In this document: positions 1 to 64,000 of the stretch, piece by piece | Layout: each line of letters starts with the position of its first letter | Numbering within the stretch: the stretch's first letter is position 1 | Sequence record: OQ349392.1 | Direction: 5' to 3' (one strand) | Origin: Escherichia phage KIT06 | DNA: 64,000 nt | Program-made: the position numbers and the translations under genes | The notes under the pieces: model-generated | Database searches by the model: none | The model's input: the letters and a program-made list of their open reading frames with translations, nothing else | What the model was told of the DNA's origin: nothing

Positions 1-347
1 CTCAAGAGTGTGAACAAGAAGCAGTTGATATTTTCATGGAAGTTAACCGCCAAGAAAAAGATTGGGCAGTTCATTTATTTAAAGATGGCGATGTTCCTGG
101 ATTAAATACAAATAGCATGTGGAGCTTTATTGATTACTTAACTGTATCTCGTATGAAACAGTGCGGTCTTCCATGCCCAATTACTGATGCTCCGGTTAAA
201 CATCCGTATCCTTGGATTCGTGAATACCTTAATTCTGATAATGTTCAATCCGCGCCGCAAGAAGTAGAACTGTCATCTTACCTTGTAGCACAGATTGATA
301 ATGATGTTGATGATAAAGTTATGATGAGTTTTAAAAAATATTTTTAA
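1..347 (+). CDS. nrdB: Probable ribonucleotide reductase small subunit (NrdB), C-terminal fragment; 5' end lies outside the window
   Basis: Frame is open from window start to stop at 345-347; position immediately upstream of denA matches T4 order nrdB-denA-rnlA. Identity is by synteny only. Confidence 0.5.
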   Translation, partial: QECEQEAVDIFMEVNRQEKDWAVHLFKDGDVPGLNTNSMWSFIDYLTVSRMKQCGLPCPITDAPVKHPYPWIREYLNSDNVQSAPQEVELSSYLVAQIDNDVDDKVMMSFKKYF

Positions 348-351
348 GGAG

Positions 352-374
352 TGGGCCGCAAGGCCCATTTTATT
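352..374 (+). terminator. Hairpin (TGGGCC-GCAA-GGCCCA) plus T-run between nrdB and denA
   Basis: 6-bp GC stem with GNRA tetraloop followed by TTTTATT. Confidence 0.5.
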
Positions 375-1962
<1,588 letters not shown>

Positions 1963-1965
1963 GCT

Positions 1966-2019
1966 GTTTACAAGTCCCTCGTGTTGTGTTACAGTAGTCT
2001 TACTGACATAACATGAGGA
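1966..2019 (+). repeat. 54-bp perfect direct repeat, copy 1 (rnlA-alc intergenic); GTTTAC...CATGAGGA cassette
   Basis: gtttacaagtccctcgtgttgtgttacagtagtcttactgacataacatgagga, identical to 17061-17114; flanks differ on both sides. Confidence 0.85.
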
Positions 2020-2026
2020 CTTTATG

Positions 2027-2530
2027 ATGGATTTACAGCTTATTACTACTGAAATGGTCGTTGAAGCATACGGTGATACTACAGATGGGATTTCTGTATT
2101 TAAAGGAAATCGTCGAGTTGGATATATCACCGATCTTAAGAAAGATTTAGCTAAGCAAGTCAAGCGGAAAACGACTATTAAAGAATATCGAAATCGTCGC
2201 CTTGAGCAAGCCCGTGATATGCTTCCTGATGCGGTTGAGGAGATGAAAGTCTTTTTAGAAAATCAGCTTGCGAAATATGATTGTGATGTGTTCATTAATC
2301 AGACTCAACCTAATGTTCATATTAATAGCTGTAAATGCTACATCATCGTTAATCCTTTGACGGGAAAACATCGTCTTGGAATTAGTAATCCAAATCGTAG
2401 TGCATCAGATATGGCAGAAGATGTTGAGGCATGCTTTAAAATTTCTAAATCTCCGGCTGAACATCATATTTTAATTAACGGTCTTTCTCAAGACGATATT
2501 GTAGAGGTTATTAAAACTTTATGCATGTAA
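2027..2530 (+). CDS. alc: Alc (host transcription shutoff protein), 167 aa
   Basis: ORF 2024..2530 starts ATGATG; second ATG gives MDLQLITTEMVV as remembered for T4 Alc; lies directly downstream of rnlA as in T4. Confidence 0.8.
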   Translation: MDLQLITTEMVVEAYGDTTDGISVFKGNRRVGYITDLKKDLAKQVKRKTTIKEYRNRRLEQARDMLPDAVEEMKVFLENQLAKYDCDVFINQTQPNVHINSCKCYIIVNPLTGKHRLGISNPNRSASDMAEDVEACFKISKSPAEHHILINGLSQDDIVEVIKTLCM

Positions 2531-2874
2531 GTAATTTTACAGCTGGATTGCTATTACTTGTAATAGCATTTGGTGGAACATCTATTATTTTAAAAAATAA
2601 GGTAGAAAGATTAGAAACATCGGTTACTGAAATTACAAAAACGGCCAATGAAAACGCTTTAGCATTAGATAATTTGCGAATTCAGTATAATTATATTGAT
2701 GCGATGAATAATAAAAATCGTGAGGCAATTGCTGCTATTGAGCGTGAAAATGAAAAACTGCGCAAAGATGCAAAGAAGGCGGATGTGGTGGCTCATAAGC
2801 CAGGATTGGTTGAAAAACAAATCAACAACTCCTTCAACAAGTTCGCAGAAGACATCCAGGACCTTTCTAAATGA
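2521..2874 (+). CDS. Hypothetical membrane protein (pseT.3 position), 117 aa
   Basis: ORF track; ATG start overlapping alc stop; N-terminal hydrophobic helix FTAGLLLLVIAFGGTSIIL. Confidence 0.6.
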   Translation: MHVSNFTAGLLLLVIAFGGTSIILKNKVERLETSVTEITKTANENALALDNLRIQYNYIDAMNNKNREAIAAIERENEKLRKDAKKADVVAHKPGLVEKQINNSFNKFAEDIQDLSK

Positions 2875-3170
2875 TTAAACTATCGGCAGTAATATTATCT
2901 ATTGGTCTTCTAGTTGGTTGTTCGACAAAGCCTCTAGAAGTAAAGAAAGAAACAGTTCATCCTAATTGGCCTGTGCAAATAAAGTCATATGATGAAGCTA
3001 AACTATCTTGGCAAGTTAAAGTTATTGATGGTAAAGCTTGGGTCGGTATGCCATTTGAAGATTCCCAGGAATTTCGTATTTGGCTTAATGATGTAAAACG
3101 ATATGTACATGACCAAAAAACTATGATATGTTATTATCGTCAAGAGCTAAAAGAGGATAAATGTAAATGA
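2871..3170 (+). CDS. Hypothetical lipoprotein-like protein (pseT.2 position), 99 aa
   Basis: ORF track; signal peptide with lipobox-like LLVGCS; ATGA overlap with upstream stop. Confidence 0.6.
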   Translation: MIKLSAVILSIGLLVGCSTKPLEVKKETVHPNWPVQIKSYDEAKLSWQVKVIDGKAWVGMPFEDSQEFRIWLNDVKRYVHDQKTMICYYRQELKEDKCK

Positions 3171-3343
3171 TTTCATGGCATCAATTTGAACATCTCAAAG
3201 GATTGATTTATGAATCCGAGATGGCTGCAATGATTTATGGACGCCAGATTCAACGATTAGAATCTTTGCCTCCAACTAATGATGTTTTATTAGCTCAATC
3301 ACGCGCTAATCTTAAAAATGAATACCAAAATAAGTGGGGGTAA
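3167..3343 (+). CDS. Small hypothetical protein, 58 aa (below ORF-track cutoff)
   Basis: ATG at 3167 overlaps the TGA stop of the upstream ORF (ATGA coupling); open to TAA at 3341-3343; fills an otherwise empty gap in a tightly packed early operon. Confidence 0.4.
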   Translation: MISWHQFEHLKGLIYESEMAAMIYGRQIQRLESLPPTNDVLLAQSRANLKNEYQNKWG

Positions 3344-3394
3344 AGCATCTAAAGACCTGCATGATTATATTCAATCATTGGTTGAGAAAAATAA

Positions 3395-4602
<1,208 letters not shown>

Positions 4603-4666
4603 TGGCTTGGCACCATGAAACTTTGTCTATTATTGATTGGCTTGAAGAAAATTATGTGAGGTAAAT

Positions 4667-4942
4667 ATGTTTCCGACTTACTCTAAAATCGTAGAAGTAG
4701 TGTTTAGTCAAATTATCGCTAATAACATGTTTGAAAAGCTTGATAATGCAGCTGAGCTTCGAATCCACGCTCAAGTGACTCATGTATTGAACGCTTTGCT
4801 TCCAGACCAAGTGGATTCTATTGCAATTACGCTGTATCCAGGTTCCGCGCATATCATTGTCGTATTTGGTCTTGATGCTGAGCTAGTCATCAAAGGCGAT
4901 ATTCGTTTTGAATCGCAGACATCAGAATTCAAAGCAATTTAA
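4667..4942 (+). CDS. Hypothetical protein, 91 aa
   Basis: ORF track; position in pseT-cd interval. Confidence 0.55.
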   Translation: MFPTYSKIVEVVFSQIIANNMFEKLDNAAELRIHAQVTHVLNALLPDQVDSIAITLYPGSAHIIVVFGLDAELVIKGDIRFESQTSEFKAI

Positions 4943-4944
4943 TA

Positions 4945-4975
4945 GTTTACTTTACGGTAGAGTTGTGATATTATA
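4945..4975 (+). promoter_or_regulatory. Early-type promoter candidate (GTTTAC -35, about 18 bp spacer, TATTAT -10) with embedded 7-bp stem-loop
   Basis: gtttac...ggtagag-ttgtgatattatag-ctctacc; upstream of ORF 5004. Confidence 0.45.
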
Positions 4976-5003
4976 GCTCTACCAAACAAATGAGGAAATT
5001 GAA

Positions 5004-5240
5004 ATGCTAAGTGAAAAACCAATTACTGTTAAAGAATTCCAAGAAAAAGTTAAACTATTTGCTCAGGAATTGGTAAATAAAGTTTCTGAACGATTTCCTG
5101 AAACATCGGTTCGTGTTATTACCGAAACTCCTCGTTCAGTATTAGTAATTGTGAATCCAGGTGATGGTGACCAAATAACACATCTCAAATTGGATTTTGA
5201 TGGATTAGTTGAAGCACAAAGGGTGTATGGCGTACTATGA
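5004..5240 (+). CDS. Hypothetical protein, 78 aa
   Basis: ORF track; ATG preceded by GAGGAA SD and an early-promoter-like element. Confidence 0.6.
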   Translation: MLSEKPITVKEFQEKVKLFAQELVNKVSERFPETSVRVITETPRSVLVIVNPGDGDQITHLKLDFDGLVEAQRVYGVL

Positions 5241-5575
5241 TGAATTTAACTGATATAATTGATAATTGTCTTGAAAATGATACTGGCGATCATAGAGCGC
5301 TTGACTCTGAAACAGCACAGTTCATTAGAATAACTTTAATGAATGATACTCTAGTGAATAGTATTCATCCTTCTGTGTATGATGCTATTATTGTGACGAA
5401 GTATCCAGTTGAGCTTCACAAAAAGATGGCTGGTGCAATTTTTATTGATAAGAAAAACCGCTTTAAAGATGGGCAGAATATAATTAGTTCTGTTATTAAA
5501 AGTATAACTAAACTTCGTCACGAAATTTATCGTGTTGAAACCGCTAAATCTGCTTATCTGGTGATTATGAAATGA
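5237..5575 (+). CDS. Hypothetical protein, 112 aa
   Basis: ORF track; start overlaps upstream stop (translational coupling). Confidence 0.6.
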   Translation: MMNLTDIIDNCLENDTGDHRALDSETAQFIRITLMNDTLVNSIHPSVYDAIIVTKYPVELHKKMAGAIFIDKKNRFKDGQNIISSVIKSITKLRHEIYRVETAKSAYLVIMK

Positions 5576-6153
5576 AAGCGAGTACAGTACTTCAAATTGC
5601 ATATTTAGTATCACAAGAATCCAAATGTTGCTCCTGGAAGGTAGGAGCAGTAATTGAAAAGAATGGACGTATTATTTCTACTGGATATAACGGTTCTCCG
5701 GCAGGTGGTGTGAATTGCTGTGATTATGCTGCCGAGCAAGGTTGGTTGTTGAATAAACCTAAACATACTATCATTCAAGGTCATAAGCCCGAATGTGTAT
5801 CATTTAGTTCAACTGAACGTTTTGTCTTAGCGAAAGAACACCGTAGTGCTCACTCTGAATGGTCGTCTAAAAATGAAATTCACGCTGAACTAAATGCAAT
5901 TTTGTTTGCTGCACGAAATGGTTCTTCAATTGAAGGCGCTACTATGTATGTAACACTTTCTCCTTGCCCAGATTGTGCAAAAGCAATAGCTCAATCTGGA
6001 ATTAAAAAGTTGGTTTATTGTGAAACGTACGATAAAAATAAACCTGGCTGGGATGATATTCTGCGAAATGCGGGTATTGAAGTGTTTAATGTTCCTAAGA
6101 AAAACTTGAATAAGTTAAACTGGGAAAATATCAACGAATTCTGCGGTGAATAA
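5572..6153 (+). CDS. cd: dCMP deaminase, 193 aa
   Basis: Zinc-binding cytidine/dCMP deaminase motifs HAELNAI and PCPDCAKAI; length and position as in T4. Confidence 0.9.
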   Translation: MKASTVLQIAYLVSQESKCCSWKVGAVIEKNGRIISTGYNGSPAGGVNCCDYAAEQGWLLNKPKHTIIQGHKPECVSFSSTERFVLAKEHRSAHSEWSSKNEIHAELNAILFAARNGSSIEGATMYVTLSPCPDCAKAIAQSGIKKLVYCETYDKNKPGWDDILRNAGIEVFNVPKKNLNKLNWENINEFCGE

Positions 6154-6389
6154 TGAAATTTCGTTTGGTACAACTCACAGCAATTAGTTCTTATTCTAAT
6201 GAGAACATTTCATTTGCTGTAGAGTATAAGAAGCATTTTTTCTCTAAATGGAAGCAGTATTATAAGTCAAACTGGGTTTGTATTGATAATCCACATAGTT
6301 GGAAATCTGATTTAGAAAAATGCCAAAAATTGCTTTCCACTCTTAAAGAACGTGGAACAACTCATATTAAAACTGTGATAGGTAAATAA
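6153..6389 (+). CDS. Hypothetical protein (31.2 position), 78 aa
   Basis: ORF track; coupled to cd stop. Confidence 0.6.
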   Translation: MKFRLVQLTAISSYSNENISFAVEYKKHFFSKWKQYYKSNWVCIDNPHSWKSDLEKCQKLLSTLKERGTTHIKTVIGK

Positions 6390-6698
6390 ATGAAACTGAC
6401 GACTGAACAGAAAGTAGCAATTCGTGAAATTTTGAAAACTAAATTGTCCATGGGTATTTCAAACGTAGTTTTTGAAAAGTCTGATGGTACTATTCGTACT
6501 ATGAAAGGCACTCGTGATGCAGACTTTATGCCAACCATGCAAACCGGTAAATTGACTGAATCGACTCGGAAAGAATCTACTGATATGATTCCAGTATTTG
6601 ATGTTGAGCTTGGTGCATGGCGAGGTTTTTCTATTGACAAATTGATTTCCGTTAATGGTATGAAAGTTGAGCATTTGCTTCAATTTATTGGTAAATAA
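6390..6698 (+). CDS. Hypothetical protein (31.1 position), 102 aa
   Basis: ORF track. Confidence 0.6.
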   Translation: MKLTTEQKVAIREILKTKLSMGISNVVFEKSDGTIRTMKGTRDADFMPTMQTGKLTESTRKESTDMIPVFDVELGAWRGFSIDKLISVNGMKVEHLLQFIGK

Positions 6699-6725
6699 AT
6701 GCTTTAAGAATTATTTGTTATTATT
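6697..6725 (+). promoter_or_regulatory. Middle promoter candidate for gene 31: MotA box TGCTTTA plus TATTAT -10
   Basis: aaaTGCTTtA at 6697-6706, TATTAT at 6719-6724 (about 12 bp between). Confidence 0.5.
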
Positions 6726-6754
6726 AATTCATCTGTTAACAAAAAGGAAAAACG

Positions 6755-7090
6755 ATGTCTGAAGTACAACAGCTACCAATTCGTGCTGTCGGTGAATATG
6801 TTATTTTAGTTTCTGAACCTGCACAAGCCGGTGATGAAGAAGTCACAGAATCAGGACTCATTATCGGTAAACGTGTTCAAGGTGAAGTTCCTGAACTGTG
6901 TGTAGTTCACTCTGTTGGTCCTGATGTTCCTGAAGGTTTCTGCGAAGTTGGTGATTTGACTTCTCTTCCAGTTGGTCAAATTCGAAACGTTCCGCATCCT
7001 TTTGTAGCTCTGGGTCTTAAGCAGCCAAAAGAAATTAAACAAAAATTCGTTACCTGTCACTATAAAGCTATTCCGTGTCTTTATAAGTGA
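6755..7090 (+). CDS. 31: Co-chaperonin gp31 (GroES analogue for capsid protein folding), 111 aa
   Basis: Sequence [22 protein letters not shown]... matches remembered T4 gp31; preceded by a MotA-box middle promoter. Confidence 0.9.
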
Positions 7091-7098
7091 TATAAATA
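7091..7098 (+). promoter_or_regulatory. TATAAATA late-promoter motif between gene 31 and rIII
   Basis: Exact TATAAATA right after gene 31 stop; lies 140 nt upstream of the rIII ATG, so its function is uncertain. Confidence 0.3.
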
Positions 7099-7237
7099 AT
7101 AATATGAATTGGGTGTCGGAATAATAAGTTAACCGAACAATTCTATGTGGTAGTCTACAACTGAGAGATCTGTCGAAAGAAGATGAAATTCAGAAGAACG
7201 TGACTACCGAGTTTTAATCTCTAACGAGAATTTTTAA

Positions 7238-7486
7238 ATGATTAAACAATTACAACACGCTCTTGAACTGCAACGAAACGCATGGAATAATGGTCACGAA
7301 AACTATGGCGCATCTATTGATGTTGAAGCCGAAGCTCTTGAAATCCTGCGTTATTTCAAACATCTGAATCCTGCTCAAACTGCATTAGCTGCTGAGCTCC
7401 AGGAAAAAGATGAACTTAAGTATGCTAAGCCTCTGGCTTCTGCTGCACGAAAAGCAGTTCGTCACTTTGTGGTAACACTGAAGTAA
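7238..7486 (+). CDS. rIII: rIII lysis inhibition accessory protein, 82 aa
   Basis: 82-aa ORF MIKQLQHALELQRNAWNNGHENYG matches remembered T4 RIII; position after gene 31. Confidence 0.85.
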   Translation: MIKQLQHALELQRNAWNNGHENYGASIDVEAEALEILRYFKHLNPAQTALAAELQEKDELKYAKPLASAARKAVRHFVVTLK

Positions 7487-7883
7487 TTTATTGGAGATTC
7501 ACTGCCTTAGTGTGAGCTAAAATCGAGGAGCCGTCGAACTGTCTGATTAATGATTTGCGAATCATTATAGTTTTAAGACCCCGGCAGTTTTACGGTGTAC
7601 CTCTTGAATGTTATTCTTATAGCGGCAAGTGCATGCTACCCCGAGGTGATGGCTAATCGGGAGTACGCCTCAAGGCCTATATATCCATCAGTATATATCT
7701 TATCCTCGAGAAATCGAACCCGGAACCTTTAAGCTAACGGTGTGCAACAGATAAGAGCTATAAGGTATGATGACGGGTTTATGGTTATCCTGTCGGTAAA
7801 TATTCAAAACCTAAGTACCCCTTTGAGGGCTTTCGCAGGCAATGCCAATAAGTCCTGCATTTTCATTTAAAAGAGAATTTATA

Positions 7884-8060
7884 ATGGCAAAACAAGCTAA
7901 AGCAAAGAAAGCAGTTGAAAAGAAAGTTGGTGATTCTAAACGCGCTGGCTACAAGCGTGGGTCGAACTCTCGTATCAATCAAACTGTTGAGAAGATCATG
8001 CGCCGAGCACGTGCGGTTCTTCGAGATGATGCTTCTCGTTTTGGTAAGCAGAAAGCATAA
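7884..8060 (+). CDS. Small lysine/arginine-rich hypothetical protein, 58 aa (30.9 position)
   Basis: ORF track 7842..8060; ATG at 7884 (MAKQAKAKKAVEKK...) preferred; followed immediately by a strong hairpin-plus-T-run terminator. Confidence 0.5.
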   Translation: MAKQAKAKKAVEKKVGDSKRAGYKRGSNSRINQTVEKIMRRARAVLRDDASRFGKQKA

Positions 8061-8064
8061 GTTG

Positions 8065-8094
8065 AGGACTCCTTCGGGAGTCCTTTTTTATTTT
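8065..8094 (+). terminator. Intrinsic terminator: 8-bp stem AGGACTCC-TTCG-GGAGTCCT plus TTTTTTATTTT
   Basis: Perfect stem, UUCG tetraloop, long T-run immediately after the 58-aa ORF stop. Confidence 0.65.
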
Positions 8095-8113
8095 CCAAAG
8101 ATTGCACAAAGTT

Positions 8114-8143
8114 GTTTACAGTATAGTTCCTTTGTGATAGTAT
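8114..8143 (+). promoter_or_regulatory. Early-type promoter candidate (GTTTAC ... TAGTAT) within a CACAAAG/CTTTGTG stem-loop
   Basis: gtttac at 8114-8119, -10-like tagtat about 18 bp downstream; upstream of ORF 8171. Confidence 0.45.
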
Positions 8144-8170
8144 TATCTTACACAAACAAAGGAGAATAAA

Positions 8171-8503
8171 ATGAAAACGATTAATCTGAACGCTACAGTT
8201 AAAACTAAATGCTTCAATGGTAAATATGATGAAACTATGTGGTTCTTAATGGCAGTTGAAGGTGATATTATTGAAGTAGAAACAACAGAAGGTATGGGAA
8301 CAGATTTCACCTTTACAATTCAAGTTCATAATTTCTTTACTGGTTGGATTTATGAATTGAATACAGTAATCGTTGGAAAAATTGAACAAAATGAATTGGG
8401 TGAATGGTATTATGTTACAGCTCGCCAGCGTGCCGAACGCTTAATTGAGAAGATGAAAAAAGTTGGTAAACTTGACATGCAGCACTGGAAAGTAGTAAAA
8501 TAA
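8171..8503 (+). CDS. Hypothetical protein, 110 aa
   Basis: ORF track; GGAGAATAAAATG ribosome-binding context; early-promoter-like element upstream. Confidence 0.65.
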   Translation: MKTINLNATVKTKCFNGKYDETMWFLMAVEGDIIEVETTEGMGTDFTFTIQVHNFFTGWIYELNTVIVGKIEQNELGEWYYVTARQRAERLIEKMKKVGKLDMQHWKVVK

Positions 8504-8505
8504 TT

Positions 8506-8535
8506 GTTTACTTTGGTACAGGATATGATATTATA
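8506..8535 (+). promoter_or_regulatory. Early-type promoter candidate (GTTTAC ... TATTAT) with GGTACAGG/CCTGTACC stem-loop
   Basis: gtttac at 8506-8511, tattat about 17 bp downstream inside hairpin loop; upstream of ORF 8572. Confidence 0.45.
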
Positions 8536-8571
8536 TACCTGTACCGCAATTAAACATCTCGGAGAATAAAA

Positions 8572-8937
8572 ATGAACTACATCAACTTTGAACGTAAATA
8601 TGTTTCTAATGGTATTGCAGGTTCTATTGATACTATCTGCCTTTGGAAACATCAAAATGGATCAGTATGCGAAATTGAACAGTATATGACTCCTAACTAC
8701 GTTTATATGCGATTTGAAAATGGCATCACGGTTTCAATCACGAAAGAAGGTTCTTCTTTTAAAATCGCATTAGATGATGATTTCCGTCAACGTGATTTAG
8801 GTACCCATCCTTGCTGGAACGGCGTTAATCGTAAGCTTCTGGTTAAAACTTGGATTCGTCATATTCTGAGTAACAGAGCTAAACCTGAGCATCTTGAAGC
8901 GATCTTTGATGTAGTTCTTAACGAATTTGATATTTAA
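8572..8937 (+). CDS. Hypothetical protein, 121 aa
   Basis: ORF track; same GGAGAATAAAAATG context as previous gene. Confidence 0.65.
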   Translation: MNYINFERKYVSNGIAGSIDTICLWKHQNGSVCEIEQYMTPNYVYMRFENGITVSITKEGSSFKIALDDDFRQRDLGTHPCWNGVNRKLLVKTWIRHILSNRAKPEHLEAIFDVVLNEFDI

Positions 8938-8977
8938 AATAAAACAGGGGCTTCGGCCCCTTACTGAGGAAAATACT

Positions 8978-9265
8978 ATGTTTATGACTACTTATTTTGA
9001 TACCCGTAAAAACTTCTGTGAAGTAGTTTTCTCTAAGGCGCCTAAAGACCTTCCTGCTCATTTGCAACCTACCAGTGAATCAATTAAAAACTACGTTAAT
9101 GTAGTCTGCCCTTTAGAGTTTCGTACTGTAAATGGGCGTGATACTCTAGCTATCACTAAACTTAATCGTGAAATTGACATTGACCCTTCAATTGCGCGTG
9201 AAATTAACATTTCTGATATTGGCGGCGGTAATGTTAAATCGCATGGTTTTCAGATGAGGTTCTAA
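8978..9265 (+). CDS. Hypothetical protein, 95 aa
   Basis: ORF track 8927..9265 starts at TTG inside a hairpin; trimmed to ATG at 8978 preceded by GAGGA. Confidence 0.6.
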   Translation: MFMTTYFDTRKNFCEVVFSKAPKDLPAHLQPTSESIKNYVNVVCPLEFRTVNGRDTLAITKLNREIDIDPSIAREINISDIGGGNVKSHGFQMRF

Positions 9266-9462
9266 TGAAATTCTTTTTAGGTCAAACTGTTGAATTAAAG
9301 GGAGTTGGTATACCTGGATTAATTTCTAAGGTTCTATCTCCATTTAAATGGAGTGGTATTCAAATAAAAGAGGCTTATATTGTTTCCTGGGTAGATGGAA
9401 ATGAAGACCTTCGTATGGGCGATGAATTATCTCCTATCTATGGATTAAAGGAATTAGTATGA
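9265..9462 (+). CDS. Hypothetical protein, 65 aa
   Basis: ORF track; TAATG overlap with upstream gene. Confidence 0.55.
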   Translation: MKFFLGQTVELKGVGIPGLISKVLSPFKWSGIQIKEAYIVSWVDGNEDLRMGDELSPIYGLKELV

Positions 9463-9665
9463 ATATAATTAATAAGATTTTTGGAATTCAGTACATTAAG
9501 GTCACATATAAAGTAACGTATAAAGGTCCGTATACCGATGAACATGAAGAGCCGCAAGTTAAGTCTATTATATTAGAAAAGGACCCTAACTGGCCAATTG
9601 AATTTCGTCTTCCTTGCTATGGTCATTGGGCTGATGTTGAAATTATAAGTATTGAAAATGTCTGA
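9459..9665 (+). CDS. Hypothetical protein, 68 aa
   Basis: ORF track; ATGA overlap with upstream gene. Confidence 0.55.
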   Translation: MNIINKIFGIQYIKVTYKVTYKGPYTDEHEEPQVKSIILEKDPNWPIEFRLPCYGHWADVEIISIENV

Positions 9666-10116
9666 GTTAGAGATTAGAAGCAATTTTAGATGGCCATCAT
9701 GTGCATTAAGTAATTTCGCCCAATGGCCTTTTGTTATGGATGGTATCCAATTTGGAGGTCTCGAAGGATTCCTCCAAGGATGCAAGGTGAAAAATGTTGA
9801 ACAACAGCGTCGTATATTTGGGTTATCCGGGCTTGCCGCCCAACAAGCTGGAAGGTCTTATGCAAGAGCTCAGGACCATGGCACGTTGTTCTGGCTTGGA
9901 ACTCCGTTTTCAAGATATTCCGAAGCATGGAAAGAATTATACACAAATGCATATTTTGAAGCCGCGATCCAAAACAAGGGGTTTCGTGATGCCTTACAAG
10001 CCTCTAAAGGAAAAATTTTGAAGCACAGCATGGCTAGCGGTCTAACAAAAGATGATACAATACTAACCGAAGCTGAATTTATTGATGTGTTAAACCTATT
10101 AAGAGACTCTCTATGA
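9658..10116 (+). CDS. NADAR/YbiA-like (DUF1768-type) protein, 152 aa (30.3 position)
   Basis: ORF track 9652..10116 starts at TTG; ATG at 9658. Segment ALSNFAQWPFVMDGIQFGGLEGFLQGCK resembles the remembered YbiA/NADAR core (SNFxxWP...DG...F...E..FQ..K). Family assignment is from memory of the motif only. Confidence 0.6.
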   Translation: MSELEIRSNFRWPSCALSNFAQWPFVMDGIQFGGLEGFLQGCKVKNVEQQRRIFGLSGLAAQQAGRSYARAQDHGTLFWLGTPFSRYSEAWKELYTNAYFEAAIQNKGFRDALQASKGKILKHSMASGLTKDDTILTEAEFIDVLNLLRDSL

Positions 10117-10943
10117 AGCCAACTATTTTGACTGATATTGATGGAGTATGTTTAAGCTGGCAATCAGGCCTTCCTTATTTTGCTCAGAAATATAATCTTC
10201 CGTTAGAACATATTTTAAAAATGATCCAAGATGAGAAATTTATTTCTCCAGGTAAACTCTTTAATTGTGACGAAGAACTTGGCGTCAAGTTAATTGAAAA
10301 ATACAATCGTTCAGATTTTATTCGTTACTTGTCTCCGTATAAAGATGCCCTGTGTGTAATTAACAAATTAAAAGAAGATTATAATTTTGTAGCTGTTACA
10401 GCATTGGGTGATTCTATTGACGCTCTGTTGAATCGTCAATTTAATTTGAATGCTCTTTTTCCTGGTGCTTTCTCGGAAGTAATGATGTGTGGTCATGATT
10501 CTTCAAAAGAAGAGCTGTTCAAAAAGGCAAAAGAGAAATATAACGTAATTTGTTATATTGACGATCTCGCTCATCACTGCGATCATGCGAGTGAAATATT
10601 AAATGTTCCTGTTTATTGGATGGCTCGAGGGGAGCGTGATAATATTCCAAAAACTGCTCAGCGAGTTTATACATGGAATGATGTAGAAAATAAGCTTTTT
10701 TCGCCGAAGGAAAATAAAGAAAGTTTTGATAGTGAAAAAGCTATAAAAGATTTAATTGAGAAGATGGTTAAAAACGATTCTTTTCCTTGGAACACTACCT
10801 GGAGAACGCCTGGATTAAATCCTTATAATCATCCATATCAGACACATCCGTTTCAGACATGGAACTATATTAAACCTGGTGGCATAGAGTATTTGTATAA
10901 TAGACCTACTAGTGGTGATAATATTTTTCAAGGAGCATTCTAA
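10113..10943 (+). CDS. HAD-superfamily-like hydrolase, possible nucleotidase, 276 aa (30.2 position)
   Basis: N-terminal ILTDIDGV (HAD motif I DxDGx), later VAVTA and YIDDLAHH consistent with HAD motifs II and IV. Confidence 0.65.
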   Translation: MKPTILTDIDGVCLSWQSGLPYFAQKYNLPLEHILKMIQDEKFISPGKLFNCDEELGVKLIEKYNRSDFIRYLSPYKDALCVINKLKEDYNFVAVTALGDSIDALLNRQFNLNALFPGAFSEVMMCGHDSSKEELFKKAKEKYNVICYIDDLAHHCDHASEILNVPVYWMARGERDNIPKTAQRVYTWNDVENKLFSPKENKESFDSEKAIKDLIEKMVKNDSFPWNTTWRTPGLNPYNHPYQTHPFQTWNYIKPGGIEYLYNRPTSGDNIFQGAF

Positions 10944-11209
10944 TGTTTGTTGTTCATACTATTTATGAAAATGAAGGTAATACTACACGTGATTACGGTC
11001 ACGTAAATCAATTTTTTAGATGCAATCCAGAATTCCGTGCTCAAAAAGACGAACGAATTTTTAAAAAATGTGTAGAACAAGGTTTCATTTACGTCAAGCA
11101 CTGGATGCAAGGAAATAAAGTTAGAACTACATATCATAAGTCTTTGCCTGAGCTTAATGATGAATTGATTTATAATAGAGCTGTAAACCAAACCTTGAAG
11201 GATGAATAA
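10943..11209 (+). CDS. Hypothetical protein, 88 aa (30.1 position)
   Basis: ORF track; AAGGAG SD; stop overlaps ligase start. Confidence 0.6.
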   Translation: MFVVHTIYENEGNTTRDYGHVNQFFRCNPEFRAQKDERIFKKCVEQGFIYVKHWMQGNKVRTTYHKSLPELNDELIYNRAVNQTLKDE

Positions 11210-12669
11210 TGATTCTTAAAATTCTGAATGAAATAGCATCTATTGGTTCAACTAAGCAGAAGCAAGCAATTCTTGAAAAGAATAAAGATAATGAATTGCT
11301 TAAACGAGTATATCGTCTGACTTATTCTCGTGGGTTACAGTATTATATCAAGAAATGGCCTAAACCTGGTATTGCTACCCAGAGTTTTGGAATGCTGACT
11401 ATTACCGATATGCTTGACTTCATTGAATTCACGTTAGCTACTCGGAAATTAACTGGCAATGCAGCAATTGAGGAATTAACTGGATATATCACCGATGGTA
11501 AAAAGGATGATGTTGAAGTTTTGCGTCGAGTTATGATGCGAGACCTTGAATGCGGTGCTTCAGTATCTATTGCAAACAAAGTTTGGCCAGGTTTAATTCC
11601 TGAACAACCTCAAATGCTGGCAAGTTCTTATGATGAAAAAGGCATTAGTAAGAATATCAAGTTTCCAGCTTTTGCGCAGTTAAAAGCAGATGGAGCTCGG
11701 TGTTTTGCTGAAGTCCGAGGTGATGAATTAGATGATGTTCGTCTTTTATCACGAGCTGGCAATGAATACCTAGGATTAGATCTTCTTAAGGAAGAGTTAA
11801 TCAAAATGACTGCTGAAGCCCGCCAGATTCATCCAGAAGGTGTGTTAATTGATGGCGAATTGGTATACCATGAGCAAGTTGAAAAGGAACCAGAAGGCCT
11901 AGATTTTCTTTTTGATGCTCCTGAAATCAGTAAAGCTAAAGAATTCGCCGAAGTAGCTGAATCACGTACTGCTTCTAATGGAATCGCCAATAAATCTTTA
12001 AAGGGAACTATTTCAGAAAAAGAAGCCAAATGTATGAAGTTTCAGGTCTGGGATTATGTTCCGTTGGTAGAAATATACGGTCTTCCGGCGTTTCGTTTAA
12101 AATATGATGTACGTTTTTCTAAACTAGAACAAATGACATCAGGATATGATAAAGTAATTTTAATTGAAAACCAAGTAGTAAATAACCTAGATGAAGCTAA
12201 GGTAATTTATAAAAAATATATTGACCAAGGTCTTGAAGGTATTATTCTCAAAAATACCGATGGATTGTGGGAAAATGCTCGTTCAAAAAATCTCTATAAA
12301 TTTAAAGAAGTAATTGATGTTGATTTAAAAATTGTAGGAATTTATCCTCACCGTAAAGACCCTACTAAAGCAGGTGGATTTATTCTTGAGTCAGAGTGTG
12401 GAAAAATTAAAGTAAATGCTGGTTCAGGCTTAAAAGATAAAGCCGGTGTAAAATCACATGAACTTGACCGTACTCGCATTATGGAAAACCAAAATTATTA
12501 TATTGGAAAAATTCTAGAGTGCGAATGCAACGGTTGGCTAAAATCTGATGGCCGCACTGATTACGTAAAATTATTTCTTCCAATTGCGATTCGTTTGCGT
12601 GAAGATAAAACAAAAGCTAATACATTCGAGGATGTATTTGGTGATTTTCATGAGGTAACTGGTCTATGA
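11209..12669 (+). CDS. 30: ATP-dependent DNA ligase, 486 aa
   Basis: Adenylation motif KADGAR; MILKILNEIASIGSTKQKQAILEKNKDNELL matches remembered T4 gp30. Confidence 0.95.
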   Translation: MILKILNEIASIGSTKQKQAILEKNKDNELLKRVYRLTYSRGLQYYIKKWPKPGIATQSFGMLTITDMLDFIEFTLATRKLTGNAAIEELTGYITDGKKDDVEVLRRVMMRDLECGASVSIANKVWPGLIPEQPQMLASSYDEKGISKNIKFPAFAQLKADGARCFAEVRGDELDDVRLLSRAGNEYLGLDLLKEELIKMTAEARQIHPEGVLIDGELVYHEQVEKEPEGLDFLFDAPEISKAKEFAEVAESRTASNGIANKSLKGTISEKEAKCMKFQVWDYVPLVEIYGLPAFRLKYDVRFSKLEQMTSGYDKVILIENQVVNNLDEAKVIYKKYIDQGLEGIILKNTDGLWENARSKNLYKFKEVIDVDLKIVGIYPHRKDPTKAGGFILESECGKIKVNAGSGLKDKAGVKSHELDRTRIMENQNYYIGKILECECNGWLKSDGRTDYVKLFLPIAIRLREDKTKANTFEDVFGDFHEVTGL

Positions 12670-12854
12670 AAGCTTACTTAGAAACAATTGTCATTGCTCA
12701 AAAAGAAGGTGGAGATGTTTCTACTTCTGTATCACAAGTCATTCTCGAATTTGTAGATGCATATGCTTATAATAAATTTACAGAAACATTTGATGCCTAC
12801 GAAAAAGGTCCAAAGTTTGAAATATATCGTACTCTCTTACCATTAGATTATTAA
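12666..12854 (+). CDS. Hypothetical protein, 62 aa
   Basis: ORF track; coupled to ligase stop; followed by hairpin terminator. Confidence 0.55.
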   Translation: MKAYLETIVIAQKEGGDVSTSVSQVILEFVDAYAYNKFTETFDAYEKGPKFEIYRTLLPLDY

Positions 12855-12855
12855 A

Positions 12856-12871
12856 GGCCTTCGGGCCTTTA
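12856..12871 (+). terminator. Hairpin AAGGCC-TTCG-GGCCTT after the gene 30 operon
   Basis: 6-bp stem, UUCG loop, followed by TTTAATTTTA. Confidence 0.5.
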
Positions 12872-12875
12872 ATTT

Positions 12876-12883
12876 TATAAATA
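12876..12883 (+). promoter_or_regulatory. Late promoter TATAAATA for alt
   Basis: Exact TATAAATA about 20 nt upstream of the alt ATG; Alt is a late, head-packaged protein in T4. Confidence 0.6.
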
Positions 12884-12903
12884 GAATAAACACTAGAGAG
12901 GAT

Positions 12904-15000
12904 ATGATGGAACTCATTACAGAATTATTTGACGAAGATACTACTCTTCCGATTACAAACTTAAATCCAAAGAAGAAAATACCGCAAATTTTTTCAGTTC
13001 ATGTTGATGACGCAATTGAACAACCAGGCTTTCGTTTATGTACCTATACATCTGGAGGTGATACTAACCGTGATCTAAAGATGGGCGATAAAATGATGCA
13101 CATTGTTCCTTTTACATTAACTGCTAAAGGTTCAATTGCTAAATTGAAAGGTCTCGGTCCAAGCCCAATTAATTACATCAATTCAGTTTTTACTGTTGCG
13201 ATGCAAACGATGCGTCAGTATAAAATTGATGCCTGCATGCTTCGTATTCTTAAGTCTAAAACTGCCGGTCAAGCTCGACAAATTCAAGTTATTGCTGATA
13301 GACTTATCCGTAGTCGTTCGGGTGGCAGATACGTCCTTCTTAAGGAACTCTGGGATTACGATAAAAAGTACGCATATATTCTTATACATCGCAAAAATGT
13401 ATCACTAGAAGACATTCCAGGAGTTCCGGAAATTAGTACCGAGCTCTTTACTAAAGTTGAATCGAAAGTCGGCGATGTTTATATCAATAAAGATACTGGA
13501 GCTCAAGTAACTAAAAATGAGGCAATTGCTGCATCTATTGCGCAAGAAAATGATAAGCGTTCTGACCAAGCTGTAATCGTTAAAGTTAAAATTTCCCGTA
13601 GAGCAATTGCGCAAAGTCAGTCATTGGAATCTTCTAGATTTGAAAGCGAATTATTCCAGAAATATGAATCTACCGCAGCTAATTTCAATAAACCCGCTAC
13701 AGCTCCTTTAATTCCCGAAGCAGAAGAAATGAAGCTTGGAATTAATTCATTAGCTTCTAAAACTAAGGCAGCAAAAATTATTGCTGAAGGAACTGCAGAT
13801 GAACTTCACTATGACTATAAATTCTTTTCAAAAAGTGAGGTTAATGAAGTTTCTGAAAAAATTAAAGACGTAATTCTTAATGCGATTAAAAATGAACCAA
13901 CTACTTCAATAAAATGTTTAGAGAAGTATGCAGCAGCTATTAATAAATTCTTTGAAGAATATAAAGATACTTGGCTTGATAAACATAATAAAACCCGTAA
14001 AGGACAGCCAGATGAAGTCTGGGAAGAAATAACTAAAAATTCCTGGAACGCAGCAAAAACTAAATTCCTCAAACGAATGATTTATAGCTTTTCTGGAATT
14101 GGTGCAGGTCCAATGATTGATATTACTATTGCCCGTGATGGTTCTAAATATACTCCATCACAAAAGCGCGGCATTAGAGAATATTGTGGTTCAGGATATA
14201 CTGACATCAATAATCTTCTTTTAGGACGCTACAATCCAGAACGATATGATGTAATGAGTGAAAAAGAAATTGAATCTGCGATAAATAATTTAGATTCAGC
14301 CTTTGAAAATGGTGACCGTATACCAGAAGGCATTACAGTTTATCGTGCTCAAAGTATGACTGCTCCTATATACGAAGCGCTAGTTAAAAATAAAGTGTTC
14401 TATTTCAGAAATTTTGTATCTACTTCTTTAACTCCTATCATTTTTGGACGTTTTGGAATTACACATGCTGGTATCGGTCTTTTAGAACCAGAAGCTCGTA
14501 ATGAATTAACAGTTGATAAAAATGAAGAAGGAATAACTATTAATCCGAACGAAATAAGAGCGTATAAAGAAAATCCTGAATACGTTAAAGTTCAAATAGG
14601 ATGGGCAATTGATGGAGCTCATAAAGTTAATGTTGTATATCCAGGGAGTCTCGGAATAGCAACAGAAGCTGAAGTAATTCTACCACGCGGATTGATGGTC
14701 AAAGTTAATAAAATAACTGATGCTTCTAATAATGACGGAACAACATCTAATAACACAAAACTCATTCAAGCTGAAGTTATGACTACGGAAGAACTCACCG
14801 AATCAGTAATTTATGACGGTGACCGTCTAATGGAAACTGGTGAAGTAGTTGCAATGACAGATGATATTGAAATAGAAGACAGAGTTGACTTTGCATCATT
14901 TGTTTCATCAAATGTTAAACAGAAAGCAGAATCATCTCTCGGAATTATTGCGTCTTGCATAGATATTACAAACATGCCTTACAAGTTCGTTCAAGGATAA
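12904..15000 (+). CDS. alt: Alt-family mono-ADP-ribosyltransferase (head-packaged), 698 aa
   Basis: N-terminus MELITELFD (LxE-type prohead-protease site); R-S-E ADP-ribosyltransferase triad context (YRAQS, FVSTSLTP, ATEAEVILPRG); late promoter TATAAATA about 25 bp upstream. May start at the second ATG (12907). Confidence 0.85.
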   Translation: MMELITELFDEDTTLPITNLNPKKKIPQIFSVHVDDAIEQPGFRLCTYTSGGDTNRDLKMGDKMMHIVPFTLTAKGSIAKLKGLGPSPINYINSVFTVAMQTMRQYKIDACMLRILKSKTAGQARQIQVIADRLIRSRSGGRYVLLKELWDYDKKYAYILIHRKNVSLEDIPGVPEISTELFTKVESKVGDVYINKDTGAQVTKNEAIAASIAQENDKRSDQAVIVKVKISRRAIAQSQSLESSRFESELFQKYESTAANFNKPATAPLIPEAEEMKLGINSLASKTKAAKIIAEGTADELHYDYKFFSKSEVNEVSEKIKDVILNAIKNEPTTSIKCLEKYAAAINKFFEEYKDTWLDKHNKTRKGQPDEVWEEITKNSWNAAKTKFLKRMIYSFSGIGAGPMIDITIARDGSKYTPSQKRGIREYCGSGYTDINNLLLGRYNPERYDVMSEKEIESAINNLDSAFENGDRIPEGITVYRAQSMTAPIYEALVKNKVFYFRNFVSTSLTPIIFGRFGITHAGIGLLEPEARNELTVDKNEEGITINPNEIRAYKENPEYVKVQIGWAIDGAHKVNVVYPGSLGIATEAEVILPRGLMVKVNKITDASNNDGTTSNNTKLIQAEVMTTEELTESVIYDGDRLMETGEVVAMTDDIEIEDRVDFASFVSSNVKQKAESSLGIIASCIDITNMPYKFVQG

Positions 15001-15003
15001 ATC

Positions 15004-17061
15004 ATGGAACTTATTACAGAATTATTTGACGGCGCTTCGGCGCCGGTTGTTAACTTAAATCCTAAGCATAAAATACCTCAAATTTTTGCTATTCAAGCCG
15101 GCGAAGAAAGTGTGCTTCCTGGATTTAGATTTTGTACATACACCTCTGGCGGTGATACAAATAAAAACGTTAAGCCAGGCGATAAAATGATGCATATCGT
15201 AATGATAGGTGTTAATGAGAAACTATCATTAGTTAAACTTAAAAACTTGGGTGGAAATCCAATTGGTGTCATTAATGCAGTTTTTGATACTGCTCTTCAA
15301 ACAATGAAACAGTATAAAATTGACGCATGCTTATTCCGCGTACTAAAGAGTAAAACAAATGGCGCTGCTCGTCAAATGCAAGTTATTGCCGACCGTTTAG
15401 TACGTACTAAAGGAGCAGGTCGATATGTTCTTTTAAAGGAAATCTGGGACTATGATAAGAAATATGCATATATTATGGTTTACCGTAAAAATGCCAATTT
15501 AGAAGACATTCCAGGTGTACCTCCTATTTCAACTGAGTTATTCACAAAAGTTGAATCAAAGGTTGGTGATGTTTATGTAGATGTTAAAACAGGTAATGCT
15601 GTTCCTAAAGCTGTTGCTGTTGCTGCTTCTATTGCTTTAGAAAATGATAAGCGTACGGATCAAGCTGTTATTCAGAAAACTAAAATTAGCCGTCGATTAG
15701 CAGCTCAGGCTCAATATTCTACTGTCGATGCTTCACTTCAGGGTGATAGCTTCGCTGCTAAGAAATATCAAGAGTTTGAATCTAAAGTTCCGGTATATAA
15801 AGCAGAAGGACCAATGAACTCTGGCGTTATTCAGGTTGGTTCAAACTTCAGTAAAGGAGCTATCGGTGGTATGAGAAGTGCTTCTCGTTTTAAATCTAGT
15901 GATTATGAACTAGAAAGCTTCAGAAATCATATTGCATTGGCTCATGCACGTTTACGTGATCCATCTATCAAGTTACAGAGCGATATAACATATCAAGGTT
16001 CTCAGGAATATTTAAAGAATAAAGAATTTTTTGATTATAAAACTGATAAAATTTTAAGCGATCTCGCTGACATTAATATTTCTAATAGCTTTGATGTTAT
16101 TAAGAAAATTATCAATGATTTAGTTAAAGGTTCTAAAGCCACGCCAGATGAAAAGGTAGCTATTGTTCAATTTGTCATGAATGGCATTTATAAATTGATT
16201 AATGAGTCTGCTTCTCAAGCGTATGAATATGCAAGTACTGAAGTACCCCCAAAAGGATTAACTCGGGCTGAGTCTGATGTAATTGAAGATTATTGCGCAG
16301 ATTCATATGTTGAAATGAACTCGTTCCTTTTAGGTAAACCAGATTCTACTCGTGAAGAATACATGGAACGAGCTATTAAACACATCGAGACAATGGATTC
16401 TGCCTTTGCCAAAGGATCAGTTCTTCCTCCAGGAACTACGCTTTATCGTGGACAAGAAGTTACTTTTAAAACTTTACGCCATAATATTGAAAATAAAATG
16501 TTCTATTTCAAGAACTTCGTATCAACATCGCTTAAACCAAATATCTTCGGTGAGTATGGTAAAAACTATATGGCCCTAGATGATTCTGGTGCAGTATTTT
16601 CTGGTGAAGGAGAAGGTTCAGTTGATGCTGAAGATTTAATGCATATGGGCAGTCACTCTGCTTACGCGAATGAAGATGCTGAAACTAGCGTGGGTATGGT
16701 AATTAAAGGGGCTGAGCGAATCAAAGTTATCGTTCCAGGTCATTTATCAGGATTTCCATCAGAAGCTGAAGTTATTCTACCGCGCGGAATTTTACTGAAG
16801 ATTAATAAAGTAAGTACGTACTTTATGAAAGAAACTGCTTATAACAAGTATCTAATAGAAGGTACAATCGTTCCTCCTTCTGAACAATTAGAGGAATCGG
16901 TATATGATGGCGAGCATCTAATGGAAACTGGCGAAGTTCGTCCAATGGCTGGATTTAATCAATTCCTTGTAGAAGAATCAAAAGAAGAGGAAAACGAAGT
17001 TTCTCAAATCTTGGCTTCTTTGGTTAACATCAACGGAATGTCTAAAAAGTTCAAAATGTAG
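15004..17061 (+). CDS. Second Alt-family ADP-ribosyltransferase paralog, 685 aa
   Basis: Same N-terminal MELITELFD, conserved first ~230 aa, diverged middle, conserved ART motifs (YRGQE, FVSTSLKP, PSEAEVILPRG) and C-terminal ESVYDGEHLMETGEV; starts 3 nt after the first alt stop. Confidence 0.85.
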   Translation: MELITELFDGASAPVVNLNPKHKIPQIFAIQAGEESVLPGFRFCTYTSGGDTNKNVKPGDKMMHIVMIGVNEKLSLVKLKNLGGNPIGVINAVFDTALQTMKQYKIDACLFRVLKSKTNGAARQMQVIADRLVRTKGAGRYVLLKEIWDYDKKYAYIMVYRKNANLEDIPGVPPISTELFTKVESKVGDVYVDVKTGNAVPKAVAVAASIALENDKRTDQAVIQKTKISRRLAAQAQYSTVDASLQGDSFAAKKYQEFESKVPVYKAEGPMNSGVIQVGSNFSKGAIGGMRSASRFKSSDYELESFRNHIALAHARLRDPSIKLQSDITYQGSQEYLKNKEFFDYKTDKILSDLADINISNSFDVIKKIINDLVKGSKATPDEKVAIVQFVMNGIYKLINESASQAYEYASTEVPPKGLTRAESDVIEDYCADSYVEMNSFLLGKPDSTREEYMERAIKHIETMDSAFAKGSVLPPGTTLYRGQEVTFKTLRHNIENKMFYFKNFVSTSLKPNIFGEYGKNYMALDDSGAVFSGEGEGSVDAEDLMHMGSHSAYANEDAETSVGMVIKGAERIKVIVPGHLSGFPSEAEVILPRGILLKINKVSTYFMKETAYNKYLIEGTIVPPSEQLEESVYDGEHLMETGEVRPMAGFNQFLVEESKEEENEVSQILASLVNINGMSKKFKM

Positions 17062-17114
17062 TTTACAAGTCCCTCGTGTTGTGTTACAGTAGTCTTACTG
17101 ACATAACATGAGGA
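17061..17114 (+). repeat. 54-bp perfect direct repeat, copy 2 (after alt paralog, before 96-aa ORF)
   Basis: Identical to 1966-2019; first base is the last base of the upstream TAG stop; ends in GAGGA 7 nt before the ATG at 17122. Confidence 0.85.
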
Positions 17115-17121
17115 ACACAAA

Positions 17122-17412
17122 ATGAAATCTTCTTTACGCTTTTTAGGTCAAGAACTTGTAGTTGAAGGCGTTATTCCTGCTGATAATGCTTTTAATGAAG
17201 CAGTTTACGATGAATTTATTAAAATTTTTGGAACAGATAAAAAGTTCGGAATTTTTCCTTCTGAAAATTTTTCAAAGCCAGAACAGACTGAAAGCATTTT
17301 CCAAGGTGTAGTAACAGGCAAATTTGAGTCAGAAGCTCCGGTAAAAATTGAAGTTTATATTGAAGACAGTTTAGTTGCTTCAGTTGCTGCTTTTATTTCA
17401 TTCCGTAAATAA
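17122..17412 (+). CDS. Hypothetical protein, 96 aa
   Basis: ORF track; preceded by the 54-bp repeat cassette providing GAGGA SD. Confidence 0.6.
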   Translation: MKSSLRFLGQELVVEGVIPADNAFNEAVYDEFIKIFGTDKKFGIFPSENFSKPEQTESIFQGVVTGKFESEAPVKIEVYIEDSLVASVAAFISFRK

Positions 17413-17418
17413 AAACAT

Positions 17419-17436
17419 GGGGACCGAAAGGTCCCC
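17419..17436. terminator. Bidirectional hairpin GGGGACC-GAAA-GGTCCCC between convergent 96-aa ORF and gene 54
   Basis: 7-bp GC stem with GAAA tetraloop between two convergent stops. Confidence 0.55.
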
Positions 17437-17440
17437 GTTG

Positions 17441-18406
17441 TTATATTGCTCCTAATATTTTACTCTGCGAATTGACAATCCCTGTCATAGTATTAATGTT
17501 TGAAATGCTTCCCGCAGTTCCTCCTAATCTACTAAGTCGTGAAAGCGAATTAGATAGTCCAGTAACACCTCCGCTATTTCCGAGAACGCTTTGAATGCCA
17601 TTTATAGCAGCAGATTCAAGCCATTCAAGCGCAGCTTGTCTATCAACCGACCCAGCCTGCATGACTCTATACGCAAAAGTAACATCAAATGTAGTTATTT
17701 GGTTATCTCCATCATATGATAACTCAGGAGCGCTCACTGACACTGGAATGCATCCGGTGAACATCACCGCAGTATGAGGCAATCCATTGCGAGCATGAAG
17801 ATTAACTTGAATATCTGCCTCGACATCTTGTGGCAAAGCACGCAATCCAGTTACTGGGTCTTGAACAGCGTTAACCCAGTCTTGCATTGCACGATAGTTA
17901 CATGCTTCTGAATCCATTCTAAATGAAATAACCAAAGGGTCTAATTCTCTTCCGGTTATGCGAATATTAGGAGAATTGTAGTTCCAGTCAGTTTCATAGG
18001 ATAATCTATTCTCTGGCATTTTTACAGAATATATCATCAATCCAGATGAGTTATATGCCATGTTAAAGAAGTCAATTAAATATGTACCAACTGTAAATGA
18101 GCCCAATAAACTTTGAACCGTACGTTGACTCATGGCACCAATAAGATATTTACTAACCCCTGATTTTCTTATCAGTTTTTGTGTGCCAGCTGTAATTAGC
18201 GTAGTAATTCCCTGATTAATATCACCTTGAGTTAATCCTAACCAATCTGAATTTAGGCCCAAGTTATTATAAGAAAAGTTGCTAATTGAACTTATCAACG
18301 AAGAGCTTTTAGTTGATGGAGTTGTTGCAAAAACGCAGCTAAACATATTATTACGTTGGAAATCTGCGTTTATTGCTTGATTATTAAATTCCTCTAAAGA
18401 ATACAT
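17441..18406 (-). CDS. 54: Baseplate tail-tube initiator gp54
   Basis: 321-aa ORF MYSLEEFNNQAINADFQRNN... as remembered for T4 gp54; last gene of the 51-27-28-29-48-54 late operon. Confidence 0.9.
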   Translation of the reverse strand: MYSLEEFNNQAINADFQRNNMFSCVFATTPSTKSSSLISSISNFSYNNLGLNSDWLGLTQGDINQGITTLITAGTQKLIRKSGVSKYLIGAMSQRTVQSLLGSFTVGTYLIDFFNMAYNSSGLMIYSVKMPENRLSYETDWNYNSPNIRITGRELDPLVISFRMDSEACNYRAMQDWVNAVQDPVTGLRALPQDVEADIQVNLHARNGLPHTAVMFTGCIPVSVSAPELSYDGDNQITTFDVTFAYRVMQAGSVDRQAALEWLESAAINGIQSVLGNSGGVTGLSNSLSRLSRLGGTAGSISNINTMTGIVNSQSKILGAI

Positions 18407-19500
18407 TAAAAAGTCCCCGCATATAAAGAAGCACGGTTTAACGTGATAATTTCTCTCATAGTAATCTCGAGAGTAAATGTACTAGGGAGGTTTGGAGCAA
18501 TAGCTAATCCGTTAAAGTTACCATTAGGTGTTTTATCAAATCTAATGCTCTGTATTTGGCATGGACCAAATATTTCCGTTTTTCCATCAAACTTAGATGT
18601 TGCACCAAAGTTTTTCACCATCCAAACTGTCGGGTTTGAAACTACAAGAACGTTCGTTAAACTTGCTGTCATTTTCTCAAATAGTGTTTTATTTTTAGCT
18701 GCGTCTTCCGGAGATAAAGGTTCAATTAATGTAGAACGATACCAATCATCTAAATACCCCTTTATTTCAGCAGCATATTGAGATTTGCCAGTTTCACCAT
18801 AAGAAAAATAGTTAAAATATTGATAGATATTGATAATAGCCATCAAATCTTCTGTTGAACGTGGAGTCAAATCCCATGTAAACACTTTAGTTCTATTTTC
18901 AGCACCACCATACATACTTCTGGCTGTCGTATAAATCTGCTCATTATTATCAGCCATTATACCTTGTGTTATACTTTCCAGTGCCCCAAATACTGCGGTT
19001 GAAGCAATATTACTTAGCACACCAGTAGCAGTACCTCCGCCTCTACTAATAAGACTTTCTTGAACATCATTAAATCTATGTGATGATGTGTCAACATCAG
19101 ATTTAGATCTCGGTAAAAGAATGTTTGCGACAGGAGCTTTACTTATTGTTCCTGAATTGTTATTTGATATTAATCCATTTGATAGTTTTGATACTGTACT
19201 ACTAATAGTGTTTCTAGCTGTACTTAAAATACTCGAAGATGAAGAAGAGTAGTTAGATCTCATCGATCTAAGACTTCCAGAATCCCTAGATGACATATTG
19301 TATGCAGTAAATAATAATCCATTCTTATATAGATCTGTTACCTGGAAGTCCCCTGTAGTGTCATTACCACTAGCACGCCCAGTTGGAAACTGGGCGGTGT
19401 ATGTTTTAGTTGCTACTTCTGATTTAGTACTCTGTCCGGCTGAAATTTTCTCACCGGACTTTTTAATTAAATCAGCAGTTATTTCTTTAACAATTGCCAT
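18406..19500 (-). CDS. 48: Baseplate tail-tube cap gp48
   Basis: 364-aa ORF, length and synteny as T4 gp48; stop overlaps gene 54 start. Confidence 0.9.
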   Translation of the reverse strand: MAIVKEITADLIKKSGEKISAGQSTKSEVATKTYTAQFPTGRASGNDTTGDFQVTDLYKNGLLFTAYNMSSRDSGSLRSMRSNYSSSSSSILSTARNTISSTVSKLSNGLISNNNSGTISKAPVANILLPRSKSDVDTSSHRFNDVQESLISRGGGTATGVLSNIASTAVFGALESITQGIMADNNEQIYTTARSMYGGAENRTKVFTWDLTPRSTEDLMAIINIYQYFNYFSYGETGKSQYAAEIKGYLDDWYRSTLIEPLSPEDAAKNKTLFEKMTASLTNVLVVSNPTVWMVKNFGATSKFDGKTEIFGPCQIQSIRFDKTPNGNFNGLAIAPNLPSTFTLEITMREIITLNRASLYAGTF

Positions 19501-19508
19501 ATTATTCC

Positions 19509-21281
19509 TTAATTAACTCCAGTCGCATCAAATACACCAGGAGCAGTTGTACTCGTAACAGGTGTCATATTATGAACGACAGTATTTTTCTTAACAACAT
19601 TATTAGTATTATTGATCGAAGGAGATGCTTGTTGAACAGGAGCTTGTTGTGCTTTGTTCTTTTCAATAACCTGGACCTGTTTAGCTTCTGGTGATTTAGC
19701 AGAAGTTTCAGGTTTGGCATTAGGCTGATTTTTCTTGAGCTCTTGATAAGTAGCATCAATTTTAGAAAATCTAGCAGCAAGTTCTTTTTTAACTGCCGGT
19801 GAATTATTTAAATCAGGGTCATCCATCCGTTTTTTAAGGTCTTCATAGGCAGCTTCAACTGATTTAACTGTTGAGTCTTTACTCATATCAGCCGAATCAG
19901 CATATTTTTCAAAGCGAATCATTGCGGCACGGGCTTCATTAGCCTTCATTAAAGCATTTTTTCTTTCTTCTGGTGAAAGTTGCTTTAATTTTTCTTCTTC
20001 TGCTGCACGTTCTTCGTCGGTAGTTAGTGCTTCTTTATTATCAACGCCACGAATCCAGTTAGATGCACGAGTTTTCCAATTAGCAATTTTATCTAATCCT
20101 TTTGCTATCGGACCAAGGTCTCCGTTCATTCGTTTATCTTGATAATTTGCAACTTTTTCCTGGTCTTCTTTATTGAGAGATGCTCCAGTAGAATTTTGGA
20201 AATTTTCTAGTGCTCTTCCTTCTACTTCATCAGCAGTATCCTTCATACCAGGAATGACTCGAAGAATTGCCGCAGATAATTTAGCCATACCTAATTGAAT
20301 AAGTTCACCTAAATTGTAAAGAACCTTTCCAAGCCCTTCTACAATAGCTACCGTCAAACCACCCCAATCTCCCTCTTCCCAGAATTTTTTAATTTCATCA
20401 ATAGAACTAAAGATGCTCTGTAATAAAGGACCCCATGTTCCGGTTTCGCTAGAGAATTTAGTAAAGTTTGAACTAAACAAATCCCAAGCCTGCGAAAATT
20501 TATCTGACCAATATTTAAAGTGAACCATCAGCAGATCTATTCCAACAACAACAGCCAATATCATTGCAGTCATTTTAGCGGCTTCAATAGCAGCACTGAC
20601 AGTATACTTAAATAACATGCTTGATATTTTATCAGTAATTGAAATGGATTTCTTAAATCCAAAATCAACAGTCTTTGTTAATTTATCTAAAGCTTGAGAT
20701 AATTTTAAGTTAAATGCGTCTTTTTTCTGTTTTTCTTCTGGCGATTCTTGTTTGGGCTCAACTGGCTGAGGGGTAGGGAAAAAATCAGCATCAGGATCAT
20801 TATTAACTGCTTCAGGAGCTGGTAATAAAGGACCAACAGATTCAGCTGTATCATCCTCAACAACTTTAACAGGAATAGCGCTTTCAACCGTGGCTAAACT
20901 AGTTCCTGTTTGTTGAATTCCGGCTGTCTGAATTTTTTGCTCTAGTAAACTCGTTAATTTATCTAATTTGCTCCCGAGTGATTCACCGATTTCTTTATTA
21001 ATATTATTGCCAATTTCGACAGTTTCAGCAATTAACTCAGAACCAGCAGTAGTATCACTCACTGCGTTTTCTACGCTGTCAATTGCTCCAATTATTTCAT
21101 TCGATTTTTCTTCGACAGTTTGAGCAATTAACTCAGAAGCAGCTTGAGCATCATCCAATTTCGTAGATATATCGTTAAGTCCAGATAAAGTGTTAGAAGC
21201 GGATTTAGCCGCTTCCTGTGTTGGTTTATTATCTGAAATAACTTTTCTACGCATCGTTTGCATTTCTTGTGGCTTTTTCAT
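19509..21281 (-). CDS. 29: Baseplate hub / tail length tape-measure protein gp29
   Basis: 590-aa ORF, synteny and length as T4 gp29. Confidence 0.9.
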   Translation of the reverse strand: MKKPQEMQTMRRKVISDNKPTQEAAKSASNTLSGLNDISTKLDDAQAASELIAQTVEEKSNEIIGAIDSVENAVSDTTAGSELIAETVEIGNNINKEIGESLGSKLDKLTSLLEQKIQTAGIQQTGTSLATVESAIPVKVVEDDTAESVGPLLPAPEAVNNDPDADFFPTPQPVEPKQESPEEKQKKDAFNLKLSQALDKLTKTVDFGFKKSISITDKISSMLFKYTVSAAIEAAKMTAMILAVVVGIDLLMVHFKYWSDKFSQAWDLFSSNFTKFSSETGTWGPLLQSIFSSIDEIKKFWEEGDWGGLTVAIVEGLGKVLYNLGELIQLGMAKLSAAILRVIPGMKDTADEVEGRALENFQNSTGASLNKEDQEKVANYQDKRMNGDLGPIAKGLDKIANWKTRASNWIRGVDNKEALTTDEERAAEEEKLKQLSPEERKNALMKANEARAAMIRFEKYADSADMSKDSTVKSVEAAYEDLKKRMDDPDLNNSPAVKKELAARFSKIDATYQELKKNQPNAKPETSAKSPEAKQVQVIEKNKAQQAPVQQASPSINNTNNVVKKNTVVHNMTPVTSTTAPGVFDATGVN

Positions 21282-21811
21282 TCAAATAATCCAATAATAT
21301 TGCCAATTCCGGTTATTGGACCATTAGGGCCAGGAATTGCTAAAGTTGTAAAAATATCATTTGCCCATTTTAAAACGAATGCTGGCATCTCAAGAAAATT
21401 AATTTCTTTAACTTCATCATTGACCTTAAGCAAGCATTTGGATAACATATCGCTCACCGTTAAAAATTGTTCAAATTTTCCAGGAGGTCTAAAATAAAAT
21501 GTATTTCCTTGGTATTGAAATTCTAATCTTTGGCACACATAAACATCATTAATGTCATAAGTATAACCATCTATTTCTTTACGAGATTTAATCTTTCCAT
21601 TAAATTCCAATAAATGAATAGAAACGAAATCAACTTCTGCCGGTGATAAATTCGGACAAATAGAATCAATAAGAAGTTTTAAATTTTCATCAGGACCTTT
21701 AACATCTTTTAAAATGTTATAGTGTTTAAGACCCATTTTAGGAATAGAAACTTCTTTATTGCTTATTGGAAGAACTACTTTCTTCAGTGGTAGTATCAGA
21801 TTTAAATTCAT
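21278..21811 (-). CDS. 28: Baseplate hub distal subunit gp28
   Basis: 177-aa ORF, synteny and length as T4 gp28. Confidence 0.85.
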
Positions 21812-22931
21812 TTTTAACCTTAACTGGGTCTATTGTTTCCAGTTTCGTTGCATTAGTGAACATATATAGATGAGTTACTGAATTATTATTGGATAATTCA
21901 TGGATGACTTCATCAACGTAAAATTCTGTTTTAAATTGGTTTTTACTATCATTAAAAATAATTTTAACGCCAGGTGTCAAGTTAAAATTACCGACAGTGG
22001 AACATTTAGCATAGCCGTCATATTGCGCCATAGTTTGAAGACGAATAGCTTCTTCATATCCATTCCTATAAGTCATTTCAGAATAAGCACCTGACCTTGA
22101 CACTACAATAGAGTTTTCTCCCTTTCCTGTAGTAATCATTGGCAATGAAGAATCTAAAAATGAATGCGCGTAGATAGTAGCGTTTTTCATTGGGTCGCGT
22201 TTGTGAGGATTCGATTTAGTCAACCAAACGAAATCATATGCTAATGGATATTTTAATTCTTGGATGAATTGACCTATTAAAGATGGCTCACCGACAATCA
22301 TTGGATACGGTTCTTGATTTATCATCATATCATAGTCCATCATGTTAACTCCCATGATGTCTTGCCACACAAATACAAATTTGTCACTTCCTACAGCTAG
22401 AGCAACTTCTCTAACATACGACAAATAGTTTTCAAATGTGCTAGTCCATGGAATATCAGGAACATAAGCATTTATAGCATTTATTGCTGGAGTTAATAAC
22501 GTGCGATCTTGATAAATGACGCCAAGCATTTCCTTTATAGATTCACCTGCATCAGGGAAAAACGGTCTGCCAAATTTAAGATTTTCTATAGAATGAATAG
22601 TTCCCAATTCAATAGCAATGATGTTATCACCCTTTGAATCTACTGACACGGAAAAATGCTTACATCCATAAATTCGTGTTTTAACATTATTAATATCGTT
22701 TGCATTAGCTACAGAAATCTGAATTATTTCATTTCCATCCATTTTTGTATGGATATTTTTAGAATCATAAAACTGCAGCATTCCTTCATTTCGACCATAA
22801 AGAGAATCCCGCATAGTTAATGTGGTAATAGTAGCAGCTAATTCAACAAATCTATTATTACTCCAAGCGTCGTAGCTATCAAATAATTTAACGCTGAGAT
22901 TTGGATATCCTGGGCGTTGCAACATACTCAT
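21756..22931 (-). CDS. 27: Baseplate hub subunit gp27
   Basis: 391-aa [20 protein letters not shown]...; synteny and length as T4 gp27. Confidence 0.9.
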
Positions 22932-23680
22932 TATTGTTTATCCTTCTCAATCAGTTTTAATACGAATCCGCGCTCGGCAGGAATCATTTTCATTATTGAA
23001 TTTAAGCTATAATTACTTTTTACGAGTGTGTGATTAATTTGATAAAAAGTAAATATTTCATCTGGGTTAACTAATAGCTTAAATACATCTACTATATCAG
23101 TGTATTTTTTTACATACTTATTACAACACGACATATGCAATGTTAAATTAATAGGATTCATTGCATCGAGAATTTTTTCTAATGTTTCTATCTCGATTGC
23201 ATCAACAAGTTCTATTTGACTTGATTCGCTAATTTCCTTCCAATCATACCATGTTTCATCTACTTGAACAGAATGAATATTTTCAGTAATCATCTTTGCT
23301 TTATTTTCATAAAACTCAGAAGGAAACTTTAATTTAATTTTAACATTAGCTACATCAAAAACAGGTTCCTTTAATTCTTTTTGATATATTTCAAATGGAA
23401 CTGTCTTTTCTTTTTTACATTTTGGACATACAAATGTGACCGGTACTTTAGTTTTACCTATTGACCCTACAAATACCTGCAAAAATATAAATGGTTGCCA
23501 AGTCTTCGGATAGTCTCCAAAATAATCGGCAATTAAATCAGCAATTATTTCTTTTTGTTCTTGTGGTGACCGATGTTCTATATCGTTTCGAACTAACAAA
23601 AAATCTCGATAATCTTCTACCGTAAATGGTTTAAAACGATGAACACCATCTGGTAATTTACAACGAATAATGTTTGCCAT
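22931..23680 (-). CDS. 51: Baseplate hub assembly catalyst gp51
   Basis: 249-aa ORF with CxxC pairs; first gene after divergent late promoter. Confidence 0.85.
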
Positions 23681-23697
23681 AGATGCTCCTTTTATTC

Positions 23698-23709
23698 TAT
23701 TTATAAATA
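23698..23709. promoter_or_regulatory. Overlapping divergent late promoters (TATAAATA on both strands) between gene 51 (-) and gene 26 (+)
   Basis: tctaTTTATAAATAtga: minus-strand TATAAATA at 23698-23705, plus-strand TATAAATA at 23702-23709. Confidence 0.6.
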
Positions 23710-23730
23710 TGATAAATAAAGGAGCTAAAT

Positions 23731-24357
23731 ATGTATGAATACAAATTTGATGTGAGAGTTGGTTCTAAAATAATCAACTGTCGCGCATTTACTCTTAAAG
23801 AATATCTAGAACTTATTACTGCTAAAAAGAACGGTTCAGTAGAAGAGATCGTTAAAAAGCTAATCAAAGAATGCACAAATGCAAAAGATTTAAACCGCCA
23901 AGAATCAGAACTACTATTGATTCATTTATGGGCACATTCTCTTGGAGAAGTTAATCACGAAAACTCCTGGAAGTGCACCTGCGGAACTGAAATACCAACC
24001 CATATAAATCTATTACATACACAAATAGATGCACCAGAAGACCTCTGGTATACACTGGGTGACATTAAAATTAAGTTCCATTACCCTAAAATTTTTGATG
24101 ATAAAAATATAGCCCACATGATAGTATCATGTATAGAAACGATTCATGCTAACGGTGAAAGCATTCCAATTGAAGACTTGAATGAAAAAGAGTTGGAAGA
24201 TTTATATTCTATCATCACAGAGTCAGATATTGTAGCTATAAAAGATATGCTTTTAAAGCCTACTGTTTATTTGGCTGTTCCAATTAAATGTCCAGAGTGT
24301 GGAAAATCTCACGCTCATGTAATAAGAGGACTCAAAGAATTCTTTGAGCTATTGTAA
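23731..24357 (+). CDS. 26: Baseplate hub subunit gp26
   Basis: 208-aa ORF; late promoter TATAAATA about 22 bp upstream; synteny. Confidence 0.85.
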
Positions 24358-24755
24358 TGGCAAATATTAATAAGCTTTATTCTGACATTGACCCAGAAAT
24401 GAAAATGGATTGGGACAAAGACGTTTCCAGATCTCTTGGATTAAGGTCAATTAAAAATAGTCTTTTAGGAATTATTACAACCAGGAAAGGGTCAAGGCCA
24501 TTTGACCCGGAATTTGGATGTGATTTATCTGACCAGCTTTTTGAGAATATGACTCCTCTTACTGCTGATACTGTTGAGCGTAACATTGAAAGCGCAGTAA
24601 GAAACTACGAGCCACGTATTGATAAATTAGCAGTTAATGTAATACCAGTTTATGATGATTATACTCTGATAGTAGAAATACGCTTTTCAGTCATCGATAA
24701 CCCTGATGATATTGAGCAGATAAAACTACAACTGGCTTCCAGTAACAGAGTATAA
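24357..24755 (+). CDS. 25: Baseplate wedge subunit gp25 (lysozyme-fold, 132 aa)
   Basis: 132-aa ORF; synteny; ATGG/TAATG coupling to gene 26. Confidence 0.9.
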   Translation: MANINKLYSDIDPEMKMDWDKDVSRSLGLRSIKNSLLGIITTRKGSRPFDPEFGCDLSDQLFENMTPLTADTVERNIESAVRNYEPRIDKLAVNVIPVYDDYTLIVEIRFSVIDNPDDIEQIKLQLASSNRV

Positions 24756-24782
24756 TGCTTCACGTATAAACGTGGTATAATG
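24753..24782 (+). promoter_or_regulatory. uvsY middle promoter (MotA box taaTGCTTcA plus TATAAT -10); corresponds to the remembered T4 oriF(uvsY) replication-origin region
   Basis: TGCTT at 24756-24760 and TATAAT at 24776-24781, about 40 nt upstream of the uvsY ATG. Confidence 0.6.
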
Positions 24783-24821
24783 AATCTAAGTCCATCCAAT
24801 AACAATTGAATAGAGAACAAT

Positions 24822-25235
24822 ATGAAATTAGAAGATCTTCAAGAAGAATTGAAGAAAGATGTGTTTATAGATTCGACTAAATTACAGTATGAAGCAGCTA
24901 ATAATGTGATGTTATATAGTAAATGGCTTAATAAGCATTCAAGTATTAAAAAGGAAATGCTTAGAATTGAAGCACAGAAAAAAGTTGCTCTTAAAGCTAA
25001 ATTAGACTACTACTCGGGACGAGGAGATGGTGATGAATTTAGTATGGATCGTTATGAAAAATCAGAAATGAAGACAGTTCTATCAGCTGATAAGGATGTT
25101 TTAAAAGTTGATACTTCATTACAATATTGGGGAATTTTATTAGATTTCTGTAGCGGAGCTCTTGATGCTATTAAATCACGCGGATTTGCTATTAAGCATA
25201 TTCAAGACATGCGAGCATTTGAGGCTGGAAAATAA
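24822..25235 (+). CDS. uvsY: Recombination mediator UvsY, 137 aa
   Basis: 137-aa ORF downstream of classic MotA-box middle promoter; synteny with 25 and uvsW. Confidence 0.9.
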   Translation: MKLEDLQEELKKDVFIDSTKLQYEAANNVMLYSKWLNKHSSIKKEMLRIEAQKKVALKAKLDYYSGRGDGDEFSMDRYEKSEMKTVLSADKDVLKVDTSLQYWGILLDFCSGALDAIKSRGFAIKHIQDMRAFEAGK

Positions 25236-25459
25236 TGAGATATAGCATTGATGATGCTTTTAATTATGAAGAAGAATTTGAAACGGAAATTCAATTCTTA
25301 ATGAAAAAGTATAATCTCAAGCGTCAGGATATTCGTATCCTGGCCGACCACCCATGCGGTGAAGATGTCCTTTATATTAAAGGAAAATTTGCCGGATATC
25401 TTGATGAATATTTTTATTCTAAAGATATGGGCATTGATATGCATATGAGAGTTATATAA
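25235..25459 (+). CDS. Hypothetical protein (uvsY.-1 position), 74 aa
   Basis: ORF track; coupled to uvsY stop. Confidence 0.6.
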   Translation: MRYSIDDAFNYEEEFETEIQFLMKKYNLKRQDIRILADHPCGEDVLYIKGKFAGYLDEYFYSKDMGIDMHMRVI

Positions 25460-25462
25460 ATA
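25455..25462 (+). promoter_or_regulatory. TATAAATA late promoter upstream of the 55-aa Cys-rich ORF
   Basis: Exact motif overlapping the upstream stop codon, 26 nt before ATG 25488. Confidence 0.45.
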
Positions 25463-25487
25463 GATATATAATTTAGAGGAGACAATC

Positions 25488-25655
25488 ATGTCAGATAAGA
25501 TTTGTGTTGTCTGTAAAACTCCAATCGATTCTGCATTGGTTGTTGAAACAGACAAAGGTCCTGTGCATCCTGGGCCTTGTTATAATTACATTAAAGAACT
25601 ACCAGTTTCAGAAAGTTCGGAAGAACAATTAAATGAAACACAACTTTTGCTATAG
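25488..25655 (+). CDS. Small Cys-rich hypothetical protein (uvsY.-2 position), 55 aa
   Basis: ATG at 25488 after AGAGGA SD, open to TAG 25653-25655; contains CVVC...GPCYNY (possible zinc ribbon); followed by terminator hairpin. Below ORF-track size cutoff. Confidence 0.5.
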   Translation: MSDKICVVCKTPIDSALVVETDKGPVHPGPCYNYIKELPVSESSEEQLNETQLLL

Positions 25656-25678
25656 TGTGACCTTTAGTCTATAGTTTT

Positions 25679-25712
25679 GGCCCTTCCTTTTTGGTTGGGC
25701 CTTTTTTAATTT
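25679..25712 (+). terminator. Intrinsic terminator: GGCCC...GGGCC hairpin plus TTTTTTAATTT at end of uvsY operon
   Basis: 5-bp GC stem, 13-nt loop, 6-T run. Confidence 0.55.
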
Positions 25713-25941
25713 AAAAGCTTTCTTCTACTTCATCGTCTGAATCTTCTAATTCAGCTCTTTTTCCTGCCAAAGCATCTCTCACAGAGATGTCATCAGTATC
25801 TTTTAATTCAGTTTCTTTAACTCTTTTCTTGTAATAAGCTTCAAGTTCTTCTAGACCTTCTAATGTTTGACAAGAGGCAATTTTACCCATAAATTCATCA
25901 ATAGAAGCTTCATAAAGAAATTGTTTAAATTCTAGTAACAT
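25711..25941 (-). CDS. UvsW.1 small helicase-associated protein, about 76 aa
   Basis: ORF track 25711..25953 starts at TTG; ATG at 25941 with GGAG SD; sits immediately downstream of uvsW. Confidence 0.65.
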   Translation of the reverse strand: MLLEFKQFLYEASIDEFMGKIASCQTLEGLEELEAYYKKRVKETELKDTDDISVRDALAGKRAELEDSDDEVEESF

Positions 25942-25966
25942 CTTTTTCTCCAAAGGGCCGGAGCCC

Positions 25967-27478
25967 TTATAAATTAACTGTTTTCATTACGTAATTAAAT
26001 TTTTCATCTGCGTAGCGCTGAATACGATCAATGCCGTGTTTTAAAAGATAGTTCAAATGAACGTATTTCTTTTTCGTATTAGCAGATTTTGGTCTAACGC
26101 CCGCGTCATCTATAAGATCCCAGACCGTTGCGATTGTTTTAGAACCATGCTTACGTAATACGCGACCTATTGTTTGCAATACAATAATTTTAGATTTAAC
26201 ACCGTGTGCTAAAACAACGTGATGCAGATTTTTAACTGAAATACCGGTAGAAAATACACCATAACTAGCTACTATAATTATTCCTTTACCGTTTTCAGCT
26301 AAGGTTTTCATTACGTTGCGTGTTTCGGTATCAACTTCCCCTGATACGTAATAAACTTTATCGTATTCATTTTTAATTAAATCGAAAATAGCTTTACCGT
26401 GCGATACGTGTTTAAACATGACAAAAGCGTTTTCATCTTTTTGCGCAAGTTTAATAGCTAATTTAGCGATCCATTTATTTCTTTTACTGAGCCCAGTAAT
26501 AATTTTTATTTCTTCTTGGTAAGTTTTTCCCTTTAATTTAGTAGTGAACTCATCGGGATAGCGAAGAAAAATACTATTAATTTTTAACTCAGTTACTTGT
26601 CCATCTTCCATTAATTTAGAAGTCGTTACTGGCTTAAATATTTCACCAAACATTCCAACATACTGCATGATATTAGCTTTGCCATCACGTAATGAACCAG
26701 ACAAACCAAATTTAAACATACAGTTATTTAAACCTGATATGATAGATGAAATACTTTTTCCTGTAGCAAGATGGCATTCATCATTCATCATCATTCCAAA
26801 CTGTGAGAACCATTCTTTTGGTTGTTTTACTACAGTTTGCCATGTACCAACAACGACTGGTGCATCATTTTTATATTTATCATCTTTTGATGCTCCACCA
26901 CCGATTTTCTTTATCATTGCATGACTGAATAAACGATAGTCAACAAAGTCATCAGCCATCTGAGTTGTCAGAGCAGTTGTTGGAACAATGATAAGAATTT
27001 TACCTTCATAATTTTCCAAATAATAACGTGCAAGCAAAGCTTGAATTAAAGATTTACCTGCGGATGTTGGAAGATTAAGAATTCTACGACGATTAACTAA
27101 TCCTTCGAACACTGCATCTTTTTGATACCAGTGTGGTTCAATTCTTTTATTTCCTGAATAGATTTCTAATTTAGAAAGCCATTCATCAAAATCTTTTCTT
27201 GATAATTCTTCTTTTTCGTTAATCTGTGGGTCAATCCAAGCTTTATAGCCAAAGTTATCGCAGAACTTTTTAATTTGCCCGACTAAGCCGAATGGAAGAA
27301 GGCGATTATAATCTAAAAGACGGATTCGTCCATCCCAGTGGCCATATTTGTACTTCGGATTAAAACGATACCCATCAGCTTCAAAGCTAAAGAAATCACG
27401 GAGTTCATGAAATGTACTTTCTTCACAATCAATTCTCACGTGACTAAAATCATAAAAATGTACTTTAATGTCAGTCAT
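25967..27478 (-). CDS. uvsW: UvsW SF2 DNA/RNA helicase, 503 aa
   Basis: Walker A LPTSAGKSLI, DECH box (MMNDECHLATG); length and synteny as T4 UvsW. Confidence 0.9.
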   Translation of the reverse strand: MTDIKVHFYDFSHVRIDCEESTFHELRDFFSFEADGYRFNPKYKYGHWDGRIRLLDYNRLLPFGLVGQIKKFCDNFGYKAWIDPQINEKEELSRKDFDEWLSKLEIYSGNKRIEPHWYQKDAVFEGLVNRRRILNLPTSAGKSLIQALLARYYLENYEGKILIIVPTTALTTQMADDFVDYRLFSHAMIKKIGGGASKDDKYKNDAPVVVGTWQTVVKQPKEWFSQFGMMMNDECHLATGKSISSIISGLNNCMFKFGLSGSLRDGKANIMQYVGMFGEIFKPVTTSKLMEDGQVTELKINSIFLRYPDEFTTKLKGKTYQEEIKIITGLSKRNKWIAKLAIKLAQKDENAFVMFKHVSHGKAIFDLIKNEYDKVYYVSGEVDTETRNVMKTLAENGKGIIIVASYGVFSTGISVKNLHHVVLAHGVKSKIIVLQTIGRVLRKHGSKTIATVWDLIDDAGVRPKSANTKKKYVHLNYLLKHGIDRIQRYADEKFNYVMKTVNL

Positions 27479-27507
27479 GTCTAAATACCATGTAATAAAT
27501 ATATCTA

Positions 27508-27515
27508 TATTTATA
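27508..27515 (-). promoter_or_regulatory. Late promoter TATAAATA (minus strand) for uvsW
   Basis: Plus strand reads TATTTATA about 30 nt upstream of the uvsW start. Confidence 0.5.
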
Positions 27516-27528
27516 CTGAGGAAATATT

Positions 27529-28209
27529 ATGATAGATAAAGATTATATTGCAGAGCTGAAGGCTCTTGATGATAATAAAGAAGCTAAGGCTAAATTAGCT
27601 GAATATGCTGAACAGTTTGGTATAAAGGTCAAAAAGAATAAATCTTTTGATAATATCGTTAATGATATTGAAGAAGCCCTCCAGAAGCTCGCTAGTGAAC
27701 CTATGCCAGAGACTGATGGGTTATCTATTAAAGACTTAATCAATGCTGCTGATGCTGCAGAGGGATTAAAATATGACGATGAAGAAGTCAATCCAGAGGC
27801 AGCACTTCTGATTGATTCTCCGGTTAAATCTGATATTAAAATTGAAGTAGTCGAAACGGATAAAATTCCTGAAAATACCGATGTTTTGATTGAAGATACT
27901 CCTTTTGTTGAAGAAAAATTCGAACAGGCTGTAGCTGAGATTATTGAATCTGAAAAGCCGTCTGTATTTACTCTTCCGGAAAACTTTAGTCCGAATCTTC
28001 AGCTGATTGGAAAAAATCCAGGATTCTGCACTGTTCCTTGGTGGATTTACCAGTGGATTGCTGAAACTCCGGATTGGAAATCTCACCCAACTAGTTTTGA
28101 ACACGCGTCGGCACATCAAACTTTATTTAGCTTAATTTATTACATTAATCGCGACGGATCAGTTCTAATTCGTGAAACACGCAATTCTTCTTTCGTAACA
28201 TTAAAATAA
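27529..28209 (+). CDS. inh: Inh-like protein (inhibitor of prohead protease), 226 aa
   Basis: 226-aa acidic ORF directly upstream of hoc, as in T4; identity by synteny and length. Confidence 0.75.
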   Translation: MIDKDYIAELKALDDNKEAKAKLAEYAEQFGIKVKKNKSFDNIVNDIEEALQKLASEPMPETDGLSIKDLINAADAAEGLKYDDEEVNPEAALLIDSPVKSDIKIEVVETDKIPENTDVLIEDTPFVEEKFEQAVAEIIESEKPSVFTLPENFSPNLQLIGKNPGFCTVPWWIYQWIAETPDWKSHPTSFEHASAHQTLFSLIYYINRDGSVLIRETRNSSFVTLK

Positions 28210-28218
28210 GGATAACTT

Positions 28219-29070
28219 ATGGCTTTTACAGTTGATATAACTCCTAAAACACCTACTGGAGTTATAGATCAGACTCAGCAGTTTACTGCTACACCCAGTG
28301 GTGAAACTGGAGGTGGAACTATTACCTATGCTTGGACTGTAGACGATGTTCCACAGGATGGAGCTGAAGCAACTTTTAGTTATGTACTAAAAGGACCTGC
28401 CGGTCAAAAGACTATTAAAGTAGTTGCAACAAACACAGTTCCAGATACTGATGCTGAAACAGCAGAAGCTACTACAACTATCACGGTTCAAAATAAGACA
28501 CAGACAACTACCTTAGCTGTAACTCCTGATAGTCCTGCTGCTGGAGTGATTGGAACTCCTGTTGAATTTACTGCTGCTTTAGCTTCTCAACCATCAGGCG
28601 CATCTGCTACGTATCAATGGTATGTAGATGATTCACAAGTTGGTGGAGAAACTAACTCTACATTTAATTACACTCCTTCCACAAGCGGAGTTAAAACAAT
28701 TAAGTGTGTGGCTCAAGTAACCGCGACAGATTATGATGCAAAGGAAGTTACTTCGAATGAAGTATCACTGACTGTGACTGATAAAGTTGCTCCAGAACCA
28801 GAAGGTGAACTACCTTATGTTCATCCTCTTCCACATCGTACTTCAGCTTATATCTGGTGCGGTTGGTGGGTTATGGATGAAATCCAAAAAATGACTGAAG
28901 AAGGTAAAGATTGGAAAACTGAAGATCCAGATAGTAAATACTACCTGCATCGTTACACTCTTCAGAAGATGTTGAAAGACTATCCAGAAGTTGATGTTCA
29001 AGAATCACGTAATGGATACATCATTCATAAAACTGCTTTAGAAACTGGTATCATCTATACCTATCCATAA
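28219..29070 (+). CDS. hoc: Hoc outer capsid decoration protein, short form (two Ig-like repeats plus capsid-binding domain), 283 aa
   Basis: Two tandem Ig-like repeats (TPKTPTGVIDQTQQFTATPSG... and TQTTTLAVTPDSPAAGVIGTPVEFTAALAS...) followed by VAPEPEGELPYVHPLPHR...GIIYTYP capsid-binding tail as remembered for T4 Hoc. Confidence 0.85.
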   Translation: MAFTVDITPKTPTGVIDQTQQFTATPSGETGGGTITYAWTVDDVPQDGAEATFSYVLKGPAGQKTIKVVATNTVPDTDAETAEATTTITVQNKTQTTTLAVTPDSPAAGVIGTPVEFTAALASQPSGASATYQWYVDDSQVGGETNSTFNYTPSTSGVKTIKCVAQVTATDYDAKEVTSNEVSLTVTDKVAPEPEGELPYVHPLPHRTSAYIWCGWWVMDEIQKMTEEGKDWKTEDPDSKYYLHRYTLQKMLKDYPEVDVQESRNGYIIHKTALETGIIYTYP

Positions 29071-29074
29071 TCTA

Positions 29075-29100
29075 AGGGGCTTCGGCCCCTTTCTTCATTT
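29075..29100 (+). terminator. Terminator hairpin AGGGGC-TTCG-GCCCCT plus T-rich tail after hoc
   Basis: 6-bp GC stem, UUCG loop, followed by TTCTTCATTTT. Confidence 0.6.
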
Positions 29101-29158
29101 TGAAAGCACACAAAACACAATCAGAAAACGATGTATATAATGGCACCAACTCGATAAC

Positions 29159-29374
29159 ATGAGATTGATTATGAGAACTGAGGTTGTGGTGTTTACACTC
29201 CATGAGTCTGGAAAGTCATTCATTGAAATTGCTCGTGAATTGAACTTACAGGCAAAAGAAGTGGCTGTATTATGGGCTCGAGCTATGACTGCTAAGAATA
29301 AATTTGAGACTCGAGAAAAAGTTGTCTATAGAAAAAGACATATTAATAAAAAGGTGAAAAATGGAACAGTATGA
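29159..29374 (+). CDS. Hypothetical small protein with helix-turn-helix-like segment, 71 aa
   Basis: ORF track; segment GKSFIEIARELNLQAKEVAVLW resembles an HTH. Confidence 0.55.
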   Translation: MRLIMRTEVVVFTLHESGKSFIEIARELNLQAKEVAVLWARAMTAKNKFETREKVVYRKRHINKKVKNGTV

Positions 29375-29639
29375 TCTTTATGAAAATGAATCTTTTGCTA
29401 ATCAATTACGCGAAAAAGCGCTTAAAAGTAAACAGTTTAAACTAGAGTGTTTTATCAAAGATTTTTCGGAACTTGCTAATAAAGCAGCTGAGCAAGGTAA
29501 AACATATTTTAGTTATTATTGTACCGCTCGTGATAAATTGATTACTGAAGAAATTGGTGATTGGCTGAGAAAAGAAGGATTTAGCTTTAAAGTCAATAGT
29601 GACCAGCGTGATGGTGATTGGTTAGAAATTACATTTTGA
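29361..29639 (+). CDS. Hypothetical protein, 92 aa
   Basis: ORF track; overlaps upstream stop. Confidence 0.6.
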   Translation: MEQYDLYENESFANQLREKALKSKQFKLECFIKDFSELANKAAEQGKTYFSYYCTARDKLITEEIGDWLRKEGFSFKVNSDQRDGDWLEITF

Positions 29640-29648
29640 GGATTAATT

Positions 29649-30653
29649 ATGTTTAAAAAGTATAGCAGTCTTGAAAATCATTATAATTCTAAATTCATTG
29701 AAAAACTTTATAGTTTAGGATTGACTGGCGGCGAATGGGTAGCTCGTGAAAAGATTCATGGTACAAATTTCTCACTGATTATTGAGCGTGATAAAGCAAC
29801 TTGTGCTAAACGTACTGGACCGATTCTTCCTGCTGAAGATTTCTTTGGGTATGAAATTATTCTAAAGAATTACGCTGATTCCATTAAAGCAGTACAAGAT
29901 ATTATGGAAACTTCGGCAGTTGTATCTTATCAAGTCTTCGGCGAATTCGCTGGACCTGGCATTCAGAAGAATGTCGATTATGGTGATAAAGATTTTTATG
30001 TATTTGACATTATTGTTACTACAGAAAGTGGTGATGTGACTTATGTCGATGATTATATGATGGAATCATTCTGTAATACATTCAAATTTAAAATGGCTCC
30101 ACTTTTAGGTCGCGGTAAATTTGAAGAGCTTATTAAATTGCCAAATGATTTAGATTCTGTCGTCCAAGATTATAATTTTACAGTAGACCATGCCGGATTA
30201 GTTGATGCAAATAAATGCGTCTGGAATGCCGAAGCAAAAGGCGAAGTATTTACCGCTGAAGGTTATGTATTGAAACCTTGTTATCCTTCTTGGATGCCTA
30301 ATGGCAATCGTGTAGCTATTAAATGCAAGAACTCTAAATTTAGCGAAAAGAAAAAGTCTGATAAGCCTATTAAAGCTAAAGTTGAACTGTCAGAAGCTGA
30401 TAACAAGCTGATGGGAATTTTAGCTTGTTACGTTACACTGAACCGAGTAAATAACGTTATTTCTAAAATTGGCGAAATTGGTCCAAAAGATTTTGGAAAG
30501 GTGATGGGACTAACTGTTCAAGATATTTTGGAAGAAACTTCTCGTGAAGGTATTACTCTAACTCAAGCGGATAATCCTTCTTTAGTTAAAAAGGAATTAG
30601 TTAAAATGGTACAAGATGTACTTCGTCCGGCTTGGATTGAATTGGTAAGTTAA
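29649..30653 (+). CDS. rnlB: RNA ligase 2, 334 aa
   Basis: [21 protein letters not shown]... with ligase motif I KIHGTN; matches remembered T4 Rnl2. Confidence 0.95.
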
Positions 30654-30660
30654 ATAAAAA

Positions 30661-30687
30661 GGGACCTTTCGGTCCCTTTGTTTTATT
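30661..30687. terminator. Bidirectional terminator GGGACC-TTTC-GGTCCC between convergent rnlB and gene 24
   Basis: 6-bp stem followed by TTTGTTTTATT on plus strand and A/T-rich on minus. Confidence 0.6.
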
Positions 30688-31966
30688 CATCAACGATAAT
30701 TTTTGGTAGCTTAACACCTAATAAAACAGACAAATCTGAACGACCCGCCATTTTATCCATGTCTCCGCCATCAATTATTCTTGCTTCTTTTTCGTCTTTT
30801 GCTACAGTGTAAGGATTTGCAGATAAAGCATATCTAACCAATAAACCGATAGATGGCTGCAAACTTTCTGGATCAACTACAACTTTAAATGCACCTACAT
30901 GTTCAGGGTCATCTAAGTCAAGACCTTCTGTATACGGAGCATAGAAAATTGATCCGACAATTTCTTTTTCACCAATATTTTCTACTACACCAACGATTAC
31001 ATAATCTAATGGGCTGTTAGTATCGCAATAAAGCGGTAAACCATTAGCTAAGAACCCGTAGGCATTTTGTGAAAGATATTTATCATCTTCTGGTTTATGT
31101 TTTAACCAACCTGATGCAGCAAGAATCGCAGCGGCACGAGCTGAAGCAACACAGAACGTTGCTGTATAAGTTGATTCTTTTTGGATATGCGAAACCATTT
31201 CACATACCATTCGGTATAATGAACGACCGGCTTCAGGTGCAGATGCATAACTCAAATCAATGAATCCGGTATCAGTAATTCCTGTAACTTTATAGCGTTT
31301 TGACACTGTAATCAAAGACTGTAGAATATCTTTATTGATTTCATCCGCCATTTCAGTTGCAAGCAAATCTTCCAAGAAATTAGGAGCATCGAATCCATTT
31401 GCTTCTAAATCTTGTGCTAATTCAACTGTGATGCCAGTTTTAAGTTTACGAGATTTGACTGAAGTTTGCCATTTATTAATCTGGAATCTAGCATCAGCAA
31501 TTTCGCTATCAGAGCTTTCAAATTTGCTCGTTGACGCTGCATCAGAAAATAGACGAACCTTTAAAAGAACAATTGCAATCTGAAGAGCTAGTTCTAAATC
31601 GCTTTCTTCAATGGTAGCAAATGGTGTATCTTCTAATACTTTATAAACGATATTATTGTATTTGAATAAATCGCCTTTATTGAGAGTTAATTTAGACTCT
31701 TCTGTTAATTCTGTGATTTGTTCTCGGTCTACATATCCAGCTTCGCCAGCGTAAGTAGCACCAGTTTTAAATGTAAATTCATTATCTGGGTTAAGGTATT
31801 TGATACCATAAAAAGCAGCAACAGGTTGATTAGTTCTTTGCGTTGCTACAATGTCAGAATATATTAATTTAGTGGTAGCGCGAGTCAAAGCAACGAGATT
31901 TGGGCGACCGATTGAGTTGCTATTCGTTGTGGTTGATTCGCGCAGAAGTTCGTTGATTTTAGCCAT
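30683..31966 (-). CDS. 24: Head vertex protein gp24, 427 aa
   Basis: 427-aa paralog of major capsid protein; late promoter upstream; synteny. Confidence 0.9.
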   Translation of the reverse strand: MAKINELLRESTTTNSNSIGRPNLVALTRATTKLIYSDIVATQRTNQPVAAFYGIKYLNPDNEFTFKTGATYAGEAGYVDREQITELTEESKLTLNKGDLFKYNNIVYKVLEDTPFATIEESDLELALQIAIVLLKVRLFSDAASTSKFESSDSEIADARFQINKWQTSVKSRKLKTGITVELAQDLEANGFDAPNFLEDLLATEMADEINKDILQSLITVSKRYKVTGITDTGFIDLSYASAPEAGRSLYRMVCEMVSHIQKESTYTATFCVASARAAAILAASGWLKHKPEDDKYLSQNAYGFLANGLPLYCDTNSPLDYVIVGVVENIGEKEIVGSIFYAPYTEGLDLDDPEHVGAFKVVVDPESLQPSIGLLVRYALSANPYTVAKDEKEARIIDGGDMDKMAGRSDLSVLLGVKLPKIIVDE

Positions 31967-31994
31967 TGCGCTTTCCTTGTTGAGAGTATATGTT

Positions 31995-32002
31995 TATTTA
32001 TA
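31995..32002 (-). promoter_or_regulatory. Late promoter TATAAATA (minus strand) for gene 24
   Basis: Plus strand TATTTATA about 29 nt upstream of gene 24 start. Confidence 0.55.
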
Positions 32003-32007
32003 AAAGT

Positions 32008-32038
32008 TGTTTACAGCAAGGTTATCACATGTTACTAT
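32008..32038 (+). promoter_or_regulatory. Early-type promoter candidate (GTTTAC ... TACTAT) for the 88-aa ORF
   Basis: gtttac at 32008-32013, -10-like tactat about 19 bp downstream; ends ...aacatgaggag like the 54-bp repeat cassette. Confidence 0.4.
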
Positions 32039-32068
32039 AGACCTATCAAAAACATGAGGAGATTAAAA

Positions 32069-32335
32069 ATGAACAAGTTAAACTTTATTCGTACTACTCT
32101 GTCCGCTCTTGATAAAGACATCAAAGCCCTGGTAGAAAAATATGGTTCCAATCCTAACGGTAATGCAGTGAATGCCCTAGTTAAGAAATATGAAACCATG
32201 GCTTATGCTACTGACTTCTGGTGGAACGGTGAATATTCTACCCATACCAAAGACAAATCTGGTAACTGGCTGAAAATCCAAGAAAATCGTATTGACTTCC
32301 GTGACATCATCAACCGTCGAGTTAAGATTGCGTAG
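32069..32335 (+). CDS. Hypothetical protein in the 23-24 intergenic gap, 88 aa
   Basis: ORF track 32054..32335; ATG at 32069 has GAGGAG SD; early-like promoter upstream; strong hairpin downstream. Confidence 0.5.
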   Translation: MNKLNFIRTTLSALDKDIKALVEKYGSNPNGNAVNALVKKYETMAYATDFWWNGEYSTHTKDKSGNWLKIQENRIDFRDIINRRVKIA

Positions 32336-32350
32336 TATAGAAACAAGAAT

Positions 32351-32368
32351 GGGAGACCGAAGTCTCCC
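32351..32368. terminator. Hairpin GGGAGAC-CGAA-GTCTCCC downstream of gene 23 (minus) and the 88-aa ORF (plus)
   Basis: 7-bp stem; T-rich tail on the minus strand, consistent with termination of the abundant gene 23 transcript. Confidence 0.55.
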
Positions 32369-32384
32369 ATAATAAGGTTATATC

Positions 32385-33950
32385 TTAGATACCTTTAACA
32401 TATACACGGCGGAAGTAAGCGTTTTTACCAAGGCTATTCAGAATAGAAGGCATACCGCTCTGGATGCGAGAAGCCGGAGCCTGAGCAGCGGATTCTGCAA
32501 ATGGGTTGATACCGATACCGTAACGAGTTTTGAATCCCATTACTGGTTGGAAGTTCTTCGGATCGGAACCACGCAGCGGAGTCAGAGCTACATATGGAGA
32601 ATAGTAAATACCTGCATCCATTTCGTTCGGACCTTTATAACCTACGGTGAAATAATCCTGTTTAGCATACTGGTCGATATATACACGGTATTTACCACCC
32701 AGAACACCAGCAAATACTGACTTGGTAGTATCAGTGTTAAAGCCGGTAGCCAGACCCTGTGCAGCATAAGAAATGCCAGTATCAACTGAAGCCAGAACGT
32801 TAACTACGTTACGGGAAGCGATAATGAAGTTACCTTCACCGCGACCGGTCTGACGAGCAATTTCAACTGCTTCTTTGTCAATCTGGAACAACAGAGCTTT
32901 AAAGGATTCACCTGCCCAGCGAGCGCCACGAATATCGATTGGGTCCTGGAAGTCAAATACACCAGCTTTAGAACCCGGAGTCAGGGTCATACCAGATTTA
33001 CCAACCTGAGCTGAGTAGTTAATCCAATCAACAACTTCACGGTTGATTTCCAGCATAATTTCTGTAGCCAGAATACCAGACAGTTCAGCATCAGCATCCA
33101 TACCGTGAACAGCGCGGAGGTCTTGTGCTAATTCGATAGAGTAAGCAGCTTTCAGCTGGCGAGATTTAGCTTCGATAACTTGTTTATCGATACGGAAGCC
33201 CATTTCATTCCATGGGTTATCTGTAGAACCGTTGAAACCTTCCTGAAGTTCAGCAATAGAAGTAGCCATACCTTCAGCGATTTCTACCAGTGCACCAGCT
33301 TCCATTTGTTTCTTAATTTCAGCATCTAATTTAGCTGCATCAGTTGCGCTTGCACTAATTGTTACTTGAACAGAAGCTTGCAGATACACAGTACCAGTGT
33401 CCTGGAAGAAGTGAGTATAGATATCACCTACTGTGGTTTGTGTGCTAGCAGCCAGAGCTGGGAATTTCTTAGCAGCACCCTGACCAGAGAACATTGCATC
33501 TGGACCATACATTGGGTGGAATGCTTCTTTAGCACCGGCAGCGATCGGATCTTTACCATATACCGCGCGGAGTGCGAATACCTGACCGGTTGGGCTGCTC
33601 ATCGGTTGAACACCGCAAATATCGAAAGCAATCAGGTTAGGAATAGCACGACGTACCATACCCATAACAGCCGGGCCAATCTGAGTTACTGCGCCAGAAG
33701 TCTGACCTGCAGCGATGTTGGTAGCATTGTAACCATGGTCACCACCGATTTCAGCTTCTGTTAAGAAAGAACCGAACGCCTGAGCGATTTTTTCGTCTTT
33801 GTACTCTGGAGCTGTCTGGAAATCTTTTTCCTGGTTTTCAAAGATTTTAGCGATAATCGCTTGTTTGCTATTAGCAATTTCCGGTAAACCTTCACCTTCC
33901 AGTAATGGCTTCCATTTGTTCAAAAGTTCAGCTTTAGTTTTGATAGTCAT
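32385..33950 (-). CDS. 23: Major capsid protein gp23, 521 aa
   Basis: MTIKTKAELLNKWKPLLEGEGLPEIANSKQAII... matches remembered T4 gp23. Confidence 0.95.
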   Translation of the reverse strand: MTIKTKAELLNKWKPLLEGEGLPEIANSKQAIIAKIFENQEKDFQTAPEYKDEKIAQAFGSFLTEAEIGGDHGYNATNIAAGQTSGAVTQIGPAVMGMVRRAIPNLIAFDICGVQPMSSPTGQVFALRAVYGKDPIAAGAKEAFHPMYGPDAMFSGQGAAKKFPALAASTQTTVGDIYTHFFQDTGTVYLQASVQVTISASATDAAKLDAEIKKQMEAGALVEIAEGMATSIAELQEGFNGSTDNPWNEMGFRIDKQVIEAKSRQLKAAYSIELAQDLRAVHGMDADAELSGILATEIMLEINREVVDWINYSAQVGKSGMTLTPGSKAGVFDFQDPIDIRGARWAGESFKALLFQIDKEAVEIARQTGRGEGNFIIASRNVVNVLASVDTGISYAAQGLATGFNTDTTKSVFAGVLGGKYRVYIDQYAKQDYFTVGYKGPNEMDAGIYYSPYVALTPLRGSDPKNFQPVMGFKTRYGIGINPFAESAAQAPASRIQSGMPSILNSLGKNAYFRRVYVKGI

Positions 33951-33968
33951 TTGTGTTAACCTTTAAAA

Positions 33969-34778
33969 TTAGAAACGAGATGCGACTTTCGCATATACAC
34001 TTACAATATCTTCTGCACCAGGTGCAGTTTTATCTTCTACAGCTTCAGTGACGAAATTCAGTCCGGCTGCTTCAGTATCAGGAGTATTTATACCCTCAGT
34101 AATAGTGCTTTCATCTTTATTAGACTTCTTCACCATTTCTACGATGGCACTCAATTTATTTGAGAATTCATCTGAATAATCCATACCTTCGACCAGAGCA
34201 GAGACTTTTTCTTTTTGAGACTCAGTCAGATCTTTAGTACTTTCGCTCAATGCCACTTCACGCTGCACATAATTGATATATGCGTCGCGCATATTGAGTT
34301 CTTCGAACAGACGAGCTGATTCTTCTTTATGTTCTTGCAGCTCTTCTTCCATTTCAGCCACAACATCAACTGATTCTTCTGGAACAACAACGTTGTGTTC
34401 AACAAAGAGCTCTTTTAATCCACCAAGCATGGATTCAAACAGTTCGGCTTTGATGCCTTTATCAACTGCTAATTTATTTTCAGCGAGCCATTCTTTCGCA
34501 AGATGGTCAATGAATTTAGAAGCTTGCTCAGCGATTTTCTTCTCAGCTTTTTCTTCTGCTTCTTCTTTATTTTTTTCTACTTCTTCTTCTGCTTTTTCAG
34601 CAATTTTAGCGATATGAGATTCAGCTAATTTAACGGCGTGCTGCTTGACGGTAGCTTCGAATACAGTGCCGAAAGTTTCTTTTGCTTCCGGAGAAATATT
34701 AACTGATTCGAAAATACTATCAAGAGCAACGGAAGCATCAATTTTTTGCGCTTCAGCAATCAGTTGTTCTTTAAGCAT
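33969..34778 (-). CDS. 22: Prohead core scaffold protein gp22, 269 aa
   Basis: Highly charged coiled-coil-like 269-aa ORF; synteny; late promoter upstream. Confidence 0.9.
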   Translation of the reverse strand: MLKEQLIAEAQKIDASVALDSIFESVNISPEAKETFGTVFEATVKQHAVKLAESHIAKIAEKAEEEVEKNKEEAEEKAEKKIAEQASKFIDHLAKEWLAENKLAVDKGIKAELFESMLGGLKELFVEHNVVVPEESVDVVAEMEEELQEHKEESARLFEELNMRDAYINYVQREVALSESTKDLTESQKEKVSALVEGMDYSDEFSNKLSAIVEMVKKSNKDESTITEGINTPDTEAAGLNFVTEAVEDKTAPGAEDIVSVYAKVASRF

Positions 34779-34805
34779 TTTGTAGTCCTGTTGTTTAGAT
34801 AATAA

Positions 34806-34813
34806 TATTTATA
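34806..34813 (-). promoter_or_regulatory. Late promoter TATAAATA (minus strand) for gene 22, overlapping gene 21 stop
   Basis: Plus strand TATTTATA about 28 nt upstream of gene 22 start. Confidence 0.5.
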
Positions 34814-35447
34814 ACGCTTTTTTCATGGCCTCTGCGAGAGCCATATAGGCGTCATCGGCACTTGTATCGGCTTCCGCCGTCTGTGATTCGGTAATTTCCT
34901 TAGGAGTTACCCATGCATCTGGAGCACTTGGACCCCATACTGCATCAACACCTACAGTTAATTTGAATCCTTCGTTTACGATACGATAACCTTTATTTGT
35001 GTCAGTCAATGAACCTAATCCACGAGAAGAAACTCCTGGAATCCATCCGGCACGAATATTAGCTGCTAATTTATCTCCAGGACCGTGGTCACCTTCAATA
35101 ACACGAGCTCGTCCGTATACGTCATTTCCTTTCCACCACATATCTTCTATAATGATAGCGGCTTGCATCGGGTCAACATTAGCGCGTGGAGGATGATTTA
35201 ATTCTCCGAGAGCTTGTTTTGTTAAAACTTGCTCATTGATATAGTCTTTTACCGCTTTTTCTAATATGCGTTTTGGATAAAGACGTTTATTTCTATTGAC
35301 GACTTCTGCTTGCATGAATATTCCTTCGATGTATAAACCCGGTTTTAAACCTAGGTCTTTTCCATCGTGGGATTCAAGCATTGGCACACCATCAATAATT
35401 TCGCCAGGTTGACCCCAAGTTTCAATTAGTAATTGGGGTTCATTCAT
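34809..35447 (-). CDS. 21: Prohead core protease gp21, 212 aa
   Basis: 212-aa ORF; synteny between 68 and 22. Confidence 0.9.
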   Translation of the reverse strand: MNEPQLLIETWGQPGEIIDGVPMLESHDGKDLGLKPGLYIEGIFMQAEVVNRNKRLYPKRILEKAVKDYINEQVLTKQALGELNHPPRANVDPMQAAIIIEDMWWKGNDVYGRARVIEGDHGPGDKLAANIRAGWIPGVSSRGLGSLTDTNKGYRIVNEGFKLTVGVDAVWGPSAPDAWVTPKEITESQTAEADTSADDAYMALAEAMKKAL

Positions 35448-35872
35448 TAGCTTAATCCTAATGCTTTACGGCGTTTAAGAGCTTTTTTACGCTTACGCTG
35501 AGCACGAGATTGACCTGCTGGATTGGCAATCTTCGTTTTGGTAGCTTTGCGAGCAATTTGTCTACGTTTTGCTTTAGACAGCCCAGTGGTTTGAAATGCA
35601 TTACGTTCGCGTGTTTTGCGGTCTTTAGTGCGTGTAATTTCACCACGAGCTGAAACGTGCTTAACAATGAATTCATTTAACGGCATATTTTCATTAATAG
35701 AAGCTAATGCAACTGCTAAATCAGTTTCATCGTCAAGCATATTCTCGACAATTGTATTTATATCGTCTTTATTTAAAGCAGAAGACAATTCGTCAAAGCG
35801 ACCCTGTGCTTCAGGAATAAGTGCTTCGACATTCTCGAGAACTAATTCATGAGTTTCAGGGATCAGAAGCAT
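35447..35872 (-). CDS. 68: Prohead core protein gp68, 141 aa
   Basis: 141-aa ORF with basic C-terminus; synteny. Confidence 0.8.
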
Positions 35873-36104
35873 TATTCATCATCCTCGTCTTCGTCAGAGT
35901 CTTTGTCTTTTTTGTCGTCTTTATCATCACCATCTTCGTCATCATCCTCGTCTTCAGGTTCTTCACCTTCGATTAAGAAATTACGAGCGATAGCGATTTT
36001 TTCTTCTTTAATTAAATCAATCGTTCTTGCAGCCATGGCTTCAGCAAATAATTTACGAGCGGCTACGAGGTCGTTTGATTTAATAGCTTCAATTAAACCT
36101 TCCA

Positions 36105-36105
<1 letters not shown>
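35872..36105 (-). CDS. 67: Prohead core protein gp67 with poly-acidic tail, 77 aa
   Basis: 77-aa ORF ending in [27 protein letters not shown]; synteny. Confidence 0.8.
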
Positions 36106-37756
<1,651 letters not shown>

Positions 37757-37762
37757 TTCATT

Positions 37763-38254
37763 TTATTCCCAATAATCGAGAGCGAGAGTTACTTCAAAGG
37801 TTTGGATTTCATTGTTTGAATCCCAATCTAATTGAAGTTCACCCACGTTAGTAGGCCACAGGCCTTTAATTTCGACTTCTTTTGTTACAGTTTTAGCGTC
37901 ACGAGCATATTGGCGTACAATAGCGCTCTTTTTATACTCTGCTGGTTTTCCACCAGTAATTTCGTTCCCTTGCCCAGCCGCAATGCTTTGCCAGTCAACA
38001 AACTTCTGACGTGCATCATGAGCCTCATCATTCATTACTGTAATAGTCCAGTCATCGAATGTACGATCGCCTGCTACGTTAATTTTACGGTTCATAAACC
38101 CGACTGGAATTTTTTCTACAATACCAGCTGGTAAAGCAGTGGCTTTACACTGAAACGTAAAATTTTGTCCAAGATAAGAAATTTCTACTTGGAACAAGTT
38201 AGGTCGAGCAAAATCACCAGATTCAAACGCTCGTGTTACATCATCTACAAACAT
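37763..38254 (-). CDS. 19: Tail tube protein gp19, 163 aa
   Basis: 163-aa ORF; synteny; late promoter upstream. Confidence 0.9.
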   Translation of the reverse strand: MFVDDVTRAFESGDFARPNLFQVEISYLGQNFTFQCKATALPAGIVEKIPVGFMNRKINVAGDRTFDDWTITVMNDEAHDARQKFVDWQSIAAGQGNEITGGKPAEYKKSAIVRQYARDAKTVTKEVEIKGLWPTNVGELQLDWDSNNEIQTFEVTLALDYWE

Positions 38255-38268
38255 ATTAGCCTCTGTAG

Positions 38269-38276
38269 TATTTATA
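38269..38276 (-). promoter_or_regulatory. Late promoter TATAAATA (minus strand) for gene 19; a second copy lies at 38328-38335
   Basis: Two plus-strand TATTTATA motifs in the 18-19 intergenic region. Confidence 0.5.
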
Positions 38277-38336
38277 TCCCTATGTTTAACCTAGGGCATA
38301 TAGAATTAAAGAATTAAGGATATAGTGTATTTATAT

Positions 38337-38354
38337 GGCCTGCCGAAACAGGCC
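38337..38354 (-). terminator. Hairpin GGCCTG-CCGAAA-CAGGCC downstream of gene 18
   Basis: 6-bp GC stem just after gene 18 stop. Confidence 0.45.
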
Positions 38355-38370
38355 TTTAGAATGCACCGTA

Positions 38371-40350
38371 TTAACCTGCAAGACCAGTTAACTCATCGAA
38401 ATCTGCACCAGTAGCAGTTGCTACGAAGTTCAAGGTAATGTAGTTAATGCTTCTAGCCGGTTGGATGTAGAATGTTGCAACAAACTCATTTCTATCAATT
38501 ACTGACGGAGTGTTATTTGTTGTATCGCAAACTACACGATATTCATAAATTCCACCGAGAGCTTTAATTCCCTGCAAGTACTGGGAAGTTTCTGTGCGGA
38601 ACGATGAACGAGTAAACGCGTTGTTTAATTCGAACAAACGATATTTTGAACTACGTCCGATATTCGTTTTCAACATATTAAACAGACGACGAACGTTAAT
38701 ACGATCAAATGGAGAAGGAACAGAAGTAGCTGTTTTATCACCATACAATACGTAACCATCACCACCTGTACCAGTTACTGGGTTGATAGCTTCTTGGTAT
38801 AAACGGTCGCGCTGCGCCTGGCGAGTTTCAATAGCAAGTTTAATAACGTTAAGAATCTGGCCACGATTATAACCAGCTGGAGACATCCAAGTCTGAGAAA
38901 CGTTATCAGTTCTTGCGCATAAACCAGCAATATCAGCTGCTAATGGAACCCAACGATTCACATCATTATATTTGTCATACTGATACTTGTAGTTACCATC
39001 AATTGCTGCATAGGTTGAACTGATATTAAAGTTATTATCAGTGTATGAACCTGCTGCAGTTCTCCAATTGACTAAGTTATCAACAGCACGAGTTACAGGA
39101 ATTCCAACCACAGTTTCACGCGGTGGTGAGCACAATACCAAGCAATCTTGGCGAGCATCCCCGATTGAAACAACATGTTTTTGTACAGTAGATGCTGTTT
39201 CTAAAGATTCACCGGCACAAGAACCCGCAATAAACAACTGAACATCAACGGATTCACGGTCAGCAAAGAAGTCCCAAGCTTCCATCAAATCTCCTGCTGT
39301 TACTTCAGCATTTGATGATAATCCGCCAGACAGAGTTAAAATTCCAGAGAAGCCTTCTGGCCAGTTTTGTGCAGTTGCGAAAATATATTCTGAACCACCT
39401 TTTGCGAAAAAGTCATCAATATAGATGTTACTATCGTAAATATCTTTTTCACCACGCTTCGTTGAAAGAACAACGCTTTGAACAATAGCATCATTGCGAC
39501 GAACTATAATAGCGTATTGCGAATCAGTTTGTGGTCCATATCCAAACACAGCTTTAGCAGTAGATGCACGAGTACCACCGCCTGGATAAATTGGCAGTAA
39601 TGCAGAAGCCCCTTTTGCGTAGTCAGCTTTAGATACGATTTCAATTTCAATTTTATCGCCCAACTCACCTGGATAAAGAGCTACTACTCCTGGAATTCCG
39701 TATTTTTCGAGATTTGCTTGAAAGTCAACCGCTGTCATAGCAGCTTCAGCATTTTCAATTTCAGCTAATAAAATACCAGAATCAGTAATAATTTTTCCAA
39801 GAGTTATTACTGCAGCTAAACCAGAGGAAGATGAAGAAATTTCCGCAGTCCAGTTAGAACCTAGTGTTGGATATTCACCGACTTCTTTAGCTTTAGCGAT
39901 AATTTTTGCAGTAGGAATATTAATTTTCTTAATTTTTCCATCTGTGTCTACTTCAGTAATTTTACCTTCAGTTTCAATAGCATCTGAAACATATTTGACC
40001 GTGATTTTATCTCCAACCGCATAGTTACTACCTGGGGTAGAAATAGTGTATTCAATATTACCAGCAATCGGAGATGAGTTTTTAGCGGTATCTCTATCGA
40101 CAGCACGCACAACTCGCAAATCATTTCCATATTGTAAGAAATTCATTGCAGACATAAAATAGTCAGCAGTTTCAGCTGTAGGTTGACCAAAAGTATTAAC
40201 TAAATCTACTTCATTTGTAACCTGTTTGATCTGAAAAGCAGGACCCCACTGGAATTTACCGGCCAAAGCTGCTGTACCAGTAGAGTTATTAACCACGGTG
40301 CTTTGAACCGTAGTTTCTTTGAGCTCAATGCCCGGAGATAATAAAGTCAT
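38371..40350 (-). CDS. 18: Contractile tail sheath protein gp18, 659 aa
   Basis: 659-aa ORF; synteny; late promoter overlapping gene 17 stop. Confidence 0.95.
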   Translation of the reverse strand: MTLLSPGIELKETTVQSTVVNNSTGTAALAGKFQWGPAFQIKQVTNEVDLVNTFGQPTAETADYFMSAMNFLQYGNDLRVVRAVDRDTAKNSSPIAGNIEYTISTPGSNYAVGDKITVKYVSDAIETEGKITEVDTDGKIKKINIPTAKIIAKAKEVGEYPTLGSNWTAEISSSSSGLAAVITLGKIITDSGILLAEIENAEAAMTAVDFQANLEKYGIPGVVALYPGELGDKIEIEIVSKADYAKGASALLPIYPGGGTRASTAKAVFGYGPQTDSQYAIIVRRNDAIVQSVVLSTKRGEKDIYDSNIYIDDFFAKGGSEYIFATAQNWPEGFSGILTLSGGLSSNAEVTAGDLMEAWDFFADRESVDVQLFIAGSCAGESLETASTVQKHVVSIGDARQDCLVLCSPPRETVVGIPVTRAVDNLVNWRTAAGSYTDNNFNISSTYAAIDGNYKYQYDKYNDVNRWVPLAADIAGLCARTDNVSQTWMSPAGYNRGQILNVIKLAIETRQAQRDRLYQEAINPVTGTGGDGYVLYGDKTATSVPSPFDRINVRRLFNMLKTNIGRSSKYRLFELNNAFTRSSFRTETSQYLQGIKALGGIYEYRVVCDTTNNTPSVIDRNEFVATFYIQPARSINYITLNFVATATGADFDELTGLAG

Positions 40351-40378
40351 TTTTAATCCTCTTTAATATGCTTTAATA

Positions 40379-43519
<3,141 letters not shown>

Positions 43520-43560
43520 GATTTCTCCTAATCTGGGCTTTAATTAGTTTATAATATTTA

Positions 43561-45262
<1,702 letters not shown>

Positions 45263-45275
45263 TTAAAAATCCTTT

Positions 45276-45291
45276 GGGGCCTTACGGCCCC
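45276..45291 (-). terminator. Terminator hairpin GGGGCC-TTAC-GGCCCC between wac and gene 13
   Basis: 6-bp GC stem followed on the minus strand by AAAGGATTTTT. Confidence 0.55.
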
Positions 45292-45294
45292 ATG

Positions 45295-46758
45295 TTATGC
45301 TGGTGATAAAAAGGTAGAAAGTAATACCCATTCGCCGTCTTTACGAACGTAAGCTTGACCATCTTTTGGAGCTTCAGGAATATAACCTGCTTCTTGTAGA
45401 GCTTGAACATCACCTTGCAGAGAAGATATACTGCCTTTGGCTGTATTCACTTCTTGCGTAACTGATGCAATGTTGGTTTCGTTAGCTTTTATTGAATTGG
45501 TTAATCCGCGTTCTTCGACAGTTGAACCGTTTGGATTAGTTCCATTTACTAAAGTATTTAACGCTACAACTTGCCCTTTAATTCCTGTGCTGTTATTACC
45601 AATCTCTACTTGTAGGTTTTGAACATCGTTGTTCAAGCTTGAAACAGAAGTTTCAATTGTAGAAACTCGGTTTAAAAGAGACCCAGGAGGAGAAGGTTGT
45701 CCACCGCTAGAATCAGTTCCAACAATTTGGTTTAACCACGAAACATTCGCTCTTAAACCAGATGAAGTGTTTTCGCCGACGATTCCATTTAGAGCTTCGA
45801 TTGAAGTTGTATTATCTTTGATTTGACCTTTAATACTCGAAGGAATATCATCTGAACCAATAGAAGTTTCAATAACGGTTAAACGCTGTTTAATACCTCC
45901 ACTTTGATTTAGCTCTAAATTAATAGATGCAATATTATCAGTGTTTGTATTAACACTCGTGATAATCGAATTATTTCCTGGATATCCTATTGAGGTCTTA
46001 ATAGCACTAATGTCAGACTCAACTGTTGTCTGTTTAGTGTCAATTTCATTTAAGCGACTATAAACGGTTTGTGAAAACGATGGTGGTTTTGGTCCAAGCT
46101 CTTCACGAAGATTACCAACTTCAATAGTTAAAGAACCTACATCAGATTCAATAAATTTTGTTTCTAATTCGCTTAAACGTATTCCCTGTGAAGTGATGAC
46201 ATCAGTATTATTAATAATGCGATGCTTCATTCCTGTGCTAGGATTTCCTACAACAGGAAGACCATTAATATCTTGGCCTGTATATTGCCCAAGTTCACGC
46301 TTTATCCACAGTAAATCATTTCTGATCGTTCTGTATACAGAGTTGGCCTCGGAGTTAAATGGACCAATATCAGCAAGAATGCTGTCAACCGTACTATTAG
46401 TCCCATTTAATATTTCTGTATGTTCACTGGTTAGCGTTTTAAGGTCAGAAATATCCTTTTTATTGATACTTATTTGGGCCAAAGCTTCAATATCACCAGA
46501 TACATCTAAGATGCCCTGAATTGTTTTAATATCACTATTCGCGGATTCTAAAGATGTTTTGAGTATTCCAATGTTTTTATCAAGAACTTCAACATTTCTT
46601 AGTACAGAAACTGTAGGTCTATTCATTGAACCTTCACTTCCGTACTGTGTGTCAGCTCCTAATATTTCTTCGCCGTTTTTAATCCAGGAAATGCGGCTCT
46701 GGCCCTCTGCAGGAGGGCCGTCAACGAATGGTAAGTCATTCAGTACAATATCTGTCAT
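45295..46758 (-). CDS. wac: Fibritin (whisker antigen control), 487 aa
   Basis: C-terminal foldon [27 protein letters not shown]; long segmented coiled coil. Confidence 0.9.
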
Positions 46759-48338
46759 TCTTTTACCTTAATTATGTAGTTTAAAGAAATGTTCCATGGA
46801 CGTGTTTCATTTCCAATTAATTCAGGACGATTTAATGTATATTTGGAATTTCGTTGTGATGCTGGGTCAATTTCATATCCATCATTGGTGAAGTATGAAC
46901 GGTTATCCCAGTCAAGTCCTTTACGTGTACCAACAAAATTTGATCTACGGGTATTACCGAATGCTCCAGAATCATCATGCTCACCAAATCCGCCAGCGTG
47001 TTTATGATAAGACATCTGTTGTTTTTGTACTTCACCAACATATCCACCGGTACAACCTACACCTAATCTAGGTTTACCGAATTGGTCATTACCATTAACA
47101 TTTGGATTTGTTAAGTGAGAGCCACGACCAGAACCACGAACAAAAAGACCACGCATATCAGGTAATCCAGGATTTGATGAGCTTCCGCCGTATCTTGTTC
47201 CAATTCTAGAAGCATATAATGGGCAATCCGACGCTGAAACAGTTCCACCATGACAGAAGCGCCAAGCATCACTAGGAAGACTATCTGCCGCCCACATCAT
47301 AATAGCTCCGACAGGAATAGTTCTATCTATTTCATTCTGTGTTACAACACGCTTACCCTGAATATAACCACCGGTCATGTTAACTGTTCCGGTAATATTT
47401 GCTCCGCCTGAAGCTATTGTGAGCGTATTATTAATGCGAAGTGTTCCATTAATCGTTTGACCACCTCTTTGGTGGATAACGTCAGCATTCCAAGCTAGTG
47501 CTGATGAAGCATCACCCCCACTCTGTGAGCCGGCGGTTGTAGTTAATTTAACTACGCCTCTCATTGACGTTGTAGAACCACGACCATTAAGAGTTGCGCC
47601 AGTAACCGCAACAGAAGCATTATTCGAGTTAACTTCTGATTGTGTTCCTAATTTAATTACGCCTTTATATTCTTCAGTAGCAGTAGAATTCATTAGCGTA
47701 TAAGGAGAAATTGCATAGCCTTCTCTTAATGTTCCTTGACGAACTTGAGCTACTGTCGCTAATTGAACAACACCTTGGGCCGATTCGGTAGCTGTGGATT
47801 CAGAAGGAGCGATTTGCGCAATTAGTTTAATAGCTAACTGCTGTGTTTTTAATGGAGTCATTGCAGTAGTATCATCAGCACCTGCCAATGCTTGTGGCAA
47901 TGACGAAATTTTAATAACTCCATTCTTTGATTCAGTTGAAACGCGTGTTTCAAAGGCGTTATTAAGGGCAACAGTAAATTTAGCAGGAGTTATAGAAGAT
48001 TCATTATTAACTCCGGCAATTGCTTCATCATTGGTTGAATATCTTGTTAATCCGTAAACGGTTTCAGTTGCGTTTGGATAAGATAATCTTGTTGCCAATG
48101 TTGCGGGTGTAACTGCTTTGGTATTATCAGTTCCGTCGATAACTTCCTGTTCAGTGGCAAGAAATAAAATTCCTTTTGTTGTTGATGATGCATCAGGAAC
48201 TCCATTTACACCAGCAGGAGAAATGGCTGCTATAGCAGCCTGAACATCAGTAATCTCTGCCGGAAAATTTGTACCAGTTGGATCAAATTTTACATAGCGA
48301 GATTCATTAGAAACGTGTTGATATGTATTATTACTCAT
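46755..48338 (-). CDS. 12: Short tail fiber gp12, 527 aa
   Basis: Length and synteny. Confidence 0.9.
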
Positions 48339-48994
48339 GCTGTTCTCTCAAAATGATAAAGTACTATTGGAGTTTGCTGATTATCTAAAGTTACAGTTTG
48401 TGCACCAAGCAAATTCCATGTGCCATATCCAGGCTTAGATTCTGAAATAATTTCTTGGGAAATAGTTATTCCATATGTGGAATATGTGCTTAATACATGT
48501 TTTTGATTATCTAAATAAGTAACTTCTAATTTACTACCGTCAGTTGGATGGTCTTTATATGAATTGATAGCAGTAAATGACGCAATAGCTTCTTGCAGTG
48601 CAACACGAACTTTGGCGACAAACTCAATAGCTGTCATTCCAGTTGTTGCTGAAACTGGAAGACCAAATACTAATACAGTAACAGGAGAACCAGGAGGAAG
48701 CGAATCATCTGTCACAGTTCCTGAAAATGCCCAATAATCAGTTTGAGAAACACCCTCAGGAGAAACACCAGTTTTATTAGTAATAATTGTACCAACGTCT
48801 TTTATAGAAAAATTATGAACGTCATTAATAGCTGATTCTACGTTTGGTTCATAAAATCCTTTAGCTAATTGAGAAATTGTCACTGACCCAACTGATTGAC
48901 GATTCATTACATCGATGTCGCCAGTTTTAGGTCTAAAACCAAGAAAATCGGCTAAGCGGGAAATAACTCCCGCTTTATTATTAAGTAAACTCAT
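48335..48994 (-). CDS. 11: Baseplate wedge / short tail fiber attachment protein gp11, 219 aa
   Basis: ORF track 48335..49012 trimmed to [20 protein letters not shown] as remembered for T4 gp11; start overlaps gene 10 stop. Confidence 0.9.
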
Positions 48995-50802
48995 TATGCA
49001 ATCCTTATCCAACGATAAACTGTAATATATGGTTGAATGTTAGTTATTGATGTTGGCGGAGTGTGAGTAGAGTTAGTAGATGCTTTAGCTTCACGGTATT
49101 TCGTGTAAACTGGACCGGATTCATCTGGGTCGTATTGACATCCACCAACAATGACTGATCCATTTTCATCAACTATTAGAACTTCTTCATCCGTTTCAGT
49201 TGCAGGAAGATTAGCATTTTCCAATGTAACAGAAGTAGAACCGCCTGTTCCACCCGCAGTATGTGAAGGATTTCCACCCGAATCTAAATCGTTGTTATTT
49301 AGAGCAAAGTTAGGGTCCGAAATATCTTCATTCCATCCAACTAAAACTTTTCCTTGCCCAAATAATTTCCATGAGCCGAATCCCATATATGTAACAGGGT
49401 TATTTGGATTAACAGCGTTTTCATATATAGTTCCAATAGGATAAATCGTATCAAAGATATTTGAAACAGCATTAAATTCGCGTTGATAGGATTGAACTGC
49501 TTCTACATTTGGCCAACCAATTTTATCGAAGTCTGTTAAATTTACATCACCGGAAATATCTACTCCCGGTCCTTGTGATACATAAAGATTATCAGTTTCA
49601 TCAATAATCTCATCTTTTGTTAATAATGTACCTAAATCATTATTAAACCAGGTGATATTGATAATGTCACCATGCTCAAATACTCTATCGAAATGTAAAA
49701 TTTCCGGTATGCCGTTTTCATCAGTTTCAACTGAATAATCGGTATGAGACTGTTCCCAAGTTCCACCTAGAACAGCGCATTCTACTTCATCGTCTGAATC
49801 AGCACCAACACAATGAAATAATGGCATTCCAACTGTTCCAGCCAATTCTTGTAAAATTCCATTAAAACGAACCTCAAGAGAATTAGGATTAATAGGTTCA
49901 CCTGGAATTAATCCAAAAGCTGAAAATGGAATTGATTTCATTGTTGATAAATCAGTAACGTAAATGCTTCCTTCTAAAGAAGTTTTTGACGTTAATTTTG
50001 AATCTAACAGTCTAATTTGGCGTCTTGTATATGAACTTCTCCATTGTGATACACCATCCATAAATGTTTCAATTTGAACAGTGTCACCAATATTACAAGG
50101 CTGTCTTAATCGAATATTAAATCCATCAAGAGGAACCAGTTCTCCTTCATTTTCGCCCGGAGAGCCAAAATCGCTGTTTTCACTAAATACATCGCCGTAA
50201 TACAATTCGTTACCACGATGTTTTACTCTGATGTTATTTACATTATAACTAGTTCCACGGAAAACATCTAAAAAGTCTGTTTGTCCTTGGACTTCGACTA
50301 AAAATTCTTTACGAGCTACATTACTAATGTCTGAACTGGTAATTTTGTCAATTTGCTTATTTTTGACATATTCCCAACGTCCTGGGGCGCAATACACTAA
50401 TTCCAAATCGCTGAATTGAACATTAATTTCAACTGGTACTGCAGACCCTTTAATCGTATCGCCGGAAGCAGCTACTAATGTAACTGGGTTGACGTTCCAT
50501 GTAGCAAATACGTCTCTAGCTCTAATTACCTTGTTGTAATCATTGACAGTTCCTTTTGGAAGATTTATAGTTACTCTTCCAGAAGAGGTATTAATAGCGT
50601 ATGATTTTCCCCACTCAGCTTTTAGTGTTTGGCCAGATGAAGCATCATAAGTTTTCCAGGCACCGGCTGAATATGGAACATCTCCATCACCAAGCTCGTA
50701 ATAAAGCTCATCAAAGTTTTCATTTATTTTTATACCACCTTTACGCAGGTAGTCACCGGTACCATCATCAACAACATTACCGATATTAATATTTTGTTTC
50801 AT
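48994..50802 (-). CDS. 10: Baseplate wedge protein gp10, 602 aa
   Basis: Length and synteny. Confidence 0.9.
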
Positions 50803-51668
50803 TATTGAGCCACCCCGATTTTCTGCGTAGCGATAACTTTAACTGCTGCTCTCATACCGACAGTTGAAGAACTTATAGTCGCCGTTACATAATTTTCTTT
50901 AATACTAAATGCAATGTTAGCGATTTCGTCTTCTTCGGTTTCATTCCCAACTCGCATGACAGCATATTCAGAAGAAATGACCTCTGAATTAACAGTATCC
51001 ACAAGAATATTTATTTCTGCCGTTTTAATTTTTCTTCCATCTACTGATTGGCATGTAACTAACAATTTAGCCATGTTATATTCAGTACGATGAAATAGTG
51101 GAATATCAACTGATCCGGATGTAGAAATATTCCATGTACCTTCAGCTGGCGATTCCTTTTGACCAAACATACTTTCAATAGAATAATTCCAAACTGATGT
51201 AGAATTATCAGATGAAATACAACGTAAAGTTACTTTACTATATGGGCTAGTTACTACCAAATTACCTGAAACACCTTTAATTGAATCAATAGCTTGAATC
51301 GTTAAAGGATTAGTAACTGATATTGATCCATTTGAGTTAATAAATTCAACGCAGTCGCCAAGTTCGCCTCTTTCAATGATAACTTTAACACCTACAGTAG
51401 AGGTATCAATATCATGTCTAGTGCCAACTTTTACTGGAGTTGCGTACTCTGCGATAGAGTGTTTTTGATAATATCCAGTAGCATGGATAATTTGGCCATC
51501 TGCTCCAGTGCCATTTGCTACTGCCATTTTACGTTGATCGCCAAACGCATTATAAATTGCGTTAAAATCACTATTAATTTTATTACCACCGTCGAATAAG
51601 ATATCACCAGTAGAAGCGTTACCAATTTCGCCGGTATCAATCAATTTCTTTGGTTCTTGAATGAACAT
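50802..51668 (-). CDS. 9: Baseplate wedge protein gp9 (long tail fiber socket), 288 aa
   Basis: Length and synteny; late promoter upstream. Confidence 0.9.
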   Translation of the reverse strand: MFIQEPKKLIDTGEIGNASTGDILFDGGNKINSDFNAIYNAFGDQRKMAVANGTGADGQIIHATGYYQKHSIAEYATPVKVGTRHDIDTSTVGVKVIIERGELGDCVEFINSNGSISVTNPLTIQAIDSIKGVSGNLVVTSPYSKVTLRCISSDNSTSVWNYSIESMFGQKESPAEGTWNISTSGSVDIPLFHRTEYNMAKLLVTCQSVDGRKIKTAEINILVDTVNSEVISSEYAVMRVGNETEEDEIANIAFSIKENYVTATISSSTVGMRAAVKVIATQKIGVAQ

Positions 51669-51692
51669 AGCGGTTTCCTTATGAGTTTATAG

Positions 51693-51700
51693 TATTTATA
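51693..51700 (-). promoter_or_regulatory. Late promoter TATAAATA (minus strand) for gene 9
   Basis: Plus strand TATTTATA about 25 nt upstream of gene 9 start. Confidence 0.55.
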
Positions 51701-51708
51701 AAGAAAAA

Positions 51709-51726
51709 GGGAGCCCATGGGCTCCC
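51709..51726 (-). terminator. Perfect palindrome GGGAGCCC-AT-GGGCTCCC after gene 8, followed (minus strand) by TTTTCTTT
   Basis: 8-bp GC-rich stem plus U-run on the minus strand: intrinsic terminator. Confidence 0.6.
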
Positions 51727-51731
51727 TTAAT

Positions 51732-52736
51732 TTAAAATGTAAACAGAATATTGATTTCTTCTGTTTGATCCATTGCCATGATAATAGGTGGCCTATTTTC
51801 CATATAAATCATTTCGCCCGAATGCCTCATTAAATCTTCCGGATCATAATAATCCTTTTCAGCTTTAACGTTTGGGTCATTTGGATGAGCTTTAGCTTCA
51901 AGAGGATTCGTGATTATTGATATTTGTCTAAATCCTTTATTTCCTGGCAATGCAGCTTCAGGAAAATAAACTGAATCTAAATATGCTTTAAAACGGATAG
52001 TATTTGCCTTAACCCGATAAATTAATCCAAAATCGTCTTGTTGCCAAGTGAGATTATCTTCATATCCCCATCTAGTCGGGTCTTCTTTTAATTCCTCAGG
52101 CCAAGGAACCACGATATATTCATTCGTACATCTATTTATAGATACATCAGGCGGAATCTCAAATAGATATTCCCACACATACCCGTCTCCGGGTTCAATT
52201 GTTCCTTCAGCATCTCCTCGACCTTCAGGAGGAGTCATTGACCTAGCAGAAGGAGTCCATTTTCCACCTAACTTAAGGCATTCATCCTTATCAGTTAAAG
52301 ATGCTATTGAACACATTCCTGTGTCAGGAACATCTAAACAACGATATACTAACCAGCCTGCGCCTGATTCGGTAGCATTGTAAGGAGCTGAGTTACACAC
52401 TACAATATCATTAATTCTAAATGTGTATGGATCCGGATATCTAGTATCTCCCCAATCTCTGCGAGGAATAACTGCATCAAGCATTGATGGAAGAACTTTT
52501 ACTGTTCCCATCATATGAGTCCACATGTCAGTTACACCTAATACAGAATCGGTAGGATAAGGTGGGGCAAAGCCCACCTCATTTTCATTTGATGACCACG
52601 GTTCTGATCTTCCAAATGTGATAAAGATAGTGTTTTTATCCGGACCACTTCCAATTGAATTATAAAAATTCAACATTTTTTCTGTTCTAAATTTTGAAGT
52701 AACTATCGCACGATAGATAACACTTGAATCATTCAT
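51732..52736 (-). CDS. 8: Baseplate wedge protein gp8, 334 aa
   Basis: Length and synteny; followed by perfect palindromic terminator. Confidence 0.9.
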   Translation of the reverse strand: MNDSSVIYRAIVTSKFRTEKMLNFYNSIGSGPDKNTIFITFGRSEPWSSNENEVGFAPPYPTDSVLGVTDMWTHMMGTVKVLPSMLDAVIPRRDWGDTRYPDPYTFRINDIVVCNSAPYNATESGAGWLVYRCLDVPDTGMCSIASLTDKDECLKLGGKWTPSARSMTPPEGRGDAEGTIEPGDGYVWEYLFEIPPDVSINRCTNEYIVVPWPEELKEDPTRWGYEDNLTWQQDDFGLIYRVKANTIRFKAYLDSVYFPEAALPGNKGFRQISIITNPLEAKAHPNDPNVKAEKDYYDPEDLMRHSGEMIYMENRPPIIMAMDQTEEINILFTF

Positions 52737-53808
52737 CTATTTTAACCTGTGTTGGATTTTCAGGGTCTCTTGGATTTCCTATATCGTCTTTTAGACGTTT
52801 ATTAACTAAATCCCTAAATTGTGCAAATGTTGTTCCAGATGCATCAAATAAAGGACTCATTAATTTACGTCGTTCAGACGGCAATTGACCTTGAAATATT
52901 GAATTATTATTTTCAGCATTATAGTCATCAGGAAGAGGATATTTTACACCAGCCATTGGGCCAGGTTCATAAATTGCTTCGCCTGTTACCGAATCATGCT
53001 CAATTTCACCAGCTGGAGTCAATTTAGCTACTCTATCAGCATATTCAGTAGGCAATCCAGAATCCCATTTATAGTTTTTGTATTTATTAATTATAGTCTC
53101 TGTATGTTTAAGAGTTAAACCAACATTAATAAACATCGTTAAAAGAGTAATTGCTATAAATCCAAATCCTACTGGATGAACAAAACGAATAACGTCGGAT
53201 TTCCAGCGGGAAGAAGGCAAATTGGATTTAATTTTCATTACATAATATGATCGACTTCTATTAATATAGTCTATATTATTTTGAAGCAAATCCTTCCCTT
53301 TAACTCCACGAATAATTTCGCCTTCAAAACTAGGGAGTCTTTCTGCTTTAACTTCTTGACCGGCAATTAATCTTCCTAAAAGATTATGAATAGTTACAGT
53401 CCATTGCAATTTACCGTTAGAATAACTTCTTTCTATATAAGTAACATTACATCTTCCTGTGGCTGTATAAATCGTTTGTCCTACTAAGTCTTCAGTCAAA
53501 GAATCAGATTGAACGATTATATCATATTCAGTACCAGCCCCAGATTCAATTTCAATTTCAACCTCTTCATTATAAAGAACTTTAAAAAGAAATTTGTATG
53601 ATGCTTCAATTCCTTTAGTAGAATAAAAATCATAGCTACGTGATTCGAAAAATCTTGGTACCAGCCCCAGATTCAATTTCAATTTCAACCTCTTCATTAT
53701 AAAGAACTTTAAAAAGAAATTTGTATGATGCTTCAATTCCTTTAGTAGAATAAAAATCATAGCTACGTGATTCGAAAAATCTTGCAACAGCATCACGTTT
53801 GTCAGCAT
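52729..53808 (-). CDS. 7: Baseplate wedge protein gp7, C-terminal portion in the other frame (no independent start expected)
   Basis: 359-aa ORF whose residues 52 onward (RFFESRSYDFYSTKGIEASYKFLFKVLYNEEVEIEIESGAGTEYDIIVQ...) continue the gp7 sequence; first 51 residues are out-of-frame read-through of the duplicated unit. Confidence 0.8.
   Translation of the reverse strand: MLTNVMLLQDFSNHVAMIFILLKELKHHTNFFLKFFIMKRLKLKLNLGLVPRFFESRSYDFYSTKGIEASYKFLFKVLYNEEVEIEIESGAGTEYDIIVQSDSLTEDLVGQTIYTATGRCNVTYIERSYSNGKLQWTVTIHNLLGRLIAGQEVKAERLPSFEGEIIRGVKGKDLLQNNIDYINRSRSYYVMKIKSNLPSSRWKSDVIRFVHPVGFGFIAITLLTMFINVGLTLKHTETIINKYKNYKWDSGLPTEYADRVAKLTPAGEIEHDSVTGEAIYEPGPMAGVKYPLPDDYNAENNNSIFQGQLPSERRKLMSPLFDASGTTFAQFRDLVNKRLKDDIGNPRDPENPTQVKIDE
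53531..53784 (-). repeat. Perfect tandem duplication, 2 x 127 bp (53531-53657 and 53658-53784), inside gene 7
   Basis: Both units read base by base and found identical; 127 is not a multiple of 3, so the second unit shifts the gp7 frame. Confidence 0.9.
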
Positions 53809-55954
53809 TTAAATAAATGTTTCTTTTATATATCTCTGACCACAAATATTCCCATGCATGCTCTTCTCGTGGATATTTGTTACGAATTAAATTTCGTAAA
53901 TTGTTATATTGGGTTCCATATCCATCAGAAAGATATTGAATATATGCTTCGCAAAATGCCTCAAAATTCGAATCCTGTAACAAATAAGAATCAGGCATCA
54001 TTGTGCCAATCAATGGTCTTAAATCAGGGTCAGCTAATCCACGCTCTTCTTCAGGCGACCAAGGAGTTTCATGCTCTTGGTTTTGTAAAAATGCTTTTAA
54101 AAATACTTCAGTTGGCTTCCAAATAATTTCTACAGTGTCTCTAACACGATAGTTAAAATCATAGTAAGAAATTATTTCACCAGAAGCTTTATAGAAAAGC
54201 ATCCCAGATGCATATTTTTTAAATCCAGTGAATTTAACATTTGGCATTACTATAGTGCAATCGCCATCGTCCCAATATTCATGAACTAATCTATCTGGTG
54301 ATGTTTCCGGAATATTTTCTATAACTTTAGTGTATTTTAAATCAGCATAAACTACTACAACCCTATCAGAGTTGTTTATCCAACAACGTGTGTTAGATTT
54401 TTTAGACCAGTTAAAGAATGGTTCAGCGTAGTATTTCATCGGCTGAGGAGTAAAAGTTTCCCAATCAGACTTTTCATCTGCTATAAATGCCATCATATGA
54501 TAATGCTTATCAGCTAGCCATTCACGAGGAAATTCATATTTAACGGCACCGATTAACTGATATTTTGCTGCAGTTTCAGGGTCATTAACAACATTATCAC
54601 TTAAAAATTTAAAATTACTCGATGATAGAGAAACTAATTTACCATCAGTTGACATATTCGCATACCCTGGTTGAATACGTCTTCTTTCTTCTTCAGTGTT
54701 GCCAAAAACTCTTTTCCATGTTTTTGTGTCATGATTTAAAACATATATTCCTTTATCAGCAGAATCAATTATTTTTGATGTTCTAGGATTAGCATTTAAT
54801 GTTTCAACTTCACCAATAATAAGAGCAAAAACTTTATCACCGACAGAATCCATTTTATAGCATACTGCTTTAGGATTTCCGGTTATAGTCATAGTATCAG
54901 GTTCAAAAAGTCTTTCCGAATATGTCGGAGATAATGGATCAGAATCTATAGGTGCATTACTCGTTTTTATGTATCTAACTTTGTCTCTGGCGACAACGTA
55001 AATGTAATCATCGGTGCAAGTAATAGCTTCTGCAATGCGATATACATTAGCTGGTAAAGTCGCGTAAGTGGCAAAAATTTCTACATCAAATCCTAGATGT
55101 AATTGGTCACCGAGTTTAGCGAATGTTATATCCTGCGAACTAAATCTGACATCATCAGCTGACCATCTAACATCAGTCGATTTGCGGCCATAGAAAATCT
55201 TGTCGTATCCTAGAACGTATGTTGTGTTCGCAGATTGGTAATATACTGTCTTAGATAAAGGATATCCTACGCGGTCATTGAAGAGCTTTACAGCTTTCCA
55301 GGTTTGTCCTTTATCATTAGATACTTTAACTACAGGTTGATAACGCTCAAAAAGATATAGAATCCCTTCTGATTCCATCAAATAAACTCGGTTAATATCC
55401 TTACATACTTGCTGAATAGAACCTTGTATTTCATGATACTCATTTTCACCAATAATAAAATTACTTATTGATGAAACATCAACATATGATGGGCTGAATT
55501 GAAACGATTCATTCATCAATGCAGCCATTATAGTGTCATTGTTAAAATTGACATAATCAGAATTATTAAGAGTAAATTTTTCCTGAATGAATTTATTAGC
55601 TAATTGCATTTCAATCATGTTTTGAAATGTATAAGCATTTGTAGCAAAAGTTTCAAACTCTTCGGTATAAATCCAATCAGACTGCTCAAAATCTTGTGCA
55701 GCTGTAGCTACTCTAATAACGTATGATGTCAATGGGTCAGCATCATCAAAAAAGAAGCTGTTATTTGCAGTATATCCTAAGTTAATCCATCTGTATTGAT
55801 TACTCGGGAGATTTTCCCCCGAGTTTGTTTTTGTCTCAGCGATTTCTACAAAATAGTAGAAATTAGCACCAACGTCATCCCAGCGTACTTGCACCTGATT
55901 TGCGGATAACTTGGAAATTCTGAGACTAGTGACTGAAGGTGCTTTTACTGTCAT
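53636..55954 (-). CDS. 7: Baseplate wedge protein gp7, N-terminal portion truncated by frameshift (765 native residues plus 7 out-of-frame residues)
   Basis: 772-aa ORF ending ...ESGAGTKIFRIT; the last in-frame residues are the second copy of a duplicated 42-aa peptide; removing 127 bp restores one 1032-codon ORF, the remembered length of T4 gp7. Confidence 0.85.
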   Translation of the reverse strand: MTVKAPSVTSLRISKLSANQVQVRWDDVGANFYYFVEIAETKTNSGENLPSNQYRWINLGYTANNSFFFDDADPLTSYVIRVATAAQDFEQSDWIYTEEFETFATNAYTFQNMIEMQLANKFIQEKFTLNNSDYVNFNNDTIMAALMNESFQFSPSYVDVSSISNFIIGENEYHEIQGSIQQVCKDINRVYLMESEGILYLFERYQPVVKVSNDKGQTWKAVKLFNDRVGYPLSKTVYYQSANTTYVLGYDKIFYGRKSTDVRWSADDVRFSSQDITFAKLGDQLHLGFDVEIFATYATLPANVYRIAEAITCTDDYIYVVARDKVRYIKTSNAPIDSDPLSPTYSERLFEPDTMTITGNPKAVCYKMDSVGDKVFALIIGEVETLNANPRTSKIIDSADKGIYVLNHDTKTWKRVFGNTEEERRRIQPGYANMSTDGKLVSLSSSNFKFLSDNVVNDPETAAKYQLIGAVKYEFPREWLADKHYHMMAFIADEKSDWETFTPQPMKYYAEPFFNWSKKSNTRCWINNSDRVVVVYADLKYTKVIENIPETSPDRLVHEYWDDGDCTIVMPNVKFTGFKKYASGMLFYKASGEIISYYDFNYRVRDTVEIIWKPTEVFLKAFLQNQEHETPWSPEEERGLADPDLRPLIGTMMPDSYLLQDSNFEAFCEAYIQYLSDGYGTQYNNLRNLIRNKYPREEHAWEYLWSEIYKRNIYLNADKRDAVARFFESRSYDFYSTKGIEASYKFLFKVLYNEEVEIEIESGAGTKIFRIT

Positions 55955-57933
55955 TGTGATATAGGCTCCAAATCGATAGTTAAGTATTGTGGACGTAAGT
56001 CATTTTCAAATACAATCAGTGAACCATCGCGAGTAAAGATAACATCATCGGTTGGGTCAGAATATAATTCAATAGTCTGAACTTCAAATTTTTCAGATGT
56101 TAAATTAATTTTAGCGATATTCCAATAAATCACATCAGCTGGATAATTTATTTCACCGATAACATAGTATTTGTCGCGTCCATCAGAATTTGCTAATTTG
56201 TTAAAATCGTTGCCTGTATACGGCTGAATGTTTTCATTTTCTGTAACATCGCCAGAAGCAAATGGACCAATAATAACTTTACCAATTCCTTTAGAATCTC
56301 GGTCTGTTGATACTATGCGAACGTCATATAATACATCTTCTTCTAAACCAGTATCAGGATTTACAACCTTTCGTCCAGAATTAAATGAAAACGTATTAGA
56401 TTCCATAGAACGATCTTTTATTTGATTATTGTATTTAATACCTGCTTCAGGCGTTTTATAGAAGTTTTGTACTTCACGAACAATTTGAATTGTCGCTGAT
56501 GAACCAATGATAGAATGATCTGCATCATCTACATATGTCAACATCTTAGATTTAGCGAAAGATGAGTTAAAAATTTCTACGTCTTCGGTATAATAACGAT
56601 CAATTTTATCAATTATTTGACCTTCAAGCCACTGTTCGGATTCTTGCAGCTTATTTAAAGCATATGTGACTTTTAAATTAGTCTTAATAAAAAGATAATT
56701 AGGAGAAATAATTGATGGCGTAATAGGAGCTAAATTATAGTCTTTGAGATAATTTTTAATATCTTCGCGTTGTACAGTAGTTAAATACAACCCTGATTTA
56801 GGTTTAGCAGCAATAAATGCATAACCAGGTTTAGTAGAATCAGTGAAAGTCTGAACTGCTTGAATAATAGAACCAAATCTCTCTGAAACGAATGTATCAT
56901 AGTCAGTCGCAGTTACGCAGCGTTGCTGGGTTTCACGTTTAATAGTACCCAATTCGCGAATACGTTCAATATCTTCTGGGTCACCGCCGCCATCTGCCCC
57001 AACAAAATCTGGGTCATCGTTTGGATTTTCATTAATGTTGATGACAGTTATATTTGTTAATGTATCTGCGTATGAAAATCCGACTGCGCCATTCGCATCG
57101 GCACCGTTAGTACTGATGTACTCAATAACAATCGTAGAGTTCTGGGTAGGTTTAAGACCTCCAATGTAATTAGCGGTCAATGCTCCTTCTGCCGCATTAA
57201 CAGAAATCTCACCTTCACCAAAATAAAATTCAGTATTTCCATCAATAGTTTCACGCATGTAGTAAATTGTTGATGTAGAACCAGCATGAACCATTGACTT
57301 TCTTGTCCAGTTAATCCATTCTGCTCCATCAACATACAGCTTAACTTGGTTTCTATCTATATTTTTGTCATAAATGATAATAGGTGTTAATTTATCATAA
57401 ATGATTTCAGTTCTTACTATACGTCCCTGGGCTAATTTTAAACGCGGAAAATATTGGTTATTTTTATCGCGAATAGCAATAACATCTTCGGTAGAGACAA
57501 AGTTATAAGGATTAACAGAAGTATCCTTTGCATATGCTAAAAAGCGAGTACCACGAGGAATAGTAATGTAATTTCTATTCAATGCGTCTGTACAAGTTAG
57601 CATAATTTCAGTTTGAGCAGCTGATTTTGAAGTAGGTAAATATCCATTATCTTGTGCAGCTTGAACTACTGAACTACGTAAGTTAGCAGTACGCATAAAG
57701 CTTTCATACACGGCAGCATTACCAAACTGCTGAATGTATAATGTGTTATAAGCCAAAAGGTCGCACAGAACGTTTAATCTTGAGCCTTCAAAATCATAAT
57801 CCAAAAATTCATTTTGACCATTAAGCCATTCAATGAGGTTTTGTTTTATTTCAGCAAATGTACCCCCGACGAATATCTCGGGAATAGCATTTGCTGTTCT
57901 TGTTAATTGATAATTTACAGGGGTATTTGCCAT
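55951..57933 (-). CDS. 6: Baseplate wedge protein gp6, 660 aa
   Basis: Length and synteny; start overlaps gene 7 stop region. Confidence 0.9.
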   Translation of the reverse strand: MANTPVNYQLTRTANAIPEIFVGGTFAEIKQNLIEWLNGQNEFLDYDFEGSRLNVLCDLLAYNTLYIQQFGNAAVYESFMRTANLRSSVVQAAQDNGYLPTSKSAAQTEIMLTCTDALNRNYITIPRGTRFLAYAKDTSVNPYNFVSTEDVIAIRDKNNQYFPRLKLAQGRIVRTEIIYDKLTPIIIYDKNIDRNQVKLYVDGAEWINWTRKSMVHAGSTSTIYYMRETIDGNTEFYFGEGEISVNAAEGALTANYIGGLKPTQNSTIVIEYISTNGADANGAVGFSYADTLTNITVININENPNDDPDFVGADGGGDPEDIERIRELGTIKRETQQRCVTATDYDTFVSERFGSIIQAVQTFTDSTKPGYAFIAAKPKSGLYLTTVQREDIKNYLKDYNLAPITPSIISPNYLFIKTNLKVTYALNKLQESEQWLEGQIIDKIDRYYTEDVEIFNSSFAKSKMLTYVDDADHSIIGSSATIQIVREVQNFYKTPEAGIKYNNQIKDRSMESNTFSFNSGRKVVNPDTGLEEDVLYDVRIVSTDRDSKGIGKVIIGPFASGDVTENENIQPYTGNDFNKLANSDGRDKYYVIGEINYPADVIYWNIAKINLTSEKFEVQTIELYSDPTDDVIFTRDGSLIVFENDLRPQYLTIDLEPISQ

Positions 57934-57941
57934 TTTAAATC

Positions 57942-58235
57942 CTATTTAATGAATACTTTAGATGATGCCTGAGCCACAGTATCACCGCATGATATTGGAT
58001 CAGCCATTTGAACAGCTTTCTTTCCAGTGACATATACCTTAGAAGTTCTAGGTTGTGTCACTCCGCCATGTGTTTCATATGGCTTTTTAATTTCTGTATG
58101 TTCTGTAATTGGATCACCTGCTACGAGAACAGCAATTCCTCCAGTGAATACTTTACTTTGTGTAGCATTTACAACCGTTGGAGGCCATGCTTCATGGCCG
58201 GCAGTAACACACTTATCATAACTTAATCCTGACAT
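57942..58235 (-). CDS. 5.4: PAAR-repeat spike tip protein gp5.4, 97 aa
   Basis: 97-aa ORF; length and position between gene 5 and gene 6; PAAR fold assignment is from remembered T4 gp5.4. Confidence 0.85.
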
Positions 58236-58793
58236 TTATGGCCTCTCATACACATAGCTTCTCAATTTATTAGCCCAACGACTCCAATTTCCAACTATAG
58301 TTTTTGTGTAATTTTTAACAAGAGTTTTTCTTATTGGAGCTGGAGGATTCGTTGGTTCAGTAGTATCAGAAGATGACCTAGAATTACTGCCAGAACCTCC
58401 AGATTCACCTTGTTCTTGGTAGTCATATATTAATGTTACTTCGTAAGTGAATGTCTTCTGGAGGTTTTGAGGAGCTTTCCACAAATATAACTGAGTATTA
58501 GAATCAGTTGGAAGGTCTTCCCATGAAGCAGCAGTTTTAAATTCATTATCTAAACGATATTTCAGCGCATCATTTCCAAATCCAAATACAGATTCATACG
58601 TTCCATATAAACGATTTTCTTCTACTAAAACCCCAGGAGTTTCTTCGTAACTAGTTATATTTATAGATACTAACGTTTCACCCGTTTCTAATTGAGCGGT
58701 AAAGGTGACGTCGATAGAAGAACCTTCCATGGATTCTCCTAAATCAGCGCTCATTGGAAGTATATTAGCCAATGTCAATCCTCGATCCATCAA
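58236..58793 (-). CDS. Hypothetical protein (5.1 position), 185 aa
   Basis: ORF track; overlaps gene 5 stop by 29 nt. Confidence 0.65.
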
Positions 58794-60492
58794 TTGTGTA
58801 TTGACCAGATGAAATAGAACTCATAGATGCCATTTTTTCTGTCCAATCACCACCAACGTCCCAGTCAACCGTCCCAGCAACTTTCCAAGAAAGATTTCCA
58901 TTTACTGTATTAGTCTGATTTCCTTCAACTAAAGTGGTAGCATCCCCTTTAACTGTAATGTCAGCATTACCTTCAACTACAATAGTAACATTACCTTTGA
59001 CTAGGATAGTTCCATTACCTTCAACCGTCTTAGTTTCATCGCCACGCACAAATATTGTGTTGCTTCCATCTATTTGGTGAAGACGATTATCCATGTTGTA
59101 ATAAATTTCTGATCCACCGACGTTAGTCTTTTTATCGCCGGCTACTAAAAAATTACCATCAGCATTTGTTATATCATACAAATTATCAACAGTTTTTCTT
59201 GTTCTTCTTCCTGACGGTGATACTTCCTCATATGTTCCAGTCGGATGAACTAATCTGTATCGTTCTTGTCCCGGGGTATCGTCAAATTCCTGAATATGAC
59301 CGCTTTCAGTTTCCATTGTATGAACATACGGATATTCACCTTTATATGAAGAAACAGGTTCTTTGAATAAAATTCTCGAATCATTCGGAATAGGAGGATC
59401 AGCTGGATCAGAAGACTTTGCTACAGTAGCAGCCATTGCAGACAAAGACCTAGCTGGCGTTTTCACTTCAATACCGTATGATTCCAAATTCCCGGTAAGA
59501 ATAATCATGGTAACACGGGATGCACGGCCTTTTGTTTGTTGATACCACAATGAATCACGACCGGCTTTATATGCTTTTTCCCAATCTCCGGCTAACATAG
59601 CAGTTAACATTGTGTTAAATTTAGCTACACCGCCAACACCCATCTGAAATGCCATATTTTCTAATGCCATTTGACGAGAACGATTAACTGCCTGCCAAAC
59701 TGGGCCAACTTTAGAATGTGATTTAATGTCACGTTGCATATCAGCCAAATCACGTTCAAATAAAGTTACCGCTTCTTCCATTGTAATAGAACCTGGATTT
59801 CCGGTAATTTCACGACCAACTTGTTTTGATAAAACTTTATTAATTTGGGCCATATCACGAACTGGCTGCTTCATGATAAGATGACCAATACCAATTGTCG
59901 GATATCCTTCGGTATCCCAATAAACTTTTAGTCTTAATCCTTCATCACGGCGAAGCATTTCAGCCATTGACATATTTGGATTATCATCAGTTGGAATCTC
60001 TGATAGTGGTCTATCATCGGGATTTATCGCAGTATCTAAATTACTATCTTGGATAATATTAGAAGACGAATCATATCCTACTTCTCCGCCTTGGTTTAAT
60101 ACGTTAGTATCATTTCCTAGACGTCTAGGATACTGTCCAGTCGGGTCAGAAAATCCTTCAAGTCTATTAGGCTTTTCGCGAACTATTCCGCCATATGTGC
60201 CAAGAACAATTCCGTTAGTTTTCCATTTGTCTAAAAAATGACCATAAACTCTAGTTCCTTCTACTGGCCCTGTAACAGAACCTCCAATTCCAGACATTGC
60301 TGCAGAAGTTATAGGTTGAATAACTGACATCCAAGGCAATTTATCAGTTGGAATACCCATTACATCGCCTTGCGCTCTTTGAGGTGGATGCAGACCAACT
60401 ACACGAACACGAACACGACCTAATTTTAATGGGTCCATTCTATCTTCAACAACACCAACAAACCAATTAAGATTATTACTTATCATTTCCAT
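58765..60492 (-). CDS. 5: Baseplate central spike with lysozyme domain gp5, 575 aa
   Basis: Internal T4-lysozyme-like segment LKVYWDTEGYPTIGIGHLI; C-terminal beta-helix repeats (VEGN, VKGN); 575 aa. Confidence 0.95.
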   Translation of the reverse strand: MEMISNNLNWFVGVVEDRMDPLKLGRVRVRVVGLHPPQRAQGDVMGIPTDKLPWMSVIQPITSAAMSGIGGSVTGPVEGTRVYGHFLDKWKTNGIVLGTYGGIVREKPNRLEGFSDPTGQYPRRLGNDTNVLNQGGEVGYDSSSNIIQDSNLDTAINPDDRPLSEIPTDDNPNMSMAEMLRRDEGLRLKVYWDTEGYPTIGIGHLIMKQPVRDMAQINKVLSKQVGREITGNPGSITMEEAVTLFERDLADMQRDIKSHSKVGPVWQAVNRSRQMALENMAFQMGVGGVAKFNTMLTAMLAGDWEKAYKAGRDSLWYQQTKGRASRVTMIILTGNLESYGIEVKTPARSLSAMAATVAKSSDPADPPIPNDSRILFKEPVSSYKGEYPYVHTMETESGHIQEFDDTPGQERYRLVHPTGTYEEVSPSGRRTRKTVDNLYDITNADGNFLVAGDKKTNVGGSEIYYNMDNRLHQIDGSNTIFVRGDETKTVEGNGTILVKGNVTIVVEGNADITVKGDATTLVEGNQTNTVNGNLSWKVAGTVDWDVGGDWTEKMASMSSISSGQYTIDGSRIDIG

Positions 60493-61066
60493 AAGATTTC
60501 TCCATTATACGTATAAGGTCGTTCATAAATGAATTGATGTCTGATTTTGCTATTATTTTTATTTGACGAAGTTTTTCATTTTCAAGAACAGCAGCTTCAT
60601 ACGTATCGACCGCAGCAAGTGCTCCTTCGTATTGAGGATATTTTCTAGCTTTATCGCCTTTGTCATACCAAACATACGGATTATCATCGTATGATATTAA
60701 ATTATAAAATTTTTCACCATTCTCATTCACGTGATATACTATTTGGTCTCCACCTACATTTTTGTATTTTTGTATAGATGCTTGATAAGCAGCTTCTTGC
60801 GAAGTAATCCATCCATAATACGGATCGTAATTATCATTACACATCAATAAAACCCAATACAACTGCGGATTTCCATATATAGCATTTGCTAATTCTTCCG
60901 GGCGTGGTGAACCTTTAATATAATAAGTACGTAAGCGATATCCCGCAAGAGCGCGTTTGAAATAGTCTTTATAGTTTCTAAAAATATCTGTCATAGGAAT
61001 AGTCGGCGCGTTTTTATTCACCGTTTTGGCCGCATATTCAATCGGATCAAAAAATGTAAAGAGCAT
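60476..61066 (-). CDS. 53: Baseplate wedge protein gp53, 196 aa
   Basis: Length and synteny; late promoter upstream. Confidence 0.9.
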   Translation of the reverse strand: MLFTFFDPIEYAAKTVNKNAPTIPMTDIFRNYKDYFKRALAGYRLRTYYIKGSPRPEELANAIYGNPQLYWVLLMCNDNYDPYYGWITSQEAAYQASIQKYKNVGGDQIVYHVNENGEKFYNLISYDDNPYVWYDKGDKARKYPQYEGALAAVDTYEAAVLENEKLRQIKIIAKSDINSFMNDLIRIMEKSYGNDK

Positions 61067-61079
61067 GGGCCCTCCTGTT

Positions 61080-61102
61080 TATAAATATATTATCTATTTA
61101 TA
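61080..61102. promoter_or_regulatory. Divergent late promoters: TATAAATA (+) for gene 4 at 61080-61087 and TATAAATA (-) for gene 53 at 61095-61102
   Basis: gtTTATAAATAtattatcTATTTATAagg in the 47-bp gap between divergent late genes. Confidence 0.6.
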
Positions 61103-61113
61103 AGGAGAATCCA

Positions 61114-61566
61114 ATGGCATATTCTGGAAAATGGGTTCCTAAAAATATATCAAAATATAGAGGTGACCCTAAAAAAATTACGTATAGATCAAATTGGGAA
61201 AAATTCTTTTTTGAATGGTTAGATAAAAATCCAGAAATTATTGCATGGGGTAGTGAAACAGCAGTAATTCCTTATTTTTGTAATGCAGAAGGGAAAAAAC
61301 GTAGATACTTCATGGATATTTGGATGAAAGATTCTTCTGGACAAGAATTTTTTATTGAAATAAAACCTAAAAAAGAAACACAACCACCAGTTAAACCGGC
61401 ACATCTAACAACTGCAGCGAAGAAAAGATTTATGAATGAAATTTATACATATTCCGTTAATACCGACAAATGGAAAGCAGCACAATCTTTAGCTGAAAAG
61501 CGCGGAATAAAATTTAGAATTCTAACAGAAGATGGATTACGAGCTCTTGGCTTTAAGGGGGCATAA
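61114..61566 (+). CDS. 4: Head completion protein gp4, 150 aa
   Basis: 150-aa ORF; late promoter TATAAATA about 27 bp upstream; synteny 4-2-3-1. Confidence 0.85.
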
Positions 61567-62390
61567 TGGCTATTTTTCAAATAATTAATGAAAGCACTCC
61601 CCAAGTTCCAAAGGTTAAGCAATCATTAAACGAAAAGAAATGGATTCAGATAGGTCTTGAATACAGAAAGGCCAAAGCAAAAGGAATGACAGGAAAGCAA
61701 TTTGCTGAAGAAAGAGGAATTAAATATTCTACGTTTACTTCGGCAATGTCAAAATATGCTTCAGGAATTAAAACGGCTGAAAAGATTCAAAAGCTTGAAT
61801 CAAAACCAATGAATAAACTCAATAAGCAAGAAAGACAACTGCTTATGATAAATTCATTCAGACAAACGTTGCGTGATAAAATTCGTAATGAAGGTGCAGC
61901 AATTAATAATAAAACCAGAAAGTGGTTTGCTGAAACTATTAAGCAAGTAAAAGGACATAAAGTTGTTCGCCCGCAGCCGGGACGAATATATGCTTTTGCT
62001 TACGATGCTAAACACAAAGAAACTCTTCCTTATTGGGATAAATTTCCTTTGATAATTTACCTCGGTTTAGGTAAACATAATTTAATGTACGGATTGAACT
62101 TGCACTATATTCCACCTAAAGCTCGTCAGCAATTTCTAGAAGAGCTTTTAAAGCAATATTCAAATACACCTACTATTACTAATAAAACGAAATTAAAAAT
62201 TGATTGGAGCCAAGTGAAAGGATTTAGGGGTGCAGACCAAATGATTAAGGCATATATACCTGGTAATATTATGGGTAGCCTTGTTGAAATCGCCCCGAAA
62301 GACTGGGCGAACGTTGTGTTGATGCCACTTCAGCAGTTCGTTTCAAAAGGAAAACGTTTCTCTGCAAACAAAGTCTGGTCAAATATCTAA
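61566..62390 (+). CDS. 2: DNA end-protector protein gp2, 274 aa
   Basis: Length and synteny; coupled to gene 4 stop. Confidence 0.85.
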
Positions 62391-62496
62391 TTCTATTATC
62401 TTCCATTCTTTTCTATTGTTTGTTCTAATTGGAATTGAATGGAAGGGACTTAGACCCATTATACCACCAACACTTATAAAGCATTATGAGGAATAT

Positions 62497-63027
62497 ATGT
62501 CGCAAGCACTACAACAAATTTTTAACCAAGCAAATACAACTAACTTTGTAGTATCAATACCACATAGTAATACTACATCTGCTTTTACTTTAAATGCTCA
62601 GTCAGTTCCTATTCCGGGAATTAGGATACCTGTTACTGATACCGTGACTGGGCCGTTTGGACTAGGCCGTGCACAGCGTCCAGGAGTTACATTTGAGTAC
62701 GACCCACTCATTGTGAGATTTATAGTTGATGAAGAGCTTAAGTCATGGATAGGAATGTATGAATGGATGCTAGGAACTAGTAACTATCTTACAGGCGAAA
62801 ATACTGCCCAAAAAACAGGTCCTGAATACATTACGCTTTACATTTTAGATAACAGTAAAACTGAAATCGTGATGTCAATAAATTTTTATAAGCCTTGGGT
62901 TTCTGACCTGTCTGAAGTAGAATTTAGCTACACGGAAGATTCAGACCCAGCTTTAGTATGTACAGCAACGATTCCTTATACGTATTTTCAAGTAGAAAAA
63001 GATGGTAAAATTATAGCAGAAGTTTAA
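62497..63027 (+). CDS. 3: Tail completion / sheath stabiliser gp3, 176 aa
   Basis: ORF track 62416..63027 starts at TTG; trimmed to ATG at 62497 after GAGGAA SD. Confidence 0.85.
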   Translation: MSQALQQIFNQANTTNFVVSIPHSNTTSAFTLNAQSVPIPGIRIPVTDTVTGPFGLGRAQRPGVTFEYDPLIVRFIVDEELKSWIGMYEWMLGTSNYLTGENTAQKTGPEYITLYILDNSKTEIVMSINFYKPWVSDLSEVEFSYTEDSDPALVCTATIPYTYFQVEKDGKIIAEV

Positions 63028-63051
63028 TGCTTCAGTTTTGTGTGTTATAAT
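63025..63051 (+). promoter_or_regulatory. Middle promoter candidate for gene 1: MotA box taaTGCTTcA plus TATAAT
   Basis: TGCTT at 63028-63032, TATAAT at 63046-63051; same stop-codon-plus-MotA-box arrangement as at uvsY. Confidence 0.5.
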
Positions 63052-63076
63052 CTTAACTAAATTTGAGGAGAAACAT

Positions 63077-63790
63077 ATGAAACTAATCTTTTTAAGTGGT
63101 GTAAAGCGTAGTGGAAAAGATACTACTGCAGATTTTATCATGAATAATTATTCTGCAGTTAAATATCAACTTGCTGGTCCTATTAAGGATGCATTGGCTT
63201 ATGCATGGGGCGTATTTGCAGCAAACACTGACTATCCTTGTTTAACTCGTAAAGAGTTTGAAGGAATTGACTATGATCGCGAGACTAATTTAAATCTGAC
63301 TAAATTAGAAGTAATTACGATTATGGAACAAGCATTTTGCTATCTTAATAGTAAAAGCCCAATTAAAGGTGTGTTTGTTTTTGATGACGCAGTTAATTTC
63401 GTAGCATTTAACAAGATTGCTGACGTTATAAATAATATTGAAGATCAATGGTCAGTCCGTCGTCTGATGCAAGCCCTAGGTACGGATTTGATTGTTAATA
63501 ACTTCGACCGCATGTATTGGGTAAAATTATTTGCTTTAGATTATCTTGATAAATTTAACTCAGGTTATGATTATTATATCGTTCCTGATACTCGTCAAGA
63601 TCATGAAATGGATGCGGCTAGGGCGATGGGTGCTACAGTAATTCATGTAGTTCGTCCTGGTCAAAAATCCAATGATACTCATATTACAGAAGCTGGATTG
63701 CCAATTCGTGATGGTGATTTAGTAATTACAAACGATGGTTCTCTTGAAGAACTTTTTTCTAAAATTAAAAATACACTAAAGGTACTATAA
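63077..63790 (+). CDS. 1: Deoxynucleoside monophosphate kinase gp1, 237 aa
   Basis: ORF track 63038..63790 starts at TTG; ATG at 63077 (MKLIFLSGVKRSGKDT, P-loop); MotA-box middle promoter upstream. Confidence 0.9.
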   Translation: MKLIFLSGVKRSGKDTTADFIMNNYSAVKYQLAGPIKDALAYAWGVFAANTDYPCLTRKEFEGIDYDRETNLNLTKLEVITIMEQAFCYLNSKSPIKGVFVFDDAVNFVAFNKIADVINNIEDQWSVRRLMQALGTDLIVNNFDRMYWVKLFALDYLDKFNSGYDYYIVPDTRQDHEMDAARAMGATVIHVVRPGQKSNDTHITEAGLPIRDGDLVITNDGSLEELFSKIKNTLKVL

Positions 63791-64000
63791 TGTCTGAACA
63801 AACTATTGAACAAAAACTGTCTGCTGAAATCGTAACTCTGAAGTCTCGTATCCTTGATACGCAGGACCAGGCGGCTCGTCTGATGGAAGAATCCAAAATT
63901 CTGCAAGGAACTTTGGCTGAAATTGCTCGTGCAGTAGGTATCACTGGCGATACTATCAAAGTTGAAGAAATCGTTGAAGCTGTCAAAAATCTTACTGCTG
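63790..64000 (+). CDS. 57A: Tail-fiber assembly chaperone gp57A, N-terminal part (3' end outside window)
   Basis: ATG overlapping gene 1 stop (TAATG); MSEQTIEQKLSAEIVTLKSRILDTQDQAARL... coiled-coil; position after gene 1 as in T4. Confidence 0.75.
   Translation, partial: MSEQTIEQKLSAEIVTLKSRILDTQDQAARLMEESKILQGTLAEIARAVGITGDTIKVEEIVEAVKNLTA

Follow-up and report, generated by a model that had tools for sequence, protein, structure and literature searches.

A natural short hoc allele in Escherichia phage KIT06, very probably derived by one deletion of Ig-like domain 3

The hoc gene of Escherichia phage KIT06 encodes a Hoc protein with two Ig-like domains instead of the three found in T4. It is very probably a genuine, heritable short allele, which arose by one deletion of domain 3 and was spread by recombination; its product would form a shorter fibre that most likely binds mucin. 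Hoc is the display scaffold of T4 and the basis of the 'bacteriophage adherence to mucus' model, and natural changes in the length of its fibre are therefore relevant to phage therapy and vaccine design. This relevance has been recognised before: how the domain-3-less protein is built, that it occurs in nature, and what it does have all been published for phage PNJ-9, whose Hoc was described as 'lacking Domain 3' (Fu et al., J Virol 2024, PMC11853027; GenBank PQ100635), and KIT06 hoc represents this known natural variant. A preliminary description of the KIT06 sequence had implied that the form was new; this part of it did not hold, as a Hoc without domain 3 occurs in six other GenBank phages and the PNJ-9 form has been both published and characterised. 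The present work makes modest additions to the PNJ-9 study: we map the junction to the nucleotide, present evidence that carriers in two genera share a single founding deletion, and give a rough census of hoc genes with two to five Ig domains. The window analysed here is a 64,000-nt stretch of KIT06 DNA (sequence record OQ349392.1), and KIT06 coordinates refer to it.

The hoc gene, its locus and its domains

KIT06 hoc is located in the canonical T4 position, between inh and the T4 24.x/rnlB genes, and the synteny is kept in the loci of relatives. The gene and its adjacent features are the following:

27529..28209, + strand: inh (inhibitor of prohead protease), an ORF adjoining hoc upstream; syntenic genes are annotated in relatives, and the inh-hoc order is conserved
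28219..29070, + strand: hoc short allele, 283 aa, ATG to TAA, with two Ig-like domains and a capsid-binding domain
29074..29100, + strand: intrinsic-terminator-like hairpin AAGGGGCTTCGGCCCCTT followed by a T-rich tail, with a 7-pair stem including 5 GC pairs, directly 3' of the hoc stop

The hoc product is KIT06 protein P0032 (100% identity), and in HMMER it matches the PDB chains of T4 Hoc with E = 8.5e-176. The identity of inh follows from Pfam Phage_Inh_N/C matches on a Logan contig identical to the KIT06 locus. The genes are arranged in the order uvsW (divergent, upstream), inh, hoc, two small ORFs, rnlB, and a 427-aa ORF of the gp23 family, which by its T4 position is gene 24. Terminator-like sites are enriched in the 2-kb region, with five present and 0.7 expected. 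No exact plus-strand match to the T4 late promoter TATAAATA occurs directly upstream of inh or hoc, and a late-promoter-like sequence with one mismatch, AATAAATA, is located near 27494-27501.

The surroundings of the gene vary among relatives. The uvsW gene directly adjoins inh in KIT06 (intergenic region 27479-27528), BYEP01, and IME339. In T4, the homing endonuclease gene segE is found in the region upstream of hoc, and in EP01 a homing endonuclease gene lies directly upstream of inh. Some database records match only from query position 93 onward, which probably reflects the presence or absence of a homing-endonuclease gene upstream. On the other side of hoc, BYEP01 is without about 600 nt of rnlB (KIT06 29910-30515, inside rnlB at 29649-30653), and its RNA ligase is annotated with only 381 nt; this gap is a second deletion polymorphism in the hoc neighbourhood.

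Three regions can be recognised in the KIT06 Hoc protein:

28219..28497, + strand: Ig-like domain 1 (D1), aa 1-93, aligning with T4 Hoc 1-93; AlphaFold2 beta-sandwich with pLDDT 89-96; 99.6% nt identity to IME339 D1
28498..28773, + strand: Ig-like (PKD-type) domain 2 (D2) up to T185, aa 94-185, aligning with T4 D2; Pfam PKD match at 99-161; includes S183-L184-T185
28780..29067, + strand: linker and C-terminal capsid-binding domain, aa 188-283, equivalent to T4 Hoc 281-376

T4 Hoc has 376 aa (5vf3_Z and four other PDB entries), encoded by a CDS of 1131 nt (KJ477684), which is the length given in the preliminary description. In HMMER, residues 1-190 of KIT06 Hoc pair with T4 1-190 and residues 191-283 pair with T4 284-376, the latter being near-identical. 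MAFFT alignments of both protein and DNA place a single clean in-frame gap of 279 nt (93 aa) in the KIT06 gene relative to three-Ig hoc genes, and this gap corresponds to Ig domain 3 (D3). In the comparison with the close three-Ig relative IME339, identity in the sequence bordering the gap amounts to 96.7% on one side and 97.9% on the other. Between the Ig units that remain, aa 1-93 and aa 94-187, protein identity is 42.5%. D2 scores 25.0 bits against the Pfam PKD profile, for which the gathering cut-off is 23.5, and AlphaFold2 models both units as confident beta-sandwiches (pLDDT about 90), with the last strand of D2 (182-187) intact up to the junction. Foldseek searches with KIT06 Hoc return tandem Ig/FnIII pairs, including RB49 Hoc (3shs).

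The C-terminal domain is modelled poorly by AlphaFold2 (pLDDT below 50) because the underlying alignment is shallow, consisting of 23 sequences. Its fold is instead assigned by sequence identity to the solved T4 Hoc, in which residues 281-376 were fitted into a cryo-EM map as the capsid-binding domain (PMC10385173). The last 288 nt of the coding region are 95-99% identical to every hoc gene examined, including that of T4. Thus, the earlier reading of two repeats of about 93 aa followed by a capsid-binding domain is borne out by HMMER, Pfam PKD, and AlphaFold2, and the proposed clean loss of the third repeat proves to be exact and in register. The KIT06 gene is intact and probably functional.

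The junction and the nature of the deletion

28771..28782, + strand: deletion junction, ACT (T185, D2) / GTG ACT GAT (V186 T187 D188, D3 end), with 279 nt of domain 3 absent compared with three-Ig alleles

The codons at the end of D2 and at the end of D3 were read in 11 hoc genes from phage records and in 16 environmental contigs; for the valine codon, the sample comprised 29 long-type D2 ends, out of about 680 records. Long-type D2 ends have the form ...TCN YTN ACN GTT AAT AAR AA, in which valine is encoded by GTT 27 times, by GTA twice, and by GTG not once (n = 29). D3 ends consist of GTA ACT or GTG ACT followed by GAT AAA GTT GCT C, and GTG-ACT-GAT-AAA-GTT-GCT-C is the natural D3 end of pSs-1 and of the sequences L012 and L025. 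All seven short alleles read ...TCA CTN ACT GTG, and the KIT06 sequence GTG ACT GAT AAA GTT GCT CCA GAA is identical to the D3 end of pSs-1, letter for letter. Because GTG is found in every short allele and never at the 29 long-type D2 ends, the sequence from V186 onward is assigned to D3, and the codons place the junction at D2 ...S183-L184-T185 / V186-T187-D188-K189-VAP. This breakpoint, ...SLT/VTDKVAPEPE, is four residues upstream of the position ...TVTDK/VAPEPE suggested previously.

HMMER pairs the segment 'sltvtdk' of D2 with 'nvtvtak' of D3, which indicates that the event was in register. The dinucleotide GT is the sole identity at the crossover. Homologous recombination between similar repeat ends, which the preliminary description considered the probable cause of the loss, was rejected for this reason: the DNA sequences of D2 and D3 are unalignable, their longest common word is 10 nt, and just GT is common to both breakpoints. 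Homologous recombination is still plausible for changes in the number of D2 copies. The loss of D3 itself looks like an illegitimate (non-homologous) deletion, which survived because it was domain-precise.

The short alleles differ from one another at codon 187, which is ACT (T187) in KIT06 alone and AAT (N187) in the six others, a difference of one base. KIT06 carries the unmodified junction, and the codons indicate that this is the founding sequence. Residues S183, L184, and T185 are located directly at the mapped junction, and the T187/N187 difference is two residues away from T185.

Two readings would do without a deletion in nature. Domain gain does occur in hoc, as four- and five-Ig forms contain extra copies of D2, and the two-Ig form might accordingly be regarded as ancestral, with domain 3 being a later insertion on the branch that gave rise to T4 and most of its relatives. 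This is highly improbable, since after T185 the short alleles match the D3 end (GTG ACT GAT) and not the D2 end (GTT AAT AAG), so that a remnant of D3 is present. Moreover, the short form makes up about 1% of the records, its sequences fall inside the diversity of the 3-5-Ig forms (88-99% identity), and three Ig domains are also present in RB49, a distant relative (3shs; PMC10385173). It is even less credible that the assembler collapsed the tandem Ig repeats of a Hoc that in truth has 376 aa. This concern had been raised because of the internally repetitive nature of hoc; in addition, the KIT06 genome was assembled from short reads only (SPAdes, 2x301 MiSeq reads, 153x coverage; PMC11274021), and several database records show hoc in pieces, suggesting errors in this gene. 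However, D3 has no word longer than 10 nt in common with D2 or D1, which leaves nothing to collapse, and 301-nt reads at 153x coverage would cross the junction. A different assembler (Logan, run SRR17680687) produced a contig 100% identical to positions 25219-32070, with 0 mismatches in 6852 nt, although this run may come from the same phage stock and would then be an independent assembly only, not an independent sample. The same junction is present in six other genomes from different laboratories, and the domains of PNJ-9 Hoc have been expressed with the boundaries 12-109, 92-187, and 188-283 (PMC11853027). Given the dissimilarity of D2 and D3, the identical Logan assembly, and the six further genomes with the junction, we conclude that the short hoc gene is not an assembly artefact, and a collapsed repeat is effectively excluded.

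In a separate observation, hoc is annotated as two or three CDS pieces in SCS4, ECML-134, IME537, FriedrichMiescher, and T2 PV958097 ('Hoc part 1 / part 2', 'x2', 'x3'). These split annotations could correspond to real frameshifts or insertions, or to sequencing or assembly errors in repeated D2 copies.

Carriers of the short allele and length polymorphism of hoc

An 852-nt hoc gene with the junction at the same codon was found in six other GenBank phages. BYEP01 and EP01 are Tequatrovirus phages from pig farms in China, while PNJ-9 (China, sewage), AV112 and AV113 (Denmark, wastewater), and RPN187 (Thailand) belong to Mosigvirus. The motif SLTV-x-DKVA marks the point at which D2 meets the linker and capsid-binding domain in all short carriers.

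The junction codons make a single origin of these alleles likely. One founding deletion and one ACT>AAT substitution would explain all seven, while two deletions need an extra GTT>GTG change. An alternative is that the short alleles arose more than once, with the T-type (SLTV-T-DK) and the N-type (SLTV-N-DK) being independent deletions one codon apart. KIT06 is the only carrier with ACT at codon 187, the AAT of the other six is also the codon of the D2 end, and if selection favours deletions that are domain-precise, the same boundary could be used repeatedly. Nevertheless, we consider recurrent deletion unlikely: an N-type end taken from D2 would have to acquire the GTG valine codon, which is common to 7/7 short alleles and found at 0/29 long-type D2 ends, and there is nearly no microhomology to drive a repeat deletion at the same nucleotide. 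A single origin followed by one C>A change suffices.

The haplotype of D2 was also considered as a marker of single origin and was abandoned, as it is not exclusive to the short alleles: CM8 and KFS-EC3, with 3- and 4-Ig hoc genes, match the D2 3' end at 97%. For this reason, the argument for one founding event rests on the junction codons.

In the comparison of Tequatrovirus with Mosigvirus (KIT06 27529-29374 against PNJ-9, AV112, and APCEc01), hoc is 92% identical at the nucleotide level and its C-terminal domain 97%, and the values for the neighbouring genes are 73.5-74.5% (inh) and 67.7-68.2% (downstream small ORF). Lateral transfer specific to the short allele was rejected as an explanation. 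The three-Ig hoc of the Mosigvirus APCEc01 is equally close, which means that the conservation across genera belongs to hoc in general and not to the short allele. The nearest relatives of KIT06 hoc also differ by domain, D1 being 99.6% identical to that of IME339 and D2 being closest to those of EP01 and PNJ-9. This pattern of identities suggests that hoc is exchanged piecewise across genera.

In close relatives, Hoc proteins of 283, 376, 472, and 568 aa occur, corresponding to 2, 3, 4, and 5 Ig domains. A census was made on an evenly spaced sample drawn from the 683 matching phage records, in which 37 records covered the whole query; approximately 25 of these were of the three-Ig form, about nine of the four-Ig form, about three of five-Ig size, and none of the two-Ig form. 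The three-Ig form is thus the commonest, the four-Ig form is common, the five-Ig form occasional, and the two-Ig form rare. A strict junction query returned five records and, together with BYEP01, the two-Ig form is found in 6 of about 680 records, or about 1%. When IMG/VR and JGI metagenomes were scanned for the junction, no match was obtained, and the controls yielded only 4 and 12 long-type T4-like contigs, respectively; since the control contigs are so few, these scans show only that the short allele is not common. The variation in repeat number postulated in the preliminary description is therefore real, and it is functionally relevant (PMC11853027).

Despite nucleotide differences of 4-12% between them, the short alleles are all intact. 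Their pairwise dN/dS ranges from 0.11 to 0.33 across the gene as a whole, and from 0.03 to 0.24 in the C-terminal domain. These values point to purifying selection on the short alleles, but hoc is mosaic, and part of the low dN/dS may be due to recombination import from long alleles. The deletion could also be real but neutral or mildly deleterious, tolerated in a non-essential gene and without any change in fibre binding. Hoc is indeed dispensable under laboratory conditions (PMC10385173), few records carry the short form (6 of about 680, with none in the IMG/VR or JGI scans), and S183-T185 are conserved in long alleles too. On the other hand, the short allele has persisted in intact form in two genera through 4-12% divergence and at the dN/dS given above, and the short Hoc of PNJ-9 is functional in mucus adherence, through a domain other than that used by the four-domain Hoc of PNJ-6 (PMC11853027). 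We therefore regard neutrality as the less probable reading, though one with somewhat more in its favour than repeated origin, and prefer that of a maintained, functional short allele.

The short fibre and its comparison with known Hoc proteins

The preferred explanation can be outlined as a sequence of steps. An ancestral hoc gene with three or more Ig domains would have lost exactly domain 3 in a single non-homologous deletion of 279 nt that preserved both the register and the reading frame. The last beta-strand of D2 (...EVSLT) would thereby have been joined to the end of D3 (VTDK) and to the linker and capsid-binding domain (VAPEPEGE...). The short Hoc would dock on capsomers through its unchanged C-terminal domain, and in view of the near-identical capsid-binding domain we infer that, like T4 Hoc, it binds as one copy at the centre of each gp23* hexamer of the mature capsid. 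One Ig domain is about 40-45 Å long. The fibre of KIT06, being one Ig domain shorter, would reach roughly 135-140 Å, compared with about 180 Å for T4 Hoc (PMC10385173). Recombination would then have carried the short allele through Tequatrovirus and Mosigvirus phages, the original junction being kept in KIT06 and T187N being added in the six other carriers. In a more tentative extension of this scheme, which we regard as possible but not probable, a junction allele of single origin, whose founding sequence KIT06 preserves, passed by recombination between the two genera and stands at one end of a 2-to-5-domain length polymorphism under niche-dependent selection on mucus reach and on the Ig domain used; besides shortening the fibre, the loss of D3 would move the glycan-binding site to the D2 strand abutting the capsid-binding domain.

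The best characterised counterpart is PNJ-9 Hoc, which mediates adherence to intestinal mucus via MUC2. In that protein, MUC2 is bound by Domain 2 (N92-N187) but neither by Domain 1 nor by the non-Ig domain 4 (D188-Q283), and S183, L184, and T185, together with fucose residues on MUC2, are required for binding (PMC11853027). Like the KIT06 protein, PNJ-9 Hoc has 283 aa arranged as D1, D2, and the capsid-binding domain, with the junction at the same codon, and the two are 92.4% identical at the nucleotide level and 90.1% at the amino acid level. S183, L184, and T185 are kept in KIT06 Hoc and are invariant across the alignments. KIT06 differs from PNJ-9 in having T187, P192, and a C-terminal P in place of N187, Q192, and a C-terminal Q. 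Additionally, the D1 sequences are 86.7% identical in nucleotides, the phages represent different genera (Tequatrovirus and Mosigvirus), and their flanking genes are 68-74% identical. Because of T187 instead of N187 and a D1 with about 87% nt identity, the PNJ-9 binding data may not transfer exactly. By analogy with PNJ-9, the KIT06 fibre most likely adheres to fucosylated MUC2 via S183/L184/T185 of domain 2. KIT06 was isolated from duck intestine, and the paper reporting its genome makes no mention of Hoc (PMC11274021).

In comparison with T4 Hoc (376 aa; 5vf3, 8t1x; UniProt P18056 according to PMC10385173), KIT06 hoc shows 86.6-88.2% nt identity in D1 and D2 and 95.1% in the C-terminal domain, and both genes follow inh. 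T4 domain 3 (approximately T4 186-278 by the mapped junction) is absent from KIT06 Hoc. This missing domain contains D246, the site of the mucus-adaptive D246N mutation of T4 Hoc (cited in PMC11853027).

Another group of related proteins consists of the longer Hoc forms, such as those of pSs-1 (472 aa, L004:1320-2738) and ESh26 (568 aa, L003:1320-3026); further four- or five-Ig forms are found in L013, L019, L023, and L024. The pSs-1 and ESh26 proteins have the same D1, D3-end/linker, and capsid-binding domain as KIT06 Hoc, and contain one or two added tandem copies of D2. These copies are 76-80% identical to each other in nucleotides, which is compatible with homologous unequal exchange, whereas the unit missing from KIT06, D3, is unrelated and was lost non-homologously.

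Hoc has been summarised as containing 'three variable Ig-like domains', and strings of 1 to 10 Ig domains on a conserved capsid-binding domain are known across phages (PMC10385173, Fokine et al. 2023). Among them are second Hoc-like proteins, namely that of Serratia phage Muldoon, with 314 aa and two Ig domains, and that of Enterobacter phage PG7, with 233 aa and one Ig domain (PMC10385173). Similar to KIT06 Hoc, these short proteins have fewer Ig domains on the conserved capsid-binding domain. However, the Muldoon and PG7 forms are additional paralogues in distant phages, while in KIT06, a close relative of T4, it is the sole hoc gene that has been shortened.

Follow-up and report, generated by a model that had tools for sequence, protein, structure and literature searches.

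A perfect 127-bp tandem duplication that splits gene 7 of a T4-like phage sequence is very probably an untrimmed assembly overlap

How can a T4-type phage sequence have its gene for the baseplate wedge protein gp7 divided by two perfect copies of the same 127 nt? The duplication lies in a 64-kb stretch of DNA (the window), and as written it leaves gene 7 as two overlapping open reading frames (ORFs). We asked whether the second copy belongs to the phage or to the way in which its sequence was put together.

The repeat and its effect on gene 7

The initial annotation had described identical, head-to-tail units of 127 nt at 53531-53657 and 53658-53784, and Tandem Repeats Finder returned the same coordinates (period 127, 2.0 copies, 100% matches, score 508). 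The array is exactly 2.0 copies long with no partial third copy of the unit, and the 64-kb window holds no second repeat of this kind. A perfect tandem copy of 127 nt cannot have arisen by chance. The base 5' of the first unit is an A where the unit ends in G, and the base 3' of the second is a C where the unit starts with G. Neither flanking base matches the corresponding end of the unit, so the boundaries have zero microhomology. The features of the locus are as follows.

53531..53657, 127-bp unit, copy 1, read second in minus-strand order; codes for gp7 residues 724-765 in the repaired gene
53658..53784, 127-bp unit, copy 2, read first in minus-strand order; 100% identical to copy 1
53646..53669, novel junction ...AAATCTTG/GTACCAGC..., the only sequence not seen in single-copy relatives
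52729..55954, minus strand, whole gene 7 for baseplate wedge protein gp7; 1032 codons after removal of one unit
53636..55954, minus strand, truncated gp7 ORF of 772 aa; residues 1-766 and 6 out-of-frame residues
52729..53808, minus strand, second ORF of 359 aa; about 50 out-of-frame residues, then native gp7 residues 724-1032

With its flanks the junction reads ...CGAAAAATCTTG/GTACCAGCCCC..., and the two single-copy boundaries read ...ATATTCA/GTACCAG... and ...AAATCTTG/CAACAGC.... The junction creates a GGTACC site (KpnI/Acc65I) at 53652-53663 that is absent from the single-copy relatives. A cloning origin, which such a site might suggest, had no other support, and we take the site to be a coincidence.

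Since the additional 127 bases are 3n+1, they give gene 7 an apparent frameshift. The unit begins at nucleotide 2171 of the gene, so that residues 724-765 are doubled and 267 native codons lie downstream. The 772-aa ORF ends ...ESGAGTKIFRIT before its stop, and the 42-aa peptide RFFESRSYDFYSTKGIEASYKFLFKVLYNEEVEIEIESGAGT is present in both ORFs. The frame arithmetic of the initial annotation, its stop at 53636 and its shared 42-aa peptide were all correct. Deleting one unit yields, as it had also claimed, a single ORF of 3099 nt and 1032 codons with no internal stop.

The gene is a T4-type gp7. Its repaired product matches the Pfam families PF21428, PF21427 and PF21456, with the Gp7 helical domain at residues 643-689, domain V at 766-861 and domain VI at 920-1012. 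The 359-aa ORF aligns with the solved structure of T4 gp7, at residues 721-1032 of chain 5hx2_A (E = 1.9e-207), a chain found also in 5iv5 and 5iv7. The gene lies between gp6 (55951-57933, 660 aa) and gp8 (51732-52736, 334 aa). Domains, structural match and gp6-gp7-gp8 synteny together confirm the name that the gene had first been given. Like T4 gp7 (PDB 5hx2, 5iv5, 5iv7), the repaired product has 1032 aa and the same domains in the same gene order. Unlike it, the gene in the window is split into ORFs of 772 and 359 aa by the extra unit, and it is a single ORF only after one unit is removed. The doubled residues 724-765 lie past the helical core-bundle domain and ahead of domain V. This helical domain is kept in the 772-aa ORF, which is without domains V and VI; those two are in the 359-aa ORF.

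One copy of gp7 is present in each baseplate wedge, and wedge assembly is obligatory and strictly ordered (PMC3004832). A phage that can be propagated is therefore not expected to carry a gp7 frameshift. The gp7 duplication is the only defect in the window, and the other structural-gene ORFs match the counterparts in relatives in length.

Relatives and an independent assembly of the same phage

The window is from a T4-like (Tequatrovirus) genome and shares about 97.6-98.5% identity with its closest deposited relatives. In a phage collection no record reached 99% identity over most of the query, and the complete E. coli genomes had no match. Queries across the site gave some 500-670 T4-like matches in the phage collection, and the records listed among them all span exactly 127 bases fewer than the query: a 3301-base query is matched over 3174 bases, a 501-base query over 374. 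A 70-base probe with the junction at its centre matched in that collection only as two pieces, at opposite ends of one unit. We also retrieved 43 loci through exact-protein look-ups. The duplication site is covered by 29 of them, and all 29 have one unit; where gene 7 is present in full, the gene call gives a product of 1032 or 1033 aa. Comparison with other T4-like phages, proposed earlier as a check of the single-copy junction, thus found that junction in every locus covering the site.

The junction itself was sought more widely. A junction 36-mer had zero matches in IMG/VR, and a junction 26-mer had zero in the JGI metagenomes and in the GTDB genomes. The exact 127-mer unit likewise had zero matches in IMG/VR, and no contig with the unit at both ends was found there. 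The exact 772-aa product is not on record in public gene calls, which is weak evidence: the 503-aa uvsW of the window (25967-27478, minus strand) was also returned as not on record, yet it is called on identical DNA (locus L033, 3804-5315), and negatives in exact-product look-ups are weak for that reason.

We made the next comparison at the assembly level, with Logan, in which public sequencing runs have been assembled independently with a k=31 de Bruijn graph. In run SRR17680687, all 15,101 bp of contig SRR17680687_5 (locus L041) equal window positions 1990-17090 with no mismatch. The second contig, SRR17680687_2, is 47,354 bp long. Its locus L033 equals 17085-31281 with zero mismatches or gaps, and its locus L016 equals 38994-60929 except that bases 7146-7272 align to both units, which means that L016 has one unit. 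The gp7 gene call on L016 gives 1032 aa, the same protein as in the repaired window. About 51 kb of the run is identical to the window, which differs solely by its additional 127 bp. After L016, the locus nearest to the window is 98.4% identical, so SRR17680687 contains the same phage and not a mere relative. This run may also be the read set behind the window; no paper mentioning it was found. A second candidate for the same phage, locus L034 from run DRR849140, has the same 698-aa Alt-like protein but proved, at 97.3% identity, to be a different strain.

One of the two 127-bp copies is surplus and is missing from every other assembly. One unit in data from the same phage had been named at the outset as the result that would mark the second unit as an artefact; it was found at the level of an independent assembly (SRR17680687).

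A k=31 assembly might be suspected of merging repeats. We used an exact 54-nt repeat at another place in the window as an internal control.

1966..2019, plus strand, 54-nt exact repeat, copy 1; locus L041 starts at 1990, 30 nt inside
17061..17114, plus strand, 54-nt exact repeat, copy 2; contig SRR17680687_5 ends at 17090 and contig SRR17680687_2 at 17085

The Logan contig ends at 1990, 17090 and 17085 fall exactly 30 nt (k-1) inside the repeat copies, and a simulated k=31 graph of the window reproduces these ends. Because the contigs break at the 54-nt repeat, the k=31 assembly does not silently collapse repeats. In the same simulation the duplication as written adds four branch nodes, at 53531-53560, 53628-53657, 53658-53687 and 53755-53784. 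The 47-kb contig SRR17680687_2 passes the duplication site unbroken, so either the SRR17680687 reads have no junction k-mers or these are so rare that graph cleaning removed them. For this read set, a fixed duplication is excluded.

The 54-nt direct repeat is real, as shown by the breaks in the independent k=31 assembly, which fall exactly 30 nt into each copy. The copies lie 15,095 nt from one another, and each has a sigma-70-like promoter (TTTACA, 17 nt, TACAGT, with an upstream TG). A GAGGA follows each promoter just before an ORF, at 2024-2530 (Alc family) and 17122-17412 (DUF5498). The repeat looks like a duplicated early promoter and leader.

Two other features of the window were recorded. 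The head outer capsid decoration protein Hoc (28219-29070, plus strand) has 283 aa here and 376 aa in loci L031 and L032, one Ig-like (PKD) domain being absent in frame. As the Logan contig from this phage has that form too, the short Hoc is a genuine strain feature. Two adjacent Alt-like ADP-ribosyltransferase genes are encoded at 12904-15000 and 15004-17061 (plus strand). The matching loci have the Pfam domains Tevenvirinae_ADPRT and ADPrib_exo_Tox, and the arrangement is common to the retrieved relatives.

Origin of the extra unit

The largest k-mer used by SPAdes is 127, and T4 genomes are circularly permuted. The phage belongs to the T4-like group by its 98% identity to Tequatrovirus records and by gp16/gp17 terminase genes in synteny, and this membership suggests a genome that would assemble as an apparent circle. 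From such a circularly permuted, terminally redundant genome a de Bruijn assembler would give one contig with an arbitrary cut, here in gene 7. The first k bases of the contig would recur at its other end, which for SPAdes at its largest k-mer means exactly 127 bases. We infer that the overlap was left untrimmed when the contig was then circularised, rotated or given a new start on the reverse complement, or when the window was taken across the record ends. Closing or reopening an untrimmed contig would leave two 127-bp copies head to tail inside the sequence, at an arbitrary place. SPAdes at k=127 would then presumably be the assembler, and 53531 and 53784 the ends of the original contig.

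Artificial 127-bp end overlaps that have to be trimmed are described for SPAdes phage contigs (PMC5923482, PMC9331655, PMC8104045). In one of these cases 127-bp terminal repeats were cut from a circularly permuted coliphage, and the genome was then reverse-complemented and reopened (PMC8104045). The Phage Annotation Guide lists terminal repeats in mid-sequence and frameshift assembly errors among the common faults of deposits (PMC8785237). Similar to the SPAdes direct terminal repeats, the repeat in gene 7 is exactly 127 bp long, has identical copies, sits at an arbitrary gene position with no biological boundary signature and occurs in a headful-packaging, circularly permuted type of phage. 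The described copies differ in being at the contig ends; here they are internal and head to tail, and the additional joining step is one that we infer.

The repeat thus has a unit length equal to an assembler k-mer, perfect copies and arbitrary boundaries that lack microhomology, and its junction has no counterpart in the independent assembly of this genome. The extra 127-bp unit is very probably an untrimmed SPAdes k-mer overlap between contig ends that has been made internal, and not a part of the phage DNA. With greater confidence still we regard it as an artefact in one form or the other, SPAdes overlap or different joining error. The exact length of 127 bp could in principle be a coincidence. 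Of the origins first proposed for the repeat, an assembly artefact is the one upheld by these results, and a real duplication in part of the population, then favoured, is opposed by the one-unit independent assembly, by the equality of 127 with a SPAdes k and by the lack of microhomology.

A joining error of another kind (two overlapping contigs joined by hand, a fault in scaffolding or polishing, or a window spanning record ends that share a 127-bp terminal overlap) would leave the same signature of perfect copies, arbitrary boundaries and no support in an independent assembly, and terminal repeats in mid-sequence are a known deposit problem (PMC8785237). We consider it very unlikely as a separate explanation. 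It differs from the SPAdes route only in who or what did the joining, and the length of 127 bp still points to a SPAdes k=127 overlap.

Real T4 duplications are typically much larger, covering whole genes. The window could report a genuine 127-bp duplication carried by part of the population, a lethal gp7 allele kept by co-infection with wild type and reverting by recombination, but we judge this very unlikely. T4 readily forms tandem segmental duplications (PMC9391042), and those of rII, the Hp17 amplifications and the dmd-tifA amplification (PMC9391042) are, like the repeat in gene 7, direct head-to-tail repeats in a T4-type genome, unstable through homologous recombination between the units. 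Their mapped boundaries are at microhomologies of 6-10 bp, and one copy of the microhomology is left between the repeats (PMC9391042). A real T4 array would for that reason be slightly longer than two copies, and the array here is exactly 2.0, without one shared base at either boundary. The known T4 cases are whole-gene amplifications, selected for the benefit of additional gene copies, and not lethal intragenic frameshifts; the repeat in the window is 127 bp long, has no microhomology, destroys an essential gene and is missing in the independent assembly. As read from the sequence, the duplication would frameshift gp7 and remove domains V and VI, which does not fit an allele that is propagated or confers a benefit.

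A rare junction could be lost from the Logan contig in graph cleaning, and a real variant present in a small minority of genomes could have been hidden in this way. A minority variant, however, should not become the consensus. If real duplication lengths are spread over hundreds of values, the chance of one equal to the SPAdes maximum k-mer is estimated at <1%. The junction is also in no other assembly or collection (phage collection, IMG/VR, JGI metagenomes, GTDB genomes).

A version that dispenses with microhomology, in which the duplication is real in part of the stock and divides gp7 in the linker preceding domain V, with two overlapping fragments that form a working wedge together or a lethal allele passed on through co-infection, seems to us highly improbable. 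The break near a domain boundary (domain V starts at residue 766) may be convenient for a functional split, but it would be equally expected by chance, and we take it to be coincidental.

We give hardly any credence to a fixed real duplication, with gp7 made as two co-assembling polypeptides (residues 1-766 with the tail, and a restart giving 724-1032) or with a defective mutant grown on a complementing host. In its favour, the break falls close to a domain boundary, after the helical domain (643-689) and before domain V (766-861), and the second frame has at 53676-53688, directly ahead of its native part, an AAGAGG with TTG codons behind it. Against it, a fixed duplication would have broken the contig of the identical phage, whose independent assembly has one unit; no ATG of the second ORF has a Shine-Dalgarno sequence and its candidate starts are TTG only; the 772-aa product is in no public gene call (a weak look-up negative); gp7 is one protein of 1032 or 1033 aa in all relatives examined; and the wedge is assembled in a strict order that depends on gp7 (PMC3004832). 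For the one-unit independent assembly and the lack of a start codon with a credible ribosome-binding site ahead of the C-terminal part, we rejected the split gene as the main explanation.

Meaning for the record and for the phage

An untrimmed overlap, the reading we prefer, matters chiefly for quality control. The sequence is 127 bp too long, and an essential structural gene appears in it as two fragments. Left uncorrected, such a record would be a source of error in automated annotation, in pangenome and pseudogene counts, and in the safety or completeness screens applied to therapeutic phages. As a general rule, a perfect tandem duplicate with the length of an assembler k-mer should be presumed an untrimmed contig overlap until reads contradict it. 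The lengths to suspect are 127, 99, 77 or 55 for SPAdes and 141 for MEGAHIT, and the rule is strongest where the boundaries have no microhomology and in circular or circularly permuted genomes. As biology, the duplication in gene 7 is of no consequence: the real phage almost certainly has one unit and an ordinary gp7 of 1032 aa.
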